Source of the DNA: Malacoraja senta
Taxonomy: Eukaryota
Assembly (NCBI GenBank): GCA_038087875.1
Contig: CM075995.1
Span: 2,296,001-2,360,000, forward strand
Length of the DNA: 64,000 nucleotides
Direction: 5' to 3'
In this document: positions 1 to 64,000 of the stretch, piece after piece
How the letters are laid out: each line of letters begins with the position of its first letter
How positions within the stretch are numbered: position 1 is the stretch's first letter
Notes under the pieces: model-generated
The model's database searches: none
The model's input: only the letters and a program-made list of their open reading frames with translations
What the model was told of the DNA's origin: nothing
Program-made: the position numbers and the translations under genes

Positions 1-410
1 TAAACTGAACTGAACTAAACTAAATTGAACTAAAATAAACTAAACTAAACTATTTTGTTTAAACCTATAATTATTATATTTACTGTCTCGTGAGGTCCCA
101 TATGTTACCACTCAGCCTCAAATTAGGGACAACTCACCAATTAACCTCTCGACCTGCATATCTTTGGGACGTGGTAGGAAACTGGACCACCCAGAGAAAA
201 CTCACACAGTCGCCAGGAGAACAAGCAAGCTCCACACAGTCAAAACTGGAGGTCAGGATTATATCCGGGACTCAAGCACCGTGAGGCAATAGGTCTCCTA
301 GCTGAGTCACACTGCAGCCCTGTGAAAGATTTATTCTCTTCGTGGTGTTCCATTTGAAAGTATATTGTGACTGAGATGTATGATTTTTCTTGCTTAATGG
401 TTGCATTATC

Positions 411-670
411 ATAGAAACATAGAAAATAGGTGCAGGAGTAGGCCATTCGGCCCGTCAAGCCAGCACCGTCCTTCAATATGATCATGATCCAAAATCAGTA
501 CCCCGTTCCTGCTTTCTCCCCATATCCCTTGATTCCGTTAGCCCGAAGAGCTATATCTAATTCTCTCTTGAAAACATCCAGTGAATTGGACTCCACTGCC
601 TTCTGTGGCAGGGAGTTCCACAGATTCACAACTCTCTGGGTAAAAAAAGTTTTTCCTCATCTCAGTCCTC
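411..670 (-). mobile_element. CR1 LINE 3' end fragment
   Basis: catagaaacatagaaaataggtgcaggagtaggcc... tail and 3'UTR, the same sequence that follows the CR1 RT C-terminal ORFs at 2750-3765 and 42869-43635. Confidence 0.8.
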
Positions 671-924
671 AATTATCGCTTTACCATCCAAGGACAAATT
701 ATTCCTGTCCCATTGACTCACACATAAGGAAGAGGAGCAGAAGAAGCCATCAAAATGCTCTGTAATTCAATTGGAACGCGTGACATTTCGGGTCGAGACC
801 ACTGTGAAATCTCCTCAAGGTATGCCTACTTTGAAGAGGTTCTCCTCCTCTCTCCGATGAGAGCTCTGGAACATCTCTCTCACTGCTCCCCCTCTGTGAT
901 TCCTCCAGCTCTCCAGAACTACGG

Positions 925-1053
925 TCTGAAATAGGGTCTCAACCCAAAACATCACCTGTTTATTTTCTCCAGAGAATCTGCCTGTCCCGCTGAGTTACTC
1001 CAGCATTTTGTGTCTATGTTCGGTGTAAACCAGCATCTGCAGTTCCTTCCTTC
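925..1053 (+). mobile_element. Penelope 3' hammerhead module, degenerate core
   Basis: tctgaaatagggtctcaacccaaaacatcacc...gctgagttactccagcattttgtgtcta...cagcatctgcagttccttcc; homologous to the PLE 3' end at 10434-10563. Confidence 0.75.
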
Positions 1054-1336
1054 AGTAGCTCATTTCATATACCAGCCACCCTTTTTTTGGAAAAAAGTTG
1101 CCCCTCAGGTTACTTTTATACCTTCCCCCCCCATCATCTTGAACCCATATCCTCTGATTCTCAATTCCCCTACTCCAGGCAAAAGACTCTGTGCATTTAT
1201 CTGATCTATTCCTCTGATCCTATCGGAGCTGTTTCATTATCAGGAAGGAACTGCAGATGCTGGTTTACATCAAAGATAGGCACAAATTGCTCGAGTAACT
1301 CAGCGGGTCAGGCAGATTCTCTGGAGAAAATAAATA

Positions 1337-1370
1337 GGTGACGTTTCTGGTCGAGACCCTTCATCAGACT
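1337..1370 (-). ncRNA. Minimal type I hammerhead ribozyme motif (within PLE module 1243-1372)
   Basis: Reverse complement reads agtCTGATGAagggtctcgaccaGAAAcGTCacc: canonical CUGAUGA, a stem II hairpin, GAAA, palindromic ACGU and a GUC site. Confidence 0.65.
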
Positions 1371-1738
1371 CTCGTCGGAGAGAGGAGGAGAACTTCTTCA
1401 AACTCGGCATACCTTGAGGAGATTTCGCAGCGGAGCAGACATAATGTGTAAGAAGGAAAAGGGTCTTGCGTTTCTCCAGAGATGCTGCCTGACCCGCTGA
1501 GTTACTCCAGCATTTTGTGTCTATGCTCTATTATCCTACGACATATCTGATGGAATGAATGTACAATTACTGTACTAGTTTACTGACAGAACCTGAATTG
1601 GCTTCAACCTCATTCAATCCTTCACTCATCTATTATGGCCTTTAGAACATAGCTAGGTTTTCTCATTCACCATAACAGAATAAATTCCGGACAATATTTC
1701 TTGAAAGACCTGGCACCATGAGGAACTCAAAATATATT

Positions 1739-1960
1739 AGATAGACACAAAATGCTGGAGTAACTCAGCGGGACATGCAGCATCTCTGGAGAGAAGGAAT
1801 GGCTGACGTTTCGGGTCTAAACCCTTCTTCAGACTCTGAAGCAGGGTCTCGACCCCAACGGTCACCCATTCCTTCTCTCCAGAGATGCTGCATGTCCCGC
1901 TGAGTTACTTCAGCATTTTGTGTCTATCTTCGGTTTAGACCAGCATCTGCAGTTCCTTCC
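1739..1960. repeat. Palindrome of two back-to-back PLE hammerhead modules
   Basis: 1739-1834 is approximately the reverse complement of 1835-1929, centred on ttcagactctgaa. Confidence 0.85.
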
Positions 1961-2749
1961 TCCTCATAGGATATTCGATTCTGTGAAGGGTATATCTGCA
2001 TCTATCACCCTCAAGCTTGCCAGCACGGGTCAAGAGCATGCACAATATGATTATTATTTCCCTCAAGTAACATTTGCTACAATCAGAGGTAATGAAACCT
2101 TAAGTGAGTTATAGCCCGTTCAAGAAGGATTGGAAATAAAATTAATTAGCTATTGGGATTCCCAGTCCCTGGTAACTGAACGTACAATATAAAGTCCCAT
2201 TTTAGCCGTAAACCTACGAGACAGATGGGTCCCAAAACTGTACGTAAAAGCTTGATATAGAAATTGGTTGCTTTCATTGCAGAAATGTGCAGAAACAGAG
2301 AGCAATTGCTTACATAGATACATAGATACATAGACCATAGGTGCAGGAGGCCATTCGGCCCTTCGAGCCTGCACCGCCATTCAATATGATCATGGCTGAT
2401 CATCCAACTCAGTATCCCGTACCTGCCTTCTCTCCATACCCCCTCATCCCTTTAGCCACAAGGGCCACATCTAACTCCCTCTTAAATATAGCCAATGAAC
2501 TGGCCTCAACTACCCTCTGTGGCAGAGAGTTCCAGAGATTCACCACTCTCTGTGTGAAAAATCATTTTCTCATCTCTGGAAAACTTGATGTTACTATATA
2601 TTCCGCTTCTGACATTTGTCTCCCTTGCTTTATTTAATCCATGACCTGTGAGATTTTTGTTCCAGATGCAGTTTAATTCAGCTTAGTTTAGTATAGTTTA
2701 GTTCAGTTTATTGCCACGTGTGCCGAGGTACAGTGAAGAGTTTTTGTTG

Positions 2750-3765
2750 CATAGAAAATAGGTGCAGGAGGAGGCCATTCGGCCCTTCGAGCCAGCACCG
2801 CCATTCATTGTGATCATGGCTGATCGTCCCCTATCAATAACCCATGCCTGCCTTCTGCCCATATCCCTTGACTCCACTAGCCCCTAGAGCTCTATCTAAC
2901 TCTCTCTTAAATCCATCCAGTGACTTGGCCTCCACTGCCCTCTGAGGCAGGGAATTCCATAAATTCACAAATTCTCTGGGTGAAAAAGTTGTTTCTCACC
3001 TCAGTCTTAAATGACCTCCCCTTTATTCCAAGACTGTGGCCCCTGGTTCTGGACTCGCCCAACATTGGGAACATTTTTCCTGCATCTAGCTTGTCCAGTC
3101 CTTTATAATTTTATATGTTTCTATAAGATCCCCCCTCATCCTTCTAAACTCCAGTGAATACATGCTAGTCTTTTCAATCTTTCCTCATATGACAATCCCG
3201 CCATCCCAGGGATCAATCTCGTGAACCTACGCTGCATTGCCTCAATCACAAGGATGTCCTTCCTCAAATTAGGAGACCAAAACTGTACACAATACTCCAG
3301 ATGTGGTCTCACCAGAGCCCTATACAACTGCAGAAGAATCTCTTTACTCCTATACTGAAATCCTCTTGTTATGAAGGCCAACATTCCATTAGCTTTCTTC
3401 ACTGCCTGCTGTACCTGCACGCCAACTTTCAGTGACCGGTGTACAAGGACGCCCAGGTCTCGCTGCACCTCGCCCTTACCTAACCTAACCCCATTGAGAT
3501 AATAATCTGCCCCCTTGTTTTTGCCGCCAAAGTGGATAACCTCACATTTATCTATATTATACTGCATCTGCCACGCATCTGCCCACTCACTCAACCTGTC
3601 CAGGTCACCCTGCAACCCCCTAACATCCTCTTCACAGTTCACACTGCCACCCAGCTTTGTGTCATCTGCAAACTTGCCAGTGTTGCTCCTAATTCCCTCT
3701 TCCAAATCATGAATATATATGGTAAACAGTTGTGGCCCCAACACCGAGCCTTGCGGCACTCCACT
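2750..3765 (-). mobile_element. CR1 LINE, 5'-truncated (RT C-terminal half plus 3'UTR)
   Basis: ORF 3136-3759 has PQGSVLGPQLF, KFADDTKL and LYRALVRPHLEYCVQFWSP, typical CR1 ORF2 motifs. Confidence 0.92.
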
Positions 3766-4336
3766 AACTTGCGTGCTAACCAGTCAGCGGATCGAGCAAT
3801 TCGTAGTGTACAGATATACATGATAAGAGAATAACGTTTCATGCAAGGTAAAGCCAGTAAAGTCCGAGCAAAGATAGAACGAGGGTCCCGATGAGGTCGA
3901 TAGTTGCTCAGGACTGCTCTCTAGTTGCCTGATAACTGCTGGGAAGAAACTGTCCCTGATTCCGGAGGTGTGCGTTTTCATACCACTATACCTTTTGCCC
4001 GAAGGGAGAGGGCATGGATATAAAGCATGGGAACGGGCCCTTCGGCCCACAATGTTTGTGCCAAACGTGATGCCAAGTTAAACTGATCTCATCTGCCTGT
4101 ACATGATCCATATCCCTCTATTCCCTGCACTTCTTTGCACTTCCTTGCGCCTATCTAAAAGCCTCTTGAATGCCACCATTGTATCTATGGAGAGAGAGAG
4201 AAGCAAGGGACTGAGCGCACAAATCTTGAGGAGGCAGTAATGTTGCCAATGCAAATTGATTGTGGTCTGCCGATGAGGAAGTTGGGGATCCAGTTGCATA
4301 AGGAGGAGCGGAGGCCTCAGGGAATAACCGACGGGT

Positions 4337-4697
4337 GACAAAAAATGCTGGAGTAACTCAGCGGGACAGGCAGCATCTCTGGAGAGAAGAAATGGGCGAA
4401 GTTTCGGGTCGAGACCTTTCTTCGGACTGATGTCAGGGGAGAGGGAAATACATAGATAAGGAAGTGTTAGGTGTGAAAACAGGACTAAGGGGGATGGAGA
4501 TCATGGAAAATGTAGAACAGATCATTGTCAGCTGGGAGAAGGTAACAACAAAGCAAACAGTCAGACTGATCTGAGAACTGGGAGGGGGAAGGGATGGAGA
4601 GAGGGGAAAGCAAGGGTTACTTGATGTTAGAGAAGTCAATGTTCATACCGCTGGGGTGTAAGCAGCCCAAGCATAATATGAGGTGCTGTTCCTCCAA
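4337..4697 (-). mobile_element. Penelope-like element 3' fragment (ORF C-terminus, 3'UTR, hammerhead module), second subfamily
   Basis: Minus strand encodes LEEQHLILCLGCLHPSGMNIDFSNIK*, matching LEEMHLIFRLGSLHPGGLNIEFSQFC* of ORF 9753-10319, followed by the hammerhead module. Confidence 0.85.
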
Positions 4698-5843
4698 GGG
4701 AATAACGTTTACTGCACGATAACGTCAAGTAAACTCCGATTAAAGATAGTCTGATGTTGTTTAATGAAGCAGGTAGTAGCAGGTAGTACCTTCTCCCAGC
4801 TAGCAATAGACAATAGGTGCAGGAGTAGGCCATTCGGCCCTTCGAGCCAGCACCCCGGTTCAGAACCAGCAGGATTGCACTCGCTAATGGTCTGTTATGG
4901 AGGTAGGCAATTTGAGCGGGTTCAGGTCAAGAACCAGAGGACATAGGTCTAAGGTGCGAGGGGAAGCATTCAATGGAAACTTTGTGGGTTTATGGAACGA
5001 GTTGTCAGAGTTGAAACAGGAACTATAACAAATATTAAAATACATTCGGACAGGTACATGGATAGGAAAGGTTTAGAGGGATATGGGCCAAACATGGGCA
5101 GGTAGGACTACTGTAGATGGGACATCTTTGTCGGCGTGGGGAAAATCGTGCAGAAGAGCCTTTTTCCCAACGATAGACACAAAATGCCGGAGTAACTCAG
5201 CAGGTCAGGAGGCAGCTATGGAGAAAAGGAATAGGTGACATTTCGGGTTGAGACCCTTCTTCAGACACAAGCATCAAGCATCAAGTGGCCTTTTTTTCCA
5301 TACTGTAAGACTCTATGACTGAGACAAAGGTGAATGTGCATCATAACCAATGTCTTAAAGCTCTTCATCACAACGGACGCAAGTTCCACCGGTCGGTAGT
5401 TGTTGAGGCACGTCAATGGATACATTTAAGCCAAGATAGATTCTTGATTAGTACATGTGTCAGAGGTTATGGGGAGAAGGCAGGAGAATTGGGTTAGGAG
5501 GGAGAGATAGATCAGCCGAGATTGAATGGCGGAGTAGACTTGATGGGCCAAACGGCCTAATTCTGCTCCTATCACTTAACACTTATGACTTCCTCTCCTG
5601 GAAGATATCCTCTTAAACCAGGTGGGCTCCTCAGCCCATAGTAGTGAAAGGTTGAAGATGTCCGTGAAAACACCAGCAAGTTGGTCTGCGTAGGTTTTAA
5701 GAATGCGGCCAGCTACACCACCAGGGCCAAACGCTTCCCAGGGGTTCACTCTCATGAAGGGTCGGCCTAGGAGAATGAGGTCCCAATGTCACTGGGGGAC
5801 GTGGGGGCCTGTAAAAATACACCATCCTTCTCCCTTTTGAAGT

Positions 5844-6270
5844 GGCACAGTGGTGCAGCGGTAGAGTTGCTGCCTTACAGCGCCGGAAACACAGGTTCGG
5901 TCATGACTACGGGTGCTGTCTATGCAGAGTTCGTACGTTCTCCCCGTGACCTGCGTGGGTTTTTCTCCGGGTGCTCCAGTTTCCTCCCACACTCCAAAGA
6001 CGTACAAGTTTGTAGGTTAATTGGCTTCGGTAAAATTGTAAAGTGTGTAGTATAGTGCTCGTGTATTTTACACTTGTTTTATTCTATTCTTTTTAATGAC
6101 TGTTTTCAATTACTTTTGATTGCTTTTTAATGCTTTGTGTAAAGCACTTTGAATTGCCTTGTTGCTGAAGTGTGCTATATAAATAAACTTGCTTGCTTGC
6201 TAGTGTTGATCGCCGGTCGGCGTGGACTCGGTGGGCCGAAGGGCCTGTTTCCGCGCTCTTATCTCTAAAG
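5844..6270 (+). mobile_element. tRNA-derived V-SINE (HE1-like) with an L2-type tail inserted at ~6070-6200
   Basis: A-box-like tggtgcagcgg, B-box-like ggttcggtc, V-domain gagttcgtacgttctccccgtg, tail gggccgaagggcctgtttcc. Confidence 0.8.
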
Positions 6271-7150
6271 TCAAAAGTCTCAAGTTGAAGTGTGCATAGA
6301 AACCACTGTACCCGTCCATATGCACATGTGGCTGATGTTCGTACGATGTAAATACATACTATTTTTCTCAGTCTGATAGGTAGGAGTTCAAGGAGTTTCC
6401 TACAGGAACAGAAAAGGTTTGGGTCTCAGCGATACAGAGAGCAGGGGTAGAGCTCGTTTCTGATATTCGGACTGATTTCCTGTCTGTGCCTGACCAATAT
6501 TTCACATATATTATGCGCTGGTCACAGGGTTTTAGATGTGTACATTTGATGCGAGAACCTCTATCTCATGATATGCCATCAATTACTACTCGTAATCAAT
6601 TACCCTCCTTAATTCACTTCAGTGGTGCTTCCAGTAAATAGCTTGTACTCTAGAACTGAATTTCTCAGACTACATCTCAGCAACCAACCCATTTCCTTGA
6701 AAAGAATCATATGAAAGATTTTGGCATCGCTGGTGTGAACTTATATTCCAGTTAATAAAAAGCTGGAATCGTTTCCACCTCAGCTTTCCCATGAAGTTTT
6801 TCCAAGCTTACTGTCTGTAAAAAGCTTTGTAAATGGAATGCGTTCAGTGTCCATATCCACACATGTTATCACCCTCCCTGCAGCTCTGGAAAGAGAACGT
6901 TCACCAGGCAAGTTATTCCATTGCTTTTGGGAGATAAGATAAAATATATTCAGCTTTGTCAGAATTAAGTGGAATTCTAGATCTGTGATTAGATTCAAAC
7001 AGCACAGAAACTGGTACTTCGGCCCAACCTGGACATGCCGACCAAGATGCCCCATCTACACTAGTCCCACCTGCCCGCATTTGGCCCATATCCTTCCAAA
7101 TCGTTCCTGTCCATGTACCTATCTACCTCTTTGGTGACCCTCGGACTATC

Positions 7151-7241
7151 TGAAGAAGGGTCTCGACCCGATACGTCACCCATTCCTTCTCTCCAGAGAT
7201 GCTGCCTGTCGCGCTGAGTTACTCCGGCTTTCTGTGTCTAT
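7151..7241 (+). mobile_element. TSD-flanked ~91-bp hammerhead mini-element inside a Rex1-type tail
   Basis: 12-bp direct repeat cctcggactatc at 7139-7150 and 7242-7253 flanks (c)tgaagaagggtctcgacccgatacgtcacc...tgtgtctat. Confidence 0.8.
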
Positions 7242-8862
7242 CCTCGGACTATCCTTGATCGGACTTTGCTGGCTTTACGTTGCACTAAACATTATTTCCT
7301 TATCATGTATCTATACACTGTAAATGGCTCGATTGCAAACATGAAAGTACACAGCAAAACCTTTTCAATGTACCTCGGTACACGTGACAATAGAATGAAC
7401 TGTAAACAGTAAACGGCAAACTAAACTGTAAACTAAACTGTAAACTATACCGTCCGACATCGCCGTCGCACTGGGCCCACCGAACATCACAGCCGCACCC
7501 GGTCCTCCCAACATCGCCGCCGCACTGGGCCCATCCAGCATCGCCGCCGGACCAGGCCTACTCTACACGACCGCCGGACCGGGGCTCCCCGAACATGGCC
7601 GCCGCACCGCACCCTATTCACCCCATCGCCTCACCGGGCTGGTCGAACCGCGCCGCCCCACCGACCATCCACCTACCGGGAACTTCCACGCATCGCCCGT
7701 GGACCCCGACCATCGGGTCCGCCGACCCTCGCCACTGCAACGCCCCCCAGCCCCCCCGACTCCACTGCCCGAGGACTCCTACCGTCAGGTCCGCCGACCC
7801 TCGCCACTGCACCTCCCTCCAGCAGCCCGCAGCCGTCGCCTCACCTGCAGACTGGTCTCTGTACTGGGCTTGAAGCCTCCACGCTGCTCACTCCCACTCT
7901 CCTGGGTTTGACTCCACTGGGTCCTAGCGCTAGTCTGCCTAGATCGGATTACCTCCGTGTTAGTTCCACTGATTCTTCCCCATCCTTCTACAACTATGGG
8001 ACCCCTTCTCTTCCACACCCACACTACAGCCCTCTCACCCCCCCACCCCCTGAACACCCACCACCCCCCACCACCACATCGGCCTCGTCCCCATTCCACC
8101 CACCTGCCATCCTCCAGCCCCAACCCCCATCCCTGCCGGGTGTTCACCATCCCCCCGACCTCCCCCTCTCCGACATCGAACGGTCTGTCCTCAGCAGAGG
8201 TCTTACCTTTGTCCCCTCCGTCCCCACCTCAATGAGTTCCGTGCCCTCCATGACTTGGAACGCTTCTACCGTCGCCTCCGCCTCACAGCTCACTTCCATG
8301 GGAAGGAGTCCTCGCTCCCCACTGATGACCCCTTTTCCCGTCTCCCACGCACCCCCTCCTCATGGAACCCCCCTCGTAGCCTTCCGGCTTTAGAGCTCTT
8401 CATTCAAAACTGCCGCCGTGACATCAACCGCCTCAACTTCTCCACTCCCCTGTCTCACTCCAATCTCTCCCCCCCTGAACGCACTGCCATCGACTCACTC
8501 CGCAACAACCTAGATTGGGTTATCAAACCCGCCGACAAGGGAGGTGCCGTGGTAGTCTGGCGCGTCGATCTCTACAAAGCTGAGGCCACGCGCCAACTCT
8601 CGGACACCTCCTCCTACTTACCCCTGGACCATGACCTCACTGACGAGCACCAGGCCACCATCTCCAGCACCATCACCGACTTCATCCACTCCACGCCCTG
8701 CCCGACCGAGCCTCCAACCTCATCGTTCCCCAGCCCCGCACAGCCCGCTTTTACCTTCTCCCCAAAATCCACAAACTTGACTGTCCCGGTAGACCCATTG
8801 TCTCTGCCTGTTCGTGCCCCACCGAACTCATCTCCACCTACCTCGACTCCATCCTATCCCCC

Positions 8863-9714
8863 TTGGTTAAATCCCTCACCACCTATGTTCAAGACACCTC
8901 AGACACTCTCCGTCGTCTCCGCGCATTCCACTCTCTAGGCCCTCACCCCCTCATCTTCACCATGGACGTCCAGTCATTGTACACCTCCATCCCCCACCAG
9001 GATAGTCTCGAAGCCCTCCATTTTTTTCTCGACCGTAGAAGCAACCTATACCCGGCCACTGACACCCTCCTCCGCCTAGCGGAGCTGGTCCTTACACTTA
9101 ATAACTTTTCATTTGATTCCTCCCATTTCCTCCAAATACAAGGCGTAGCTATGGGCACACGCATGGGCCCCAGCTACGCATGCCTCTTTGTCGGGTACGT
9201 AGAACAATCCTTGTTCAATGCGTACCAGGGCCCCATCCCCGACCTCTACCTCCGCTACATCGATGATTGTTTTGGTGCCACATCCTGCACCCACACACAA
9301 CTGACTGACTTCATCCGCTTCACCACCAACTTCCATCCGGCACTCAAGTACACCTGGACCATTTCCGACACTTCCCTACCATTCCTTGACCTCACTATCT
9401 CCATCGAAGGTGATAGACTCCTTACCGACATCCACTACAAACCCACCGACTCCCATGGCTATCTGGACTACACTTCTTCCCACCCTGCTTCCTGTAAGGA
9501 CTCCATCCCCCACTCCCAATTCCCCTGTCTACGCCGCATCTGCTCCCAGGATGAGGCGTTCCACACCAGGGCATCTGAAATGTCCTCATTCTTCAGGGAA
9601 CGGGGGTTCCCCTCCTCCACCATAGATGAGGCTCGCACCAGGGTCTCTGCCATACCCCGCAACACTGCTCTCTCTCCCCATCCTCCCACTCACAACAAGG
9701 GCAGAGTCCCCTAG
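8863..9714 (+). pseudogene. PLE reverse transcriptase domain (ORF fragment)
   Basis: FTMDVQSLYTSI, QIQGVAMGTRMGPSYA, LRYIDD and LPFLDL; frameshifts on both sides. Confidence 0.9.
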
Positions 9715-9752
9715 TCCTCACCTTTCACCCCACCAGCCGTCACATACAACAA

Positions 9753-10319
9753 GTGATCCTCCGTCAGTTTCGCCACCTCCAACGTGACCCCACCACTCGC
9801 CACATCTTCCCATCTCCCCCCATGTCTGCCTTCTGCAAAGACCGCTCCCTCCGTAACTCCCTTGTCAATTCTTCCCTTCCCTCCCACACCACCCCCTCCC
9901 CTGGTACTTTCCCTTGCAACCGCAAGAGATGCAACACTTGTCCCTTCACCTCCCCCCTCGACTCCATTCAAGGACCCAAGCAGTCGTTCCAGGTGCGACA
10001 GAGGTTCACCTGCATCTCCTCCAACCTCATCTATTGCATCCGCTGCTCTAGATGCCAGCTGATCTACATCGGTGAGACCAAGCGGAGGCTTGGCGATCGT
10101 TTCGCCGAACACCTCCGGTCGGTCCGCAAAAACCAACTTGACCTCCCGGTGGCTCAGCACTTCAACTCCCCCTCCCATTCCATATCTGACCTCTCTCTCC
10201 TGGGTCTCCTCCATGGCCACAGCGAGCAACACCGTAAATTGGAGGAAATGCACCTCATATTCCGCTTGGGCAGTCTACATCCTGGGGGCTTGAACATTGA
10301 ATTCTCCCAATTCTGTTAG
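9753..10319 (+). pseudogene. PLE Cys linker plus GIY-YIG endonuclease (ORF fragment)
   Basis: CNRKRCNTC; NLIYCIRCSRC..IYIGETKRRLGDRFAEH; VAQHFN; terminal PGGLN. Confidence 0.9.
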
Positions 10320-10433
10320 CCCTTGCTGTCCCCTCCCCTTCATCAGCCCTCTGGTTGTCTCCTCCCCTCCCCCAGCCCTCAGGCTCCTCCTCCGCCTTTT
10401 TCCTTTTTTCCTTTCTTCTCCCCACCCCCTATC

Positions 10434-10467
10434 AGTCTGAAGAAGGGTTTCGGCCCGAAATGTTACC
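10434..10467 (+). ncRNA. Hammerhead ribozyme motif in the PLE 3' terminal region (slightly decayed)
   Basis: agtCTGAAGAa-gggt-ttcg-gccc-GAAAtGTTacc; stem II is capped by a UUCG loop. Confidence 0.6.
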
Positions 10468-10602
10468 TATTTCCTTCGCTCCATAGATGCTGCTGCACCC
10501 GCTGAGTTTCTCCAGCATTTTTGTGTACCTTCAATTTCCAGCATCTGCAGTTCCTTCTTAAACACTGTAAACTATACCTGTCCGAATGTGTTTTAAATGT
10601 TA

Positions 10603-11931
10603 CTAGACCAAGTGCAGACCCGTTGGGTCTGTTCCCCCCACGTGCGGTTGACGGGGGGGGGGGGGGCATGCGGCGTCACACACATTAACCACCCCCCACA
10701 CACACTAACTACCCCCCCTGCAAGGGGGGAGGGGGGAGAGGGAGGGGAGGGGGAGGGGGGAGAGGGAGGGGGAGGGGGGAGAGGGAGAGGGAGGGGAGGG
10801 GGAGGGGGGGTGGAGGGAGAGGAGAAAGGGAGGGGAGAGAGGGAGGGAGAGAGGGAGGGGACAGGGAGGGGGGTCAGAGAGGAGGGGGGTCAGAGAGGAT
10901 GGGGGTCAGAGAGGGGGGAACAGGGCGGGAGGACAGGGAGGGGGGGAACAGGGAGGAGGGGAACGGCCTCGCGGGGCCCGGTCCTACTTCGATCGCCGGA
11001 GGTATGGAGTTGTGCGGGGCTGGTCCCGACACCGTGCGGGGCTCCAAAAATCTTGCAATGTCCGAAAATCCCGCTCGCCAACAGCCTGTCGGCCTGCAGG
11101 CGCATTGAGGGCATACGCAGCGTCTCAACGTCGTACGCAGCGTCTTGATGTTGTACATAGCATCTTGACGGCGTACGCCTAGCACGTGGCATTGCACGAT
11201 GACCGTCACCGCCCGTAGTGCTGTTGCGTGATGATGTCACCGCCCGACGCCGTGCGACATCAAAATTCAGTCGGCCCGCCTCCTGCCCAGCTGATTGGTG
11301 AGTATGATGTCGGGCCAGCCCCGCACAACTCCATACGCCTCCGCGATTCGAATTGGGACCCGGCCCCCCGCGTGGCCGTACGCCTCAAGCGACCACGTTT
11401 GGTCGCGCTAGACGCATGCAATCGCATGCTGGTGGGACAATCATAACTGCCGCCGCCATGGTCAAGCCGGTGACCGGCTGTGACCTCCGGTGACCTCCCG
11501 ATCGGCAGAACATTTTGAGCAGGGGGGGTGGGTTGGAGTGAGCGGGCGGCGGGCGGGCTGTGGGAGCTGCGAGTGGCATGGCGCGAGCGTACATGGAGAG
11601 GGGGGGAGGGGCGGAGAGCCGGGCTGCCAAATGAAGAGAAAGAGAGAAACGGCTTGGATTGGTCGGCATGTAGGCATTGTGAATTCAGCAGCTGGTAAGA
11701 GCCGTTTAGATGTTAAAATTTTGTTTGAGTTTTGTGATCAATTTACTCAAAATCTGGGGAAATAATTGACCAAGGAGTGGATGTGTGAATGTAAAAGTAA
11801 AATCGCTAGCGAAATGGTAAAAATCTCGGCGTTTTTGCGTCTGGTTTTCGCAGAGTAACGAATCAAAGGCAAAAATCAAAGGCAAAAAAAACGCAAAATT
11901 GACATACACACACACAGAGTTTTAAAGTATA
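10603..11931 (-). mobile_element. Non-autonomous Helitron family 1, unit C (3'-most)
   Basis: Minus strand ends CAGACCC-aac-GGGTCTG-cacttggt-CTAG|T (hairpin 10615-10631, CTAG 10603-10606); 5' end reads TATACTTTAAAACTC. Confidence 0.8.
10970..11440. mobile_element. GC-rich MITE-like insert with ~60-bp inverted repeats (probable PIF/Harbinger relative)
   Basis: cgcggggcccggtcc...gtatggagttgtgcggggctgg (10970-11030) is inverted at ~11309-11372; the right end gtgggaca resembles the Harbinger TIRs seen elsewhere in the window. Confidence 0.5.
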
Positions 11932-14920
11932 CTAGACCACGTGCAGACACGTTGGGTCTGTTTCCCCAACACGCGTTTGCGGGGGGGGGGGGGCTGGTGG
12001 GAATCTGGCACCCACAAACACAAACACACACACTCATCACACCCCTTGATATTATCGAGAGAGGGGTGGGGAGGGGAGGAGAGAGGGATGGGGGAGGGGG
12101 AGAGAGGTGTGGGGAGGGGGGGAGGGTGGGGAGGAGGGAGATGGGGTAGGGGAGTGGGGAGAGAGGGAAGGGGGGTGGGGAGAGAGGGATGGGGTGGGGT
12201 AGGGGAGGGAGGGGGAAGAGCGTGGAGGGAGAGGGAAGGGAGGGGGGAGAGAGATGGGGAAGAGTGTGGAGGAAGGCGGAGAGGGGTAGGGGGGAGAGAG
12301 GAGGAAGAGTGGGGAGGGAGAGGGAAGGTAGGGGGGAGAGGTGTGGGGGAGGGAGATGTGGGGGGGTGGGGGATGGGGGGAGATAAGTGAAGAATGGGGA
12401 GGGAGGGGGAGAGGTGTAGGGGAGTGGTGGAAGTGGGAGAGAGGGAGGGGGAGAGGGTAGGGGAGTGGTGGAAGAGGGACAGAGGGTAGGGGGAAGGGGC
12501 GGGGGGAGAGAGGGAAGGGGGTGGGGAGAGAGGTGTGGGGAGGGGGGGAGGTATGGGGGAGGGAGATGAGGAGGAGATGGCGTAGGGGCGGGAAAAAGAA
12601 GAGTGTGGAGGGAGGGGGAGAGGGGTGGGGGAGAGAGGGAAAGAGTGGGGAGGGAGAGTGGGAGGGGGAGGGGGAGAGAAGTGGAAGAGTGGGGAGGAAG
12701 GGAGGGGGAGAGGGTAGGGAAGGGTGGGGAAGAGAGGGGATGGAGGGGGAAAGGAGGGGAGAGAGAGGGGTGGGGAGGGAGAGGGGTGGGATAAGGGGGT
12801 GAGGTGGAAGAGTGGGGAGGGAGGGGTAGGAGAGTGGTGGAAGAGGGACAGAGGGACAGAGGGGTAGGGGGAAGGGGGCGGGGGGAGAGAGGGAAGGGGG
12901 TGGGGAGAGAGGGATGGGGGTGGGAGGAGAGGGAGATGGAGGGGGAGTAGAGAGGGGTGGGGGAGGGGAGGCGAGAGTTGTGGGGGAGGGGGAATGGAGG
13001 CGAGGAGGAAGATGGGGTAGGGGGTAGAGGGGGAAGAGTGTGGATGGAAGGGAAGAGTGGGAGGGAGAAGGGGTTGGGGGAGAGAGGGAAGGGGTGGGAG
13101 AGGGAAGGTGGGAGAGGGAAGGGGGGTGGGGTAGAGAGGGATGGGGTGGGGGAGGAGAGGGTGAGGAGAGAGGGATGGGGGAGGGGGAGAGAGGGATGGG
13201 GGAGGGGGAGTGAGGTGTGGGGGAGGGGGGAGGGAGGCGAGGAGGGAGATGGGGTAGGGGAGAGAGGGGAAGAGTGTGGAGGGAGGGGGAAGAGTGGGGA
13301 GGGAGAAGGGTGAGGGGTAACGGGATGGGGGTGGGAGGGGTGGGGTGGGGGAGAGAGGGATGGGGGTGGGAGGAGGGGAGGAGAGGGCGAGGGAGATGGA
13401 GAGTGGGAGGAGAGAGGGGTGGGGGAGGGGAGGAGGGAGGGAGGGGGAGTGAGGGAGGAGAGGAGGAGATGGGGTAGGGGGGTGGGGGTGGGGGAAGGGG
13501 GTGGGGAGAGAGGGATAGGGGTGGGGTAGGGGAGGGAGGGGGAAGAGTGTGGAGGGAGAGGGAAGGGAGGGGGAGAGAGAGGGGTGAGGAGGGAGATGGG
13601 GAAGAGTGTGGAGGGAGGGAAGAGGGGTAGGGGGGAGAGAGGGGGAAGAGTGGGGAGGAAGAGAGAAGGGAGGGGGAGAGGGGTGGTGGAGGGAGATGGG
13701 GAGGGGTTGGGGAGATGTGGAAGAATGGGTAGGGAGGGGAGAGGTGTAGGGGTAGTGGTGGAAGTGGGAAAGAGGGAGGGGGAGAGGGGTAGGGGAGTGG
13801 TGGGACAGCGGGGTAGGGGGAAGGGGGCGGGGGAGAGAGGGAAGGGGTGGGGTAGAGAGGGAAGGGGTGGGGGAGAGAGGGAAGGGGGTGGGGAGAGAGG
13901 GTGGGGGAGAGAGGGGTGGGGGTGGGATGAGGAGGGGGAGAGGGGTGAGGAGAGGGAGATGGAGAGGGGGAGGAGAGGGGTGGGGGAGGCGAGGTGAGAG
14001 GGGAGGGGGAGAGAGGTGTGGGGGAGGGGGGAGGGAGGCGAGGAGGGAGATGGGTAGGGGGTAGAGGGGAAGACTGTGGATGGAGGGGAAGAGTGGGGAG
14101 GGGGATGGGGTGGGGGAGTGAGGGAAGGGGGTGGGGGAGGGAAGGGGGGTGGGGGGGAGAGGGAGGGGGTTGGGGAGGGAAGGGGGGAGAGGGAGGTGGT
14201 TGGGGAGAGTGGGATGGGGGTGGGAGGAGGATGGTGAGGAGAGGGAGAGGGTGAGGAGAGGGAGATGGAGAGGGGGAGGAGAGAGGGATGGGGAGGGGAG
14301 AGAGGGATGGGGAGGGAAGAGAGGTGTGGGGTAGCGGGGGAGTGATTGGGAAGGGAGGGGAGGAGGGAGATGGGGTAGGGAGGGAGGAGGAAGAGTGTGG
14401 AGGGAGGGGGAGAGGGGTGGGGGGAGAGAGGGGAAATAGTGGGGAGGGAGAGTGGAAGGGGGAGGGGGAGGGGACAGTCATCTGTTCCCATTCCCTATCA
14501 CCCCCAATCCTCTTTCTCTATTCCACACACGTGATGAGCCCTTCGACAGGCTTGGGGGGTGGGGGGAGGGCTGGGGCTGCTGCAAAGGCATATGTAAATG
14601 GATCCATTCCGATTGGACATCTGTGAGCATTGGGCATTGTGACATCACACGACGGAACCTTCACTAACATTCTATGGCTGAGATCTGTTATTTTTAACAT
14701 TTTGAAATTTTGGGGGTGGGGTGGAGAAGGATTTTATTAAAAACGAGTACATAAACACGACGAGATGTAATCAGGAGTGGCTACTCGTAAAGAAAGTGAA
14801 ACCTCTACCGAAATGGAAAATATCTCGGCGTTTCTGCGTGCGGTGAGGTATCAAAGGCTGGCTGGCACAAGTCAAGCAGACACACACACACACACACACA
14901 CACAGAGTTTTAAAGATAGA
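11932..14920 (-). mobile_element. Non-autonomous Helitron family 1, unit B (carries a 2.4-kb purine tract)
   Basis: 5' TCTATCTTTAAAACTC at 14920; 3' hairpin plus CTAG at 11932-11960. Confidence 0.8.
12058..14475 (+). repeat. G/A-rich low-complexity tract
   Basis: About 2.4 kb of mostly G and A with sparse T, in loosely repeated ggggagagaggg-type units. Confidence 0.95.
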
Positions 14921-15570
<650 letters not shown>

Positions 15571-15638
15571 TATAGTACCTGCCTCAACTACCTCCTTCGG
15601 CAGCTCATTCATATAAGCACCACCCTCCATGTGAAAAT

Positions 15639-16046
15639 CATCAGCGGTCACTCGAAACAAGTATGACTGTTCTCTCACGACACCTGTGTGGAGACTGGTG
15701 ACACAGGACGCCTGTGTGGGAGACTGGTGCACAGTCAGCACCACACGGTCCTTGACAGATCTGGGTCAGAATCCAGTGGCATGGAATCCAAGACGACCAG
15801 AGACCCTTTTCTGCTGCAGCCTTCATCCGCCTTCCCATCCATTGTGACGCTCCACTAAGGTCAGCCATCATCCTCCGCCTGTTCCACCGTTGAGGTCTTG
15901 GTTGGATTGCTATTTGTCACAGACCTCCTCTTGACCTTACCGCCATGGGTGGCCCTACCAGGAGCATAGCTCCAGACGGCATCGCTCTCAGGATCTCAGA
16001 CCACACAAGCTTCTCCACCACGACAAGGTGACAATCCACAGAGAAG
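15639..16046 (-). mobile_element. Short non-autonomous RTE-derived element (~410 bp)
   Basis: Head cttctctgtggattgtcaccttgtcgtggtgg...agggccacccatggcgg resembles RTE/BovB 5'UTRs; (GAT)n tail; 10-bp TSD atgtgaaaat at 15629-15638 and 16047-16056. Confidence 0.7.
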
Positions 16047-16502
16047 ATGTGAAAATATTGCCCCTCAGATTCCTATTAAATCTTCCTCCTCTCATCATAA
16101 ACCTATGTCCTCTGGTTCTTGATTTCCCCTCCACTGTGTAAAGGACTACGAGCATCTACTCTATCTGTTCCCTCATGATCTTATCCACCTTTATAAGATC
16201 ATCTATCATCTCCTGTGCTGCAAGGAATAAAATCCATTCGATGATTTCTATGGTGCAGCTACAAGAATTGGGTAAGAGTCTTAGAAAAAAATTCCCTCTG
16301 ATTAATGAGTGAGGCTATTTTAAGCTCTGTGGAATGAGTAACCCAATGGCACAGAGGCATTGGAGAATCAAGAGAATAGTGAAGTGGTTTAGCCAACTGC
16401 AGTCAATGCACATGCATGGCTGATCTATTTTCCCACTCAACCCCATTCTCCTGCCTTTTGACACCTTTGTTAATCAAGAACCTAAAATAGCAAGTTTTTA
16501 TA

Positions 16503-16825
16503 GGGTGGTTCGGTGGCGCAGCGGTAGAGTTGTTGCCTTACAGCGCTTGCAACGGCGGACACCCGGGTTCGATCCCGACCACAGGTGATGTCTGTACGGA
16601 GTTTGTACGTTCTCCCCATGACGCGTGTGTTTTCTCCAAGATCTTCGGTTTCCTCCCACGTTCCAAAGACGTACAGGTTTATACGTTAATTGGCTTGGTG
16701 TATGGTGTAAATTGTCCCTAGTGTGTGTGGGATAGTGTTAATGTGCGGGGATCGCTGATCGGCACGACTCGGTAGGCCGAAGAGCCTGTTTTTGCGCTGT
16801 ATCTCTAAACTAAACCAAAACTAAA
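16503..16825 (+). mobile_element. tRNA-derived V-SINE (HE1-like)
   Basis: tggcgcagcgg A box, ggttcgatccc B box, V-domain and (taaac)n tail. Confidence 0.85.
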
Positions 16826-17479
16826 AAATGACTTGGCCTCCACTGCCACATATCGCAATGATTCCACAGATTCACCGCCCTCTGGTTAAAGAAATTCCTC
16901 CTCATCTCCATTCTAATAACATTACAGCCTGAGGAAACATAAAAGTGGATACAATTATGAATTTAAACAACAATTGGACAGATGTGTGGATAGAAAGAGT
17001 TTAGAGGGCTATGGGCCAAATGGGGGCAATGAGATTTGCCAATGTGCCAACTTAGTCGACATGGCTCTACAAGGCGCTGGTCAGGCCGCATTTGGAATAT
17101 TGTGACCAATTTTGGCAACATATCTGAGGTAGGGTGTGCTGGCTCTGGAGAGAGTCCAGAGGAGGTTGACAAGAATGATCCCAGGAATGAGTGGGTTAAC
17201 ATTGATGAGCTTTTGTCCGCACTGGCCTGTACTCGCTGAGTTTAGAACAATGAGGGGGAACATTGAAACATACCGAATAGTGAAAGGCTTGGATAAGTGG
17301 ATGTGTAGAGGATGTAGGAGAGTCTAGGACTAGAGGTCATTAGCCTCAGAATTAAAGGATGTTCTATTAGGAAGGAGATGAGGAGGAATTTCTCTTTTGT
17401 CAGAGGGTGGTGAATCCGTGGAATTCTTTGCCACAGAAGGCTTTGGAGGCAAAGTTGGTGGATATTTTTAAGGTAGAGA

Positions 17480-18465
17480 CTAGACTAAGTGGGTCCCTGT
17501 CACACAGGAGGCTTGGTCCCCCAACGCAATATTCCACCACTCACCATAGCCCCCAACTGCACAGGCCACAGCTCATTTCCCTTCATCCCTAGCACTCTCT
17601 CCCCTCCTCTTCACCCTCCCTCTTCTTTCCCCTCTCCTCCTCCCCTCCCCCAATCCCTTCCTCACCTCTCTCTCCCTCTCCTTTCCTCTACCCTCAATCA
17701 CTCCCTCCCTCCCTCCCTCCCTCCCTAACCTCTCTCCTCCCTCCTTCCTCCTCTCCTCTATCCCCTCTCCTCCCCCACTCTCCCTCCCCAGGACCTCGAG
17801 GTTGCTGCTCCTCTCCCTTCTTGCGTGAGCCAGAGGAGAATCAGCCATCGGTGCCCCTAGAGCCAGCCTCGGATCGGCCCGGAAGCACCAGCAAGTACGG
17901 CTGCGCCAGCATGTGGGCAAGGGGGGGGGAGGGGGAGGGACGTGAGGGGGGGAGTGCTCAGAGAAAAGATGGGGGAAGAGCCATGGGGGAGAGGGGGTAT
18001 CACGGGGAGGGGGCAGGAGCCAGCGAGGGGACCAGAGGGGAAGGCTGGAGCTGCGGGGAGTTGCGATTTGAGGTGCTGTTTGGACTCACAGCGGGAACTG
18101 GACACTCTCCTCCGCCGGGATCAGACTCTCCACTTTCTGCTTGCCGACATTTCCGACGCCGGGGCCGCTTCCGGTCCCTCCGGAAATTGGAGACTTCCGC
18201 CGGCATCCTCAGCTCCAGTAAAGACGCGATGGCGCAGGAAGGGGCGGACCGTCCCGCGGAATGACAATCCAAATCCTAAGACGATTTGAACCTTGCTAAC
18301 CTTCACAATAGACCACTGATCCGAACGAAACTTGATGCCTCGCAGCACTGGAGAACGGTGAGTGAGCTGGCGAAAAATCGTAGCGCTATCGCGTATCGTT
18401 TTTACGCAATTAGAAACACCACACAAACCGGAAGAGCACAAGATCAAAGTTTTATTTATAGATAG
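17480..18465 (-). mobile_element. Non-autonomous Helitron family 2, copy A
   Basis: Minus strand starts TCTATAAATAAAACTTTGATCTTGTGCTCTTCCGG and ends ...cacttagtCTAG|T; interrupts a CR1 tail at gaga|tagat; both end regions are shared with 62306-64000. Confidence 0.72.
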
Positions 18466-18549
18466 ATAGATGGATGGATGGATGGATGGATGGATGGATG
18501 GATGGATTGGATGGATGGATGGATGGATGATGGATGGATGGAAGGATGG

Positions 18550-18582
<33 letters not shown>

Positions 18583-18686
18583 AGGATGGATGGATGGATG
18601 GATGGATGGATGGATGAAGATGGATGGATGGATGGATGGATGGATGGATGGATGGATGGATGGATAGATGAGTAGATGGATAGATG

Positions 18687-18753
<67 letters not shown>
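18458..18753. repeat. Compound (GATA)/(GGAT)/(GACA)n microsatellite
   Basis: Read directly from the sequence. Confidence 0.97.
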
Positions 18754-18754
<1 letters not shown>

Positions 18755-19359
18755 CCGTGATTAGTACAGGTGCCATAGGTTATGGGGAGAAGGCAGGAGA
18801 ATGCAGTTAGGAGGGAGAGAAAGAACAGCCATGATTGAATGCGGAGTAGACTTGACAGGCCGAATGGCCTAATTCTACTCCTGTCCCTTATGACCTATGA
18901 CAACCTGACGGATACATTTTATCATGGTGCAGAGTGCATCTCTTTGCAAACAAAATGTCACTAAACAAACATATAAACGGATGCTTAGGAGCACACAATG
19001 TCTTGTCATGCTGCTCACCAAATCAATAATAGCACCGTTGATCTGACTGCAAGCTTGACATCTCAGCAGAATCATTCCCAATCTATCACTCACTTCTAAA
19101 CAGGAGCTGAAACATTACCTACTGCCTGTGAGCTGATAAAAAACTTTCACATCTAACCCACCGCAGAGTTCCTGCCACAGCCATTACTCTTGGCTTCTGA
19201 TTGACTGTTGACTCAAAGCAGCTTAAATATTCAAATTCCTTTGAAGACGGACTGATAAAAAACGTATTCAAAAACATCGGAGCAAAAATGCATTCATGTA
19301 AATTGCACTATACTTCAGTTTTATTGACTTAGACCGTAATGGCAAAGATCTTTGGTAAT

Positions 19360-19647
19360 GGGCCTGTCCCACTTAGGCTTTTTTTTAGGCGACTACCGGT
19401 GACTATCATAGTCGTAGCAGGTCGCCAAAAAAAAGGCGACTGGACCCCACATTCGACATAACATTTGAAATAGAATCATTACTTTAACAACAAAAAAAAA
19501 ACAAATTCAGCACCGGACATAACCTACGTCACCTGGCGACAACCTACGTCACCTGGCGACAACCTACATTAACCTGGTGACAACCTACATTACATGACGA
19601 CAACTATGACAGCACCTGCGTCAGGAGAAGTCAAGCTACGCTCATTG
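19360..19647. mobile_element. PIF/Harbinger-type MITE left end (runs into the gap)
   Basis: taa|tgggcctgtcccacttaggc TIR; internal 21-bp repeats acaacctacgtcacctggcg. Confidence 0.65.
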
Positions 19648-19847
19648 NNNNNNNNNNNNNNNNNNNNNNNNNNNNNNNNNNNNNNNNNNNNNNNNNNNNN
19701 NNNNNNNNNNNNNNNNNNNNNNNNNNNNNNNNNNNNNNNNNNNNNNNNNNNNNNNNNNNNNNNNNNNNNNNNNNNNNNNNNNNNNNNNNNNNNNNNNNNN
19801 NNNNNNNNNNNNNNNNNNNNNNNNNNNNNNNNNNNNNNNNNNNNNNN
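19648..19847. other. Assembly gap (200 N)
   Basis: N run. Confidence 1.
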
Positions 19848-22110
19848 TACCTGTTTTTGCTACCAAAGTGGATAACCTCACATTTATCCACGTTACACTG
19901 CATCTGCCATGCATCTGCCCCACTCACCTAACCTGTGCAAGATCCTCATAGCATCCTCCTCACAGTTCACATTGCCACCCACCCTTGTGTCATTTGCTAA
20001 TTTGCTAATGTTACATGTAATCCCTTCATCTAAATCATTAATATATATTGTAAATAGCTGCAGTCCCAGCACTGAGCCTTGCAGTACCCCACTAGTCACT
20101 GCCTGCCATTCTGAAAGGGACCCATTAATCCCTACTCTTTGTTTCCTCTCTGCCAACCACTTCTCTATCCATGTCAGCACTCTGCCCCCAATACCATGTG
20201 CCCTAATTTTTCCCACTAATCTCCTATGTGGGACCTTATCAAATGCTTTCTGAAAGTCCAGGTACACTACACCCACTGGCGCTCCCTTGTCCATTATCCT
20301 TGTTACATCCTCAAAAAATTCCAGAAGATTAGTCAAGCATGATTTCCCCTTTGTAAATCCATGCTGACTCGGACCGATCCTGTTACTGCTATCCAAATGT
20401 GTGGCTATTTAATCTTTTATGATTGACTCCAGCATCTTCCCCACCACCGATGTCAGGCTAACTGGTCTATAATTCCCTGTTTGCTCTCTCCCGCCCTTCT
20501 TAAAAAGTGGGATAACATTAGCTACCCTCCAATCCATAGGAATTAATCCTGAATCTATTGAACATTGGAAAATTATCACCAATGCGTCCATGATTTCTAG
20601 AGCCACTTCCTTAAGTACCCTGGGATGCAGACCATCAGGCCCTGGGGATTTATCAGTCTTCAGTACCATCAGTCTATCCAACACCATTTCCTGCCTAATG
20701 TGGATTTCCTTCAGTTCCTCCGTCACCCCAGACCCTCTGGCCACTACTATATCAGGAAGATTGTTTGTGTCCTCCTTAGTGAAGACAGGTCCAAAGTAAC
20801 TGTTCAACTGTCATTTCCTTGTTCCCCATAATAAATTCAACCTTTTCAGCCTTCAGGGGTCCAACTTTGGTCTTAACTAATTTCTTCCTCTTCACATACC
20901 TAAAGAAGCTTTTACTATCCTCCTTTATATTCTTGGCTAGCTTACCTTCGTACCTCACCTTTTCTCCCCATGTTGTCTTTTTTAGTTATCTTCTGTTGCT
21001 CTTTAAACTTTACCCAATCCTCTGGCTTCCTGCTCATCTTTGCTACGTTGTATTTCTTCTCTTTTATTTTTATACTGTCCCTGACGTCCCTAGTCAGCCA
21101 CGGTCGCCCCTTACTCCCCTTGGAATATTTCTTCCTCTTTGGAATGGACTGATCCTGCACCTTCTGTATTATTCCCAAAATACCTGCCATTGTTGTTCCA
21201 CTGTCATCCCTGCTAGGGTATCTTTCTCGTCAACTTTGGCCAGTTACTCCCTCATGGCTCCATGGTCCCCTTTATTCAACTGTAATACTTCATCTCAGAT
21301 TTACCCTTCTCCCTATCAAATTGTAGATTAAAACTTACCATATTATGGTCACTACCTCCCAATGGCTCCTTAACCTCAAGTTCCCTTATCAAATCTGGTT
21401 CATTACACAACACTAAATCCAGAATTGCCTGCTCCCTGGTAGGCTCCAGTACAAGCTGCTCTAAGAATCCATCACGGAGGCACTCCACAAACTCGCTTTC
21501 TTGAGGTCCAGTACCAACCTGATTTTCCCAGTCTACCTGCATGTTAAAATCTCCCATAACAACCATAGCATTACCTTTACGACATGCCAATTTTAACTCT
21601 TGATTCAACTTGCACCCTATATCCAGGCTACTGTTTGAGGGGCCTGTAGATAAGTCCCATTAGGGTATTTTTACCCTTACAATTCCTTAGATCTATCCAT
21701 ACTGACTCCAGAACTCCTGTTTCAATGTCACCCCTTGCAAGGGACTGAATTTCATTCCTCACCAACAGAGCTACCCCACCCCCTCTTCCCATCTGTCTGT
21801 CTTTTCGATAGGATGTATATCATTGAATATTCAGTTCCCAGCCCTGGCCCTCTTGCAGCCATGTCTCTGTAATTCCCACAACATCATACTGCCAATTTCT
21901 AACTGAGCCTCAAGCTCGTCCACTTTATTCGCGCATTCATATACAACACTTTGACTTTGGTATTCACCTCCCCTCTCACTCCGGTCCCCATTGGCCCTGA
22001 CCTTACTCTCTTATCCCTTCTCGAACTTTCCTTCCCATTAATTCGGGAGTCTTTTGTAACATTTCCTGTACTCACTTCCCCTTTAACTCCATCTATTATA
22101 CTCCCAATTT
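19848..22110 (-). mobile_element. CR1 LINE ORF2 (APE endonuclease plus RT), disrupted
   Basis: VLYMNAR, VMGDFN, ILDLVL and GGSDHN (APE); KSPGPDG, NYRPVSLTS, QHGF..GKSCLTNL, YLDFQKAFD and QGSVLG (RT), spread across frameshifted ORFs. Confidence 0.93.
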
Positions 22111-22469
22111 GACAATCCTTTGTATGAACTTTGTATGAAAAGGTACAGAACAAATTAGAGACAGCTCCGATGGCTAAAGAGCCCACAGTGGTCCATTGTT
22201 GACAGAGGAGGAGGTGAAAACCAAAAGGACAAGTACAGTGAAACTAGCAAGAAGAGTAGGGTGGGGGTGGAACAGCGAGAGAGGGAATGCAAGGGCCGAA
22301 GGGCCTGTTCTTGTGCTGTCCTGCTCTGTGTTCTTTGCTCCATGTCCACGGTGTTTAATGTCATTGGGAAGTGTCATTAGTTCACTGTTTATTGCAATAA
22401 AAAGAGCATTATTGTTTAATCAAGAAAAGTTAAAAAGTCATATACACTTTCCAGTTATGGCTGAATGTT

Positions 22470-22700
22470 AACCAAATCATACTGCATGTAGGCCTGGATC
22501 GCTTCATTTGCTGAGGAGCTTGAAAAAGGAATTGAACCTTGCGGGAACATCAATGAACATCCCCTATTACAGACATAACGGTGAGAAAGTGATTGAAGCA
22601 GCAGCAAAAATGGTTGAGTCTACGACATTGCCCTGAGGAACTCTTGCAGCAACATCGTGTGTCTGGGATGACTGGTCTTCAACAATCATAACCATCTGCG
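22470..22700 (-). mobile_element. Old, degenerate CR1-group RT fragment
   Basis: Minus strand reads ARVPQGNVVDSTIF, similar to GVPQGSVLGPTIF. Confidence 0.5.
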
Positions 22701-22761
22701 TCTTCCATTTCATCCTCAACAGTAATTCAGCCTGATGTATTCAAGAGAAAGTAAGATAGAG

Positions 22762-22996
22762 CTTAGTTTAGTTTAGTTTAGTTTAGCTTAGTTTAGTTTA
22801 TCTTAATTTAGTTTAGTTTAGTTTAGTTTAGCTTAGTTTAGTTTAGTTTAGTTTAGTTTAGTTTAGTTTAGTTTAGTTTAGTTTAGTTTAGTTTAGTTTA
22901 GCTTAGTTTAGTTTAGTTTAGTTTAGTTTAGTTTAGTTTAGTTTGGTTTAGTTCAGGTTAGATTATTTTAGCTTAGCTTAGTTTAGTTTAGTTTAG
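22762..22996. repeat. (TTTAG)n microsatellite, expanded tail of a Rex1-type element (22980-23390, minus)
   Basis: Run read directly; the adjacent minus strand encodes HISRFRDSFFPAVSRQLN. Confidence 0.9.
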
Positions 22997-23394
22997 ATTT
23001 GTTTATTATTGTCAAGTGGACCATGGTACAGTGAAAAGCTTTTTCGTTACGTGCTATCCAGTCAGCAGAAAGACAATACATGATTACAATCATTCTGTCC
23101 ACAGTGTACAGATGCAGGATAAAGGGAATAACGTTAATTGCAAGTAAAGTCCAGTAAAGTCCGATTAAAGATAGTAAAAGAGGTAGATGGTAGGTCAGGA
23201 CCTCTCTCCAGTTGGTGATAGGATAGTTCAGTTGCCTGCTAACAGCTGGGAAGAAACTGTCCCTGAATCTGGAGATGTGCGTTTCACACTTCTGCACTTC
23301 CTGCCCCAAAGGAGAGGGGAGAAGAGAGAGTGAGTGGGGGTGAGACTGGGCCTTGATTATGCTGCTGGCCTTGCCGAGGCAGCATGAAGTACAG

Positions 23395-23966
23395 ATAGAC
23401 AATAGACAATAGGTGCAGGAGTAGGCCATTTGGACCTTCGAATAATTCAATATGATCATGGCTGATCATCCCCAATCAGTACCCTGTTCTGCCTTCTCCC
23501 ATATCCCCTGACTCCGCTGTCTTTAAGAGCCCTATCTAGCTCTCTCTTGAAAGTGTCCAGAGAACCGGCCTCCAACGCCCTCTGAGGCAGAGAATGCCAC
23601 AGACTCACAACTCTCTGTGAGAAAAAGTGTTTCCTCGTCTCCGTTCTAAAAAGCTTACCCCTTATTCTTAAACTGTGGCCCCTGGTTCTGGATTCCCCAA
23701 CATCAGGAACATGTTTCCTGCCTCTAGCATGTCAATCCTTAATAATCTTATATGTTTCAATAAGATTCCCTCTCATCCTTCTAAACTCCAGAGTGTACAA
23801 TCCCAGCTGCTCCATTCTCTCAGCATATGACAGTCCCGCCATCCCGGGAATGAACCTTGTAAACCTACGCTGCACTCCCTCAATAGCAAGAATGTCCTTC
23901 CTCAAAATAGGGGACCACAACTGCACACAATACTCCAGGTGTGGTCTCACTAAGGCCCTATACAAC
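23395..23966 (-). mobile_element. CR1 LINE 3' fragment
   Basis: LYRALVRPHLEYCVQLWSP...RMRGNLIETYKI plus (tctattg)n tail. Confidence 0.88.
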
Positions 23967-25949
23967 GAGATGGAGTCAAGGGCCCACACCATCAGTGTTT
24001 TGCCTGATGGTCTGGGCTCTATCAATATGCTGCAGCTTGCATGTTGACTGCATTAGCTAAATGTGGAGTAGGTATACAATTCTGGGCACAATAGCATGTC
24101 ACAGACAGTCATAAATAAAATAAATGGCCTATCAAATTGATTGCAGCCTTCATCACACATTAATAGGCAGTAAAGCAATCATCGTTCCTTTATTTCTCGT
24201 TTGAGGACTGCAGTGTCACTCTTTCTGTTAACTTTTAAAGGGTGAGTAAGCTTCATTTTTATTTTGGGCTTTTTTTCAATTTTTGTAATTAAACTGTTTC
24301 CTGGCCTCAGAACTTATTCCTACCTTGCACTGCTCCCTCTCATATCATGTTGAAACTAAGAACTGCTGATGAAATGCATAGGGAGGAACTGCAGATACTG
24401 GTTTACACCGAAGATAGACACAAAATGCTGGAGTAACTCAGGGGGACAGGCAGCATCTCTGGATAGAAGGAATGGGTGACGTTTCGGGTCGAGACCCATC
24501 TTCCGACTGAGAGTCAGGGGAGAGGGAGACACAGATATAAGGGAAGTGTAAGGCGTGAAAACAAGACCTCAAACGGGATGAAGCTCAAGAACTGCAGATG
24601 CTGGGTTATAAAAAAGAGACACAAAGTGCTGGAGTAACTCAGCAGGTCAGGCAGCATCTGTGGAAAACAAGAACAGGTGACATTTCTGGTTGGGACCATT
24701 ATTCAGACTACTTGTGGTTTTATTTCCCCTCTTATACCATCCTGGACATGTTTGCTCATGCAGTACAATGACACATCTGCCCCAGTCTCTGGTGTCGTGT
24801 CTCAATGGATTTATCCAATTATCAATGTGGTCAATGAGTCATGGAGTCACGGGAGAATCGTTACCTTCTTCTTTTCCTTCCTCAATGTTTAATTGAGGAC
24901 CGGGTATTTCTCCTGCTCCCTCCACCATGCACCATTTCAACCCCTAACTTTAATCGCCTTAATCAGGAAGCCACACATCTATGCAGTCACAGTGAGGACA
25001 CAATGGGCAATTCATCAGCACGATTATCTTGGACGGGATCAGGAGAATCTCCATTGAATCATACACTAGTTATAGAGTCATAGAATCATAGAGGTGATAT
25101 GGTGTGGAAACAGGCCCTTCAGCCCAACTTGCCCACACCGGCCGACATGTCCCTTCTACACTAGTCCACCAGCCTGCATTTGGCCCATATCCCTCTAAGG
25201 AATAGTGAAAGGCTTGGATAGAGTAGATGTGGAGAGGATGTTTCCACTCGTGGGAGAGTCTAGGACCAGAGGTCATCGCCTCAGAATTAAAGGACGTTCT
25301 TTTAGAAGATGAGGAGGAATTTCTTTAGTCAGAGGGCGGTGAATCTGTGGAATTCTTCGCTACAGAAGGCTGTGGCGGCCGTCAGTGGATATAATTAAGG
25401 CAGAGATAGATAGATTCTTGATCAGTACAGGTGTCAGAGGTTATGGGGAGAAGGCAGGAGAATGGCGTTAGGAGGAGAGATGGATCAGCCATGATTGAAT
25501 GACGGATTAGACTTGAAAGGCCAAATGGCCTAATTCTGCTCCTATCACTTATGATCCTATGATCATATGATATAAACCTATCCTATCCATCTACCTGTCT
25601 AACTGTTTCTTAAACGTTGCAATAATATTTGCCTCAACTACCTCTTCCGGCAGTTCATTACATACACATACCACCCTTTGTATGAACCCCTCAGATCCCA
25701 ATTAAATCTTTCCCCCTTCACCTTAAACCTATGTCCTCTGGTTCTCGATTCTCCTCCTCTGAGCTAGTGACTCTGTGCGTCCACCCGATCTATTCCCCTC
25801 ATGATTTTGTACACCTCCATGAGCTCACCCCTCATCCTCCTGCACTCCTAGGAATAGAATCCTAGTCTGCTCGACCTCTCCCTATAGCTCAAGTCCTGGC
25901 AACGTCCTCTTAAATCTTCTCTGCAGCCTTACATTACCTATTATATCAC

Positions 25950-26156
25950 TTCTCTAATTTCAGGTAGTCCCTGCTTTCTCCTCCCCTTCTCAGCTCTCCC
26001 TCAGCCCACTGTCTCCGCCTCTTCCTTTCTTCTTCCCGCAACCCCCCCCCCACACCCTCCCATCAGTCTGAAGAAGGGTCTCGATCCGAAACATTGCCTA
26101 TTTCCTTCGCTCCATAGATGCTGCCTCACCCGCTGAGTTTCTCCAGCATTTTTGTC
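25950..26156 (+). mobile_element. PLE 3' fragment with hammerhead module
   Basis: ORF end FSNFR*, pyrimidine-rich UTR, then ctgaagaagggtctcgatccgaaacattg; 15-bp TSD tacctattatatcac at 25935-25949 and 26157-26171. Confidence 0.85.
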
Positions 26157-26656
26157 TACCTATTATATCACCAAGGTAAGTTGCAGCTTTGTTGTTGCAA
26201 ACAGAAGGATCAGAGTCGATTGTAAATGTCATCACATTTCAAAGTAAATAGTAAGAAGATAAAATAATTTTGCCTTTGCACTTCAGATTCAATACACAGA
26301 GTTTTTAGCTATCTTTTACGTTGTACACTATCTTTTACATTGTCTCATTATTAGTTATTTAAGGCCCTGTCCTACTTTCCCGAGTTACTCACAAATTCTC
26401 CCGAGTCTTCCCCTTGATTCGAACTCGGAGAATTACGGTAATAGCCGTTCGTAGGTACTCGGGGCTATTTTTTTTACTCGTGGACATTTTTCAACATTTT
26501 GATTTCAATTAGTCTGTAATTTTGAATGAATAATGTTGTTGTAAAGAAAGAAATTGTTGCATGATTATGGTCACAGCAGAACTATCAACTCTCTTGAGAA
26601 CTCAGTCAACATGTGAACGGAGTGAGAATCTGTGATGAGTGATGAGGCTTGCCATT

Positions 26657-26970
26657 AGTTTAGTTTAGAGATACAGCGCGGAAACAGGCCCTTTGGCCCA
26701 CGGTGTCCGCACCGACCAGTGATCCCCGCACATTAACTCTATCCGACACACACTAGGGACAATTTACATTCATATCAAGCCAATTAACCTACAAACCTGT
26801 ACGTCTTTGGAGTGTTGGAGGAAACCGAAGATCTCGGAGAAAACCCACTCGGGTCACGGGGAGAACGTACAAACTCCGTACAGTCAACACCCGTAGTCGG
26901 GATCAAACCTGGGTCTCCGGCGCCGCAAGCGCTGTAAGGCATCAACTCTACCGCTGCGCCACCGTGCCGC
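26657..26970 (-). mobile_element. tRNA-derived V-SINE (HE1-like)
   Basis: Full-length reverse copy with A/B boxes and tail. Confidence 0.85.
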
Positions 26971-28296
26971 TCTCAGACTGTTAAAAGAAAGGTGCTTGGG
27001 AATGCTTCCTAATGACTTTCGGGCCAACATACATCATGAAACCTGAAAAATTAAAGCTTGTTTTTTTTTTTGCGCACTGCAAAGCATTGCAACCTAATAA
27101 AAGAGTAAGATTAATGATATCTTTCGGATATATATATCAGCTGAAACAAACTATCCCCACAGAGACCATTAAAGGAGGGATGATAAAAAAAAGGATGAAT
27201 TGAGTGCTATGAAAATATACAGAAGTCAATAAATTAAGGAAAAACAATCCAATAGGAAATAAAAATAGTACAAGGAAAAGTACGTACTGGGCACCATGTT
27301 AGATGCACAGAGTCTCTTGCCCAGAGGAGGGGAATCACGGACCAGAGACATAGGTTTAAGGTGAAGGGTAAAAGATTTGATAAGAATCAGAGGGGTAACC
27401 TATTCACACAAAGGGTGGTGGGTGTTTGCAACATGCTGCCAGAGAGGTAGTTGAGGCAGGGACTATCCCAACATTTAAGAAACAGTTAGACATGTACATG
27501 GATAGGACTAATTTTGGAGGGATGTGGACCTAATGCAGGCAGGTGGGTCTAGCATAGCTGGGACATGTTGGCCGGTGTGGGCAAGTTGGGCCGAAGGTTC
27601 TGCTTCCACACTGTATAACTCTGTGACTCTATGACTCTATGAATACCCAAGTGTGAATTGGGGATAGATGATCAAGTTAGAGATTTCAAAAGGTTTGTAA
27701 ATTTTGAAAGGAGAGGTTTGTACTTCATCGTTTTACAAAATAATACACGGCTACAAGTTATTGATGCAAGCAGAAATATGGGAATCAGTAGAGTGTCACA
27801 AATATTTCAAAGTGGAGAACAAATAGTGACTGCTTTCAGTGCTATTTATGCCACTAGTCATATTGGCGTATAATTAAAGGGCCTGTCCCACTTGGCGATT
27901 TTTTCGGCGACTGCCGGCACCATTGACTGACGTATCAGGTAGCCGAAAAATTCGAGGCGTGATGCGGCGTGACGCGGGGTGATGCGGCGGTGACGTGGCG
28001 CGATGACGTATGACGCGCGGTGTTTTTTCAAGTGTCACAATATTTTTTTTGTCGCCGCTGGTTTTTGAAATGTTCAAAATCTTTTGGTGACGCTGATATG
28101 ACGCCGGCAGTCTTTAACTTAACAACTTTGGAATTTATCAGCAAGCACTCCACAAAAGCCAGCTCAAGCTTAAATTCCAAGATTCTTGCACTAACAGGCT
28201 TATTTTTAGAGCAGAAAGTATGTCAGGCTTGAGCAAAACAATAATGTACTGTCCACGATGTGTTTTATAACCAGAAATGAATGTCTTGGACTTTAA

Positions 28297-28433
28297 GTTT
28301 AAGAAGGAACTGTAGATGCTGGAAAATCGAAGGTAGACAAAAATGCTGGAGAAACTCAGCGGGTGAGGCAACATCTATGGAGCGAAGGAAATAGGCAACG
28401 TTTCGGGTCGAGACACTTCTTCAGACACTAATC
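28297..28433 (-). mobile_element. TSD-flanked hammerhead mini-element
   Basis: 13-bp TSD tcttggactttaa at 28284-28296 and 28434-28446; minus strand reads ctgaagaagtgtctcgacccgaaacgttgcc. Confidence 0.8.
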
Positions 28434-29879
28434 TCTTGGACTTTAATCTCAGTTTATCTAAATGTGAATCCAATTTGTGACCATCTGATGCTAAAATACA
28501 TATATTTATATTTGGGCATAAACTATCGTCCTTTGCAATATTACTCATGAAACGCTAACAGTTTCGGCATATTGACGTTCATCAGTCAGAATGTTGAGTA
28601 GAGAAGTTGGGAGGTCATGTTGTTGTTATATAAGACATTGGTGGGGGCGCATTTAGAGTATTGAGTTCAGTTCTGTGCACCATGTTATAGGAGAGATGTA
28701 AGAAACATAGAAACATAGAAAACAGGTGTAAGGGTAGGCCATTCAGCCCTTCGAGCCAGCACCGCCATTCAATAAGATCAAGGCTAATCATCCAAAATCA
28801 GTACTCCGTTCCTGCTATCTCCCCATATCCCTTGATTCCGTTAGTCCTAAGAGCGACTGTAGATCTAACTCTCTCTTGAAAACATCCAGTGAATTGGCCT
28901 CCACTGCCTTCTGTGGCAGAGAATTCCACAGATTCACAAATCTCTGGGTGAAAAGATTTTCCTCATCTCAGTCCTAAATGGCTTACCCCTTATTCTAAAA
29001 CTGTTCTGGACTCCCCCAACATCAGGAACATTTTTCCTGCATCTATGCTGCCCAATCCCTTAAGGATTGTATATGGTTCTATAAGATCCCCTCTCATTCT
29101 TCTAAATTCCAGTGAAGATAAGCCAAGTCAATCCATTCTTGTCAAGCTGGAAAGGGTGCAGAGAAGAATTACGAGGATGTTGCCAGGGCCTGAGCTATAG
29201 GGAGAGGTTGAGCAGGATAGGACTCTATTCCTTGGAGCGCAGGAGGATGAGGGGCGATCTTACAGAAGTGTACAAAATCATGAGAAGGAATAGAGAAATG
29301 CACAGTGTCTGTTGCCCAGAGTAGGGGAATCACGAACCATAGAGCATATGTTTCAGGTGAAGGATAAAAGTTTTTAATAGGAACCTGAGGAGTAACCATT
29401 TTACACAAAGGGTGGTGGGTGGGTGGATGGAACGAGCTGACAGAGGAGGTAGTTGAGGCAGGTACTATTGCAATGTTTAAGAAATATTTGGACCAGTACA
29501 TCAATAGAATAGGTTTAGAGGAATATGTGCCAAACGCAGGCAGGTGGGACTAGTGTAAATGGGACATGATGGGCAGAGTAATCAGCACAGTGGTAAAATA
29601 AGGTCATAAGTTCTAGGAGCAGAATTAGCCCATTCCGCCCATTGTCAACTCCGCCATTCAATCATGGCTGATCTATCTGTCCCTCTCAACCCAATTCTCC
29701 TGCCTTCTCCCCATAACCCCCGACACTCTTACTAATCAAGAATCTGTCAATTTCCGCCTTAAAAATATCTATTGACTTGGACTCCGCAGCCACCTGTGGC
29801 AATGAATTGCAGATTCACCAGCTTAACATGGTTTAATGAACCAAAGTTTCACCGCACAGCAAAGCCCGAACCAGACAGA

Positions 29880-30460
29880 GTTTAGTTTAGTCTATTGTCA
29901 CGTTTACAGAGTTACAGCGAAAAGCTTTTGTCACGTGCTAACCAGTTAGCGGAAAGAAAATACATGATTAGAATCGAGCCATTCACAGTGTACAGATACA
30001 TGATTAGGGAATCATTATTAGTGCAAGATAAAGCCAGCAAATTCCAATCAAAGATAGTCTCCAATGAGGTTCAGGACTGCTCTCTAGTTGTTGTTAGGAT
30101 GGTTCAGTTGCCTGATAACAGCTGGGAAGAAACTGTCCTTGAATCTGGAGGTGTGCGTTTTCACACTTCTATACCTTTTGCCCGATGGGAGAGGGGAGAA
30201 GAGTGAGTGGCCAGGGTGCGACTCATCCTTGTTTATGCTGCTGGCCTTGCCGAGGCAGCGTGAGGTATAAATGAAGTCAGTGGAAGGGAGATCGGTTTGT
30301 GTGATGGTCTGGGCTGAGTCCACAATTTGCTGCAATTTTTTGCGGTCTTGGATGGAGCTATTCTCAAACCATACTGTGATGCATCTGCAGAAGTTGGTGA
30401 CAGTTGTTGGGGGCACGCCAAATTTCCTAAGCCTTCTAAGGAAGTAAAGACGTTGGTGTG
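29880..30460 (-). mobile_element. Rex1/Babar-type LINE 3' fragment
   Basis: CITVWF...DRKKLQQIV...HPGHSLFSPLPSGKRYRSVKTHTSRFKDSFFP. Confidence 0.8.
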
Positions 30461-33400
30461 CTTAGGAACCTGGGGGGCAATATTTTCCCTCAAAAGGGTG
30501 GTATGAATATGGAACGCAATTTCAGACGATGCAGTTGAGGTCGCCGTGATGCATCCCGATAAAATGCTTTCTACAGCGCATCTATGAAAGTTGGCATCTG
30601 TATGTCAGTATTGCTTCCATGTGTAGGAAGGAACTGCAGATGCTGGTTTAAACCGAACATAGACACAAAAAGCTGGAGTAACTCAGCGGTCAGACAGAAT
30701 CTCTGGAGAAAAGGAATAGGTGACGTCCTGGGTCGAGACCATTCTTCAGCCTCCATGCTACCTCCTTTACTTCATGTTTGTGAATCCTTTAAAAGCTAAA
30801 GCCTCGGCTCAAAGGCAGGTCTGGGCGTCAAACTGCTGACAGCTGTACTGAAATAAATAATTGACCATCACAAGACTGAATTATGGGAGCTTTCCCTGTG
30901 TTGGCCTCATTTGACCGCACGTGTTTGACTGTGCCAACAATCTGGACCTCTGTATTTTCGAGACACTGATAACTAAATAAATAATTTCAATACCAAATTC
31001 AAATCACTACGCATTTGCCTGGAGTGTAATAACAACAGAAGCTAAACATCCTGTAATATTATTTCATGGCAATTTCATCCAAAGATCCCTTTAGGATATG
31101 AGAGAGTTTATTTACAAATTATCTTCTTCCCTTTCAGATTATTCTGGCTTTAAAAGTCAAACATTGTCCAGGTTTACACTTTTGAGTTCCAGAGTCCAGT
31201 TGTACTCCCTCATTTTCTATAATTCTGAAAATCAACGTATTTTAACATAAAATCATAATCACAATCACAATCATACTTTATTAGCAAGTATGTTTTTGCA
31301 ACATACGAGGAATTTCATTTGCCAAGTCTGTCATACAAATAAAAAGAACGGAACACACAAAACACATTTTAACATAAACATCCACCACAGTGACTCCGCC
31401 ACATTCCTCACTGTGATGGAAGGCGAAAAAAAGTTCAATCCCTTCCCTTTGCTCTCTCGCAGTCAGGGGCCTCGAGCCCTCCGTTGACGGGATGATCTTG
31501 ACTCCCGTAGCCGGCGCCGTTTTGGCCCTCTGCGTCAGGGCGATCAGCTCCTGCATCGGGGGGATGTCAGTTCCCCCGCGCCGGACGATCGAACCCCGCG
31601 TCGGGGCTGGTCGAACCTTCCGTGAAGTTGTAGCTCCCGACATCCACGGCCTCTCCCGAGACTGAGAGCTCCCGATGTAAAGTCCGCAGGCCGCAGTTGG
31701 AGCGATGCCAGGCAAGGGATCGACTCCGATGTAAGTCCACGCCCCACAGTGGGGCCCAAGGTCAGTCTGAGAAGGCATCCAGCTCCATCGATGGTAGGCT
31801 GCAGAGCGACTGGAGAATGCGATCCGAAAATTAATCGCATATTAAATATAATTACCACACGCCCACAGTATCTGTTTACAATTGTCGGATTACTGTTGGA
31901 AAGTTACCACAGAGTATTCTATGGGATAATATGTACAGTACATGCGGCACAGTGCTGGAGCGGTAGAGTTACTGCCTTATAGTGCCAGAGACCCAGGTTC
32001 GATCCTGACGTTTGTACGTTCTCCCCGTGACCTGCTTGGGTTTTCTCCTGGTGCTACCCACCTGGTTTCCTCCCACATTCCAAAGGCGTACAGGTTTCCA
32101 GGTTAATTGGCTTGGTAAAATTGTAAATTGTCCCTAGTGTGTAGGATAGTTGTGTACGGGGATCACAGGTCGGAACGGACTCGGTGAGCTGAAGGGCCGG
32201 CTTCCGCGCTGTATCTAAACTAAACTAAACTAAACTAAACTAAACATGCATTCTGTAGTCTGAAGAAAGGTCACCCATTCCTTCTCTCCAGAGATGCTGC
32301 CTGTCTCACTGAGTTTCTCCAGCAATTTGTGTCTACCTTTGGTTTAAACCAGCATCTGCAATTCCTTCCTAAACATGCATTTGGATGGACAAGGGCTGGT
32401 TAGGGATGGTCAGCATGGTTTTGTACCTGGGAGGTCATGTCTCACGAATCTGATTGATTAATTTTTTTGATGATGTGACCAAAAAGGTTGATGGGGGGCA
32501 CAGAGTCTCTTGCCCAGAGTAGGGGGATCAAGAACCAGAGAACATAGGTTTAAGGTGAGAGGGGCAAAGATTTAGTAGGAACGTGAGAGGTAACTTTTAT
32601 ACACAATGGGTGGTGGTTATATTGAATGAGCTGCCGGAGGAGGTAGTTGAGGCAGGTACTATCACAATGTTTAAGAAGCATTTAGACAGGTACATGGATC
32701 GGACAGGTTTGGAGGAATATGGGATGAACGCGGGCAGGTGGGACTAGTTTAGCTGGGGCATGTTGGTCATTGTGGGCAAGTTGGGCCAATGGGCTTGTTT
32801 CCACGCTGTATGACTCTATAACTATGACTTAATTTAATTTAATTCTTGTTTACAATGGCAACTATAATTATGTAAAATAAGAAGATGGAGCAGCCTGGAC
32901 GAGGTCAGGGAAAGGCCAGACGTCAGGCAGGTTCAACAGTAGTTTAATGCCGCAGCGAGAACACACACACACACCAGCGAGCAGGACCTGGGAAACCCCG
33001 TGGCAGACCCACGTCCCTGTCCCTCAAGAGCCGAGGGGGATGACCCAAGGATTGGCCTAACCCCCAGGGACCGCCACGAAGACTTAGAAGAAAGAACACA
33101 GGAAATGTACAGCACAAGAACAGGCTCTTCAATGTCTGTGCCAAGCATGATGCCAGAATAAACTAGTCTCCTCTGCCTGCACATGATCCATATCCCTCCA
33201 ATCCACATGACTATCATATCTGCGTCCTCCTCCACCACCACCCCTGGCAGTGTGTTCCCAGCATCCATCACAGTCTGTGCAAAAACCTGCCCCGCCTGTC
33301 TCCTTTAAACTTTGCCCCTCTCAGTTGATCGCTGCGGCCTCTGGGCTTTGACATTTCCACCCTGGGGAAAAAAAGGTTCTGACTGTCGACCCTCTCATAA

Positions 33401-34539
33401 TGCTATACATTCATAAGTGATAGGACTAGAACAAGGCTATTCGGCCCATCAAGTCTACACCGCCATTCAATCATAGCTGATCTATCTCTCCCCCTCAACT
33501 GCATTCTCCTGCCTTCTCCCCATAATCCCTGCCACCCAGACTATATATCAAGAATCTATCTATCTCTGCCTTAAAAATATCCATTGACGGCCTCCACAGC
33601 CTTCTGTGGCAAAGAATACTACCCTCTGACTAAAGAAATCCCTCTCATCTCCTTCATAAAGATGCATTTATTCTGAGATGCGTTTATTCTGATATACTTC
33701 TATCATGTTTCCCCTCAAACTCCGACTTTCTAGATAAAATAAAACATGTTTATCCAACCTCCTCTTCTAGCTAATACTGCTCATCCAGGCAACATTTGAC
33801 TTTGCAACCATTATTTTGACAAACCCAATGTGGCCCGCACAGTTTTCACCTGTTGAATTACTTTCATGACCCAATTAGTTGATCGTGAAGGTGAGAACAT
33901 AGACTACGGGCAGCCACGGTGGCATGGCGGTGGAGTTGCTGCCTTACAGCACTTGAAGTGGTTCGATCCCGACTGCGGATGCTGTCTGTACGGAGTTTGT
34001 ACTGTACATTCTCCCCGTGACCGTGCGGGTTTTCTCCGAGTTCTTCGGTTTCCTCCAGCACTCGAAAGACGTGCAGGTATGTAGGTTAATTAGCTTGGTG
34101 TATGTGTGAAAATTGTCCCTAGTGTGTGTAGGATAGTGTAAACGTGCGGGGATCGCTGGTCAATGCAGCCTCGATGGGCCGAAGGGCCTGTTTCCGGCTG
34201 TATCTCCACACTAAACTTAGAACATAGAACAGTGCAGCCCAAGGACTGGCCCTTCGGCCCACAATGTCAGTGCCAAAGATGATGCCAAGACCATCTCCCA
34301 TCTAACTGTGCATCATCTAATAGAACATAGAACAATTAGGAGGTTGGAGCATAGAAATTGGGCTATCACATTTGTGCGTCATACAGCAGAGAAACAGGCC
34401 CTTCAGCCCAACTTGCCCAGGCTGACCAAGGTGCCCCATCTACTCTAGTCCCACCTGGCCGCGTTTATCCCATATCCTTCTGAACCACTCCTATCCATGT
34501 ATAGTACATATCCAAAAGTCTTTCAAGTGGGGCGCCATC

Positions 34540-35378
34540 ATAGGGGGCGCCGTCCAGTTGGGTATGGCTGCCCTGCCTGCAGCTGTCTGTTTTTTCGCTT
34601 CTTTTTTATTTTTTGTATGTTTAATAGTGTTTTGCTTTTGGAGGACTAGTCTTTTTATGTGGGGGGTGGAGGGGGGAAGGGGGAAACTGCTTTTCCTAGT
34701 CCCTACCTGGTCGGAGAGGCAGCTTTCCTCCGAGCAGCACCTTTGACCCGTCCTCGCGGCCTACCATCGGGGTCATGAGCGGCGTTTCCTGAGGGGACTG
34801 GCCAGAACCACGGCTTCAGCGGAGGCACAGCGCTGGTGCGCTATCGCGTAGCGGATGATGCCTCGCCCGGGTCACCGCGCTGGAATGCTGAGACCGCCGA
34901 TGATAACATCGCGATGCTGCGGGACTGTGGAGCAGCGGCGCTGACTTTAACATCGGGAGCCTGGGATCTCTCGCCGAGATCACCAGTGGTGGAGCTCCGT
35001 CCAGCGCGGCCTGTCAGCTTCGGAAGCCGCGGTCTCCGGTAAGGAAGCGGCCGTTCCAGGTATCCCAAGCCGCTGAGAGGGTTCTCCCGACGCCGAAACA
35101 CCATCACCCGGCGAGAAGGGCCTGAATCATCGGGCCCCGTAGCGGCGACTGCAGAGGCCTCAATAGGCCCGACTATGGGTGGACATGGGGATGAGGACTG
35201 GACTTTGTGCCTTCCCTCACAGTGAGAACCATTGTGGGGGGATATTTTTATGTTTTACGTTAAATTTCTTTAAAATGTTATGTTGTATTCTTATTAATGT
35301 GCTGCAATGGCAACATGAATTTCACTACACCAATTGGTGTATGTGACAATAAATGAACCTTTGAACCTTTGAACCTTT
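34540..35378 (+). mobile_element. CpG-rich ~800-bp non-autonomous retroposon with Rex1-like tail
   Basis: Starts ggggcgccgtc..tatggctgccctgcc and ends gtgacaataaa(tgaacctt)n; colinear with 50654-51440. Confidence 0.6.
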
Positions 35379-35645
35379 CAAGTGCCGTTGTCATTTCTGC
35401 CTCAACTTCCTCTTCCGGCACCTCATTCCATGTACCCACCCACACTGTAACACTGATAGAAATCCTACACCGTTGGAGATGAGGCATTACATCAAGGCTT
35501 CATGAGGAGCACATAATAAAGCAAAAGACACCATTTTGAAGAGCAGCAGCAAAATTCTCTACTGTATCCACGGCAATATTTATTTATTCTTTATTTATGT
35601 CTTTCATTCTTTCATGTCATAGAATCATAGATTCATGGAGTCTTA

Positions 35646-35841
35646 TGGGCCTGTCCCACTTAGGCGATTTTTTCGGCGACTGCCAGCGACTAGGACAATG
35701 GAATTCACCGAAGTCAGCACCGGCGACAACCTACGACAGCCCAAATTGTCGTGATTGTTGGCGAAAAATGTTCAACATGTTGAACATTTTTCGGCAGTCA
35801 CCTGTAGTCACCTAAAAAACCGCCTAAGTGGGACAGGCTCA
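35646..35841. mobile_element. PIF/Harbinger MITE (196 bp)
   Basis: TIRs tgggcctgtcccacttaggcg / cgcctaagtgggacaggctca; TTA TSD at 35643-35645 and 35842-35844. Confidence 0.85.
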
Positions 35842-36125
35842 TTACAGTGTGCAAATGGGCTCTTCGGCCCAACTTGCCCGCACCAACCAACTACACCAGT
35901 CCCACCTGAATGCGTTTGGCCCATATCCCTCCAATCCTGTCCTATCCATATACCTGTCTACACCCACCATTCTTTGAGTGAAAAAGGTTACCCCTCACAT
36001 TCCTACTAAATCTTTTCCCACTCACCTTAATCCTATGTCGTCTGGTTCTCGATTCTCCTACTCTGGGCAGGAGATGGTACTTAGGAGAAATGAATGGAAG
36101 ATATGCAAAAAGCAGTGGCAATGAT

Positions 36126-37165
36126 TAGCAATGTTACAAAATTTTGAGATTTTAAAAATAAAGTCTGCAATGTATGCCATCAGATAAAGCATAAAAATAA
36201 GTTTAATTTGACACCTAATTCACTTTCATATCTTCAGTATTAAAAAAGTTATGGCCATTTTCATACTCGGAAATTAGCATTTTGTTCCCTATTGCTTTTC
36301 CATTGACTGAACACAAAAGCTGTGATCGAGGACAGTCAAAAGCCCATAACTTTCTTAAAAATTAAGAGAACTGAAAGAAATTTTCAGTTATTATAGATTG
36401 AAGCATTCTGAAACAAATATGAAACAATCTTACTTAGATGACATGAAATTAAAGCATATAATTAGTTAGTTACCTAATTGTAGCTAATTACAAAATTCAA
36501 TTACTAGATCTAAACATCTATCAATTTCTTAAGAATAGATTAACATTTTTAAATAGCCTAAGTGTCCAAATAACATTCACACAGTATTCACAATATAACA
36601 TAATTTTTAAATTTCATTGTCATGGATTTACAGGCCAAATGGAAGGAATTTAATGTTTAATACCTGTAAATTAATGGGCATATAAATCATCTTGCGAGTG
36701 GGGTTTTCTGTAACGCGATCATTTGGAACATTGATTTGCGGTGAATTTAACCCCGTATCGGCATGAAAAATTCTGCTGTTAGTTCGGGGAAAAGAATCAC
36801 CGTTTCGCATTAAAAAATATGAATTAAAGGCCTTAAGAAGCACTTTTATACAAAAAAATAAACTACTTTCGTTTACCTGTCCCGTGTGTGAAATCCGTCC
36901 CCGTTGTCGGCGTTGACGGCTTTCGAAGCTGATTTTAAAATAACTCCAGCGCTGACATTGTCGATTTAATAAAAATTAAAAATACACAAAACGCCCGTAG
37001 GAACGATTTCTCAGCAAACGCTTGTACTCCAACGAAATATAATACAGGACAAGGTAGGAGAAACCCGCGTTTTAACCCCGCCCCCCCCTTAAAGGCGCCA
37101 AAATCGCGCACACGGCCAGTGGCAGAATTGCAGCGCCGCTGAAGGTAAGTATTGTAACATACCTA
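36126..37165. mobile_element. Non-autonomous DNA transposon (1040 bp), TAG...CTA ends, 7-bp TSD
   Basis: Imperfect 16-bp TIRs TAGCAATGTTACAAAA / TATTGTAACATACCTA; TSD caatgat at 36119-36125 and 37166-37172. Confidence 0.85.
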
Positions 37166-37195
37166 CAATGATGGAAATGTGGGGCTATTGTTGAC

Positions 37196-37340
37196 TGTGG
37201 GCAAGGTGACAATGAGTATACAGGCAGAAGAACTCAACAGGACGACAGTAAAACTAGTATCATGAGTAGGGTGGGTTTGGGATGGAGAGAGAGTGGATGC
37301 AAGTGTTACCTGAAGTTAGAGAAATCAATATTCATACCGC
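37196..37340 (-). mobile_element. PLE ORF C-terminus/3'UTR fragment, inverted relative to the hammerhead module at ~37455-37910
   Basis: Minus strand reads LGSFQPSGMNIDFSNFR*. Confidence 0.75.
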
Positions 37341-38242
37341 TGGGTTGGAAACTGCCTAAGTACCATCTATGATCACATTGAATGGCGGTGCTGGCTCGAA
37401 GGGCCGAATGGCCTACTCCCGCACCTATTGTCTATTGTCTAGTGTCTATTGTCTATATCTCTCGTTCCCCTTTCCCCGACTCTCAGTCTGAAGAAGGGTC
37501 TCGACCCAAAAACGTCACCTATTCCTTTTCGCCAAAGATGCTGCCTAACCCCTTCCTAAGGGCAGCACAGCGGTAGAGTTGCTGCCTTACAGCGCCAGAG
37601 ACCCAGGTTGAATCCTTCTACGGGTGCTGCCTGTACGGAGTTTGTACGTTCTCCCGGTGACATGTGTGGGTTTTCTCCAAGATATTCGGTTACCTCCCAC
37701 ACTCCAATACATACTGTTTTGTAGGCTAATTGGCTTGGTATAAGTGTAAATTGTCCTTCGGTGTGTGTAGGATAGTGTTAATATGCGGGGATCAGGCCCA
37801 AAGGGCTTGATTCCGCGCTGTATCTCTAAACTAAGCTAAACCCGCTGAGTTACTCCAGCTTTTTTGTGTCTCCTCGGTGCAAACCAATATCTGCAGTTCC
37901 ATCCTACACATTATGGCATGAGAGTTCGACTGAGTTTAGTTTACATAGCATGAAAAATAAAATCGCTTTAATTGATTGAGATGGCTGCACAGATCATTAT
38001 CAGCACAGTAACATCTGTCAGGACAGTCGCCTATTTTTATTATCAGTGAGCGTGCTGAGATAAGGATTTAAACTAAATCACAATGTCATGTCACTCAATA
38101 ATTCCTGTTTTAATGGCCAGTGGAACCTCTTGCAGAAATGTGTAAGAAGGAACTGCAGATGCTGGCAGAAATAATTGTCGTACAACACGCTGAGGTGACA
38201 ACCTGTTGGGGAGAAGATAAATGGATTATTAAAGAAGCTGCC

Positions 38243-38572
38243 AGGGCGGCTCGGTGGCGCAGTGATAGAGTTGCTGCCTCACAGCACCATAGTCCCGGGT
38301 TCGATCTTGACCACGAGTGCTGTCTGTACGGAGTTTGTACGTTCTCCCCGTGACCTGCGTGTGTTTTCTCCGAGATCTTTGGTTTCCTCCCACACTCCAA
38401 AGACGTACAGGTTTGTAGGTCAATCGGTTTGGTATAAAATGTTTAAAAAATTGTCCCTAGCGTGTGTAGGATAGTGTTAATGTGTGGGGATCGCTGGTCG
38501 GTGCGGACTTGGTGTGCCGAAGGGCCTGTTTACGCACTGTATCTCTAAACTAAACTAAACTGAACTAAACTA
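38243..38572 (+). mobile_element. tRNA-derived V-SINE (HE1-like)
   Basis: A/B boxes, V-domain and (taaac)n tail. Confidence 0.85.
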
Positions 38573-38626
38573 AAGAATAAAGTATAAGAAGGAACTGCTT
38601 ATCTGTGGGATCATGGTCCAAGAATA

Positions 38627-39137
38627 AAGGGCCTGTCCCACTTGGGCGACCTAATCCGCGAGTTCTGGCGAGTTTGCCATGAGGTCGTAGGAGGTCTTCG
38701 TAACTCTCCTTCATGCTCGAGGGTGGTCTCCGCGTACTCGAGGCCTCAGCTAGGTCGCGGCGTTTTTTTCAATATGTTAAAAAATGTCCGCGAGTAAAAA
38801 AAGGTCGCCATGGAAAAAATCGATACTTTTTTTACTCGTAGGTTTAGTCGTAGTAGGTCGTAGTAGGTCGGCATGTTAGTCGTAGGTAATCGAGGGTAGT
38901 CGAAGGTAGTCGAAGGTAGTCGTAAATAGTCTTCATCATAGTCGAAGGGAGGTCGAAGGGAGGTCAAAGGAGATCGAAGGAGGTCGTCTTCACTCTCCAC
39001 TATTCGGTGTCCAATTTTCTGAAGTTAGTTGTAGTTAGTCCAAACTGGTCTTCAACATAGTTGAAGGAGGTTGAAGGAGGTCTTCAACATGTAACTTTTT
39101 CAAACTCTTCTAAATTCGCCAATTAGGTCACCCTAGT
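38627..39137. mobile_element. PIF/Harbinger-type MITE, right TIR eroded
   Basis: taa|agggcctgtcccacttgggcgacctaat ... attaggtcaccctagt; internal gtcgaagg/gtcgtagg repeats. Confidence 0.65.
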
Positions 39138-39280
39138 TGGAGGAGGTGTCTGAGAGTTGCCTGGTGGAGGTCAGTGCGTCATACTCCCACGGCACCTCCC
39201 TTGTCGGCGGGTTTGATGATAATGTTGGGGTTGCTGCAGAGTGAGCGGGCGGCTGTACGTTCAGAGGGGGAGAGATTAGA
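39138..39280 (-). mobile_element. Internal PLE fragment (pre-RT region)
   Basis: Minus strand reads SNLSPSERTA...IIKPADKGGAV, homologous to ~8460-8615. Confidence 0.8.
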
Positions 39281-39872
39281 TCAGGTAAGGGGAATGTTCA
39301 TCCCAGTCTGAAGAAAGGTCTTGACCCGAAACGTCACCCCTTCCTTCTCTCCAGAGATGCTGCCTGTCCCGCTGAGTGAGTCCAGCATTTTGTGTCTATG
39401 CCAGGAATAAGGGATGTGTTCAGGAGAGGCCTGGAGAAGTTGAGAATGTTCTTCTTCAATCAAAGAAGGTGGACAAGACATAAGAGAGTGATCAACAAAA
39501 GAAGAGCTCAAAATGAATAAATGAAAAGAAATTTCTGTTGGGTTAAAGAGTCAAGAATAGGAGGTCACTGGCCAAATATTCATTGGATTCTCTGCAGTTT
39601 AGTTTAGTTTAGAGATACAGTGCAGAAACAGACACTTCACCACCGAGTCCACACCAACCTGCAATCCCTGCACACTAACACTATCCAACACGCATACTAG
39701 GGACAATTTACAATTTTACCAAAGCCAATTAACCTTCAAACCTGTACGTCATTAGAGTGTAGGAGGGAACCTGAGCACCCGGAAAAAACCCACGCAGTCA
39801 GGGGGAGATCATACAAACTCTGTACAGACAGCACCAGTAGTCATCGTCGAACTGGGTCACTGGCGCTGTAAG

Positions 39873-40909
39873 TAGCAATGTCACAAAATGTTGAGATTTT
39901 AAAAATCAAGTCTGTAATTTATCCCATCAGATAAAGCATAAAAAGACGTTTAATTTGACACCTTATTCACTTTCATATCTTCAGTATTAAAAAAGTTATG
40001 GCCATTTTCATACTCGGAAATTAGCATCTTGTTCCCTATTGCTTTCCCATTGACTGAACACAAAAGCTGTGATCGAGGACAGTCAAAAGCCCATAATTTT
40101 CTTAAAAATTAAGAGAACTGAAAGAAATTTTCAGTTATTATAGATTGAAGCAAATATGAAACAATCTTACTTAGATGACATGAAATTAAAGCATATAATT
40201 AGTTAGTTACCTAATTGTAGCTAATTACAAAATTCAATTACTAGATCTAAACATCTATCAATTTCTTAAGAATAGATTAACATTTTTAAATAGCCTAAGT
40301 GTCCAAATAACATTCACACAAGAATTTACAATATAACATAATTTTTAAATCTCATTGTCATGGATTTATAGGCCAAATTGAAGGAATGTAATGTTTAATA
40401 CCTGTAAATTAATGCCCATTTAAATCATCTTGCGAGTGGGTTTTTCTGGAACGCGATCATTTGGAACGTTGCGGTTGCGGTGAATTTAAACCCGTATTGG
40501 CATGAAAAATACTGCCGGTTCGTTCAGGGAAAAAATCACCGTTTCGCAACTTAAAATGTGAATTAAAGGCATCTTAAGGAGCACTTTTATACATAAAATA
40601 AACGGCTTTCGTTTACCTGTCCCATGCGTGAAATCCGTCCCCGTTGTCGGCGTTGACGGCTTTAGAATTGACTGATTTTAAAATTGCTCCAGCGCTGAAA
40701 TTGTCGGGCGAATAAAAAAATAATAAACAGAACGCCCGTCGGAACGATTCTTCAGCAAAAGCTTGCACTCCAACGAAATATAATCCAGGACAAGCTAGGA
40801 GAAACCCATGTTTTAACCCCCGCCCCCCCCCCTCAAAGGCGCCAAAATTGCGCACACGGCCAGTGGCAGAATTGCAGCGCCGCTGAAGGTAAGTATTGTA
40901 ACATACCTA
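39873..40909. mobile_element. Second copy of the TAG...CTA DNA transposon (1037 bp), inserted in a V-SINE
   Basis: Colinear with 36126-37165; TSD ctgtaag at 39866-39872 and 40910-40916; removing it restores the SINE sequence gcgctgtaaggcagcaactc. Confidence 0.88.
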
Positions 40910-41224
40910 CTGTAAGGCAGCAACTCTGCTGCGCTACCGTGCGTCACCATGCCGCCATGTTCTGGAGATGGGTTGGAGGAGTTGAGATTGCTCTTCCTCA
41001 AGCTAAGGAGGTTGGCAGGAATAGGAGAGTGGTAAAAAAAAAACAAAGAGCTCAAACAGAATAAATGACAAGAAAGTTTCTGATGGTTAAGGGGTCAAGA
41101 AGGTGAAAGAACCAATAGAGGTGTACAACACAGACCCTCTGGAAGGTGACTCCGGACTGTCAAAGCCACCACAGCCAGACATAAAATCAACTTATTTTCC
41201 ACGAGTAGTAGCTCTATTCAATAA

Positions 41225-41424
41225 NNNNNNNNNNNNNNNNNNNNNNNNNNNNNNNNNNNNNNNNNNNNNNNNNNNNNNNNNNNNNNNNNNNNNNNNNNNN
41301 NNNNNNNNNNNNNNNNNNNNNNNNNNNNNNNNNNNNNNNNNNNNNNNNNNNNNNNNNNNNNNNNNNNNNNNNNNNNNNNNNNNNNNNNNNNNNNNNNNNN
41401 NNNNNNNNNNNNNNNNNNNNNNNN
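41225..41424. other. Assembly gap (200 N)
   Basis: N run. Confidence 1.
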
Positions 41425-41477
41425 AAGTCTGTAGCCTAATTTTATTTCATTCACATGTTTAAACTGCAAGGGTTAAA

Positions 41478-41961
41478 CTACAAGGTTAATTCCCGGGATG
41501 GCGGGAATGTCATATGCTGAGAGAATGGAGCAGCTGGGCTTGTACACTGAGTTTAGGATGAGAGGAGATCTCATTGCAACAGATAAGATTGTTAAGGGTT
41601 TGGACACGCTAGAGGCAGGAAATATGTTCCCGATGTTGGGGGAGTCCAGAACCAGGGGCCACAGTTTAAGAATAAGGAGTAAGCCATTTAGAACGGGGAT
41701 GAGGAAACACTTTTTCTCACAGAGAGTGGTGAGTCTGTGGAATTCTCTGCCTCAGAGAGCGGTGGAGACAGGTTCTCTGGATGCTTTCAAGAGAGAGCTA
41801 GATAGGGCTCTTAAAAATAGTGGAGTCAGTGGATATGGGGAGAAGGCAGGAACGGGGTACTGATTGGGGATGATCAGCCATGATCACATTGAATGGTGGT
41901 GCTGGCTCGAAGGGCCGAATGGCCTACTCCTGCACCTATTGTCTATTGTCTATTGTCTATT
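41478..41961 (+). mobile_element. CR1 LINE 3' fragment
   Basis: GMAGMSYAERMEQLGLY...SRTRGHSL...VVSLWNSLP plus (tctattg)n tail. Confidence 0.88.
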
Positions 41962-42868
41962 GTAATGCTTTATTATTAATGAGAAAGAGTACGATCATTT
42001 CTCTCACACTAATTAGAGTTTTCATGACTCAGTTTGGTAAATGCAGGCCAGTGGGACATGTTGGTCGGTGTGGGCAAGTTGGTCCGCAGAGCCAGTTTCC
42101 ACACTGTATGACTGTGACTCCATGTTTTTTTTCCGCTTGCACCAAATATCGTAACTGATAGATAGAAATGCTCAAAGAACAAAATAAAGGCTGTTTTTCA
42201 GGTCATTCCCAACAGGGCACTGGAGATTAATCTTCAGTTCCCGGAAGCTAGAGGTCAGTCCAGGAAATAGGTAAGCCCTGAGCTTTTGTTGGAGATGTGT
42301 TAGTTCAAGTTCAAGTTCACATTTATTGTCACATGCACTAATTAAGGTACAGTGATATTTGAGTTACCATATGGCCGTACAAGTAAGAAAAAGAACGCAA
42401 TACACAATAATTTTAACATAAACATCCACCACAGTGGAATCAACATTCCTCACTGTGAAGGAAGGCAATAACGTTCAGTTATCTTCCTCCTTTGTTCACC
42501 CGTGGTGGTCGGGGCCTTGAACCCTCAGCACTGCCTCTGCCGACGGCCTGATGTTAAAGCCCTCTCATCGGGATGATGGAGACTCTGGCGTCGGGACAGA
42601 ATGGAAACACTCCACGGCTTGGAGCTCCCGAGTCGGCCTTTTCTTATCTGCACGGTGTTAAAGTCCACAAGCCCCGTGGTCGGAGCACTTCCGCAGCGAT
42701 GAAGGTGAATTGGAAATACATCAGTGGTTTCAACATGATAGTGCCAGGATGCTGGGGTAGAAATGGATAAGCACAATCTAATTATCATGAATACTTTTAC
42801 ACACTTTTTAAAACATAGATTCAGATATTCAAACATTTCCACCGTTCCACCAATTATTCAAACTGAAT

Positions 42869-43635
42869 AGATTATTATCTAAATGGTGTCAAGTTGGGAA
42901 AAGGGGAAGTACAACAGGATCTGGGGGTCCTTGTTCATCAGTCAATGAAAGTAAGCATGCAGGTACAGCAGGCAGTGAAGAAAGCTAATGGCATGTTGGC
43001 CTTTATAACAAGAGGAGTTGAGTATAGGATCAAAGAGGCCCTTCTGCAGTTGTACAGGGCCCTAGTGAGACCATACCTGGAGTATTGTGTGCAGTTTTGG
43101 TCTCCAAATTTGAGGAAAGACATTCTTGCTATTGAGGGAGTGCAGCGTAGGTTCACAAGGTTAATTCCCGGGATGGCGGGACTGTCATATGCTGAGAGAA
43201 TGGAGCGGCTGGGCTTGTACACTCTGGAATTTAGAAGGATGAGAAACATCTTATTGAAACATATAAGATTATTAAGGGTTTGGACACGTTAGAGGCAGGA
43301 AACATGTTCCCGATGTTGGGGGAGTCCAGAACCAGGGGCCACAGTTTAAGAATAAGGGGTAAGCCATTTAGAACGGAGATGAGAAAACACTTTTTCACAC
43401 AGAGAGTTGTGAGTCTGTGGAATTCTCTGCCTCGATGGAGGCCGGTTCTCTGGATACTTTCAAGAGAGAGCTAGATAGGGCTCTTAAAGATAGCGGAGTC
43501 AGGGGATATGGGGAGAAGGCAGGAACGGGGTACTGATTGGGTATGATCAGCCATGATCACATTGAATGGCGGTGCTGGCTCGAGGGGCCGAATGGCCTAC
43601 TCCTGCACCTATTGTCTATTGTCTATTGTCTATTG
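42869..43635 (+). mobile_element. CR1 LINE 3' fragment
   Basis: DLGVLVH...KKANGMLAFITRG...VRPYLEYCVQFWSP plus tail. Confidence 0.9.
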
Positions 43636-44215
43636 AATAATGGTTTTCCAGTTATTTCTGCCAAACTTTCTGTAAAAGATAAACGTTTAAAGATCTTTGA
43701 AAAAGATCAAAAATGTGGAGAGCCTGGCCAGCAATCCTCTGTCCAGCCACCTACAATCTTTGTGTCTGCTCATGAGAGTGCAGGCGGACAGTGGGATGTA
43801 GAGGAACAGCTCCACATGGCTTAACTATTTTTATTTAACCAGAGGTATAAGCCTCGTCAAATAAAAATACCTTAAAAAGAGGAAAAACAAAACAAATAAG
43901 TGGTTACCCACACGTTGCAATAAAGCAGCAGTCGCATAATATTCAGGGAAGATGTGCCAGGAGAGTTGATTTTGACCGAATGATTGTATGATGTGGAGGA
44001 AGGAACTGCAGGTGCTGGTTTACGACAACGATAGACACAAAAAAGCTGGTGCAACTCAGCGGGTCAGGCGGCATGTGTAGGAAAGAACTGCAGATGCTGA
44101 TTTAAATCGAAGGTAGACACAAAATGCTGAGATAACTCAGTGGGACAGGCAGCATCTCTGGAGAGAAGGAATGGGTGACGTTTCGGGTCGAAAGTCTGAC
44201 TCAAGTTCGGATCGA

Positions 44216-44251
44216 GAGTCTGAAGAAGGGTCTCGACCCGAAACGTCACTC
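44216..44251 (+). ncRNA. Best-preserved minimal type I hammerhead ribozyme motif
   Basis: GAGT-CTGAAGA-A-GGGT(CTCG)ACCC-GAAA-C-GTC-ACTC: 4-bp stem I GAGU/ACUC, stem II, palindromic ACGU stem III; predicted cleavage after C44247. Confidence 0.72.
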
Positions 44252-44794
44252 ATTCCTTCTCTCCAGAGATGCTGCCCGTCTCGCTGAGTTACTCCAGCAT
44301 TTTGTGTCTATGGTTGTATGATGTGGCAACCAAGGTAATGACCTGTGGTTGTGTTTGATGCAAGCCCCTTTCCGCTACACTTCCCTTACAACAGCCATTT
44401 TCCCTTACAAGCAATACAACAGCCATTTTCATTTTGTAACCTTGCCTTTAGTGATTGTCTCATGAGTCTACCACCTTGCTAATGACTAACAATATTAATT
44501 TGCACCTTAATGTGACAAACCATATCAATGTGCGTCCAACAATGATTTGTTTTGGATGATTTCAGCGTGATGTGCAATGGGATTAGATTTGGATTGCTCG
44601 TGTGAAAGCTGGTGGAAGTGTAAACTTGTTTGGTTTTCTGTTTTCTGTTGGGACTTGCTCAGTCTCTTTCTCATTCCTCATTCCTGCAGGCTGGATGAAG
44701 CAATTCACCTCATTAGACCCCCACCTCAATCTACAAACCGTCCAATTACAATTACAATTAACACTTAGATAGACACAAAAAGCTGGAGTAACTC

Positions 44795-46362
44795 AATAGA
44801 CAATAGACAATAGACAATAGACAATAGGTGCAGGAGTAGGCCATTCAGCCCTTCGAGCAAGCACCGCCATTCAATGTGATCATGGCTGATCATCCCCAAT
44901 CAGTACCCCGTTCCTGCCTTCTCCCCATATCCCCTGACTCTGCTATCTTTAAGAACCCTATCTATCTCTCTTTTGAAAGTATCCAGAGAACTGGCCTCCA
45001 CTGTCCTCTGAGGCAGAGAATTCCACAGATTCACAACTCCCTGTGAGAAAAAGTGTTTCCTCATCTCCGTTCTAAATGGCTTACCCCTTATTCTTAAATT
45101 ATGGCCCCTGGTTCTGACCTCCCCCAACATCGGGAACATGTTTCCTGCCTCAAGCATGTCCAAACCCTTAATAATCTTATATGTTTCAATAAGATTCCCT
45201 CTCATCCTTCTAAACTCCAGAGTATACAAGCCCAGCCGCTCCATTCTCTCAGCATATGATAGTCCCGCAATCCCGTGAATTAACCGTGTAAACCTACACT
45301 GCACCCCCTCAATAGCAAGAATGCCCTTCCTCAAATTAGGGGACCAAAACTGCACACAATGCTCCAAGTGTGGTCTCACTAGGGCCCTATACAACTGCAG
45401 AAGGACCTCTTTGCTCATATAATAATAATAATAATAAATTTTATTTGTGGGCGCCTATACAAAAGTCTCAAGGACACCTTACAGAGTTTAACAAAGAAAC
45501 AAATAATCGTGGTAAAATAAGTTATAAAGACATCACCAATACACAAATGAAAGACAGAATTCAATCCAAAGACACAAAAAAGAAAATCAGAAACACAATG
45601 TGAGGAGAGAGCAGAGGCAGCTAAACCGCGCCAGCGTCCACTGTCCCCTCCGACCGCCATCTTGGACACAGACTAACATAGACACAACACACAAAAATCA
45701 TCCCCCACAATGGTTACTACTGTGGGGGAAGGCACAATGTCCAGTCCCCAACCCCAGTTCACCCAAAGTCAGGCCTATTAAGGCCTCCGCTATCGCCTCT
45801 ACGGAGGCCCGATGTTCCTGGCCGTTCCTCACTGGGTGATGTTGCCCCGGCGTCGGGAGAGTCCTCTCAGCGGCTGGGCCACCTGGAACGGCCGCATTCC
45901 TCACCGGAGGCCGCAGCTACCGAAGCCGACAAGGCCGCGCCGGTTTGGAGCTCCAAGCCTCCCGATGTTAAAGTCGGCGCCGCCCGATCCTCTCCGCAGT
46001 CCCGCAGCCCGGAGGTGTTGACCTCGGCGGTCACAGCTGAGGACATATACTAAAGTTCTCTTGTTATAAAGGCCAACATGCCATTTGCTTTCTTAACTGC
46101 CTGCTGTACCTGCATGCTTACTTTCATTGACTGATGAACAAGGACCCCCAGATCCTGTTGTACTTCCCCTTTTCCCAACTTGACACCATTTAGATAGTAA
46201 TCTGCCTGCCTGTTTTTGCTACCAAAGTGGATAACCTCACAATTATCCACATTAAACTGCATCTGCCCACTCACCCTGCATGTTCATAGCATCTTCCTCA
46301 CACTGCCACCCAGCTTTGTGTCATCTGCAAATTTGCTATTGTTACTTTGAATCGCTTCATCT
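44795..46362 (-). mobile_element. CR1 LINE fragment interrupted by a GC-rich insert (~45416-46050)
   Basis: ORFs 44900-45418 and 46050-46274 are consecutive CR1 ORF2 segments. Confidence 0.85.
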
Positions 46363-47924
46363 AAACGGGTCAGACAGCATCTCTGGAGAAAAAGAATTAG
46401 GTGACGTTTCAGGTCGAGACCCTTTGAGTTACTCTAGCTTGTTGTGTCTATCTCTGGTTTAAACCGGCAGCTGCAGTTCCTTCCTATACAATTACCACTT
46501 ACTTGGTTGAGAACCATAGGGTTAATGGTAAGCATATAGCTCTTCGATATAAGCAGCTGCTAAATTAACATGTATTGCTAATTATGGTTAGAAACTACAA
46601 TGCATTGCTAATTGTGCTTTCCATAACACAGAATGATATAGCATTAGAGTCATAAGAGTCTCTGGAAACAGGTCCTTTGGCTCAACCTGCCCACACCGGC
46701 CAACATGTACCATCTACACTTGTCCCACCTGCCTGCGTTGGCCCATATATCACTCTAAACCAGGCCTATCCATATGGGTACCTGCCTAAATGTTTCTTAA
46801 ATGTTACGATAGTGCCTGCCTCAACTATCTCCTCCGGCAGCTCGTTCCATACACCCACCATTCATTGTGTGAAAAAGGTACACCTCAGGTTCCTATTAAA
46901 TCTTTCTCCCCTCACCTTAAAGCTATGTCCTCTGGTGCTCGATTCCCCTACTCTGGGCAAGAGGCTCTGTGCGTCTACCCGATCTATTCCTCCCATGATT
47001 TTGTACACCTCTAAAAGATCACCCCTCATCCTCCTGCAACACGACCTCCCAACTTCTATACTCAATACTCTGACTGATGAAGGCCAATGTGCCCAAAGCC
47101 TTTTTGACCACTTTGGCCTTCATCAGTCATGGAGAAGATAAAATACATACCAGAGACGTTTAGATAGCATAGAGATATTCAGGGAATTGATGAATATGGA
47201 TGATGTGCAGGCGGATAGGTGGTGGTCTTGGCATCATGTTCGGCATCGACATTGTGGGCTGAAGGACCTGTTCTTGTGCTGTATTGTTTTATCTAGAATT
47301 CGGTGGTTAATACTATCAGGAAAAAGTGAGCAGGATTAGCCACTTTATTTTGGACCAGAGAGGGGGTGGGGGTGACCTGCCTCGAGCCTTTGAGATTCTG
47401 GGATTTGCTGGATACGATTTCGAGAAGGGATACCTATAAAATAATCGGGACAGATTATTTTAGCCAAAGAGCGATTATAATGTGAAACTTGCTGCAAGAT
47501 GGTGCAGTGAGGGTCGGCACAGTGGCACAGCTGCTGGAGCTGTACAGCGCTGGAGACAAAGTTCGATCCTGACCAGGGGTGCTGTCTGTGTGGAGTTTGC
47601 ACCTTCTCCCTGTGACCTTGTGGGTTTCCTCCGGGTGATCCAGTTTCCTCCCACATCCCAAAGAAGTGCGGCTTTGTAAGTTAATTGGCCCTATGTAAAT
47701 TGCCCCGAATGTGTTGGAAGCAGAGGGTGAAGTAGGATAACATAGGATGAGTACGAACGGGTGACCGATGGCTGGTGGACCGAAGGAACTGTTCCCATGC
47801 TGTATCTCGAAACTAAACTGAAGTTCAATTGAATAGTGTAGATGCCTTTGAGGAAGAAAGCGCAAGAGAAAGTAAGGTGCAGAGGAATCTGTTGATGATA
47901 CAACCTAGAGCATTGGAGTATTTG

Positions 47925-48114
47925 AAGATAGACATAAAATGCTGGAGTAACTCAGCGGGACAGGCAGCATCTCTGGTTAAAAGGAATGGGTACTGTTTAG
48001 GTCGAGACCTTTCTTCAGACTGAAGGAGGGTCTCAACCCGAAAGGTCGCCCATTCCTTCTCTCCAGAGATGCTGCCTGTCCGGCTGAGTTACTCCAGCAC
48101 ATTGTGTCTATCTT
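47925..48114. repeat. Palindrome of two back-to-back hammerhead modules
   Basis: Centred on cttcagactgaag at ~48019. Confidence 0.8.
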
Positions 48115-50653
48115 TGGTATAAACGAGCATCTGCAGTTCCTTCCTTCCTTCACATGGGAGGATTTGAATCTGGTTAGCAAGTCCAAAAGTGGATAGGATT
48201 GTTGACAAATCTCAAGATTGCAGCTGGTTGTGGAGGCATCATGCAGTCAACACTTAAAGTATTAAAACTTAATCGAACGTTTACCACAAATTAAGCTGGC
48301 CAAATTATTTAATATGTCGTCATCACGGATTGCTGCAGTAAACAATAGAAACACCAACAGACATTTCTGTCAATAATTTTGATAAAATGACTTCTTATAT
48401 CTTTTTTTTTTAATATTTTAATCTGATAATCTTTGCATCCCTGACCAGAATAGTCAACAAATCTTAAGATAGACACATTCCGAAGAAGGGCCTCCACACA
48501 AAAGTCACCCATTCTTTCATTCCAGAGACGTTGCCTGTCCCGCTGATTTACTCCAGCATTTTAGGCAATAAACAATAGACAATAGACAATAGGTGCAGGA
48601 GTAGGCTATTCGGCCCTTCGAGCCAGCACCGCCATTCCATATGATCACGGCTGATCATCCACAATCAGTACCCCATTCCTGCCTTCTCGCCATATCTCCT
48701 GACTCCGGTATCTTTAAGAGCTCTATCTAACTCTCTCTTGAAAGCATCCAGAGAATTGGCCTCCACAGATTCACAACTCTCTGGGTGAAAAAGTTTTTCC
48801 TCATCTCCGTTCTAAATGGCCTCCCCCTAATTCTTAAACAGTGGCCGCTGGTTCTGGATTCCCCCAACATCGGGAACATGTTTCCTGCCTCTAGCGTGTC
48901 TTTGTGTCTATCTTCGGTGCTAACCGGTATCTGCAGTTCCTTCTTACACAGCAACCAGTTTTCCTTCCTACACATGAGTCAACAATCTGTTTTATTAGAG
49001 AGGGGTGGGCGCCTGGAACATGCTGTCAATGGTGGAAGCAGATACAATCGCATTTCAAAAGCTTTTGGATAGGCACGTGGACGTGCAGGGAGTGGAGGGA
49101 TATGTATCACGTGCAGTCAAATGAGATTAATTTAACTTGGCATCATGTTTCCATGTGCACATTGTGGGCCGAAGGACATTTTACTGAGCAGGACTGTTCT
49201 ATGTGAGTCTCATAATAATAAAAAGTACAGGAGCAAGTTTACACTTCCACCAGCTTTCACACGAGCAACTCAAATCTAATCCCATTGCACATCACGCTGA
49301 AATCATCCAAAACAAATCATTGTTGGACGCACATTGATATGGTTTGTCACATTAAGGTGCAAATTAATATTTTTAGTCATTAGCAAGGTGGTAGACTCAT
49401 GAGACAATCACTAAAGTCATGGTTACAAAATTAAATTGGCTGTTGTACTGCTTATATACACGAGATACAACCTGGAGCATTGGAGTATTTGATGATAGAC
49501 ACAAAATGCTGAAGTAACTCAGCGGGACAGGCAGCATCTCTGGAGAGAAGGAATGGGTGACGTTTTGGGTCGAGACCCTTCTTCAAACTGAAGGAGGGTC
49601 CCGAGCCAAAATGTCACCCATTCCTTCGTTTTGGGTCGAGACCCTTCTTCAAGCTGAAGGAGGGTCTCGAGCCGAAATGTCACCCTTTCCTTCTCTCCAG
49701 AGATGCTGCCTGTCTGGCTGAGTTACTCCAGCATTTTGTGTCTATCCTTCTTACACAGCAACTCGTTTTCCTTCCCACACACTAGCCAACAAATCTGTTT
49801 TGCTAGAGAGAGGTGGGTGCCTGGAACATGCTGCCAATGGTGGAGGCAGATTCAAAAGCTTTTAAAATGCTTTTGGATAGGCACATGGACATGCAGGGGG
49901 GAGTGGATGGATAAGAATCACATGCAGGCAGATGAGATTAGTTTAACCTGGCTTCATGTTTTCGCATGGACATAGTCGAATAGTGACCGGCTTGGAAAGA
50001 GTGGATGTGGTGAGGATGTTTCCACTTGTGAACTGTACACTGCAAGGGCCAGAAAGCGAGCGGGCAAGTTTATCTCTGACCCCTCTCACCCTGGCCACAA
50101 ACTCTTTGAATCACTTCCCTCTGGAAGGCGACTCCAGACTGTCAAAGCTGCCACAGCCAGACATAAAAACAGTTTTTATCCACGAGTAGTTGCTCTACTC
50201 ATCAGCCAAAAGTCTGTAGCCTCCCTTTGATCTGGTATCATGCTTGATCAATGGTGTTTTATCATTAATGTTTTATTATTATTAAGTTTTCTGAGTCATT
50301 CGTAACAGTCACTATATGTCATGTTGTTACTTGTGGGCGGAGCACCAAGGCAAATTCCTTGTATGTGAATACTTGGCCAATAAGCTTACTTACTTACTTA
50401 CTTACTTACTTTGTGGAAGAGTCTAGGACTAGACTCAGAATTGGCAGGAGATGAGAAGGAATGTCAGAGGGTGGTGAATCTGTGGAATTCTTTGTCACAG
50501 AAGGCTGTGGAGGCCGTCAATGGATATTTTAAAGGCAGAGATAGACAGGTTCTTGATTAGTACGGGTGATAGGGGAAATGGGGAGAAGGCAGGAGAATGG
50601 GTTTAGGAGGAAAAGATAGATCAGCCATGATTGCATGGGGGAGTAGACCACCT

Positions 50654-51440
50654 GGGGCGCCGTCGAGTATGGCTGCCCTGCCAGCAGCTGTTAGTCTTTT
50701 CACCCTTTTTATTTTTATTTTTAGTTAGTTGAAAGTGTTTGTTTTGGAGGTCTTTTAGTCTTTTTATGTGGGGGGTGGGGGGGGCGTGGGGGTTAAGGGG
50801 GAAACTATTTTCTCAGTACCTACCTGGTCGGAGTTGCGGCTTTTCTCCGAGCCGTATCTTCGCCCCTTCCTCGTGGCCTACGGGCAGACTGGAGCGGCGT
50901 TTTCCTGCCGGGACCGGCCAGGACTTCAGCTTCGGCGACGGCACAGCGCTGAAGCACCATCGCGGAGCAGACGATGCCTAACCCGGGTCGCCGTGCAGTA
51001 AGCTCCGGAGTGCTGTGACAGCCGGCACAAACATCGCGGAGCTGCGGTCTGTGGTCTGTGGTCTGCGGTCAGCGGTCTGCGGAGCTTCCAGCCGCGGGCG
51101 GCGCTGAGCTTTAAACACCGCGGAGCCTGGGATCTCACAACAAGGTCACCAGAGTCGGAGCATCGACCAGCGCGGCTCGTGGACGTCTGGAGCCGTGGTC
51201 TCCTGGGAGGTAGCGGCCGCTCCAGACACTCCGGGCCGCTGAGAGTGTTCACCCGACGCCGGAGCTTCATCATCCGGCGAGAGGGCCTGAGGCATCGGGC
51301 TGCCGTATTGGCGACTGCAGAGGCCTCAATAGGCCCCGACTATGGGTGAACTGGGGATGGGACTGGACTTTGCTGCCTTCCCCCACAGTGGGAACCATTG
51401 TGGGGGGATGTTTTTATGTTATTGTTAAATTCTTTAATGT
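50654..51440 (+). mobile_element. CpG-rich non-autonomous retroposon (same family as 34540-35378)
   Basis: Shared head and the block gcgactgcagaggcctcaataggccccgactatgggtg. Confidence 0.6.
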
Positions 51441-53169
51441 TATCTTTATTTGTGTGCTGCATAACGTTTTGTGTCTAATTTGATATTAAATTTGATATTA
51501 AAGCGCAGCGGTAGAGTTGCTGCCTTGCAGTGCCAGAGACCCGGGTTCGAACCTGCCCACGGGTGCTGCACAAAGTTTGTACTTTCTCCCTGTGACTGCA
51601 TGAGTTTTCCCCGGGTGCTCCAGTTTCCTCCCACACTCCAAAGACGTACAAGTTTGTAGGCTAATTGGCTTTGATAAAGATAGTAAATTATATCTTAAAG
51701 ATAGCAGTGCTATGGGGAGTAGGTGGGAACGGGGTACTGATTGTGGATGAGCAGCCACATTGAATGGCGGTGCTGACTCCTGCACCTATTGTCTAATGTC
51801 TATTGTCTATTGTCTATTGTCTATTGTCTATTGTCTATTGTCTATCTCTAGTGTGTATGATAGTGCTAGCATGCGGGGATCACTGGTGGGCTGAAGGGCC
51901 TGTTTCAGCGCTGTCTCTTTGAACTAAACTAAACATAGAGAAGAAACTGGATGTTGACTGGAGCCACATTACAATTAAATTACAGAAAGGACTGTCATGT
52001 AAAATGGTAACCAGGGAAGCAGCAAAGAACAAGCCCAGAGGAGAGCAGGCAGGAAAATTCTGGCAAAAAATGGGAAGCTCCTGGAAATAATGAGGAAGAT
52101 GCGCAGAGCTTTGGCGTATTAGCAATTGTACTGACTATGTACTAATAGAAGATATCTCCTCAAGCATCCACCCAAATTCCTTCCAGTGCCATTGAGTCAT
52201 TGAGTCATAGTCATACAGCATGGAAACTGCCCCTTCAGCCCAACCTGCCCACGCCGACCAACATGCCCCATCTACACTAGTCCCACCTGCCTCCCTTTGG
52301 TCCTTATCTCTCTACTTACTCTACCGCTGCACCACCATGCCACCCCAAAGAAACCTGAAAGAAGAATGTAAGATAATGTGATGCATAAGTAGAGTGGAAA
52401 GTCAAAATCCTTAATCCTTGGCAGGGATATTCAAAACAGGAGGGCATAGATTCAGGATGAGAGTAAAATCACTATTTCAACAGTGATCTGATGGGTACAT
52501 TGATCACACAAGATGTGGTTGATATCTGGACACTGCCAGAGGAATCAGATGCAATTACTGCATTGAAGAGACCTTTGGACAAGCACTTAAATAGGCTGAA
52601 GGCAGAGAAGGATAATGACCTAGGTTGGACAAATGGCAATAGTGTAACCGGGCAGAAAGATCAAAATGGATACGGTAGGCCAAAGCCAAAGCCAAAGTCA
52701 AATGTATTTGTCACATGCACCAACCAAGGTAGGCTGAATGTAGACTCAAAAGGAAAGAATAGACAGAAGAGGAATAGGTGACGAGACCCTTCCTCAGGAC
52801 CCAAAACGTCACCCAACCCCTTTCCTCCAGAGATGCTGCATGACCCACTGAGTTACTCCGCCATTTTGTGCCTATCCTCGGAGTAAGCCAGCACCTGCAC
52901 TTCCTTCCTATGCACGGGTAGGCTGAAGGGTTCACTTCTGTGCTCCACAACTCTACGACTTTACACTCGCTAGCACATGTATTACACGTTTTATCCTTAG
53001 CAACCTTGCCACTTTGGGATACAACTCCATGGGCACAATTGCCTTTTCTTTCCTCAGCCTGTGGGCCTAATTATTAGTCTGCCCAAGTACAGTATTAATG
53101 CGTTTATAAATGAGGCGGCAATCTGTACACCTTCTCCCTCTGCCTCCTCCACATGTAATTAAAAAGAAT

Positions 53170-53520
53170 GAGCTTATGTTTGTATATACCATCATTTATC
53201 ACCACAGGCTGCCCTCTAGCAAGTCGCAAACAATTAAATAATTTTGAGATTTAATTATTGATGTAAGTCGGGGAACACAGTGGTTATCAATTTGGGCACA
53301 GCAAGGACTATGGGCAATAAGGTGCTAATGACCAATTAATGTGCTTTTGTGACTGGATGAGAAATATATATATTGGCCAAAACACTGGGAGAAGTCCCTC
53401 GTCCTTCTTCGAAGGTTCACCACAGGGTACGTTACATCCACCTGTGAGGGCAGATGTGAGGGCAGATGGGGTCGGTTTTAAAACCTCATTTGCAAAATAT
53501 AACTATTCTCACTGGCAGTT
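53170..53520 (-). mobile_element. Old Deu-domain SINE remnant (SacSINE/AmnSINE-like)
   Basis: ttacatccacctgtgagggcagatggggtcggttttaaaacctcat resembles the reverse Deu domain as I recall it; not aligned. Confidence 0.45.
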
Positions 53521-53569
53521 TTCCAACAGATATTACAGGTGCAGGGATAAATTAAAGAGCGCACTTGAG

Positions 53570-54485
53570 TTGAGTTTAGTTTAGACATACAGCGCGGAAA
53601 CGGGCCCTTCAGCCCACCGAGACCGCAACGACCAGCGATCCCCGCACACTAACGGTGGCGCAGCGGTAGAGTTGCTGCCTTACAGCGCTTACAGCGCCAG
53701 AGACCCGGGTTCGGTCCTGACTACGGGTGCTGCCTGTACGGAATTTGGCAGGCTCTCCCCGTGACCGCATAGGTTTCCTCCGAGATCTTCGGTTTCCTCC
53801 CACACTCCAAAGACGTGCAGGTTTGTAGGTTAATTGGCTTGGTAAATGTAAATTGTCCCTAGTGTGTGTAGGACAGTTTTAGTGTGTGGGAATCATTGGT
53901 CAATAGACAATAGACAATAGGTGCTGGAGTAGGCCATTCGGCCCTTCGAGCCAGCACCGCCATTCAATGTGATCATGGCTGATCATCCACAATCAGTACC
54001 CCGTTCATGCCTTCTCTCCATATCCCCTGACTCCGCTATCTTTAAGAGCCCTATCTAGCTCTAAGTCGCTGCGAACTCGGTGGGCCGAAGGGCCTGTTGC
54101 CGTGCTGTATCTCTAAACTAAACTAAACTAACACTATCCTACACACACTAGGGACAATTTATAATGATACAAAGCAAATTAAGCTGAAAACCTGTATGTC
54201 TTTTATGCCTCACAGCGCCAGAGACCCGGGTCCGATTCTGACTACGGGTGCTGTCTGTACGGAGTTTGTACGCTCTCCCCATGACCCACATGGGTTTTCT
54301 CCGGGTGCTCTGGTTTCCTCCCACACTCCAAAGACGTGCAGGTTTGTAGGTTAATTAGCTTCAGTAAAATTGTAAAATTATTCCCGATGTGTAGGATAGT
54401 GCGAGTGTGCGAGTATCGCTGGTCGGAGTGGACTCGGTGGGCGGAAGAGCCTGTTTCTGCACCGTATAAACAAAATAAAACTAAA
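53570..54485. mobile_element. Cluster of nested V-SINEs with a CR1 tail insert
   Basis: A minus-strand SINE is interrupted at actaac by a plus-strand SINE (53653-54130); a further plus-strand copy lies at 54206-54485. Confidence 0.75.
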
Positions 54486-54487
54486 CC

Positions 54488-54717
54488 CCTGGCGCCACCC
54501 GGTGGTTACGCCACTTACTGGGCGAACCCTCGGCAGTCGGGGGCAGAGTCACGTGACTGGGTTTGGCGGGAAGGAGTCGTCACGAGGTTTAGGGGTGTGC
54601 CCTGGTATATATAAAGAACCCCGGGTCAGCCTTCCCCCATTCGCGTGTGTGTTTACTGTGTTAATAAAGATCTCTTTGCTTCACCACGCGTGGCTTGCTT
54701 CTTTGCCCGCCATAACT
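54488..54717 (+). mobile_element. Possible solo LTR remnant
   Basis: E-box palindrome agtcacgtgact at 54547-54558, TATATATAAA at 54606-54615 and AATAAA at 54663-54668, in LTR-like order; no clean TG...CA ends or TSD. Confidence 0.4.
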
Positions 54718-54756
54718 CAATGGGTATTTATAAAACAGAGATTAACAGATTAGTAA

Positions 54757-55417
54757 TGGGCCTGTCCCACTTAGGCGATTTTTCAGCGGACTGCTGGCGA
54801 CTGTCATGTTGCTGGCAGTCGCCTGAAAAACCGGCAACTGGAACGGCGACTGTCAGAGTGGAACACACACACACACACACACAAACACATCGCTTCCTTC
54901 ACCAGCCCATGTGAATTTTGTAGACAGCGCGCCCCCCGCTTGCCCTGTCGAAGAAATTCACATGGTGCAAAGCCAAGGTGATACAGACACACACCGCGAT
55001 GAACAGGAAGGTTGGCACTGTAATTAAGACGGCCAAAGTACAGTGTACAGTAAGTCCTTTAAAAGAGGGGGAGGGAGAGGGGTGAGAGGGGAGAGAAGGG
55101 GGGAGAAGGAGTGGTGACAACTTTTAAGAAGCCAGAGCTACACAGCTGTGAAGCTCGGCGGACATTTAACGTATCCTTGGTTCTGAAAACTACTGCTTAC
55201 CTTTTTTTACCCCAATGAGCCAAAGAAATTCACCGGTCAGCACAGGCTACAACCTCGGAGAACCTCGGAGAACCTTCGACCTCCTGGCAACCCACTAGAA
55301 CCTCCTGGCGACCCACCTACGGCTTGTGAATTCTCGCTACTCTCCATGGCGACCTCATTCAAGTAATGAGGCCGCGACTAGTTCCCAGAATGCAGTCGCC
55401 TAAGTGTGACAGGCCCA
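54757..55417. mobile_element. PIF/Harbinger MITE (661 bp)
   Basis: TIRs tgggcctgtcccacttaggcga / tcgcctaagtgtgacaggccca; TAA TSD at 54754-54756 and 55418-55420. Confidence 0.87.
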
Positions 55418-56029
55418 TAAGGGTGTCAGGGGTTATGGGGCAAAGGCAGGAGAATGGAATTGAGAGGGGAAGATAGATCAGCCATGATTAAATGACAGAG
55501 TTGACTTGATGGGTCGAATGGCCTAATTCTGCTCCTAGAACTAATGAACTAAACTAAGCTGCTGTGCTGAAATTGAAACTCGCAGCTCTGGATCACTAGT
55601 CCATTTTTCCAATTGCTAGTGCATAAACCTTACTCCTATTTTACTGTAGGCTGAGATAGACAGCCAGTGAAAGCCATGGCCTGTTAACATACCCTTAGAA
55701 CAGATGGTTAACTCATCAAATATACCACCGGGCTGATCTACCAAAGGTTACAATTTGAACATTTGAAAACAATTATTTTTAAACTAATGGGTGGGAGAAA
55801 CAAAAATACCTTGGCAAAGGGTTTCCACAGAGCTGGGCCCACTCCAGACTCGGATCAGCCTTGACGAAAATCACTCCAATTATGTGGACATGCTGAATTA
55901 TTTCTTTCCCACCATAAATGCTGAAAAATGCTGGAAGCACTCGGCAAGTCAAACAGCGTCTGTGGAACGAAACACAAAGGTCATGTTCCCGGTTGGAAAG
56001 TGGGAAAGAGAGAAAGATCATCTTAAATT

Positions 56030-56741
56030 GGTAAAAGCTAGCTTCTTTCAGCTTCGGACGATAGCTAAAATAAAACAATTCCTCCACTTTGATGACCTCG
56101 AAAAGATCATCCACACATTTATCTCCTCCCGCCTAGATTACTGCAACTCCCTTTCCACTGGCATCAGCCAATCTTCCCTGTCCCGCCTGCAACTGGTCCA
56201 AAACGCCGCAGCGAGACTCCTGACGGGCACCCGAAAAAGGGACCACGTCACCCCGATCCTGGCCTCTCTCCACTGGCTCCCTGTGCGGTTCCGTATACAT
56301 TTCAAGATCCTCCTCTATGTCTACAAAGCCCTCAATGGGCTTGCCCCCACCTACATTAAAAGTCTTCTCACCCACCACTCCACCTCCAGGTCCCTCAGTT
56401 CGGCCGACTTGGGGTTACTGAACATCCCGCGGTCTGGGCATAAGCTCAGGGGCGACCGCGCCTTTGGGGTTGCTGCTCCCAGACTGTGGAACAGCATCCC
56501 CCTTCCCATCAGAACTGCCCCCTCCATCGACTCCTTTAAGTCATCGACTCCCTATAAGTCAAGTCAAGACTTATCTATACTCCCAAGCCTTTCTTGACGT
56601 CCTCTGAGCGAGGGCTATATGTATATATGTATGTAGTTTGTTTATTTATACTATTCTTATAACAAATTTAAAGCACTTTGGCCAACGAGAGTTGTTTTTA
56701 AATGTGTTATATAAATAAATGTGACTTGACTTGACTTGACT
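56030..56741 (+). mobile_element. L2 LINE 3' fragment
   Basis: IHTFISSRLDYCNSL, LQLVQNAAARLL, LHWLPVRFRIHFKILL, RAF..AAPRLWN; aataaa plus (gactt)n tail. Confidence 0.9.
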
Positions 56742-59034
56742 AAATTGCAGAGTTACTCCAAAGAGGTACAGGGTTGTAGGTGAATTGGCTTGGTATAATT
56801 GGCTTGGTATAATTGCAGAGAAAGTGGCAAGAGGGATAGATAGGACAAAGGGAATATCTGTGAAGGTGGTGTCACAGGTAGATAGGATGGTCAAAAAGGC
56901 ATTTGGTGCATTATAGACAATAGACAATAGACAATAGGTGCAAGAGTGGGCCATTAGGCCCTTTGAGCCAGCACCGCCATTCAATGTGATCATGGCTGAT
57001 CATCCCCATTGGCCTTCATCAGTCAGAGTATTGAGTATAGAAGTTGGGAGGTCATATTGAAGTTGTATATGACATTTGTGAGGCCACATTTAGAGTATTG
57101 GGTAGGAAGAAAGGTTCAGGTACTCGTGAAACGCGGTAAACTCGTGAAGTTTTTTCAACAGTGCAGAGAGTGTCCACGAGAGTCCCCGAGTACCTACGAA
57201 CGGCTATTATCGTAATTCTCCGAGTCCGAATCAGGGGAAACTCGGGAGAACACTTGAATTACCTCGTACAGTGGGACAGGCCCTTAAATCTGGTTTATAA
57301 CATTTTCGAGGTGCAGACACTTGGAGAGGTACATGGATAGGAAGGGTTTGGAGGGATTATAGACCAAGAGCAGGCAAATGGGTCTGGTTTAGATGGGGCA
57401 TCTTGGTCAGCATGGACAAATTGGGCTGAAGGTCCTGTTTCCATGCTGTATGATTCAATGATTCAATGATAGTAGTTACTGTAGATTTAGCTCTTAAGGC
57501 TAAAGGAATCAAGGGATATGGGGGAAAAGCAGGAACGGGGTACTGATTTTAGATGATCAGCTATGATCATATTGAATGGCGGTGCTGGCTCAAAGGGCCG
57601 AGTGGCCTACTCCTGCACCTATTTTTCTATGTTTCGATGACTCGATGACTCGGTGACTTGGTGACTCTCTGCACCCGTACAGGCATGTACTGTCACAATA
57701 AAAGCACTGGGTTGCAGTGATTCGGTTCAGTTCAGTTTAGTTTATTGTCACGTGTACCGAGGTACAGTGAAAAGCTTTTGTTGCGTGCTATCTAGTCAGC
57801 AGAAAGACAATACATCATTACAATACAGTGTATAGATGCTACACGATAAGGGAATAACGTTAGTACAAGCTAAAGCCAGTGATATACCACTGTCTTGAAA
57901 GGAATTTCAAGCGAGATAAAGTTTTGTTTAAAATACAACCAGCATGTCAGATTGTTAATGGTGTTATATGAAAGTAGCTAGAATGTTTCTGCATGTGTCT
58001 CTGTTTTATTTCATGCTGTTTTATTTTAAAATAAACATTCTGAAAGAGCTTGTGTCTGAGCATGAAGCGTAACGTCTGGCTGTCAGTGGCCTTCTGGGCT
58101 GGGCGTGGTGGAAGTGGGGAAAGGACGTGTTAAGGTCGGAACCATTGACTTCTTGTGGGGAAATCTGAAGAGTTTGGTCAGGATCATGAAGTCAAGAAGA
58201 CCAAACCTAATTTTTCAGTGAATGAACAAGCGTGCCCAAGTGTAGCAAGACCTGGAACTACTGAACTACTTGCTCAATGAGTCGTGAAACATCATCTACC
58301 TCACTGGTGAAGTGTGAAAGCGCACGCCTCCAGACTCAGGGACAGTTTCTTCATCATCATCCTACCACTAACTAGAGAGCAGTCCTGAACTACTAGCTAC
58401 CTCATTGGAGACCCTCGGACTATCCTTGATCGGACTTTGCTGGCTTTACCTTGCACCAAATGTCATTCCCTTTATCATGTATCTGTACACTGTGAATGGC
58501 TCGATTGTAATCACGTATTGTCTTTCCGCTGACTGGTTAGCAACAAAGGCTTTTCACTGTACCTTGGTACACGTGACACTAAACTAAACTGGAACTGATC
58601 TATTTTCCAGATGTGGGCTCATAAGTGGCAAGTAACAAGCACATCACACTCATACCAGGAATGGACCATCTCCAACAAGAAGGAGACTAATGATCCCGTC
58701 TTTGACCTCTGCCTCAGTCACCACAAGCCAAAAGCCAACGCAAGTGATTGTCAAGTTGCCAAGCTTTAACTAGTAGAGTGCCTCATAGATCAACACTGAA
58801 GCCACAGCTAGTTACAATGTAAGTTGTATAGAGGAAGGCACCATATGTTATATATTCATGTTTCCTGGTGCTACATGAGAAAGATGCTACATGCTAGATG
58901 AGAAAGTAAACTGTAAGAAGAATACATGGATTCTGCAAAGGGATACAGACAGGCTAGATGAGTGGATAAAATGTTGGCAAATAGCGTGCAATGAAGGGAA
59001 ATTTTGAAGGAAGAATAGAAACGTGGGATATTAT

Positions 59035-60900
59035 TTAAACAATTGTTAAGGCCATTGGACTGTAGTCGTTAAGACCTGAAGCCTTGCTTTTCTTAGACTC
59101 TGGGATGATAGTGGTCTTCTTGAAGCAGGTGAGTACCTCGGAACGGATTAGGGAGAGAAGAAAGATGTCCATGAATATTCCCGCAAGTTGGACCACGTAT
59201 CTTCTAATGACGCGGCCAGGGATTCCATCCGGGTCAGTTGCTTTCTGTGGGTTCACCCTCAGGAAGGCTGATCTAACCGCTGTAACAGTCACCCTGGGGA
59301 GAGGCACACTTGAGTCTGATGGGACGGATGTCATGGATGTGATGGGATGGGATGGGATGGATGGATTTTGGCCTTCTGCTCGAACCGAGCGTGGAAAGCA
59401 TTAAGTTCATCAGGGAGGGCCGCACTCTCACCAGCGCTGTTACCTGACTTCACTTTGCAGCCAGTTATAGTGCTCAGACCTTGCAACATTCTGCGTGTGT
59501 CCAGATGAATATACCAGGACTCTTCTCCGTGGATTGTCACCTTGTCGTGCTGGAGAAGCTTGCCTGGACCTGAGATCCTGAGAGCGGTGCCGTCTGGAGC
59601 TATGCTCCTGGTAGGGTCACTCATGGCGGTAAGGTCGAGGGGGAGGTCTCTGACAAAGAGCAATCCAACCAAGACCTCAACAGTGGAACAGGCGGAGGAT
59701 GATAGCTGACCTTAGTGGAGCGTCACAACGGCTGGGAAGGCGGATGAATGCTGCAGCAGAAAAGGTTCCCGGTCGTCTTGGACTCCATGCCACTGGGCGC
59801 CGGAGGAGGGAGAAGGCAACCCTGCCAGCAGTCTGTTCGTTTTTTCATCCTTTTTGTTATTTTTAGCGTTTGTTTAAAGTTTGTTTTAATGTTCTTCTGT
59901 TTGTTTTATGTGGGGGGGAGGGGGGGAGGGGGAAACTTTTTTTTTTAGGTTGTTACCTTCCCGGAGAGGTGATCAAGTTTCAGATCACATTCTCCGGGCT
60001 CTGCGGCCTATCATCGCTGGAGCTGGAAGCCGCCTCGGACTGTCGCGAGCCCCACCGCGGGGTGCGGACTTAACATCGGAGCGGATCCCTTGCCTGGGAT
60101 CGCTCCCACCGCGGCCTGCGGACTTACCATCAAGGGCTCACCGTCTCGGGAGAGGCTAGTCGGGAGCTCCAACGCCGCGGAAGGTTCGTCCAGCCCCGAC
60201 GCGAGGTTCGATCGCCCGGCGCGGGGGACCTGACATCCCCCCCGATGCGGGAGCTGAACGCCTCGACGCGGAGGGCCTGAACACCGCCGGCTAAGGGAGT
60301 CAAGACCATCCCGTCAACGGGGGGCTCGAGGCCCCCGACCAAGGAAGAACAACAAGGGAAGGACTTGAACATTATTTTCTCCTTCCATCACAGTGAGGAA
60401 TGTGTAGGAGTCAATGTGATGGATGTTTATGTTAAAATGTGTTTTCTGAGTCTGTTGCTTTTTTAAATTGCATGACTGACCTGTCCAGTGAAATTCACTC
60501 CACCAATTGGTGTATGTGACAATAAATGAACTTATGTACTTATGAACTTATGAATTCTGACCCTGATCTGTCAAGGACCGTGTGGTGGCTGTCTGTGCAC
60601 CAGTCTCCCCACGTTAAACAAAGTCACGCGCAGGCGTCCTCCATGAGAGGACAGGCCTACTCGTTTCGAGTGATCGCTGATGATGATGATACTAGGACTC
60701 ATGTTTGTCCCGCTGTTGTCTCTTGGTTGGCATCCTTGATGGCTTTGGGCAATGGACCTGGCCTTCACCTGTGAATGTACCGGTTCATCCATGGTTTTTC
60801 CGGTTGGGGAACACTTGGATTGACTTCGTCGGCCCGCAGTCCTCCACGCACTTGCTGATGAAGTCAGTCGCGGCAGTGGCGTACTCATTCAGGTTGGCTG
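59035..60900 (-). mobile_element. Rex1/Babar-type LINE fragment (pre-RT/RT start), interrupted
   Basis: LPDELNAFHARFE; VNPQKATDPDGIPGRV...CFKKTTIIP...LNDYSPMALT. Confidence 0.8.
59522..60688 (+). mobile_element. Second short RTE-derived element, interrupted by a GC-rich retroposon (~59795-60550)
   Basis: Homologous to 15639-16046; (GAT)n tail; imperfect TSD ataccaggact / atactaggact. Confidence 0.7.
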
Positions 60901-61249
60901 CAGGATCCCTTGGTATCGGGTGTTGGCCTTCACTATACGATTTTAGTTTTCGTTGTCACCCTGTACAGAGGTACAGCGAAAAGCTTTTTTGTTACGGATT
61001 ATCCAGTCAGCAAAAAGAACATACATGATTACAGTCAAGCCATCCACAGCGTACAGATGCAGGATAAAGGGAGTTATGTTTACTGCAAGATAACGTTTTC
61101 TAAGGAAGTAGAGACGGTGGCGTGCTTTCTTGGCCTTCCACATGGTTTGGTCCAGGACAAATTGCTGGTGATATTTATTCCCAAGAACTTGAAGCATTCA
61201 ACCATTTCTACATCGGCACCATCAATGTACAGCAGGTTATGTGTACCAC

Positions 61250-61570
61250 TGGTCCTTGATTCCCCTACTCTGGGTAAAAGGCTCTGTGCATCTACCCGAT
61301 CTATTCCTCTCATGATTTTGTACACCTCTATAATATCATCCCCTCATCCTCCTACACTCCATGGAATAGAATCCCTGCCTACTTAACCTCTCCCTATTGC
61401 TCACACCCTCTAGTCCTGGCAACATCCTCATAAATCTTTTCTGAACCCTTTCAAGCTTGACAATGTCTTTCCTATAACATGGTGGCCAGAACAGAACACA
61501 ATATTCCAAATGCGGCCTCACCAACGTCTTATACAACTGCAACATGACCTCCCAACTTCTATACTCAAAC
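61250..61570 (-). mobile_element. CR1 LINE fragment
   Basis: LYKTLVRPHLEYCVLFWPP...LERVQKRF. Confidence 0.85.
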
Positions 61571-62305
61571 TTCTGCACTGTTACCCGAATGCTGCCTGGA
61601 ATCGGAGGTTTCAGCTATAAGGAGAGGTTGGATAGACTTGTTTTCTCTGTAACGTTGGAGGGGCAATATACAGAAAAAATTAACCTGTAAACTCATTTTT
61701 GGGATGTTGGTGATCATTGGTCGCACGCACTAGCTGGGCCGAATGGCCTGTTTCAACTCTGCATCTCCAAAATTCAATTCATTTCCATACAGTTGGCTGT
61801 GGAGGCCAAGTTAATGGATATTTTTAAGGTGTAGATTGACAGCTTATTGATTAGTACAGGATTATTACAGGTGTTATGGGAGGAATGCAGGAGAAAGGAG
61901 TTGAGAGGGAGAGATAGATCATTAACAATTGAATGGCAGAGTAGACTTGATGGGCCGAATGGCCTAATTCTGCTCCTATAACTTATGATCTCGAAGTAAA
62001 ACTGTCAACAAAATTTGGGATAATATTCATAATTGATAGAACATAGAACATAGGACAGTACACCATCGGCCTTTCGGCCCACAATGTCTGTGCTGTTCAC
62101 AATGCCAAATAAACTAATCTCATCTGCCTGCACATGATCCATATCCCTCCATTCCCTGCACATCCAGTTGCCGACCTAAAAACTCTTAAACGTCACTGTT
62201 GTATCTGCCTCCACCATTACTTCTGGCAGTATGTTCCAAAGATCATAGAGTGGAGTATGTTCCAGGCACCCACCACTCTTTGTGTAAACAAACTTGCCAT
62301 GCACA

Positions 62306-64000
62306 TCTATCTTCTTCTATCTATCTATCTATCTCTACATCTATCTTCTATCTATCTTCTATCCATCCATCCATCCATCCATCCATCCATCCATCCATCC
62401 ATCCATCCATCCATCCATCCATCCATCCATCCATCCATCTATCCATCCACCCATCCACCCATCCACCCATCCACCCATCCACCCATCCACCCATCCACCC
62501 ATCCACCCATCCACCCATCCACCCATCCACCCATCCATCCATCCATCCATCCATCCATCCATCCATCCATCCATCCATCCACCCACCTACCTTCCTACCT
62601 ACCTATCATCTCTTTATATATAACTAAAACTGATCTTATGCTCTTCCGGTTTGCGGGGTTTTTCTACTTGCGCAAAAATGGTACACAATAGCACTACGAG
62701 TTTTCGCCAGGTTACTCACCGTTCTCCTGTGCTGCGAGTGCAACAAGTTTCGTTCTGATCGGTGGTATATTGTAAAAGTTATCGTGGTTTAAAAATCTTT
62801 AAAACCGCACATGCGCAGATTCCTTCAGTCAGCGCCACGCAGATTGCTCTCTTCTCCTGTCAGTCAATGCCACGGCCGGGATGGCAAAGCCCCTTCCTGC
62901 CCCACCGTCGGCGGCCTGTCCCGTCTCACTCACAAACTCCTCTCTCCCCTCCTCACAGTAACTTGTCTATCGTCTACCCCACCACCGGCGGCGGCCACGA
63001 GGAGGGGGTTCAGTGGAGGCCCAGTGGAGACGCTGGTCCCGTCTCTCTCTCTCTCCCTCATTATTCACCCCTCTCCCCTGCCTGCCCTCTGCGGCAATGG
63101 CGGGTCCCGTCTACCCGTCCCCCCGAATCTGTCTCCTCTGCTGCCGCCGCTGCAGTAACTCACCCTCACGGCCCTTCTCGGAGGAGATCTTCTCCACCAG
63201 CTCATCAAAACTCGTGGTGCCCACCATGCCGAACATCGACTCCATTCCCCCCCCGGCAGCGGCAGCGAGCAGGCAGGCAGGTAGGCGGGCGGGCAGGGAC
63301 GGGCCTAGCGGTAGCAGCGGGCAGTCGGACAGGATGGGGTCAGGCCGAGCGGCGGCTGAGCCGGAGTGGGCAGAGGGAGGGAGGGAGAGTCGGTTTGCAG
63401 GGTGGTCGAACAGTTTGCGCAAAGTTTGAGTAAATCACACACACACACAAACTGGTCCAATCGTCAAGTCAACGGGATCTAAACCACAGCTAACAACGAA
63501 TGACCTGTGGAGGAAGGAACTGCAGATGCTGCTTTTTATGGAGGGAGAGGGTGACTGAGGGTAGGGGAAAGGAGAGGGAGGGAGAGGTGCGGTAGTGATT
63601 GGGGAGGAGAGGGGAAAGATCCTGGGGAGGTGAGGAGGGAGTGTGGGGGGATTGAGGGAGAGGAAGGGGTAGGGAGGGAGAGGGGGAAAGTGGGGGAGAT
63701 GAGGAGAGTGGGGGAGGAGGAGGAATAGAGAGAGAGGAGGGAGGAGTGGGGGAGGTCAGGAGGGATAGTGGGGGGGATAGGGGGAGGTGAGGAGTGGGGG
63801 ATAGAGGGATAGGAAGGGGTTGGGGGGAGAGGAGTTATGGAGGGAGGGAGTGACTGAGGGTAGGGGAAAGGAGGGGGAGGGAGAGGTGAGGAAGGGATTG
63901 GGGGAGTGGGGGTGGAGAGGGGAAAGAAGAGGGAGGGTGAAGAGGAGGGGAGGGAGTACTGGGGGATGAGGGGAAATGAGCCACGCCTGCGCAGTTGGGG
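62306..64000 (+). mobile_element. Non-autonomous Helitron family 2, copy B (runs off the window), preceded by (TCTA)/(TCCA)n at 62306-62607
   Basis: 62610-62780 matches the 5' end of 17480-18465; 63961-64000 matches its 3' subterminal region; interrupts a CR1 tail at gcacA|Tc. Confidence 0.7.
63164..63245 (-). other. Candidate captured host first coding exon (27 codons plus 1 nt, MESMFGMVGTTSFDELVEKISSEKGRE)
   Basis: ggaATGG Kozak context, GC-rich upstream UTR-like sequence, strong GC3 codon bias, and a G|GTGAGT donor at 63163-63158. Confidence 0.5.

Follow-up and report, generated by a model that had tools for sequence, protein, structure and literature searches.

Short hammerhead-bearing repeats in Malacoraja senta as inserted ends of Penelope-like elements, with a possible run-off origin at the ribozyme edge

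The DNA shown above contains an element that encodes a reverse transcriptase (RT) and a GIY-YIG endonuclease (EN) and ends in a hammerhead motif, and this end recurs as short repeats all over the window (the whole 64,000-nucleotide stretch of Malacoraja senta DNA that was analysed). The locus thus raises the question of what the short repeats are, how they are made and what the ribozyme has to do with it. We favour the reading that the element is a truncated Neptune-type Penelope-like element (PLE), that the repeats are the ends of PLE families and that many of them would result from internal priming followed by run-off of the RT at a capped start in TCAGT; a probability of about 0.55 is assigned to this reading. 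The coordinates of the features are collected in Table 1.

Table 1. Position and strand of the PLE copy, its parts and the related repeats in the window.
Feature	Position	Strand	Remark
Head-to-head inverted pair, tail-less and tailed arm	1734..1962	.	Joined at TCAG(T/A)CTGA quasi-palindrome
End of longer PLE copy of another family	4326..4630	-	Listed earlier as a short repeat
Solo tail-less module, broken core	7148..7251	+	12-bp target-site duplication
Target-site duplication, left copy, 15 bp (ACTGTAAACTATACC)	7437..7451	+	Repeated at 10564-10578
PLE ORF, 5'-truncated and frameshifted	7452..10319	+	RT, CX4CX2C linker, GIY-YIG/CCHH endonuclease
3' UTR, pyrimidine-rich	10320..10431	+	
TCAGT, 5' strand of predicted stem I	10432..10436	+	Initiator-like and 3'-splice-site-like; 5'-end hot spot of short copies
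Minimal type I hammerhead (predicted)	10437..10466	+	Basis includes part of PMC4209133
Conserved pLTR segment	10467..10530	+	Its end is the first 3' end point (tail-less copies)
Optional PLE tail, about 34 nt	10531..10564	+	Its end is the second 3' end point
Target-site duplication, right copy	10564..10578	+	
Two modules, both cores broken	24376..24710	-	UTR-linked 24376-24510; edge-starting 24587-24710
UTR-linked module, tail-less	26063..26175	+	
Solo tailed module, edge start, intact hammerhead	28297..28427	-	13-bp target-site duplication
Inverted pair and partial extra arm	43993..44316	.	
Inverted pair	47922..48145	.	Joined at edge
Inverted pair	49489..49780	.	Junction with 66-bp internal duplication

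Judged by its sequence, the copy at 7452-10564 is a 5'-truncated and frameshifted PLE of the Neptune type. The RT domain (PF00078) was detected in 8644-9714 with an E value of 9e-7, slightly below the curated cut-off, and the GIY-YIG domain (PF01541) in 9630-10319 with a score at the cut-off, both in broken frames. In comparison with L031, a natural intact relative having a 1225-codon open frame and 95% nucleotide identity, the window copy lacks approximately the first 280 of 1225 codons together with the 5' pLTR, and carries indels near 7706 (a 50-nt insertion) and at 8070-8082, 8157, 8217, 8693 and 9708. The intact ORF of L031 shows the DKG motif (ADKGG), the linker CX4CX2C (CNRKRCNTC), the CCHH motif (CIRCSRC and two histidines) and a C-terminal EN. 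A single ORF joining RT to a C-terminal GIY-YIG endonuclease is the arrangement of EN+ PLEs, and so are pLTRs from partial tandems, inverted 5' copies and an optional tail, which in full elements continues into the ORF start. In the accessible text of PMC8557442 a CX2-5CxxC linker between RT and EN is ascribed to Neptune and Nematis, and the available part of Li et al. (bioRxiv 10.64898/2026.07.22.740005) allows only Neptune and Poseidon in vertebrates. As the linker is absent from Poseidon and present here, the Neptune assignment follows by elimination from linker, CCHH, DKG and C-terminal EN, and not from a tree. Neptune-clade EN+ PLEs, as far as PMC8557442 could be consulted, share with our element the single ORF with RT and C-terminal GIY-YIG, the DKG, CX2-5CxxC and CCHH motifs, the 5' truncation, partial tandems, inverted 5' copy, 30-40-bp tail and pLTR hammerhead. 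They differ from it in that the ORF here is about 1210 aa with a long low-complexity N-terminal part, and the module reaches nearly a million copies. The description given in the earlier note, namely a Neptune-like RT and GIY-YIG element that ends in a hammerhead (motif 10437-10464) and a tail of about 100 nt (to 10564), has thus held up, and its cartilaginous-fish host agrees with the closest named protein relatives, which come from sharks and rays at 63-72% identity. The family is young, because its 150 best endonuclease matches are all at least 90% identical and many ORFs are intact; open frames of at least 1200 aa hold 24 of the 150 best N-terminal matches, several of them in head-to-tail arrays of 3.9-4.0 kb. 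In other PLE families the UTR measures 85-340 nt and its sequence differs from family to family.

The last 130 bp of the element were taken as the module shared with the short repeats, and all 20 repeat sites listed in the earlier note matched it, the last one mapping to 52797-52913. A profile built from 18 window copies found 37 matches in the window and 270 in 600 kb sampled as 60 stretches of 10 kb at even spacing, with 0 in reversed sequence; another 20 stretches added 76. Extrapolation from the first sample gives 0.87 million copies genome-wide (bootstrap 0.69-1.07 million) and 4.2% of bases; the pooled estimate is approximately 0.84 million modules (about 0.85 million in round terms, about 4% of sampled bases), all samples being drawn from large contigs. 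One family-specific 26-mer alone has 34,767 exact matches in the genome (control, 0). The very high copy number proposed earlier is therefore borne out by extrapolation, and about 4% of the Malacoraja senta genome would consist of one 130-bp ribozyme module.

What recurs as short repeats are pieces of 95-135 bp, each the inserted end of one of several PLE families. A module lies 90-371 nt downstream of 82 of the 93 endonuclease ends, with both main module types represented. The common short type differs from the window element's own and was found behind endonuclease DNA of other PLE families. One such copy is in the window: in the minus-strand copy at 4326-4630 about 197 nt separate the ribozyme from the end of an endonuclease C-terminus (64% aa identity) that lies upstream of it, and the module, at 4326-4430, is of the common short type. 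All five module types occur as edge copies (those that begin at the 5' edge of the ribozyme), as inverted copies and as UTR-linked copies. Counted from the core C, the 3' ends fall at +90 to +95 or at +120 to +131, that is, at two fixed points some 34 nt apart. For PAc, a Poseidon element of Anolis, the available text of PMC11167929 traces the optional tail to two internal RT start sites and reports that the GIY-YIG domain nicks both strands; the tail would be optional here because the RT starts at two internal sites in the same manner. The distance from stem II to the end of the tail is also alike, about 119 nt here and 111-118 nt in PAc. The two elements belong to different clades, and the first ATG lies about 37 nt past the tail here, whereas that of PAc lies inside the ribozyme (PMC11167929, as far as available).

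The manner of insertion points in the same direction. Target-site duplications of at least 8 bp flank 16 of 26 solo edge copies, compared with 1.7% of 650 control pairings. Arms of head-to-head pairs, joined at palindromes, make up 98 of 245 sampled copies; among 66 adjacent pairs of this kind, 36 combine a tailed and a tail-less arm, 2 have two tails, 11 are tail-less on both sides and 17 could not be assigned. When short copies were clustered with UTR-linked copies, a separate short-copy subfamily was not found: of 128 edge copies, 42-46 had another edge copy as their nearest neighbour and 49-55 a UTR-linked one. About 460 column tests yielded two differences at p<0.005, one in a column beside the truncation edge and the other in a sampling-biased group. 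It is very probable that the short repeats are PLE termini rather than a SINE or a retrozyme, and the view that they were inserted by a PLE protein has survived the analysis. That PLE ends carry minimal hammerheads and are spread as truncated single copies has already been published, and in the available text of PMC4209133 single minimal hammerheads are regarded as probable truncated PLEs; the present genome is an extreme example. In the open-access literature, outside Repbase and Dfam, neither this repeat of sharks and rays nor the pile-up of 5' ends was found described, and the available text of PMC11167929 likewise holds no mention of such a pile-up for PAc. The useful part of the present data is this pile-up and its contrast with ORF-crossing cDNAs, which bears on PLE transposition and on the role of the ribozyme.

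Among the 245 sampled copies 95 start within TCAGTCTG, 109 have their start inside the module, and the other 41 extend into the UTR, recognised by homology or by its pyrimidine content, or into the endonuclease. Seventy copies of family A, taken in order along one contig after removal of segmental and overlapping duplicates (76 anchors before), comprise 30 that start at the edge (-6 to +7 of the core C), 22 that pass it and 18 that start inside. A replicate on fresh 273 kb gave 41 solo copies at the edge, 21 in the UTR and 14 inside. cDNAs that cross the ORF behave otherwise: at 30 loci selected because their ORF start is intact, 1 ends at the edge, 20 pass it and 9 stop earlier. The proportion of edge starts is thus 30/52 in short copies and 1/21 in ORF-crossing cDNAs (Fisher p 1.7e-5), these fractions being those of the samples. 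A single start site for all PLE RNAs is ruled out by the ORF-crossing copies.

The edge ends are spread over about 14 nt, from -6 to +7. In 1.17 Mb the most frequent 5' end is the A of TCAGT (-3), with 23 of 117 edge ends. In front of 13 of these 23 ends stands a G in place of the C of the template (23% expected; p 6e-4 in a post hoc test), and all 4 single extra bases seen at the 27 resolved junctions are G. The replicate had its highest bins at -5 (9) and -1 (7), with 5 ends at -3; 3 of these 5 were preceded by G (p 0.09), and one junction of the replicate had a lone A as extra base. None of the 13 G cases abuts a resolved target-site duplication, and in 6 of them T precedes the G, as in the template. 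The sequence TCAGTCT fits what we take to be the initiator consensus. An initiator-like TCACT occurs in the pLTR of a rotifer PLE (PMC3846280, available part), and an extra G from copying of the cap marks the junctions of full-length L1 insertions (PMC11702581, available part). Counting against run-off are the spread of the ends, the post hoc nature of the G excess and the Penelope start of D. virilis, which is not at the ribozyme edge but lies 46 nt before an intron that reaches stem I with its 3' end (PMC2377424 and PMC4209133, as far as available).

Granted that the repeats are PLE termini, it is somewhat probable that the edge arises by run-off at the 5' end of the RNA. Transcription would start, with a cap, at or near the A of TCAGT, so that the 5' end of the transcript carries the module and the protein-binding region behind the tail. 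The protein would nick the target and prime at one of two internal sites on this 5' module, and the RT would run off the end of the RNA after about 95 or 130 nt, leaving solo copies. If both strands are primed, two cDNAs could be joined at their palindromes and form the inverted pairs. Read-through or circular RNAs that have no end at the edge would be the source of long and tandem copies; such templates must be assumed because only 1 of 21 ORF-containing copies ends there. The features of the insertions were observed; where transcription starts, that the 5' module is primed and that there are two classes of template is inferred. As a tentative extension, the several hundred thousand short insertions could be strong-stop-like by-products, with the long and tandem copies coming from end-less RNAs. 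If this is true, the genome records a PLE start site at base resolution and separates linear from circular templates, and it offers a direct test of the purpose of the PLE hammerhead. The RNA start and the choice of templates could be tested sharply in this young family, which offers many intact ORFs and some 35,000 exact copies of a 26-mer.

It could also be that the RNA continues beyond the edge and that the RT is halted early, by a bound factor such as splicing factors or by a fold, so that the edge is a 5' truncation at a roadblock. We consider this unlikely, even if a polypyrimidine tract and CAG stand at the edge in every family, the ends are scattered over about 14 nt, many junctions show microhomology, and in D. 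virilis an intron runs up to stem I (PMC4209133, available part). The same sequence halts only 1 of 21 ORF-crossing cDNAs, and truncation of solo copies within the module is not frequent (52/245 over approximately 100 nt). In addition, a roadblock leaves the extra G unexplained. Pairing between core and tail is predicted, but its z is -0.22, compensatory changes are absent and edge stops occur in tailed copies as well.

Still less probable is that processing of the RNA, by splicing- or ribozyme-related cutting, makes a template that ends near the ribozyme, with ribozyme-made circles giving the tandem copies. In most families other than A a donor-like AG/GTAG or AA/GTAA does overlap the stop codon, head-to-tail arrays repeating every 3.9-4.0 kb are frequent, and 4 of 76 family-A anchors start at +29/+30, beside the predicted cleavage at +28, with none at +31 to +44; the ORF start is also joined to the UTR or the edge in six permuted copies. 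Against this stand the main pile-up, which lies some 30 nt before the cleavage site, the target-site duplications, which abut the 5' ends and so leave no upstream exon, and ribozyme mutants that still insert in vitro according to the available text of PMC11167929. Splicing of the UTR as an intron was rejected as the source of the edge, since spliced links between endonuclease and module number 0 of 82. Back-splicing was tried for the permuted copies; GT is absent after the junction in the unpermuted sequence, and microhomology fits better.

The remaining possibility is the one put forward in the earlier note, a SINE-like or retrozyme-like module that is transcribed and self-cleaving on its own and moved in trans by the PLE protein. 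SINE-like traits are present in the form of sharply defined 5' and 3' ends, target-site duplications and some 0.85 million copies; an internal promoter is plausible, and the available part of Li et al. (bioRxiv 10.64898/2026.07.22.740005) reports tandem retrozymes in the sole chondrichthyan sampled. Non-LTR retrozymes, as described in the accessible text of PMC7229834 and of the same preprint, resemble the present repeats in being non-coding, related to pLTRs, furnished with a type I hammerhead and probably moved by a PLE protein. They are defined by tandem arrays in which two or more units in a row each contain a complete hammerhead, the units being of 150-450 bp and expressed as circles, whereas singles and inverted pairs of 95-135 bp with a minimal and mostly dead ribozyme are seen here. 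With TRF on 664 kb (0.03% of the genome) tandem arrays of complete ribozyme units were not found, the only overlaps being five stutters with periods of 34-66 bp and 2-3 copies; rare ribozyme arrays may exist in the rest of the genome, beyond the 664 kb covered. A retrozyme unit ends at the cleavage site and a cleaved monomer would start after GUH, but the copies retain the 5' half of the ribozyme, and their ends lie about 30 nt upstream (5' ends) and 65-100 nt downstream (3' ends) of that site. The sequence behind the tail, which the PLE protein of the anole requires (PMC11167929, available part), is also missing from solo copies. A head derived from a pol III small RNA, as expected of a SINE, was not found in the module; target-site duplications abut it directly and it has no Rfam match. 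The copies are dispersed and linked to PLEs, neither arrays (in 664 kb) nor a subfamily of their own were found, and just 31 of the 270 sampled keep an intact ribozyme; for the bulk of copies a SINE or retrozyme is therefore an unsupported and very improbable reading.

Coming to the ribozyme itself, the predicted layout comprises the core CTGAAGA (10437-10443), an extra A at 10444, stem II at 10445-10456 (GGGT/GCCC with a TTCG loop), GAAA at 10457-10460 and then TGTT, with a stem I of 2 bp and predicted cleavage after 10464. It appears to be a genuine conserved PLE ribozyme, at the weak end of the range, because its core is invariant in five PLE groups and its stems covary in distant PLEs. The five groups consist of endonuclease-linked copies roughly sorted by UTR length and identity, and across them the core columns are identical at 11 of 11 positions, as is TCAGT, compared with 41 of 52 columns downstream. 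Among decayed copies mismatches are 4.9% in the core and 7.7% in the flank (p 0.002), which is a modest excess. A search with the core pattern gave 8 matches in the window against 0.86 in shuffles, 7 of the 8 inside the module. The check with Rfam hammerhead models that had been proposed returned nothing at E<=10, so the identification rests on the published minimal descriptor. Folding programs, run on monomer and dimer, did not predict the hammerhead fold past stem II, as is expected of minimal motifs.

The proposed covariation was found in part. Within the Malacoraja senta genome both stem I and stem II change on one side only, U-A becoming U-G, and stem I is of 2 bp; the support comes from stem I of distant PLEs. 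Applied to 80 metagenome loci that encode relatives (33-63% identity), the same pattern gave 16 sense-strand and 2 antisense-strand matches, with G-C at 10.1-11.1 in 16 of 16 and the extra A in 15 of 16 motifs. Their stem I, which lies outside the search pattern, averages 3.6 bp versus 0.95 with shuffled partners (0/5000), and its first position shows four pair types. Under a strict pattern the motif is present in 6 of the 29 distant loci with enough sequence after the endonuclease. As for details, the minimal type I hammerhead common to element and short repeats (core, extra base, G10.1-C11.1 and the 15.2-16.2 palindrome) was confirmed. The UUCG loop and GUU hold for the window element's family, whereas most copies have a CUCG loop and GUC; the palindromic stem III stands for 15.2-16.2 as a mark of PLEs, but the window copy, with T for C at 10461, is an imperfect palindrome. 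The G12 position and stem III sit in CpG sites and are mutated in about 30%, through CpG loss. In the window the hammerhead is intact in 6 of 37 copies, the others having a broken core (14), a stem defect (2) or a truncation (15). The hammerhead is probably a conserved, weak and protein-assisted part of master elements and a decaying passenger in the inserted copies.

The minimal hammerheads of metazoan PLEs in the available text of PMC4209133 share the core, the extra base between 9 and 10.1, G10.1-C11.1 and the palindromic 15.2-16.2 with the present motif, and in both cases most occur singly and stem from truncated PLEs. Stem I has 2 bp here, as in D. virilis, and stem II has 4 bp, while in Schistosoma they have 4-5 and 7-8 bp, as far as described. 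No shark or ray is named among the hosts in the main text of that paper, as far as available; intact-looking copies would number about 1e5 here by extrapolation, compared with the 4,000-9,000 it gives for coelacanth and Xenopus. Adineta vaga Penelope, in the available text of PMC3846280, resembles our case in its solo pLTRs, palindromic inverted junctions, target-site duplications and initiator-like motif. The solo pLTRs of the rotifer are rare and partly ascribed to deletion, whereas those of Malacoraja senta are very abundant and flanked by duplications of their own.

It was found that several copies of the Penelope-like element (PLE) are permuted, such that 60–140 nt of the post-tail ORF start run directly into the ribozyme edge or the UTR, after which the module follows. 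Such direct joints suggest template jumping or small circular templates. Joints resembling them were also observed in contigs of related organisms.

Coordinates of permuted PLE copies, repeat arrays and other retroelements
Feature	Location	Strand	Description
Permuted PLE copy	window 799-1052	+	ORF start fused to ribozyme edge or UTR, then module
Permuted PLE copy	window 1240-1441	-	as above
Permuted PLE copies	L090, L069, L216, L113 (other loci)		as above
PLE copy with minisatellite	L032:424-2923		between stop codon and ribozyme
Host-DNA arrays	G000:C1:3870000-4030000 (L210, L214); G000:C235		one solo module per unit
Decayed RT fragments, other LINE-type elements	window 3136-3783, 19893-21659, 42867-43292, 44900-45454, 55788-56597

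Among ORF-crossing copies, from loci chosen for an intact ORF start, 6 of 16 mapped upstream ends lie inside one 60-nt segment of the endonuclease region (window-equivalent 10070-10128). RNA may also start in this segment, or the ends may stem from events that the copies share. Family-A anchors start 1-2 nt past the predicted cleavage site (window-equivalent 10466-10467) in 4/76 cases and in the following 14 nt in none (0/76), thus giving a faint hint of cleaved templates.

In non-A families (e.g. L099, L119, L066) the stop codon is overlapped by a donor-like AG/GTAG or AA/GTAA and a polypyrimidine-CAG acceptor is found at the ribozyme edge, so that the PLE intron may correspond to the UTR; spliced genomic copies numbered 0 of the 82 checked for UTR removal. 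At L144:1333-1560, core GAAG is predicted to pair with tail CUUC (z -0.22), a pairing for which no supporting covariation was found and which, if formed, would sequester the ribozyme core.

In one copy the 3' UTR has grown to a 2.5-kb minisatellite of 29-39-bp units. The module-carrying arrays on contigs C1 (period 2-2.5 kb) and C235 (wider spacing) are segmental repeats rather than retrozymes; their units are host DNA, each with a single solo module. The LINE-type RT fragments, numerous in the window (five stretches), may be CR1/L2-like, judging by their motifs.

What the first reader, a model, noticed from the sequence alone, without database searches (positions are those of the whole stretch)
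44216..44251. A copy with an intact hammerhead fold, suitable for direct testing
GAGU/ACUC stem I, CUGAAGA, an extra A before stem II, GGGU-CUCG-ACCC, GAAA, and a self-complementary ACGU in place of a stable stem III, then the GUC site. The copy at 1337-1370 (minus) has the canonical CUGAUGA, so position 7 varies as expected in a real hammerhead core. The stem II loop also varies (CUCG versus UUCG) while pairing is kept.
Basis: partly seen in the sequence, partly recalled or inferred. Interest (0 to 1): 0.7.

Follow-up and report, generated by a model that had tools for sequence, protein, structure and literature searches.

The report
Penelope retroelement minimal hammerhead remnant
The motif is a real "minimal hammerhead" ribozyme sequence from the end repeat of a Penelope-like jumping gene, a kind already described and present here in over ten thousand identical copies, and this particular copy is predicted to be locked in a long hairpin and so is likely inactive where it sits.

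Summary
The letters are as described. 44216-44251 is a minimal type-I hammerhead (min-HHR): CUGAAGA, extra A, 4-bp stem II, GAAA, ACGU palindrome, GUC. It is the pseudo-LTR (pLTR) motif of a Penelope-like element (PLE). The exact 29-mer occurs 14,857 times in the genome. The motif follows the RT/GIY-YIG frame in 35 of 35 PLE loci examined and flanks full-length copies. This kind is published (Cervera 2014).

The copy is not special. It is one arm of a head-to-head PLE insertion with a 13-bp target duplication and folds into a -157 kcal/mol hairpin. Two of its four stem-I pairs are accidents: a junction-derived G, and a U found in 168 of 8,223 copies. The proposed 44200-44270 construct has a predicted hammerhead-fold probability of 3.5e-7, against 0.39 for 44216-44251 alone. 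Position 7 does vary 1.7-2 times more than neighbouring As, modest family-level support. Ordinary; low interest.

The parts
44216..44251 (+). Minimal type-I hammerhead motif (stem I 44216-19/44248-51; core 44220-26; extra A 44227; stem II 44228-39; GAAA 44240-43; ACGT palindrome 44243-46; predicted cut 44247/44248)
   Evidence: Sequence; fold of the isolated motif; matches the published min-HHR consensus
44217..44310 (+). Sense arm: solo PLE pLTR fragment from just 5' of the core to the first 3' end site, without tail
   Evidence: Same motif and downstream block follow the PLE frame in 35 of 35 loci; 235 of 587 copies end at this site, 189 carry the tail, 163 unscored
44113..44191 (-). Inverted, 5'-truncated pLTR arm (begins inside loop II, lacks CUGAAGA); pairs with 44233-44310; keeps the family C at stem-I position 1.3
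   Evidence: Alignment 72 of 78; hairpin -156.9 kcal/mol, z -19.7, 0 of 200 shuffles
44073..44112 (-). PLE 'tail' (about 40 nt), present on the inverted arm only
   Evidence: Sequence; the same stretch lies between pLTR and ATG in full-length copies; tail described in PMC8557442 and PMC11167929
44206..44217 (-).
43997..44072 (-). Further antisense pLTR-plus-tail fragment inside the same insertion
43984..43996 (+). Left copy of a 13-bp direct repeat (TTGTATGATGTGG), likely target-site duplication
   Evidence: Sequence
44314..44326 (+). Right copy of the 13-bp direct repeat; brackets the composite insertion of about 313 bp
   Evidence: Sequence
8054..10560 (+). 5'-truncated, frameshifted autonomous-type PLE of the same superfamily: RT, CxxC linker, GIY-YIG, then the same hammerhead motif (10437-10464, UUCG subfamily) and tail
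   Evidence: Pfam RVT_1 E 9e-7 and GIY-YIG E 1e-4; 95-97% identical relatives genome-wide
1337..1370 (-).

Best explanation
This is a copy of the minimal hammerhead motif carried in the end repeat (pLTR) of a Penelope-like retroelement, sitting in an inverted-repeat insertion where it is predicted to be buried in a long hairpin and is likely inactive. Shown: the motif lies about 116 nt after the stop codon of an RT plus GIY-YIG frame and again upstream of the ATG in tandem full-length copies; most genomic copies are short solo pLTR pieces that decay at catalytic positions. Inferred: in the source elements the motif likely works as other PLE min-HHRs do, with two motifs pairing their ACGU palindromes to build a shared helix III, probably with help from the PLE protein, and cutting after GUC/GUU at a low rate. 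Inferred for this locus: one insertion event (13-bp target duplication) laid down an inverted, truncated arm with the tail plus a sense arm; the junction and one later C-to-T change happened to lengthen stem I from 2 to 4 bp. A plus-strand transcript would make the antisense arm first and trap the motif; a minus-strand transcript carries only a truncated core.
For: Motif 3' of the frame in 35 of 35 PLE loci and on both sides of it in 6 of 16 loci chosen for long frames. 1,238-aa protein with DKG, YIDD, C-x4-C-x2-C linker and GIY-YIG. All architecture features of the published min-HHR consensus are present. 14,857 exact copies. Neutral-looking decay: G12 changed in 57 of 252 copies (53 to A, CpG), core plus stem II intact in only 63 of 252, 113 of 1,008 stem-II cells broken against 5 compensatory. 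Hairpin -156.9 kcal/mol; P(hammerhead fold) 5e-26 in native context. U at 1.3 in 168 of 8,223 copies; the inverted arm keeps C. Inverted truncated copy, one-sided tail and junction palindromes are documented PLE hallmarks. Signs of constraint in source elements: N7 excess; subfamily changes fall on tolerant sites only: loop C/U, U-A to U-G, C17/U17, A1.1/G1.1.
Against: No cleavage data exist for this family. Native stem I is only 2 bp, and even the young element's pLTR is predicted not to fold as a monomer (P 2.7e-7). 5' ends of genomic copies do not pile up at the cut site (3 of 587 at 1.1, 5 at 17), so there is no genomic trace of cleavage. The sequence downstream of the core is also conserved between subfamilies, so conservation need not be for catalysis. 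Rfam finds no hammerhead even at E up to 10. Fold probabilities are nearest-neighbour predictions that ignore tertiary contacts, Mg, proteins and co-transcriptional folding.
Confidence: 0.84

Rival explanations
1. The motif is hammerhead-derived but catalytically dead throughout this family and is kept as a DNA or RNA signal (promoter element, or binding site for the PLE protein).
For: 2-bp native stem I; monomer fold disfavoured in the young element; no 5'-end pile-up at the cut site; conserved block extends past the core; in the anole PLE, catalytic mutants did not affect insertion in vitro and no RNA-seq reads ended at the cut site (PMC11167929).
Against: All catalytic residues are kept in young full-length copies; subfamily differences are all structure-neutral; N7 varies 1.7-2 times more than neighbouring As; 2-bp helix I occurs in published min-HHRs; the anole motif does cleave with protein.
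Confidence: 0.11
2. This copy is an active ribozyme in place: the accidental 4-bp stem I makes it better than its source and it cuts a transcript running through 44247/44248.
For: Perfect core and stem II; 4-bp stem I is rare (10 of 252 have 4 bp or more); the isolated 36-mer folds correctly (P 0.39) and a double-hammerhead structure scores -13.1 kcal/mol.
Against: Upstream antisense arm and junction fragment are transcribed first; P falls to 3.5e-7 from 44200 and 1e-21 from 44170. No complete same-strand partner nearby (nearest plus-strand copies at 39308 and 48020, both with substitutions). A competing stem-II homodimer scores -24.9 kcal/mol. No host exon recognised in the window (0 of 53 unique-sequence frames hit Pfam).
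Confidence: 0.03
3. If the locus matters at all it does so as a long hairpin, a source of double-stranded RNA or small RNAs against the PLE family, not as a ribozyme.
For: 78-bp near-perfect stem; weak Rfam matches to miRNA-precursor models (MIR2118 46 bits against gathering 85); 53 of 252 copies sit in such inverted pairs.
Against: The Rfam matches are far below threshold and reflect generic hairpin shape; nothing marks this hairpin out from the many others; transcription of the locus is not shown.
Confidence: 0.05

Closest known systems
Minimal hammerheads (min-HHR) in pLTRs of metazoan Penelope-like elements (Cervera and De la Pena 2014, PMC4209133)
   Same: Type-I layout, CUGANGA plus one extra base, G10.1-C11.1, GAAA-CG-UH with no helix III, short helix I, position in the pLTR, mostly solo copies, some pairs on opposite strands. 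The Acropora Neptune entry in their Fig. S3 has the same 4-bp stem II, tetraloop and C-G-U-C end.
   Different: Far higher copy number (14,857 exact copies against about 4,000 and 9,000 motifs reported for coelacanth and Xenopus); one family dominates; native helix I is at the short end (2 bp). I saw no cartilaginous fish among the names in the Fig. S3 text.
Poseidon element of Anolis carolinensis, PAc (Frangieh et al. 2024, PMC11167929)
   Same: pLTR hammerhead, 30-40-nt tail with two 3' end sites, no sign that cleaved RNA is the insertion template.
   Different: PAc's frame starts within stem II; here the ATG lies about 160 nt downstream of C3, after the tail. This element has a zinc-finger linker, which Penelope/Poseidon lacks.
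Neptune-clade EN+ PLEs (Craig et al. 2021, PMC8557442)
   Same: C-terminal GIY-YIG, CX2-5CxxC linker, DKG motif, partial tandems, inverted truncated copy, one-sided tail.
   Different: Clade not tested by a tree; Nematis also has a linker finger. The frame (1,238 aa) has a long proline-rich repeat region before the RT.
Non-LTR retrozymes of animals (PMC7229834 listing; bioRxiv 10.64898/2026.07.22.740005)
   Same: Derived from PLE pLTRs, type-I hammerhead.
   Different: Retrozymes are head-to-tail arrays with a complete hammerhead in each unit; this copy is a head-to-head pair with one complete motif.

Membership tests
PLE minimal hammerhead (min-HHR) | Core CUGANGA ... GAAA ... UH | tested here: met
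   44220-26, 44240-43, 44246-47 against the consensus
PLE minimal hammerhead (min-HHR) | Extra base between 9 and 10.1; G10.1-C11.1 pair | tested here: met
   A44227; G44228-C44239; features listed
PLE minimal hammerhead (min-HHR) | No helix III; palindromic 15.2-16.2 | tested here: met
   ACGT 44243-46
PLE minimal hammerhead (min-HHR) | Short helix I (2-6 bp in the published alignment) | tested here: met
   4 bp in this copy by accident, 2 bp in 139 of 252 family copies; 2-bp examples
PLE minimal hammerhead (min-HHR) | Lies in the pLTR of a PLE | tested here: met
   35 of 35 PLE loci
PLE minimal hammerhead (min-HHR) | Compensatory changes in the stems | tested here: inconclusive
   5 compensatory against 113 broken of 1,008 stem-II cells; subfamily changes are wobbles
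PLE minimal hammerhead (min-HHR) | Self-cleavage as dimer or with protein | not testable with these tools
   Needs an assay; only assembled contigs were available
EN+ Penelope-like element | Single frame with RT and C-terminal GIY-YIG | tested here: met
   (Pfam scores at or just under the curated cut-offs)
EN+ Penelope-like element | Partial tandem pLTRs, inverted truncated copy, 30-40-nt tail at one end | tested here: met
   definitions
Neptune clade | CX2-5CxxC linker between RT and EN | tested here: met
   C-x4-C-x2-C in P0001
Neptune clade | Placement in an RT tree with reference PLEs | not tested
   No reference PLE proteins were fetched
Canonical type-I hammerhead (Rfam models) | 6-bp helix I with tertiary bulge, 1-2-bp helix III with loop; Rfam score | tested here: not met
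   No hammerhead family at gathering in the window or at E up to 10 in 43900-44500
Non-LTR retrozyme | Head-to-tail repeats each with a complete hammerhead | tested here: not met
   Head-to-head pair, one complete motif

The most novel reading that the evidence does not exclude
The family records its own RNA template. 5' ends of copies pile up 0-3 nt upstream of the core (133 of 587 in four positions, against 8.7 per position inside the core) at an initiator-like TCAGT that is shared by subfamilies with unrelated upstream tracts, and not at the cut site. The transcript would then start three bases before the hammerhead, be copied uncut from the tail back to its 5' end, and sometimes fold back there (16 of 53 inverted pairs are centred on TCAG-N-CTGA). 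A derivative with 15,536 junctions of a 66-nt unit that begins at GAAACGUC would give one complete hammerhead a row of substrate half-sites in cis, releasing 66-nt RNAs that could circularise: a half-hammerhead retrozyme.
Probability: 0.07. Interest if true: 0.55.

Novelty: new member of a known kind. Interest (0 to 1): 0.14.

Why it matters
As given, little: PLE min-HHRs are described and this is one of tens of thousands of copies. What the hammerhead does for PLEs is still open (the 2021 and 2024 papers say so), and this genome holds young full-length elements with identical motifs in both pLTRs, which are better test material than this copy. The size of the family also lets one read template ends from the genome; here they argue that inserted copies come from uncleaved RNA.

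Tried and rejected
Rfam, whole window at gathering: 0 matches; 43900-44500 at E up to 10: 8 matches, none a hammerhead, the miRNA ones rejected as generic hairpins. Expression: no RNA holder listed; runs guessed as RNA come from other organisms and exist only as contigs, so say nothing on transcription, strand or RNA ends; no GT..AG joint was among the joints shown (15 of 51, 15 of 1,540). Splice-acceptor origin of the 5' pile-up (pyrimidine tract plus CAG precedes the core, as an intron end does in Drosophila Penelope): no shared upstream exon among 127 copies with non-native upstream; 36 of them had other PLE pieces there; not supported, not excluded. Cap-derived G at the boundary: 12 of 22 at -3, too few to judge. 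Other hammerhead families for cross-family covariation: none in 1.26 Mb. Cis helix III in the 66-nt arrays: predicted P 1e-4, 1e-6 and 7.5e-10 in the three arrays folded, not better than the monomer fold in the two compared. Host gene: 0 of 53 unique-sequence frames hit Pfam (53 of 59 listed were sent); short exons would be missed. Lunse et al. on dimer cleavage is not held; seen only as cited in a review. Literature searches for this repeat in cartilaginous fish listed nothing on it; subscription papers and Repbase were not searchable, so this is no claim of absence. Earlier-findings look-ups by place and sequence were empty.

Full report
Observation. Folded alone it gives stems I and II (-7.4 kcal/mol; probability of the hammerhead secondary structure 0.39). 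It is not chance: the 29-mer from C3 to position 1.1 occurs 14,857 times in the 1.94-Gb genome, reversed control 0; 24 copies within six edits lie in the window; a generic min-HHR descriptor found 59 hits in 1.26 Mb, all of this family, and none in reversed sequence. Rfam has no matching hammerhead model. The organism is not given; the repeat content looks like a cartilaginous fish to me, which is recall, not a tool result.

What it belongs to. The window holds a truncated, frameshifted retroelement at about 8054-10560 with RT (RVT_1, E 9e-7) and GIY-YIG (E 1e-4) domains, followed by the same motif at 10437. A search with its RT gave 37,464 candidates, 114 scored, 95-97% identical apart from itself. 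In 35 loci taken from those hits (19 returned by the search, 16 chosen for long open frames) the motif followed the frame in 35 of 35, about 116 nt after the stop, and in 6 of the 16 it also lay upstream of the ATG. The intact frame is 1,238 aa with DKG, YIDD, a C-x4-C-x2-C linker and GIY-YIG: a Penelope-like element with C-terminal endonuclease, Neptune-like by its linker, clade not tested by a tree. Cervera and De la Pena (PMC4209133; I read parts 1-2 of 4 of the text and parts 1-2 of 3 of the supplement) describe exactly this motif in PLE pLTRs, with an extra base after A9, G10.1-C11.1 and a palindrome at 15.2-16.2. All are met.

Anatomy of this copy. A 13-bp direct repeat at 43984-43996 and 44314-44326 brackets a composite of about 313 bp: an antisense pLTR-plus-tail fragment, an antisense tail (44073-44112) and arm (44113-44191) that begins inside loop II, a short spacer, a second antisense fragment (44206-44217), and the sense arm to 44310 without tail. 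Inverted truncated copies, a one-sided 30-40-nt tail and junction palindromes are documented PLE traits (passages of PMC8557442; parts 1-2 of 4 of PMC11167929; passages of PMC3846280). 53 of 252 copies that reach C3 have such an inverted partner. The region folds as one hairpin, -156.9 kcal/mol, z -19.7. These are secondary-structure predictions only.

Stem I is accidental. Of 671 copies found in 1.26 Mb by the sequence downstream of the motif, 587 could be scored (84 dropped for a late anchor start, a locus edge or N) and 252 reached C3. Stem I has 2 bp in 139, 3 bp in 17, 4-5 bp in 10 and 0-1 bp in 86. The native 5' strand is CAGU against ACC(C/U). Here G44216 comes from the junction fragment, and T44250 is a variant seen in 168 of 8,223 exact-core copies; the inverted arm has the usual C.

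Variation. The copies decay without regard to catalysis: G12 is changed in 57 of 252 (CpG), core plus stem II is intact in 63 of 252, and stem II shows 113 broken against 5 compensatory cells of 1,008. Rates at the 5'-most positions are biased low by the way copies were extended. The UUCG loop is a real subfamily trait that travels with A11.4G, C17U and often A1.1G (28 of 252), all tolerated changes. Six upstream-defined groups (68 of 111 native-like copies) share CAGT and nearly the same core although their upstream tracts are mostly unrelated; one group of four has G12A; the set included the 30 loci picked for an exact core, which biases it towards identity, and the downstream block is conserved too.

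How it likely works. Shown: position in the pLTR, intact core in young elements. Inferred from published relatives: two motifs pair ACGU with ACGU to form a shared helix III and cut after position 17 slowly; the schistosome monomer was inactive and dimers weak, a review says the same of the class (passages of PMC6765202), and the anole motif cut only with PLE protein while its mutants still inserted. In Xenopus only one of nine retrozyme dimers cleaved (parts 1-3 of 5 of bioRxiv 10.64898/2026.07.22.740005; its supplements were not seen). Against activity: even the young pLTR is predicted to pair its pyrimidine tract with GAAGAAGG (P 2.7e-7), and 5' ends do not gather at the cut site (3 of 587 at 1.1). 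For this locus both strands are unfavourable, no host exon was recognised, and no usable RNA data exist. One DNA-type run covers the left flank and junction without differences, but it may be the source sample.

Side results. 5' ends gather at -3 to C3: 133 of 587 over four positions, 121 of them without native-like upstream, against 165 over the 19 positions U4-C11.1. Loose ends at the same place appear in contigs of other organisms. 16 of 53 inverted pairs are centred on TCAG-N-CTGA. TCAGT resembles an initiator (consensus recalled; an Inr-like pentamer in a rotifer pLTR is noted; the Drosophila start lies 46 bp before an intron, passages of PMC2377424). A start site here is a hypothesis. 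A 66-nt tandem derivative beginning at G12 has 15,536 exact junctions; 13 of 30 arrays begin with a recognisable full core; folding gave no support for a cis helix III, and template jumping at the stem-II hairpin is the simpler origin.

Earlier findings. Three notes from other genomes reach the same filing; they are unchecked AI notes, were read after my reading was fixed, and are not counted as support.

Verdict. Real motif, known kind, ordinary and probably inert copy; the proposed test construct and refutation criterion should be replaced. Interest 0.14.

Noticed in passing
G000, e.g. L029, L070, L139, L187-L198: 66-nt head-to-tail arrays (1-6 extra units) that restart at GAAACGTC, i.e. only the 3' half of the hammerhead; 15,536 exact junctions genome-wide.
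   Followed up: partly
family-wide; L173:7259-7265: 5' ends of copies pile up just upstream of C3 at TCAG-T-CTGA, which is at once a micro-palindrome, initiator-like and acceptor-like; 16 of 53 inverted pairs are centred there.
   Followed up: partly
L171-L177, L180: Young full-length tandem PLEs with a 1,238-aa open frame and identical hammerheads in both pLTRs; the family looks recently active.
   Followed up: partly
window 1370-1440 (-): The 5' UTR and first codons of the PLE frame are joined directly to a pLTR hammerhead; 1 such case among 127 copies with non-native upstream.
   Followed up: partly
L173:7225-7330: In the young pLTR the upstream pyrimidine tract is predicted to pair with GAAGAAGG, which would switch the motif off in read-through RNA but not in RNA starting at TCAGT.
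   Followed up: no
window 1805-1863, 47991-48047, 49559-49681: Other head-to-head pLTR palindromes, one with a 66-nt duplication at the centre.
   Followed up: no
whole window: About 72% of the window matches repeats found in other fetched loci; other LINE-type RT fragments, SINE-like families and a 2.4-kb G/A-rich low-complexity tract at 12060-14470.
   Followed up: no
L023 and L024: A short frame that looks like a phospholipase C exon (recognised from memory, not tested) lies in these overlapping loci.
   Followed up: no

Follow-up and report, generated by a model that had tools for sequence, protein, structure and literature searches.

The locus examined here raises the question of whether a short GC-rich segment at 63158–63305 of the window (the whole 64,000-nt stretch of DNA that was analysed) is the first exon of a host gene carried inside a Helitron and, if so, which gene it came from. 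A first-pass annotation had proposed such a host first exon and left the donor gene unnamed. We found that the segment is exon 1 of ALG13 together with its splice donor. The host-exon proposal was borne out: the segment is multi-copy, lies between Helitron-type ends and has a spliced parental sequence that uses the same donor. The window very probably holds a decayed, antisense copy of this exon in a multi-copy repeat, likely a non-autonomous Helitron, which probably copied it at the DNA level and then spread it by rolling-circle transposition.

On the minus strand, an ATG at 63245–63243 is followed by 27 open codons and then by G(63164)|GTGAGT (63163–63158), encoding the peptide given at first pass. 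G or C occupies 23 of the 27 third positions, and the sequence upstream of the ATG (63246–63305) is 82% GC. The UTR-like stretch antisense to the element, the perfect GTGAGT donor and the third-position bias described earlier are thus all present, and the exon segment is CpG-rich in the window. Rfam returned no matches in 62000–64000. Self-comparison of the window gave no second match to 63100–63320, so the segment is missing from the sister copy at 17480–18465, as had been noted; however, the whole sister interior differs, not this segment alone. By composition, the arrangement is moderately rare: GC3 is at least 0.85 in 3 of the 25 open ATG-to-GTRAGT pairs of the window, the two others lying inside a reverse-transcriptase element (8621–8685). 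It is homology evidence, rather than composition, that makes the segment more than chance.

Used directly as a query, the window peptide was uninformative, with a best E of 0.95 against the PDB, no hit at E ≤ 10 among 92 candidates in a homologue search and no matches to representative proteins. Its sole Pfam match, RHH_ERCC6L2 (E 0.15), belongs to an unrelated family and was judged to be chance. The lead to ALG13 came from sequencing-run contigs aligned on 62612–63545, where the variant letters in other copies suggested ALG13; the identity was tested afterwards. A degenerate pattern built from window codons 8–16 led to 37 metagenome loci; judged by eye, the context resembled ALG13 in 19 of them and did not in the other 18. 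PF04101 was matched in five of the six motif loci scanned, the exception being a 28-residue piece of locus L016. One PF04101 locus used as a query returned 1,248 proteins; all 120 of those listed carry PF04101, and most of the named ones are ALG13.

With these 120 listed ALG13-family proteins (of 1,248) as tblastn queries, the best window match was 63165–63245 for 113. The first-pass annotation had suggested a protein search with the peptide; that direction stayed blank and the converse one succeeded. The best match among the proteins listed was the N terminus of Mobula ALG13, in which 18/24 residues are identical to the window peptide (E 3e-6), and a profile of ALG13 reached E 3e-4 at the segment among 3,259 six-frame segments (next best 2.5), values that are partly circular and not independent because the protein set was reached through a window-derived motif. 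ALG13 from Heterodontus and Chiloscyllium shared 16/24 residues; the closest proteins among those listed come from one ray and three sharks (18/24 versus 16/24), so that the host is likely a cartilaginous fish, and no skate ALG13 was among the listed proteins (120 of 1,248 and 120 of 605). The matching stretch is residues 1–24, that is, the protein N terminus.

The sequences of other copies provide a second line of evidence. Forty of the 377 letter differences between the window and other copies were listed, of which five fall in the coding part. Three of these change a residue (codons 4, 6 and 7), and all three restore the ALG13 majority residue. The window residues at these codons occur in 1/176, 0/179 and 0/179 ALG13 proteins, those of the other copies in 150/176, 170/179 and 179/179. 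Only 8 of the 216 possible single-base changes in codons 1–24 would give the ALG13 majority residue. The alternative letters at codons 4, 6 and 7 are in the majority in run X1 (72–99% of depth). Since neither the variant letters nor the spliced junction described below served to find ALG13 in these searches, they act as independent checks.

Four runs were aligned, X1 and X9 (DNA), X22 and X23, from two coded organisms, A and F; X22 and X23 are two samples from one study of organism F. Runs X22 and X23 each contain a single contig whose loose end (at least 255 letters) lies at 63176 and is common to the two runs, these junction contigs coming from the 24 loose ends listed of 1,350. Read by eye on the minus strand, the exon end in the loose-end contig is one base shorter, and I-L-K-D-L-G codons then replace GTGAGT. 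Its nine codons match residues 25–33 of Carcharodon ALG13 at seven of nine positions, and the sequence after the junction in the X22 and X23 contigs corresponds to ALG13 residues 28–33. As the contigs depart there into exon-2 codons, the window donor at 63163 is the real ALG13 intron-1 donor, and the parental boundary falls after codon 27 in phase 0, a reading that assumes no further indel between the ATG and 63176. The search for RNA junctions at this donor that had been suggested at first pass thus had a positive outcome, with the RNA status of both runs guessed by the tool. The phase-1 boundary (G|GTGAGT) reported earlier has to be given up: it is the product of one extra base in this copy.

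Parental ALG13 is therefore a separate, spliced exon 1–exon 2 sequence (X22, X23), known from contigs rather than from a genomic locus. Further support for the boundary came from an unrelated animal ALG13 on a metagenome contig (locus L037, 258–335), in which GT follows the equivalent codon and the next exon begins I-L; its first intron has the same codon position and phase as the one we infer for the fish gene. In gene models P0121 and P0176, ALG13 similarity begins at residue 28. The first-pass annotation had staked its reading on a vertebrate protein that agrees with both the peptide and the exon boundary, and ALG13 matches both.

We then considered the carrier. The exon is located between the 5′ end (62609) of a non-autonomous Helitron-like element, copy B, and its subterminal 3′ region. 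The 5′ terminal region of copy B (62609–62793, plus strand) aligns over 186 nt, at 83% identity, with the corresponding end of its sister, copy A. It starts with A|TC at 62608/62609, where 62609–62613 is ambiguous and the start possibly lies up to 4 nt further in; contigs of other copies read A then TCTATACATAAC at this end. An (ATCC)n microsatellite (62361–62585) directly precedes it. Next comes the interior on the intron side of the donor (62794–63157), which is absent from the sister and tiled by contigs of other copies; the sequence closest to the donor is probably intron 1 of ALG13. The donor itself (63158–63163), the decayed coding part of ALG13 exon 1 (63164–63245) and what is likely a captured part of the ALG13 5′ UTR (63246–63305, with high depth in X23) follow, all on the minus strand. 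Upstream of the captured exon, the GC-rich interior (63306–63498) varies between copies, and many internal joints were seen between 63253 and 63343 in DNA contigs. A fragment of a very high-copy interspersed repeat occupies 63499–63535, with nine other matches in the window and a depth peak in all four runs. The subterminal 3′ region (63851–64000, plus strand) is 88.7% identical over 151 columns to sister positions 17700–17551. Because the sister reaches CTAG 71 nt after this matching region, the CTAG end of copy B is predicted about 70 nt past the window edge, near 64070.

Copy A (17480–18466, minus strand) has the same ends, a different interior and no ALG13 exon. It runs from A|TC at 18466 to CTAG|T at 17480, and three paralogous empty sites of copy A read GAGA^TAGA, indicating for this copy insertion at A^T with no target duplication. 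Its 3′ hairpin is weak: the stem measures 5 bp, lies 16 nt from the end and has a z of −0.21. The parts common to the two copies are confined to the 5′ end of about 186 nt and a GA-rich 3′ part. No Pfam family was matched by the frames within copies A and B, and neither a RepHel frame nor an autonomous partner was identified; one 40-residue frame of the copy A interior likewise had no Pfam match. Helitron membership is well supported for the family, and for the 3′ end of copy B we infer it. Of the earlier statement that the exon lies inside a Helitron, the antisense position between Helitron-like ends stands; the closing CTAG end, beyond the window, is a prediction.

Several further features of the window were recorded alongside these copies. 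The copy A interior at 17790–18290 has a GC content of 0.63, a CpG o/e of 0.68 and a donor-like GTGAGT at 18089 on the minus strand, and could represent another captured 5′ gene end. A further three 3′ ends of Helitron type lie within 10603–15435 (CTAG|T at 10603, 11932 and 14921, all minus and apparently head to tail); those at 10603 and 14921 have a 7-bp hairpin stem 12 nt from the end, and the nearby interior at 10950–11720 has a CpG o/e of 1.04. Long tetranucleotide microsatellites (62361–62585, 18461–18754 and 15435–15570) adjoin the 5′ ends of Helitron-like copies. At 8054–10319, a GIY-YIG frame (PF01541, E 1e-4) comes after a broken reverse transcriptase (PF00078, E 9e-7), a domain order that we take to be a Penelope-like layout.

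The exon-bearing family is old and multi-copy, and at least two coded organisms have it. In the DNA runs of the two organisms, the other letter was found in 99 and 105 contigs at 63207 and in 82 and 88 contigs at 63229 (contigs per position being tallied up to 128), so that about 80–105 distinct contigs cover the exon in each organism; summed contig depth is not copy number. All 30 bins of 62612–63545 were covered in both DNA runs. In X1, 7,995 of 11,199 contigs are less than 95% identical to the window, a total that includes the high-copy repeat fragment at 63499–63535. Overlapping contigs of other copies tile from 62630 through the exon to 63536, linking 5′ end, interior and exon piecewise, and no single contig in the aligned runs spans the whole element. 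The many Helitron-embedded copies anticipated at first pass thus correspond to 82–105 contigs per DNA run at exon positions, with piecewise linkage to the 5′ end. Part of the stretch occurs in 23 of the 24 runs listed (eight coded organisms, ten studies), with no RNA run on record among them; the small shares in runs other than the four aligned were not counted as evidence.

A joint from 63059 to 63514, with a depth of 934 in X1, skips the exon region. It may mark an exon-less subfamily, or it may be an artefact of the (TC)n run beside the high-copy repeat. We did not read it as the element before capture, since the joint connects the (TC)n run with a repeat fragment of very high copy number.

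These data bear on whether the ALG13 piece was instead amplified by another carrier, either a different non-autonomous DNA element or a segmental duplication, that merely adjoins Helitron ends here. Such a carrier would account for an interior wholly unlike that of the sister and for the exon-skipping joint, and it is compatible with a copy B 3′ end outside the window and the lack of a spanning contig. Yet the overlapping contigs of diverged copies connect the 5′ end, interior, exon and 63536, and both terminal regions match the Helitron-type sister. We therefore regard another carrier as quite improbable and retain the Helitron as the vehicle.

We next asked whether this copy could be ALG13 itself. 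It could not encode the enzyme: the window copy of exon 1 is dead. It carries three substitutions at conserved residues (codons 4, 6 and 7) and one extra base near 63172–63175. The extra base is missing from 32, 16 and 22 contigs in X1 and from 32, 16 and 15 in X9, the three counts per run likely representing alternative placements of one gap. It accounts for the last three residues of the first-pass peptide and the phase-1 boundary, and puts the last codons out of frame; the coding part is 82 nt long in the window copy as opposed to an inferred 81 nt in the parent. A search with ALG13 proteins found no other ALG13 exon in the window, including the 63 kb downstream. A functional gene whose exon 1 had become flanked by inserted Helitron ends would explain the intact ATG, open frame and perfect donor, as well as the CpG richness of the segment. 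Against this, the N-terminal motif is altered, with residues at codons 6 and 7 seen in none of 179 ALG13 proteins, the frame is shifted before the donor, downstream exons are absent from the window and the segment is multi-copy. On the basis of the substitutions, the extra base and the lack of another ALG13 exon in the window, we conclude that the copy is not the gene, and the alternative is very hard to sustain.

The capture that we propose would have begun with the copying of a gene fragment from ALG13 at the DNA level, comprising the first 27 codons together with some of the 5′ UTR before them and the donor of intron 1 after them. The fragment would then have spread by rolling-circle transposition, presumably mobilized by RepHel protein supplied in trans, and the copies are most likely decaying neutrally. 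Insertion of a retrocopied ALG13 mRNA into a Helitron was weighed as another origin: the window is rich in retroelement fragments, and LINE-mediated mRNA insertion into Helitrons is discussed in the available part of a Xenopus study (PMC12001565). In the element, however, it is intron-side sequence, not exon 2, that follows the donor, and this retained intron side makes a retrocopy highly improbable. A chance open frame in GC-rich element DNA, to which the equally high GC3 of 3 of the 25 ATG-to-donor pairs in the window and the blank unbiased peptide searches would be congenial, deserves scarcely any credence, as the variant letters and the spliced junction point to ALG13 and the junction refutes it.

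With DNA-level capture as the preferred origin, its upstream limit can be approached from one X23 contig: at 63305, which is 60 nt upstream of the ATG, it parts from the element and continues as at least 255 unrelated letters. If this contig represents the ALG13 leader, a limit resting on one contig, the captured piece may extend from about 60 nt of UTR through the coding exon and donor into intron 1, and the promoter is perhaps missing. The loose letters behind 63305 in X23 contain a plus-strand ATG whose start context is strong; it lies about 75 nt from the start codon of ALG13 and may belong to a gene arranged head to head with ALG13 at the parental locus. No chimeric junction from the captured donor was seen among the 24 loose ends listed of 1,350.

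Three routes of capture were compared. Template switching or gap filling between existing family ends is the one we favour by a modest degree of belief, because both ends are common to the exon-less sister and the match to the parental transcript stops at about 63305. A compound element formed from two flanking copies and later trimmed by deletion is a reasonable, less probable route. Simple 3′-end bypass with acquisition of a new end is unlikely, given that the sister without the exon has both of the same ends.

These findings suggest that the capture of exons by Helitrons, as in bats and frogs, probably took place in the cartilaginous-fish lineage as well: the mechanism is known, and the lineage and donor gene are apparently unreported for it. 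They extend Helitron exon capture to a vertebrate lineage for which we found no report, and name the donor gene and its boundary. The unexplained bias towards 5′ gene ends becomes testable in a third lineage, one that evolves slowly and retains old copies. The first exon of an essential gene doubles as a repeat here, and this can be expected to disturb repeat masking, read mapping and the ALG13 gene models of these genomes. A more speculative scenario, which we consider rather doubtful, is that hundreds to thousands of cassettes of ALG13 start codon and donor spread through the genomes of cartilaginous fish before at least two species split, and that some now serve as first exons of chimeric transcripts or the repeat attracts silencing to exon 1 of the essential gene. 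Were this so, the bat pattern, with antisense 5′ gene ends as the most amplified cargo, would have arisen independently a second time.

Our literature search found no report of Helitron capture in cartilaginous fish or of ALG13; Repbase, Dfam and subscription journals lay outside it, and a repeat entry may exist. The accessible portions of PMC5381603, PMC10468316 and PMC6817897 describe no Helitron capture in cartilaginous fish, and four of the five supplement files of the bat survey (PMC4224331) contain no match to ALG13. The first-pass annotation had regarded capture as established for bat and maize Helitrons. For bats this holds in the available sections of that survey, where fragments of 54 genes are biased to the promoter, 5′ UTR, first exon and first intron; since capture is also described in Xenopus (PMC12001565, as far as available), it extends beyond bats and maize. 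In the same sections of the bat survey, Thomas et al. found that Helitron ends of related sequence adjoined the parent gene in 3 cases and were absent in 26.

The termini and A^T target of sister copy A are those of Helraiser, as given in the available text of PMC4778049. The layout of copy B resembles that of HelibatN3 (NUBPL) and HelibatN217.1 (TMBIM4) of vesper bats, in which, according to the accessible parts of PMC4224331 and PMC4778049, the 5′ UTR, together with first exon and donor, lies antisense at high copy number; TMBIM4 is reverse-oriented in bat Helitrons, NUBPL is amplified to thousands of copies (PMC4224331) and NUBPL-bearing elements are exon traps (PMC4778049). Here, by contrast, the lineage and donor gene are different and the supported length of UTR is about 60 nt, whereas for NUBPL in bats both the capture of a promoter and chimeric transcripts are documented. 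The young Heli1Xen1 family of Xenopus laevis is portrayed in the available part of PMC12001565 with 19 captured fragments, 17 of them from 5′ ends, over 64 insertions, a highest count of 17 copies and a bias to the same sense. In contrast, the ALG13 fragment is single and antisense; each run has about 100 distinct contigs or more with it, and most contigs share less than 95% identity with the window. In its short isoform, ALG13 is the active, widely conserved enzyme subunit (PMC9527342, accessible part). Compared with ALG13 itself, a UDP-N-acetylglucosamine transferase subunit (PF04101), the element carries exon 1 only, substituted and frameshifted, with the boundary after codon 27 the same.
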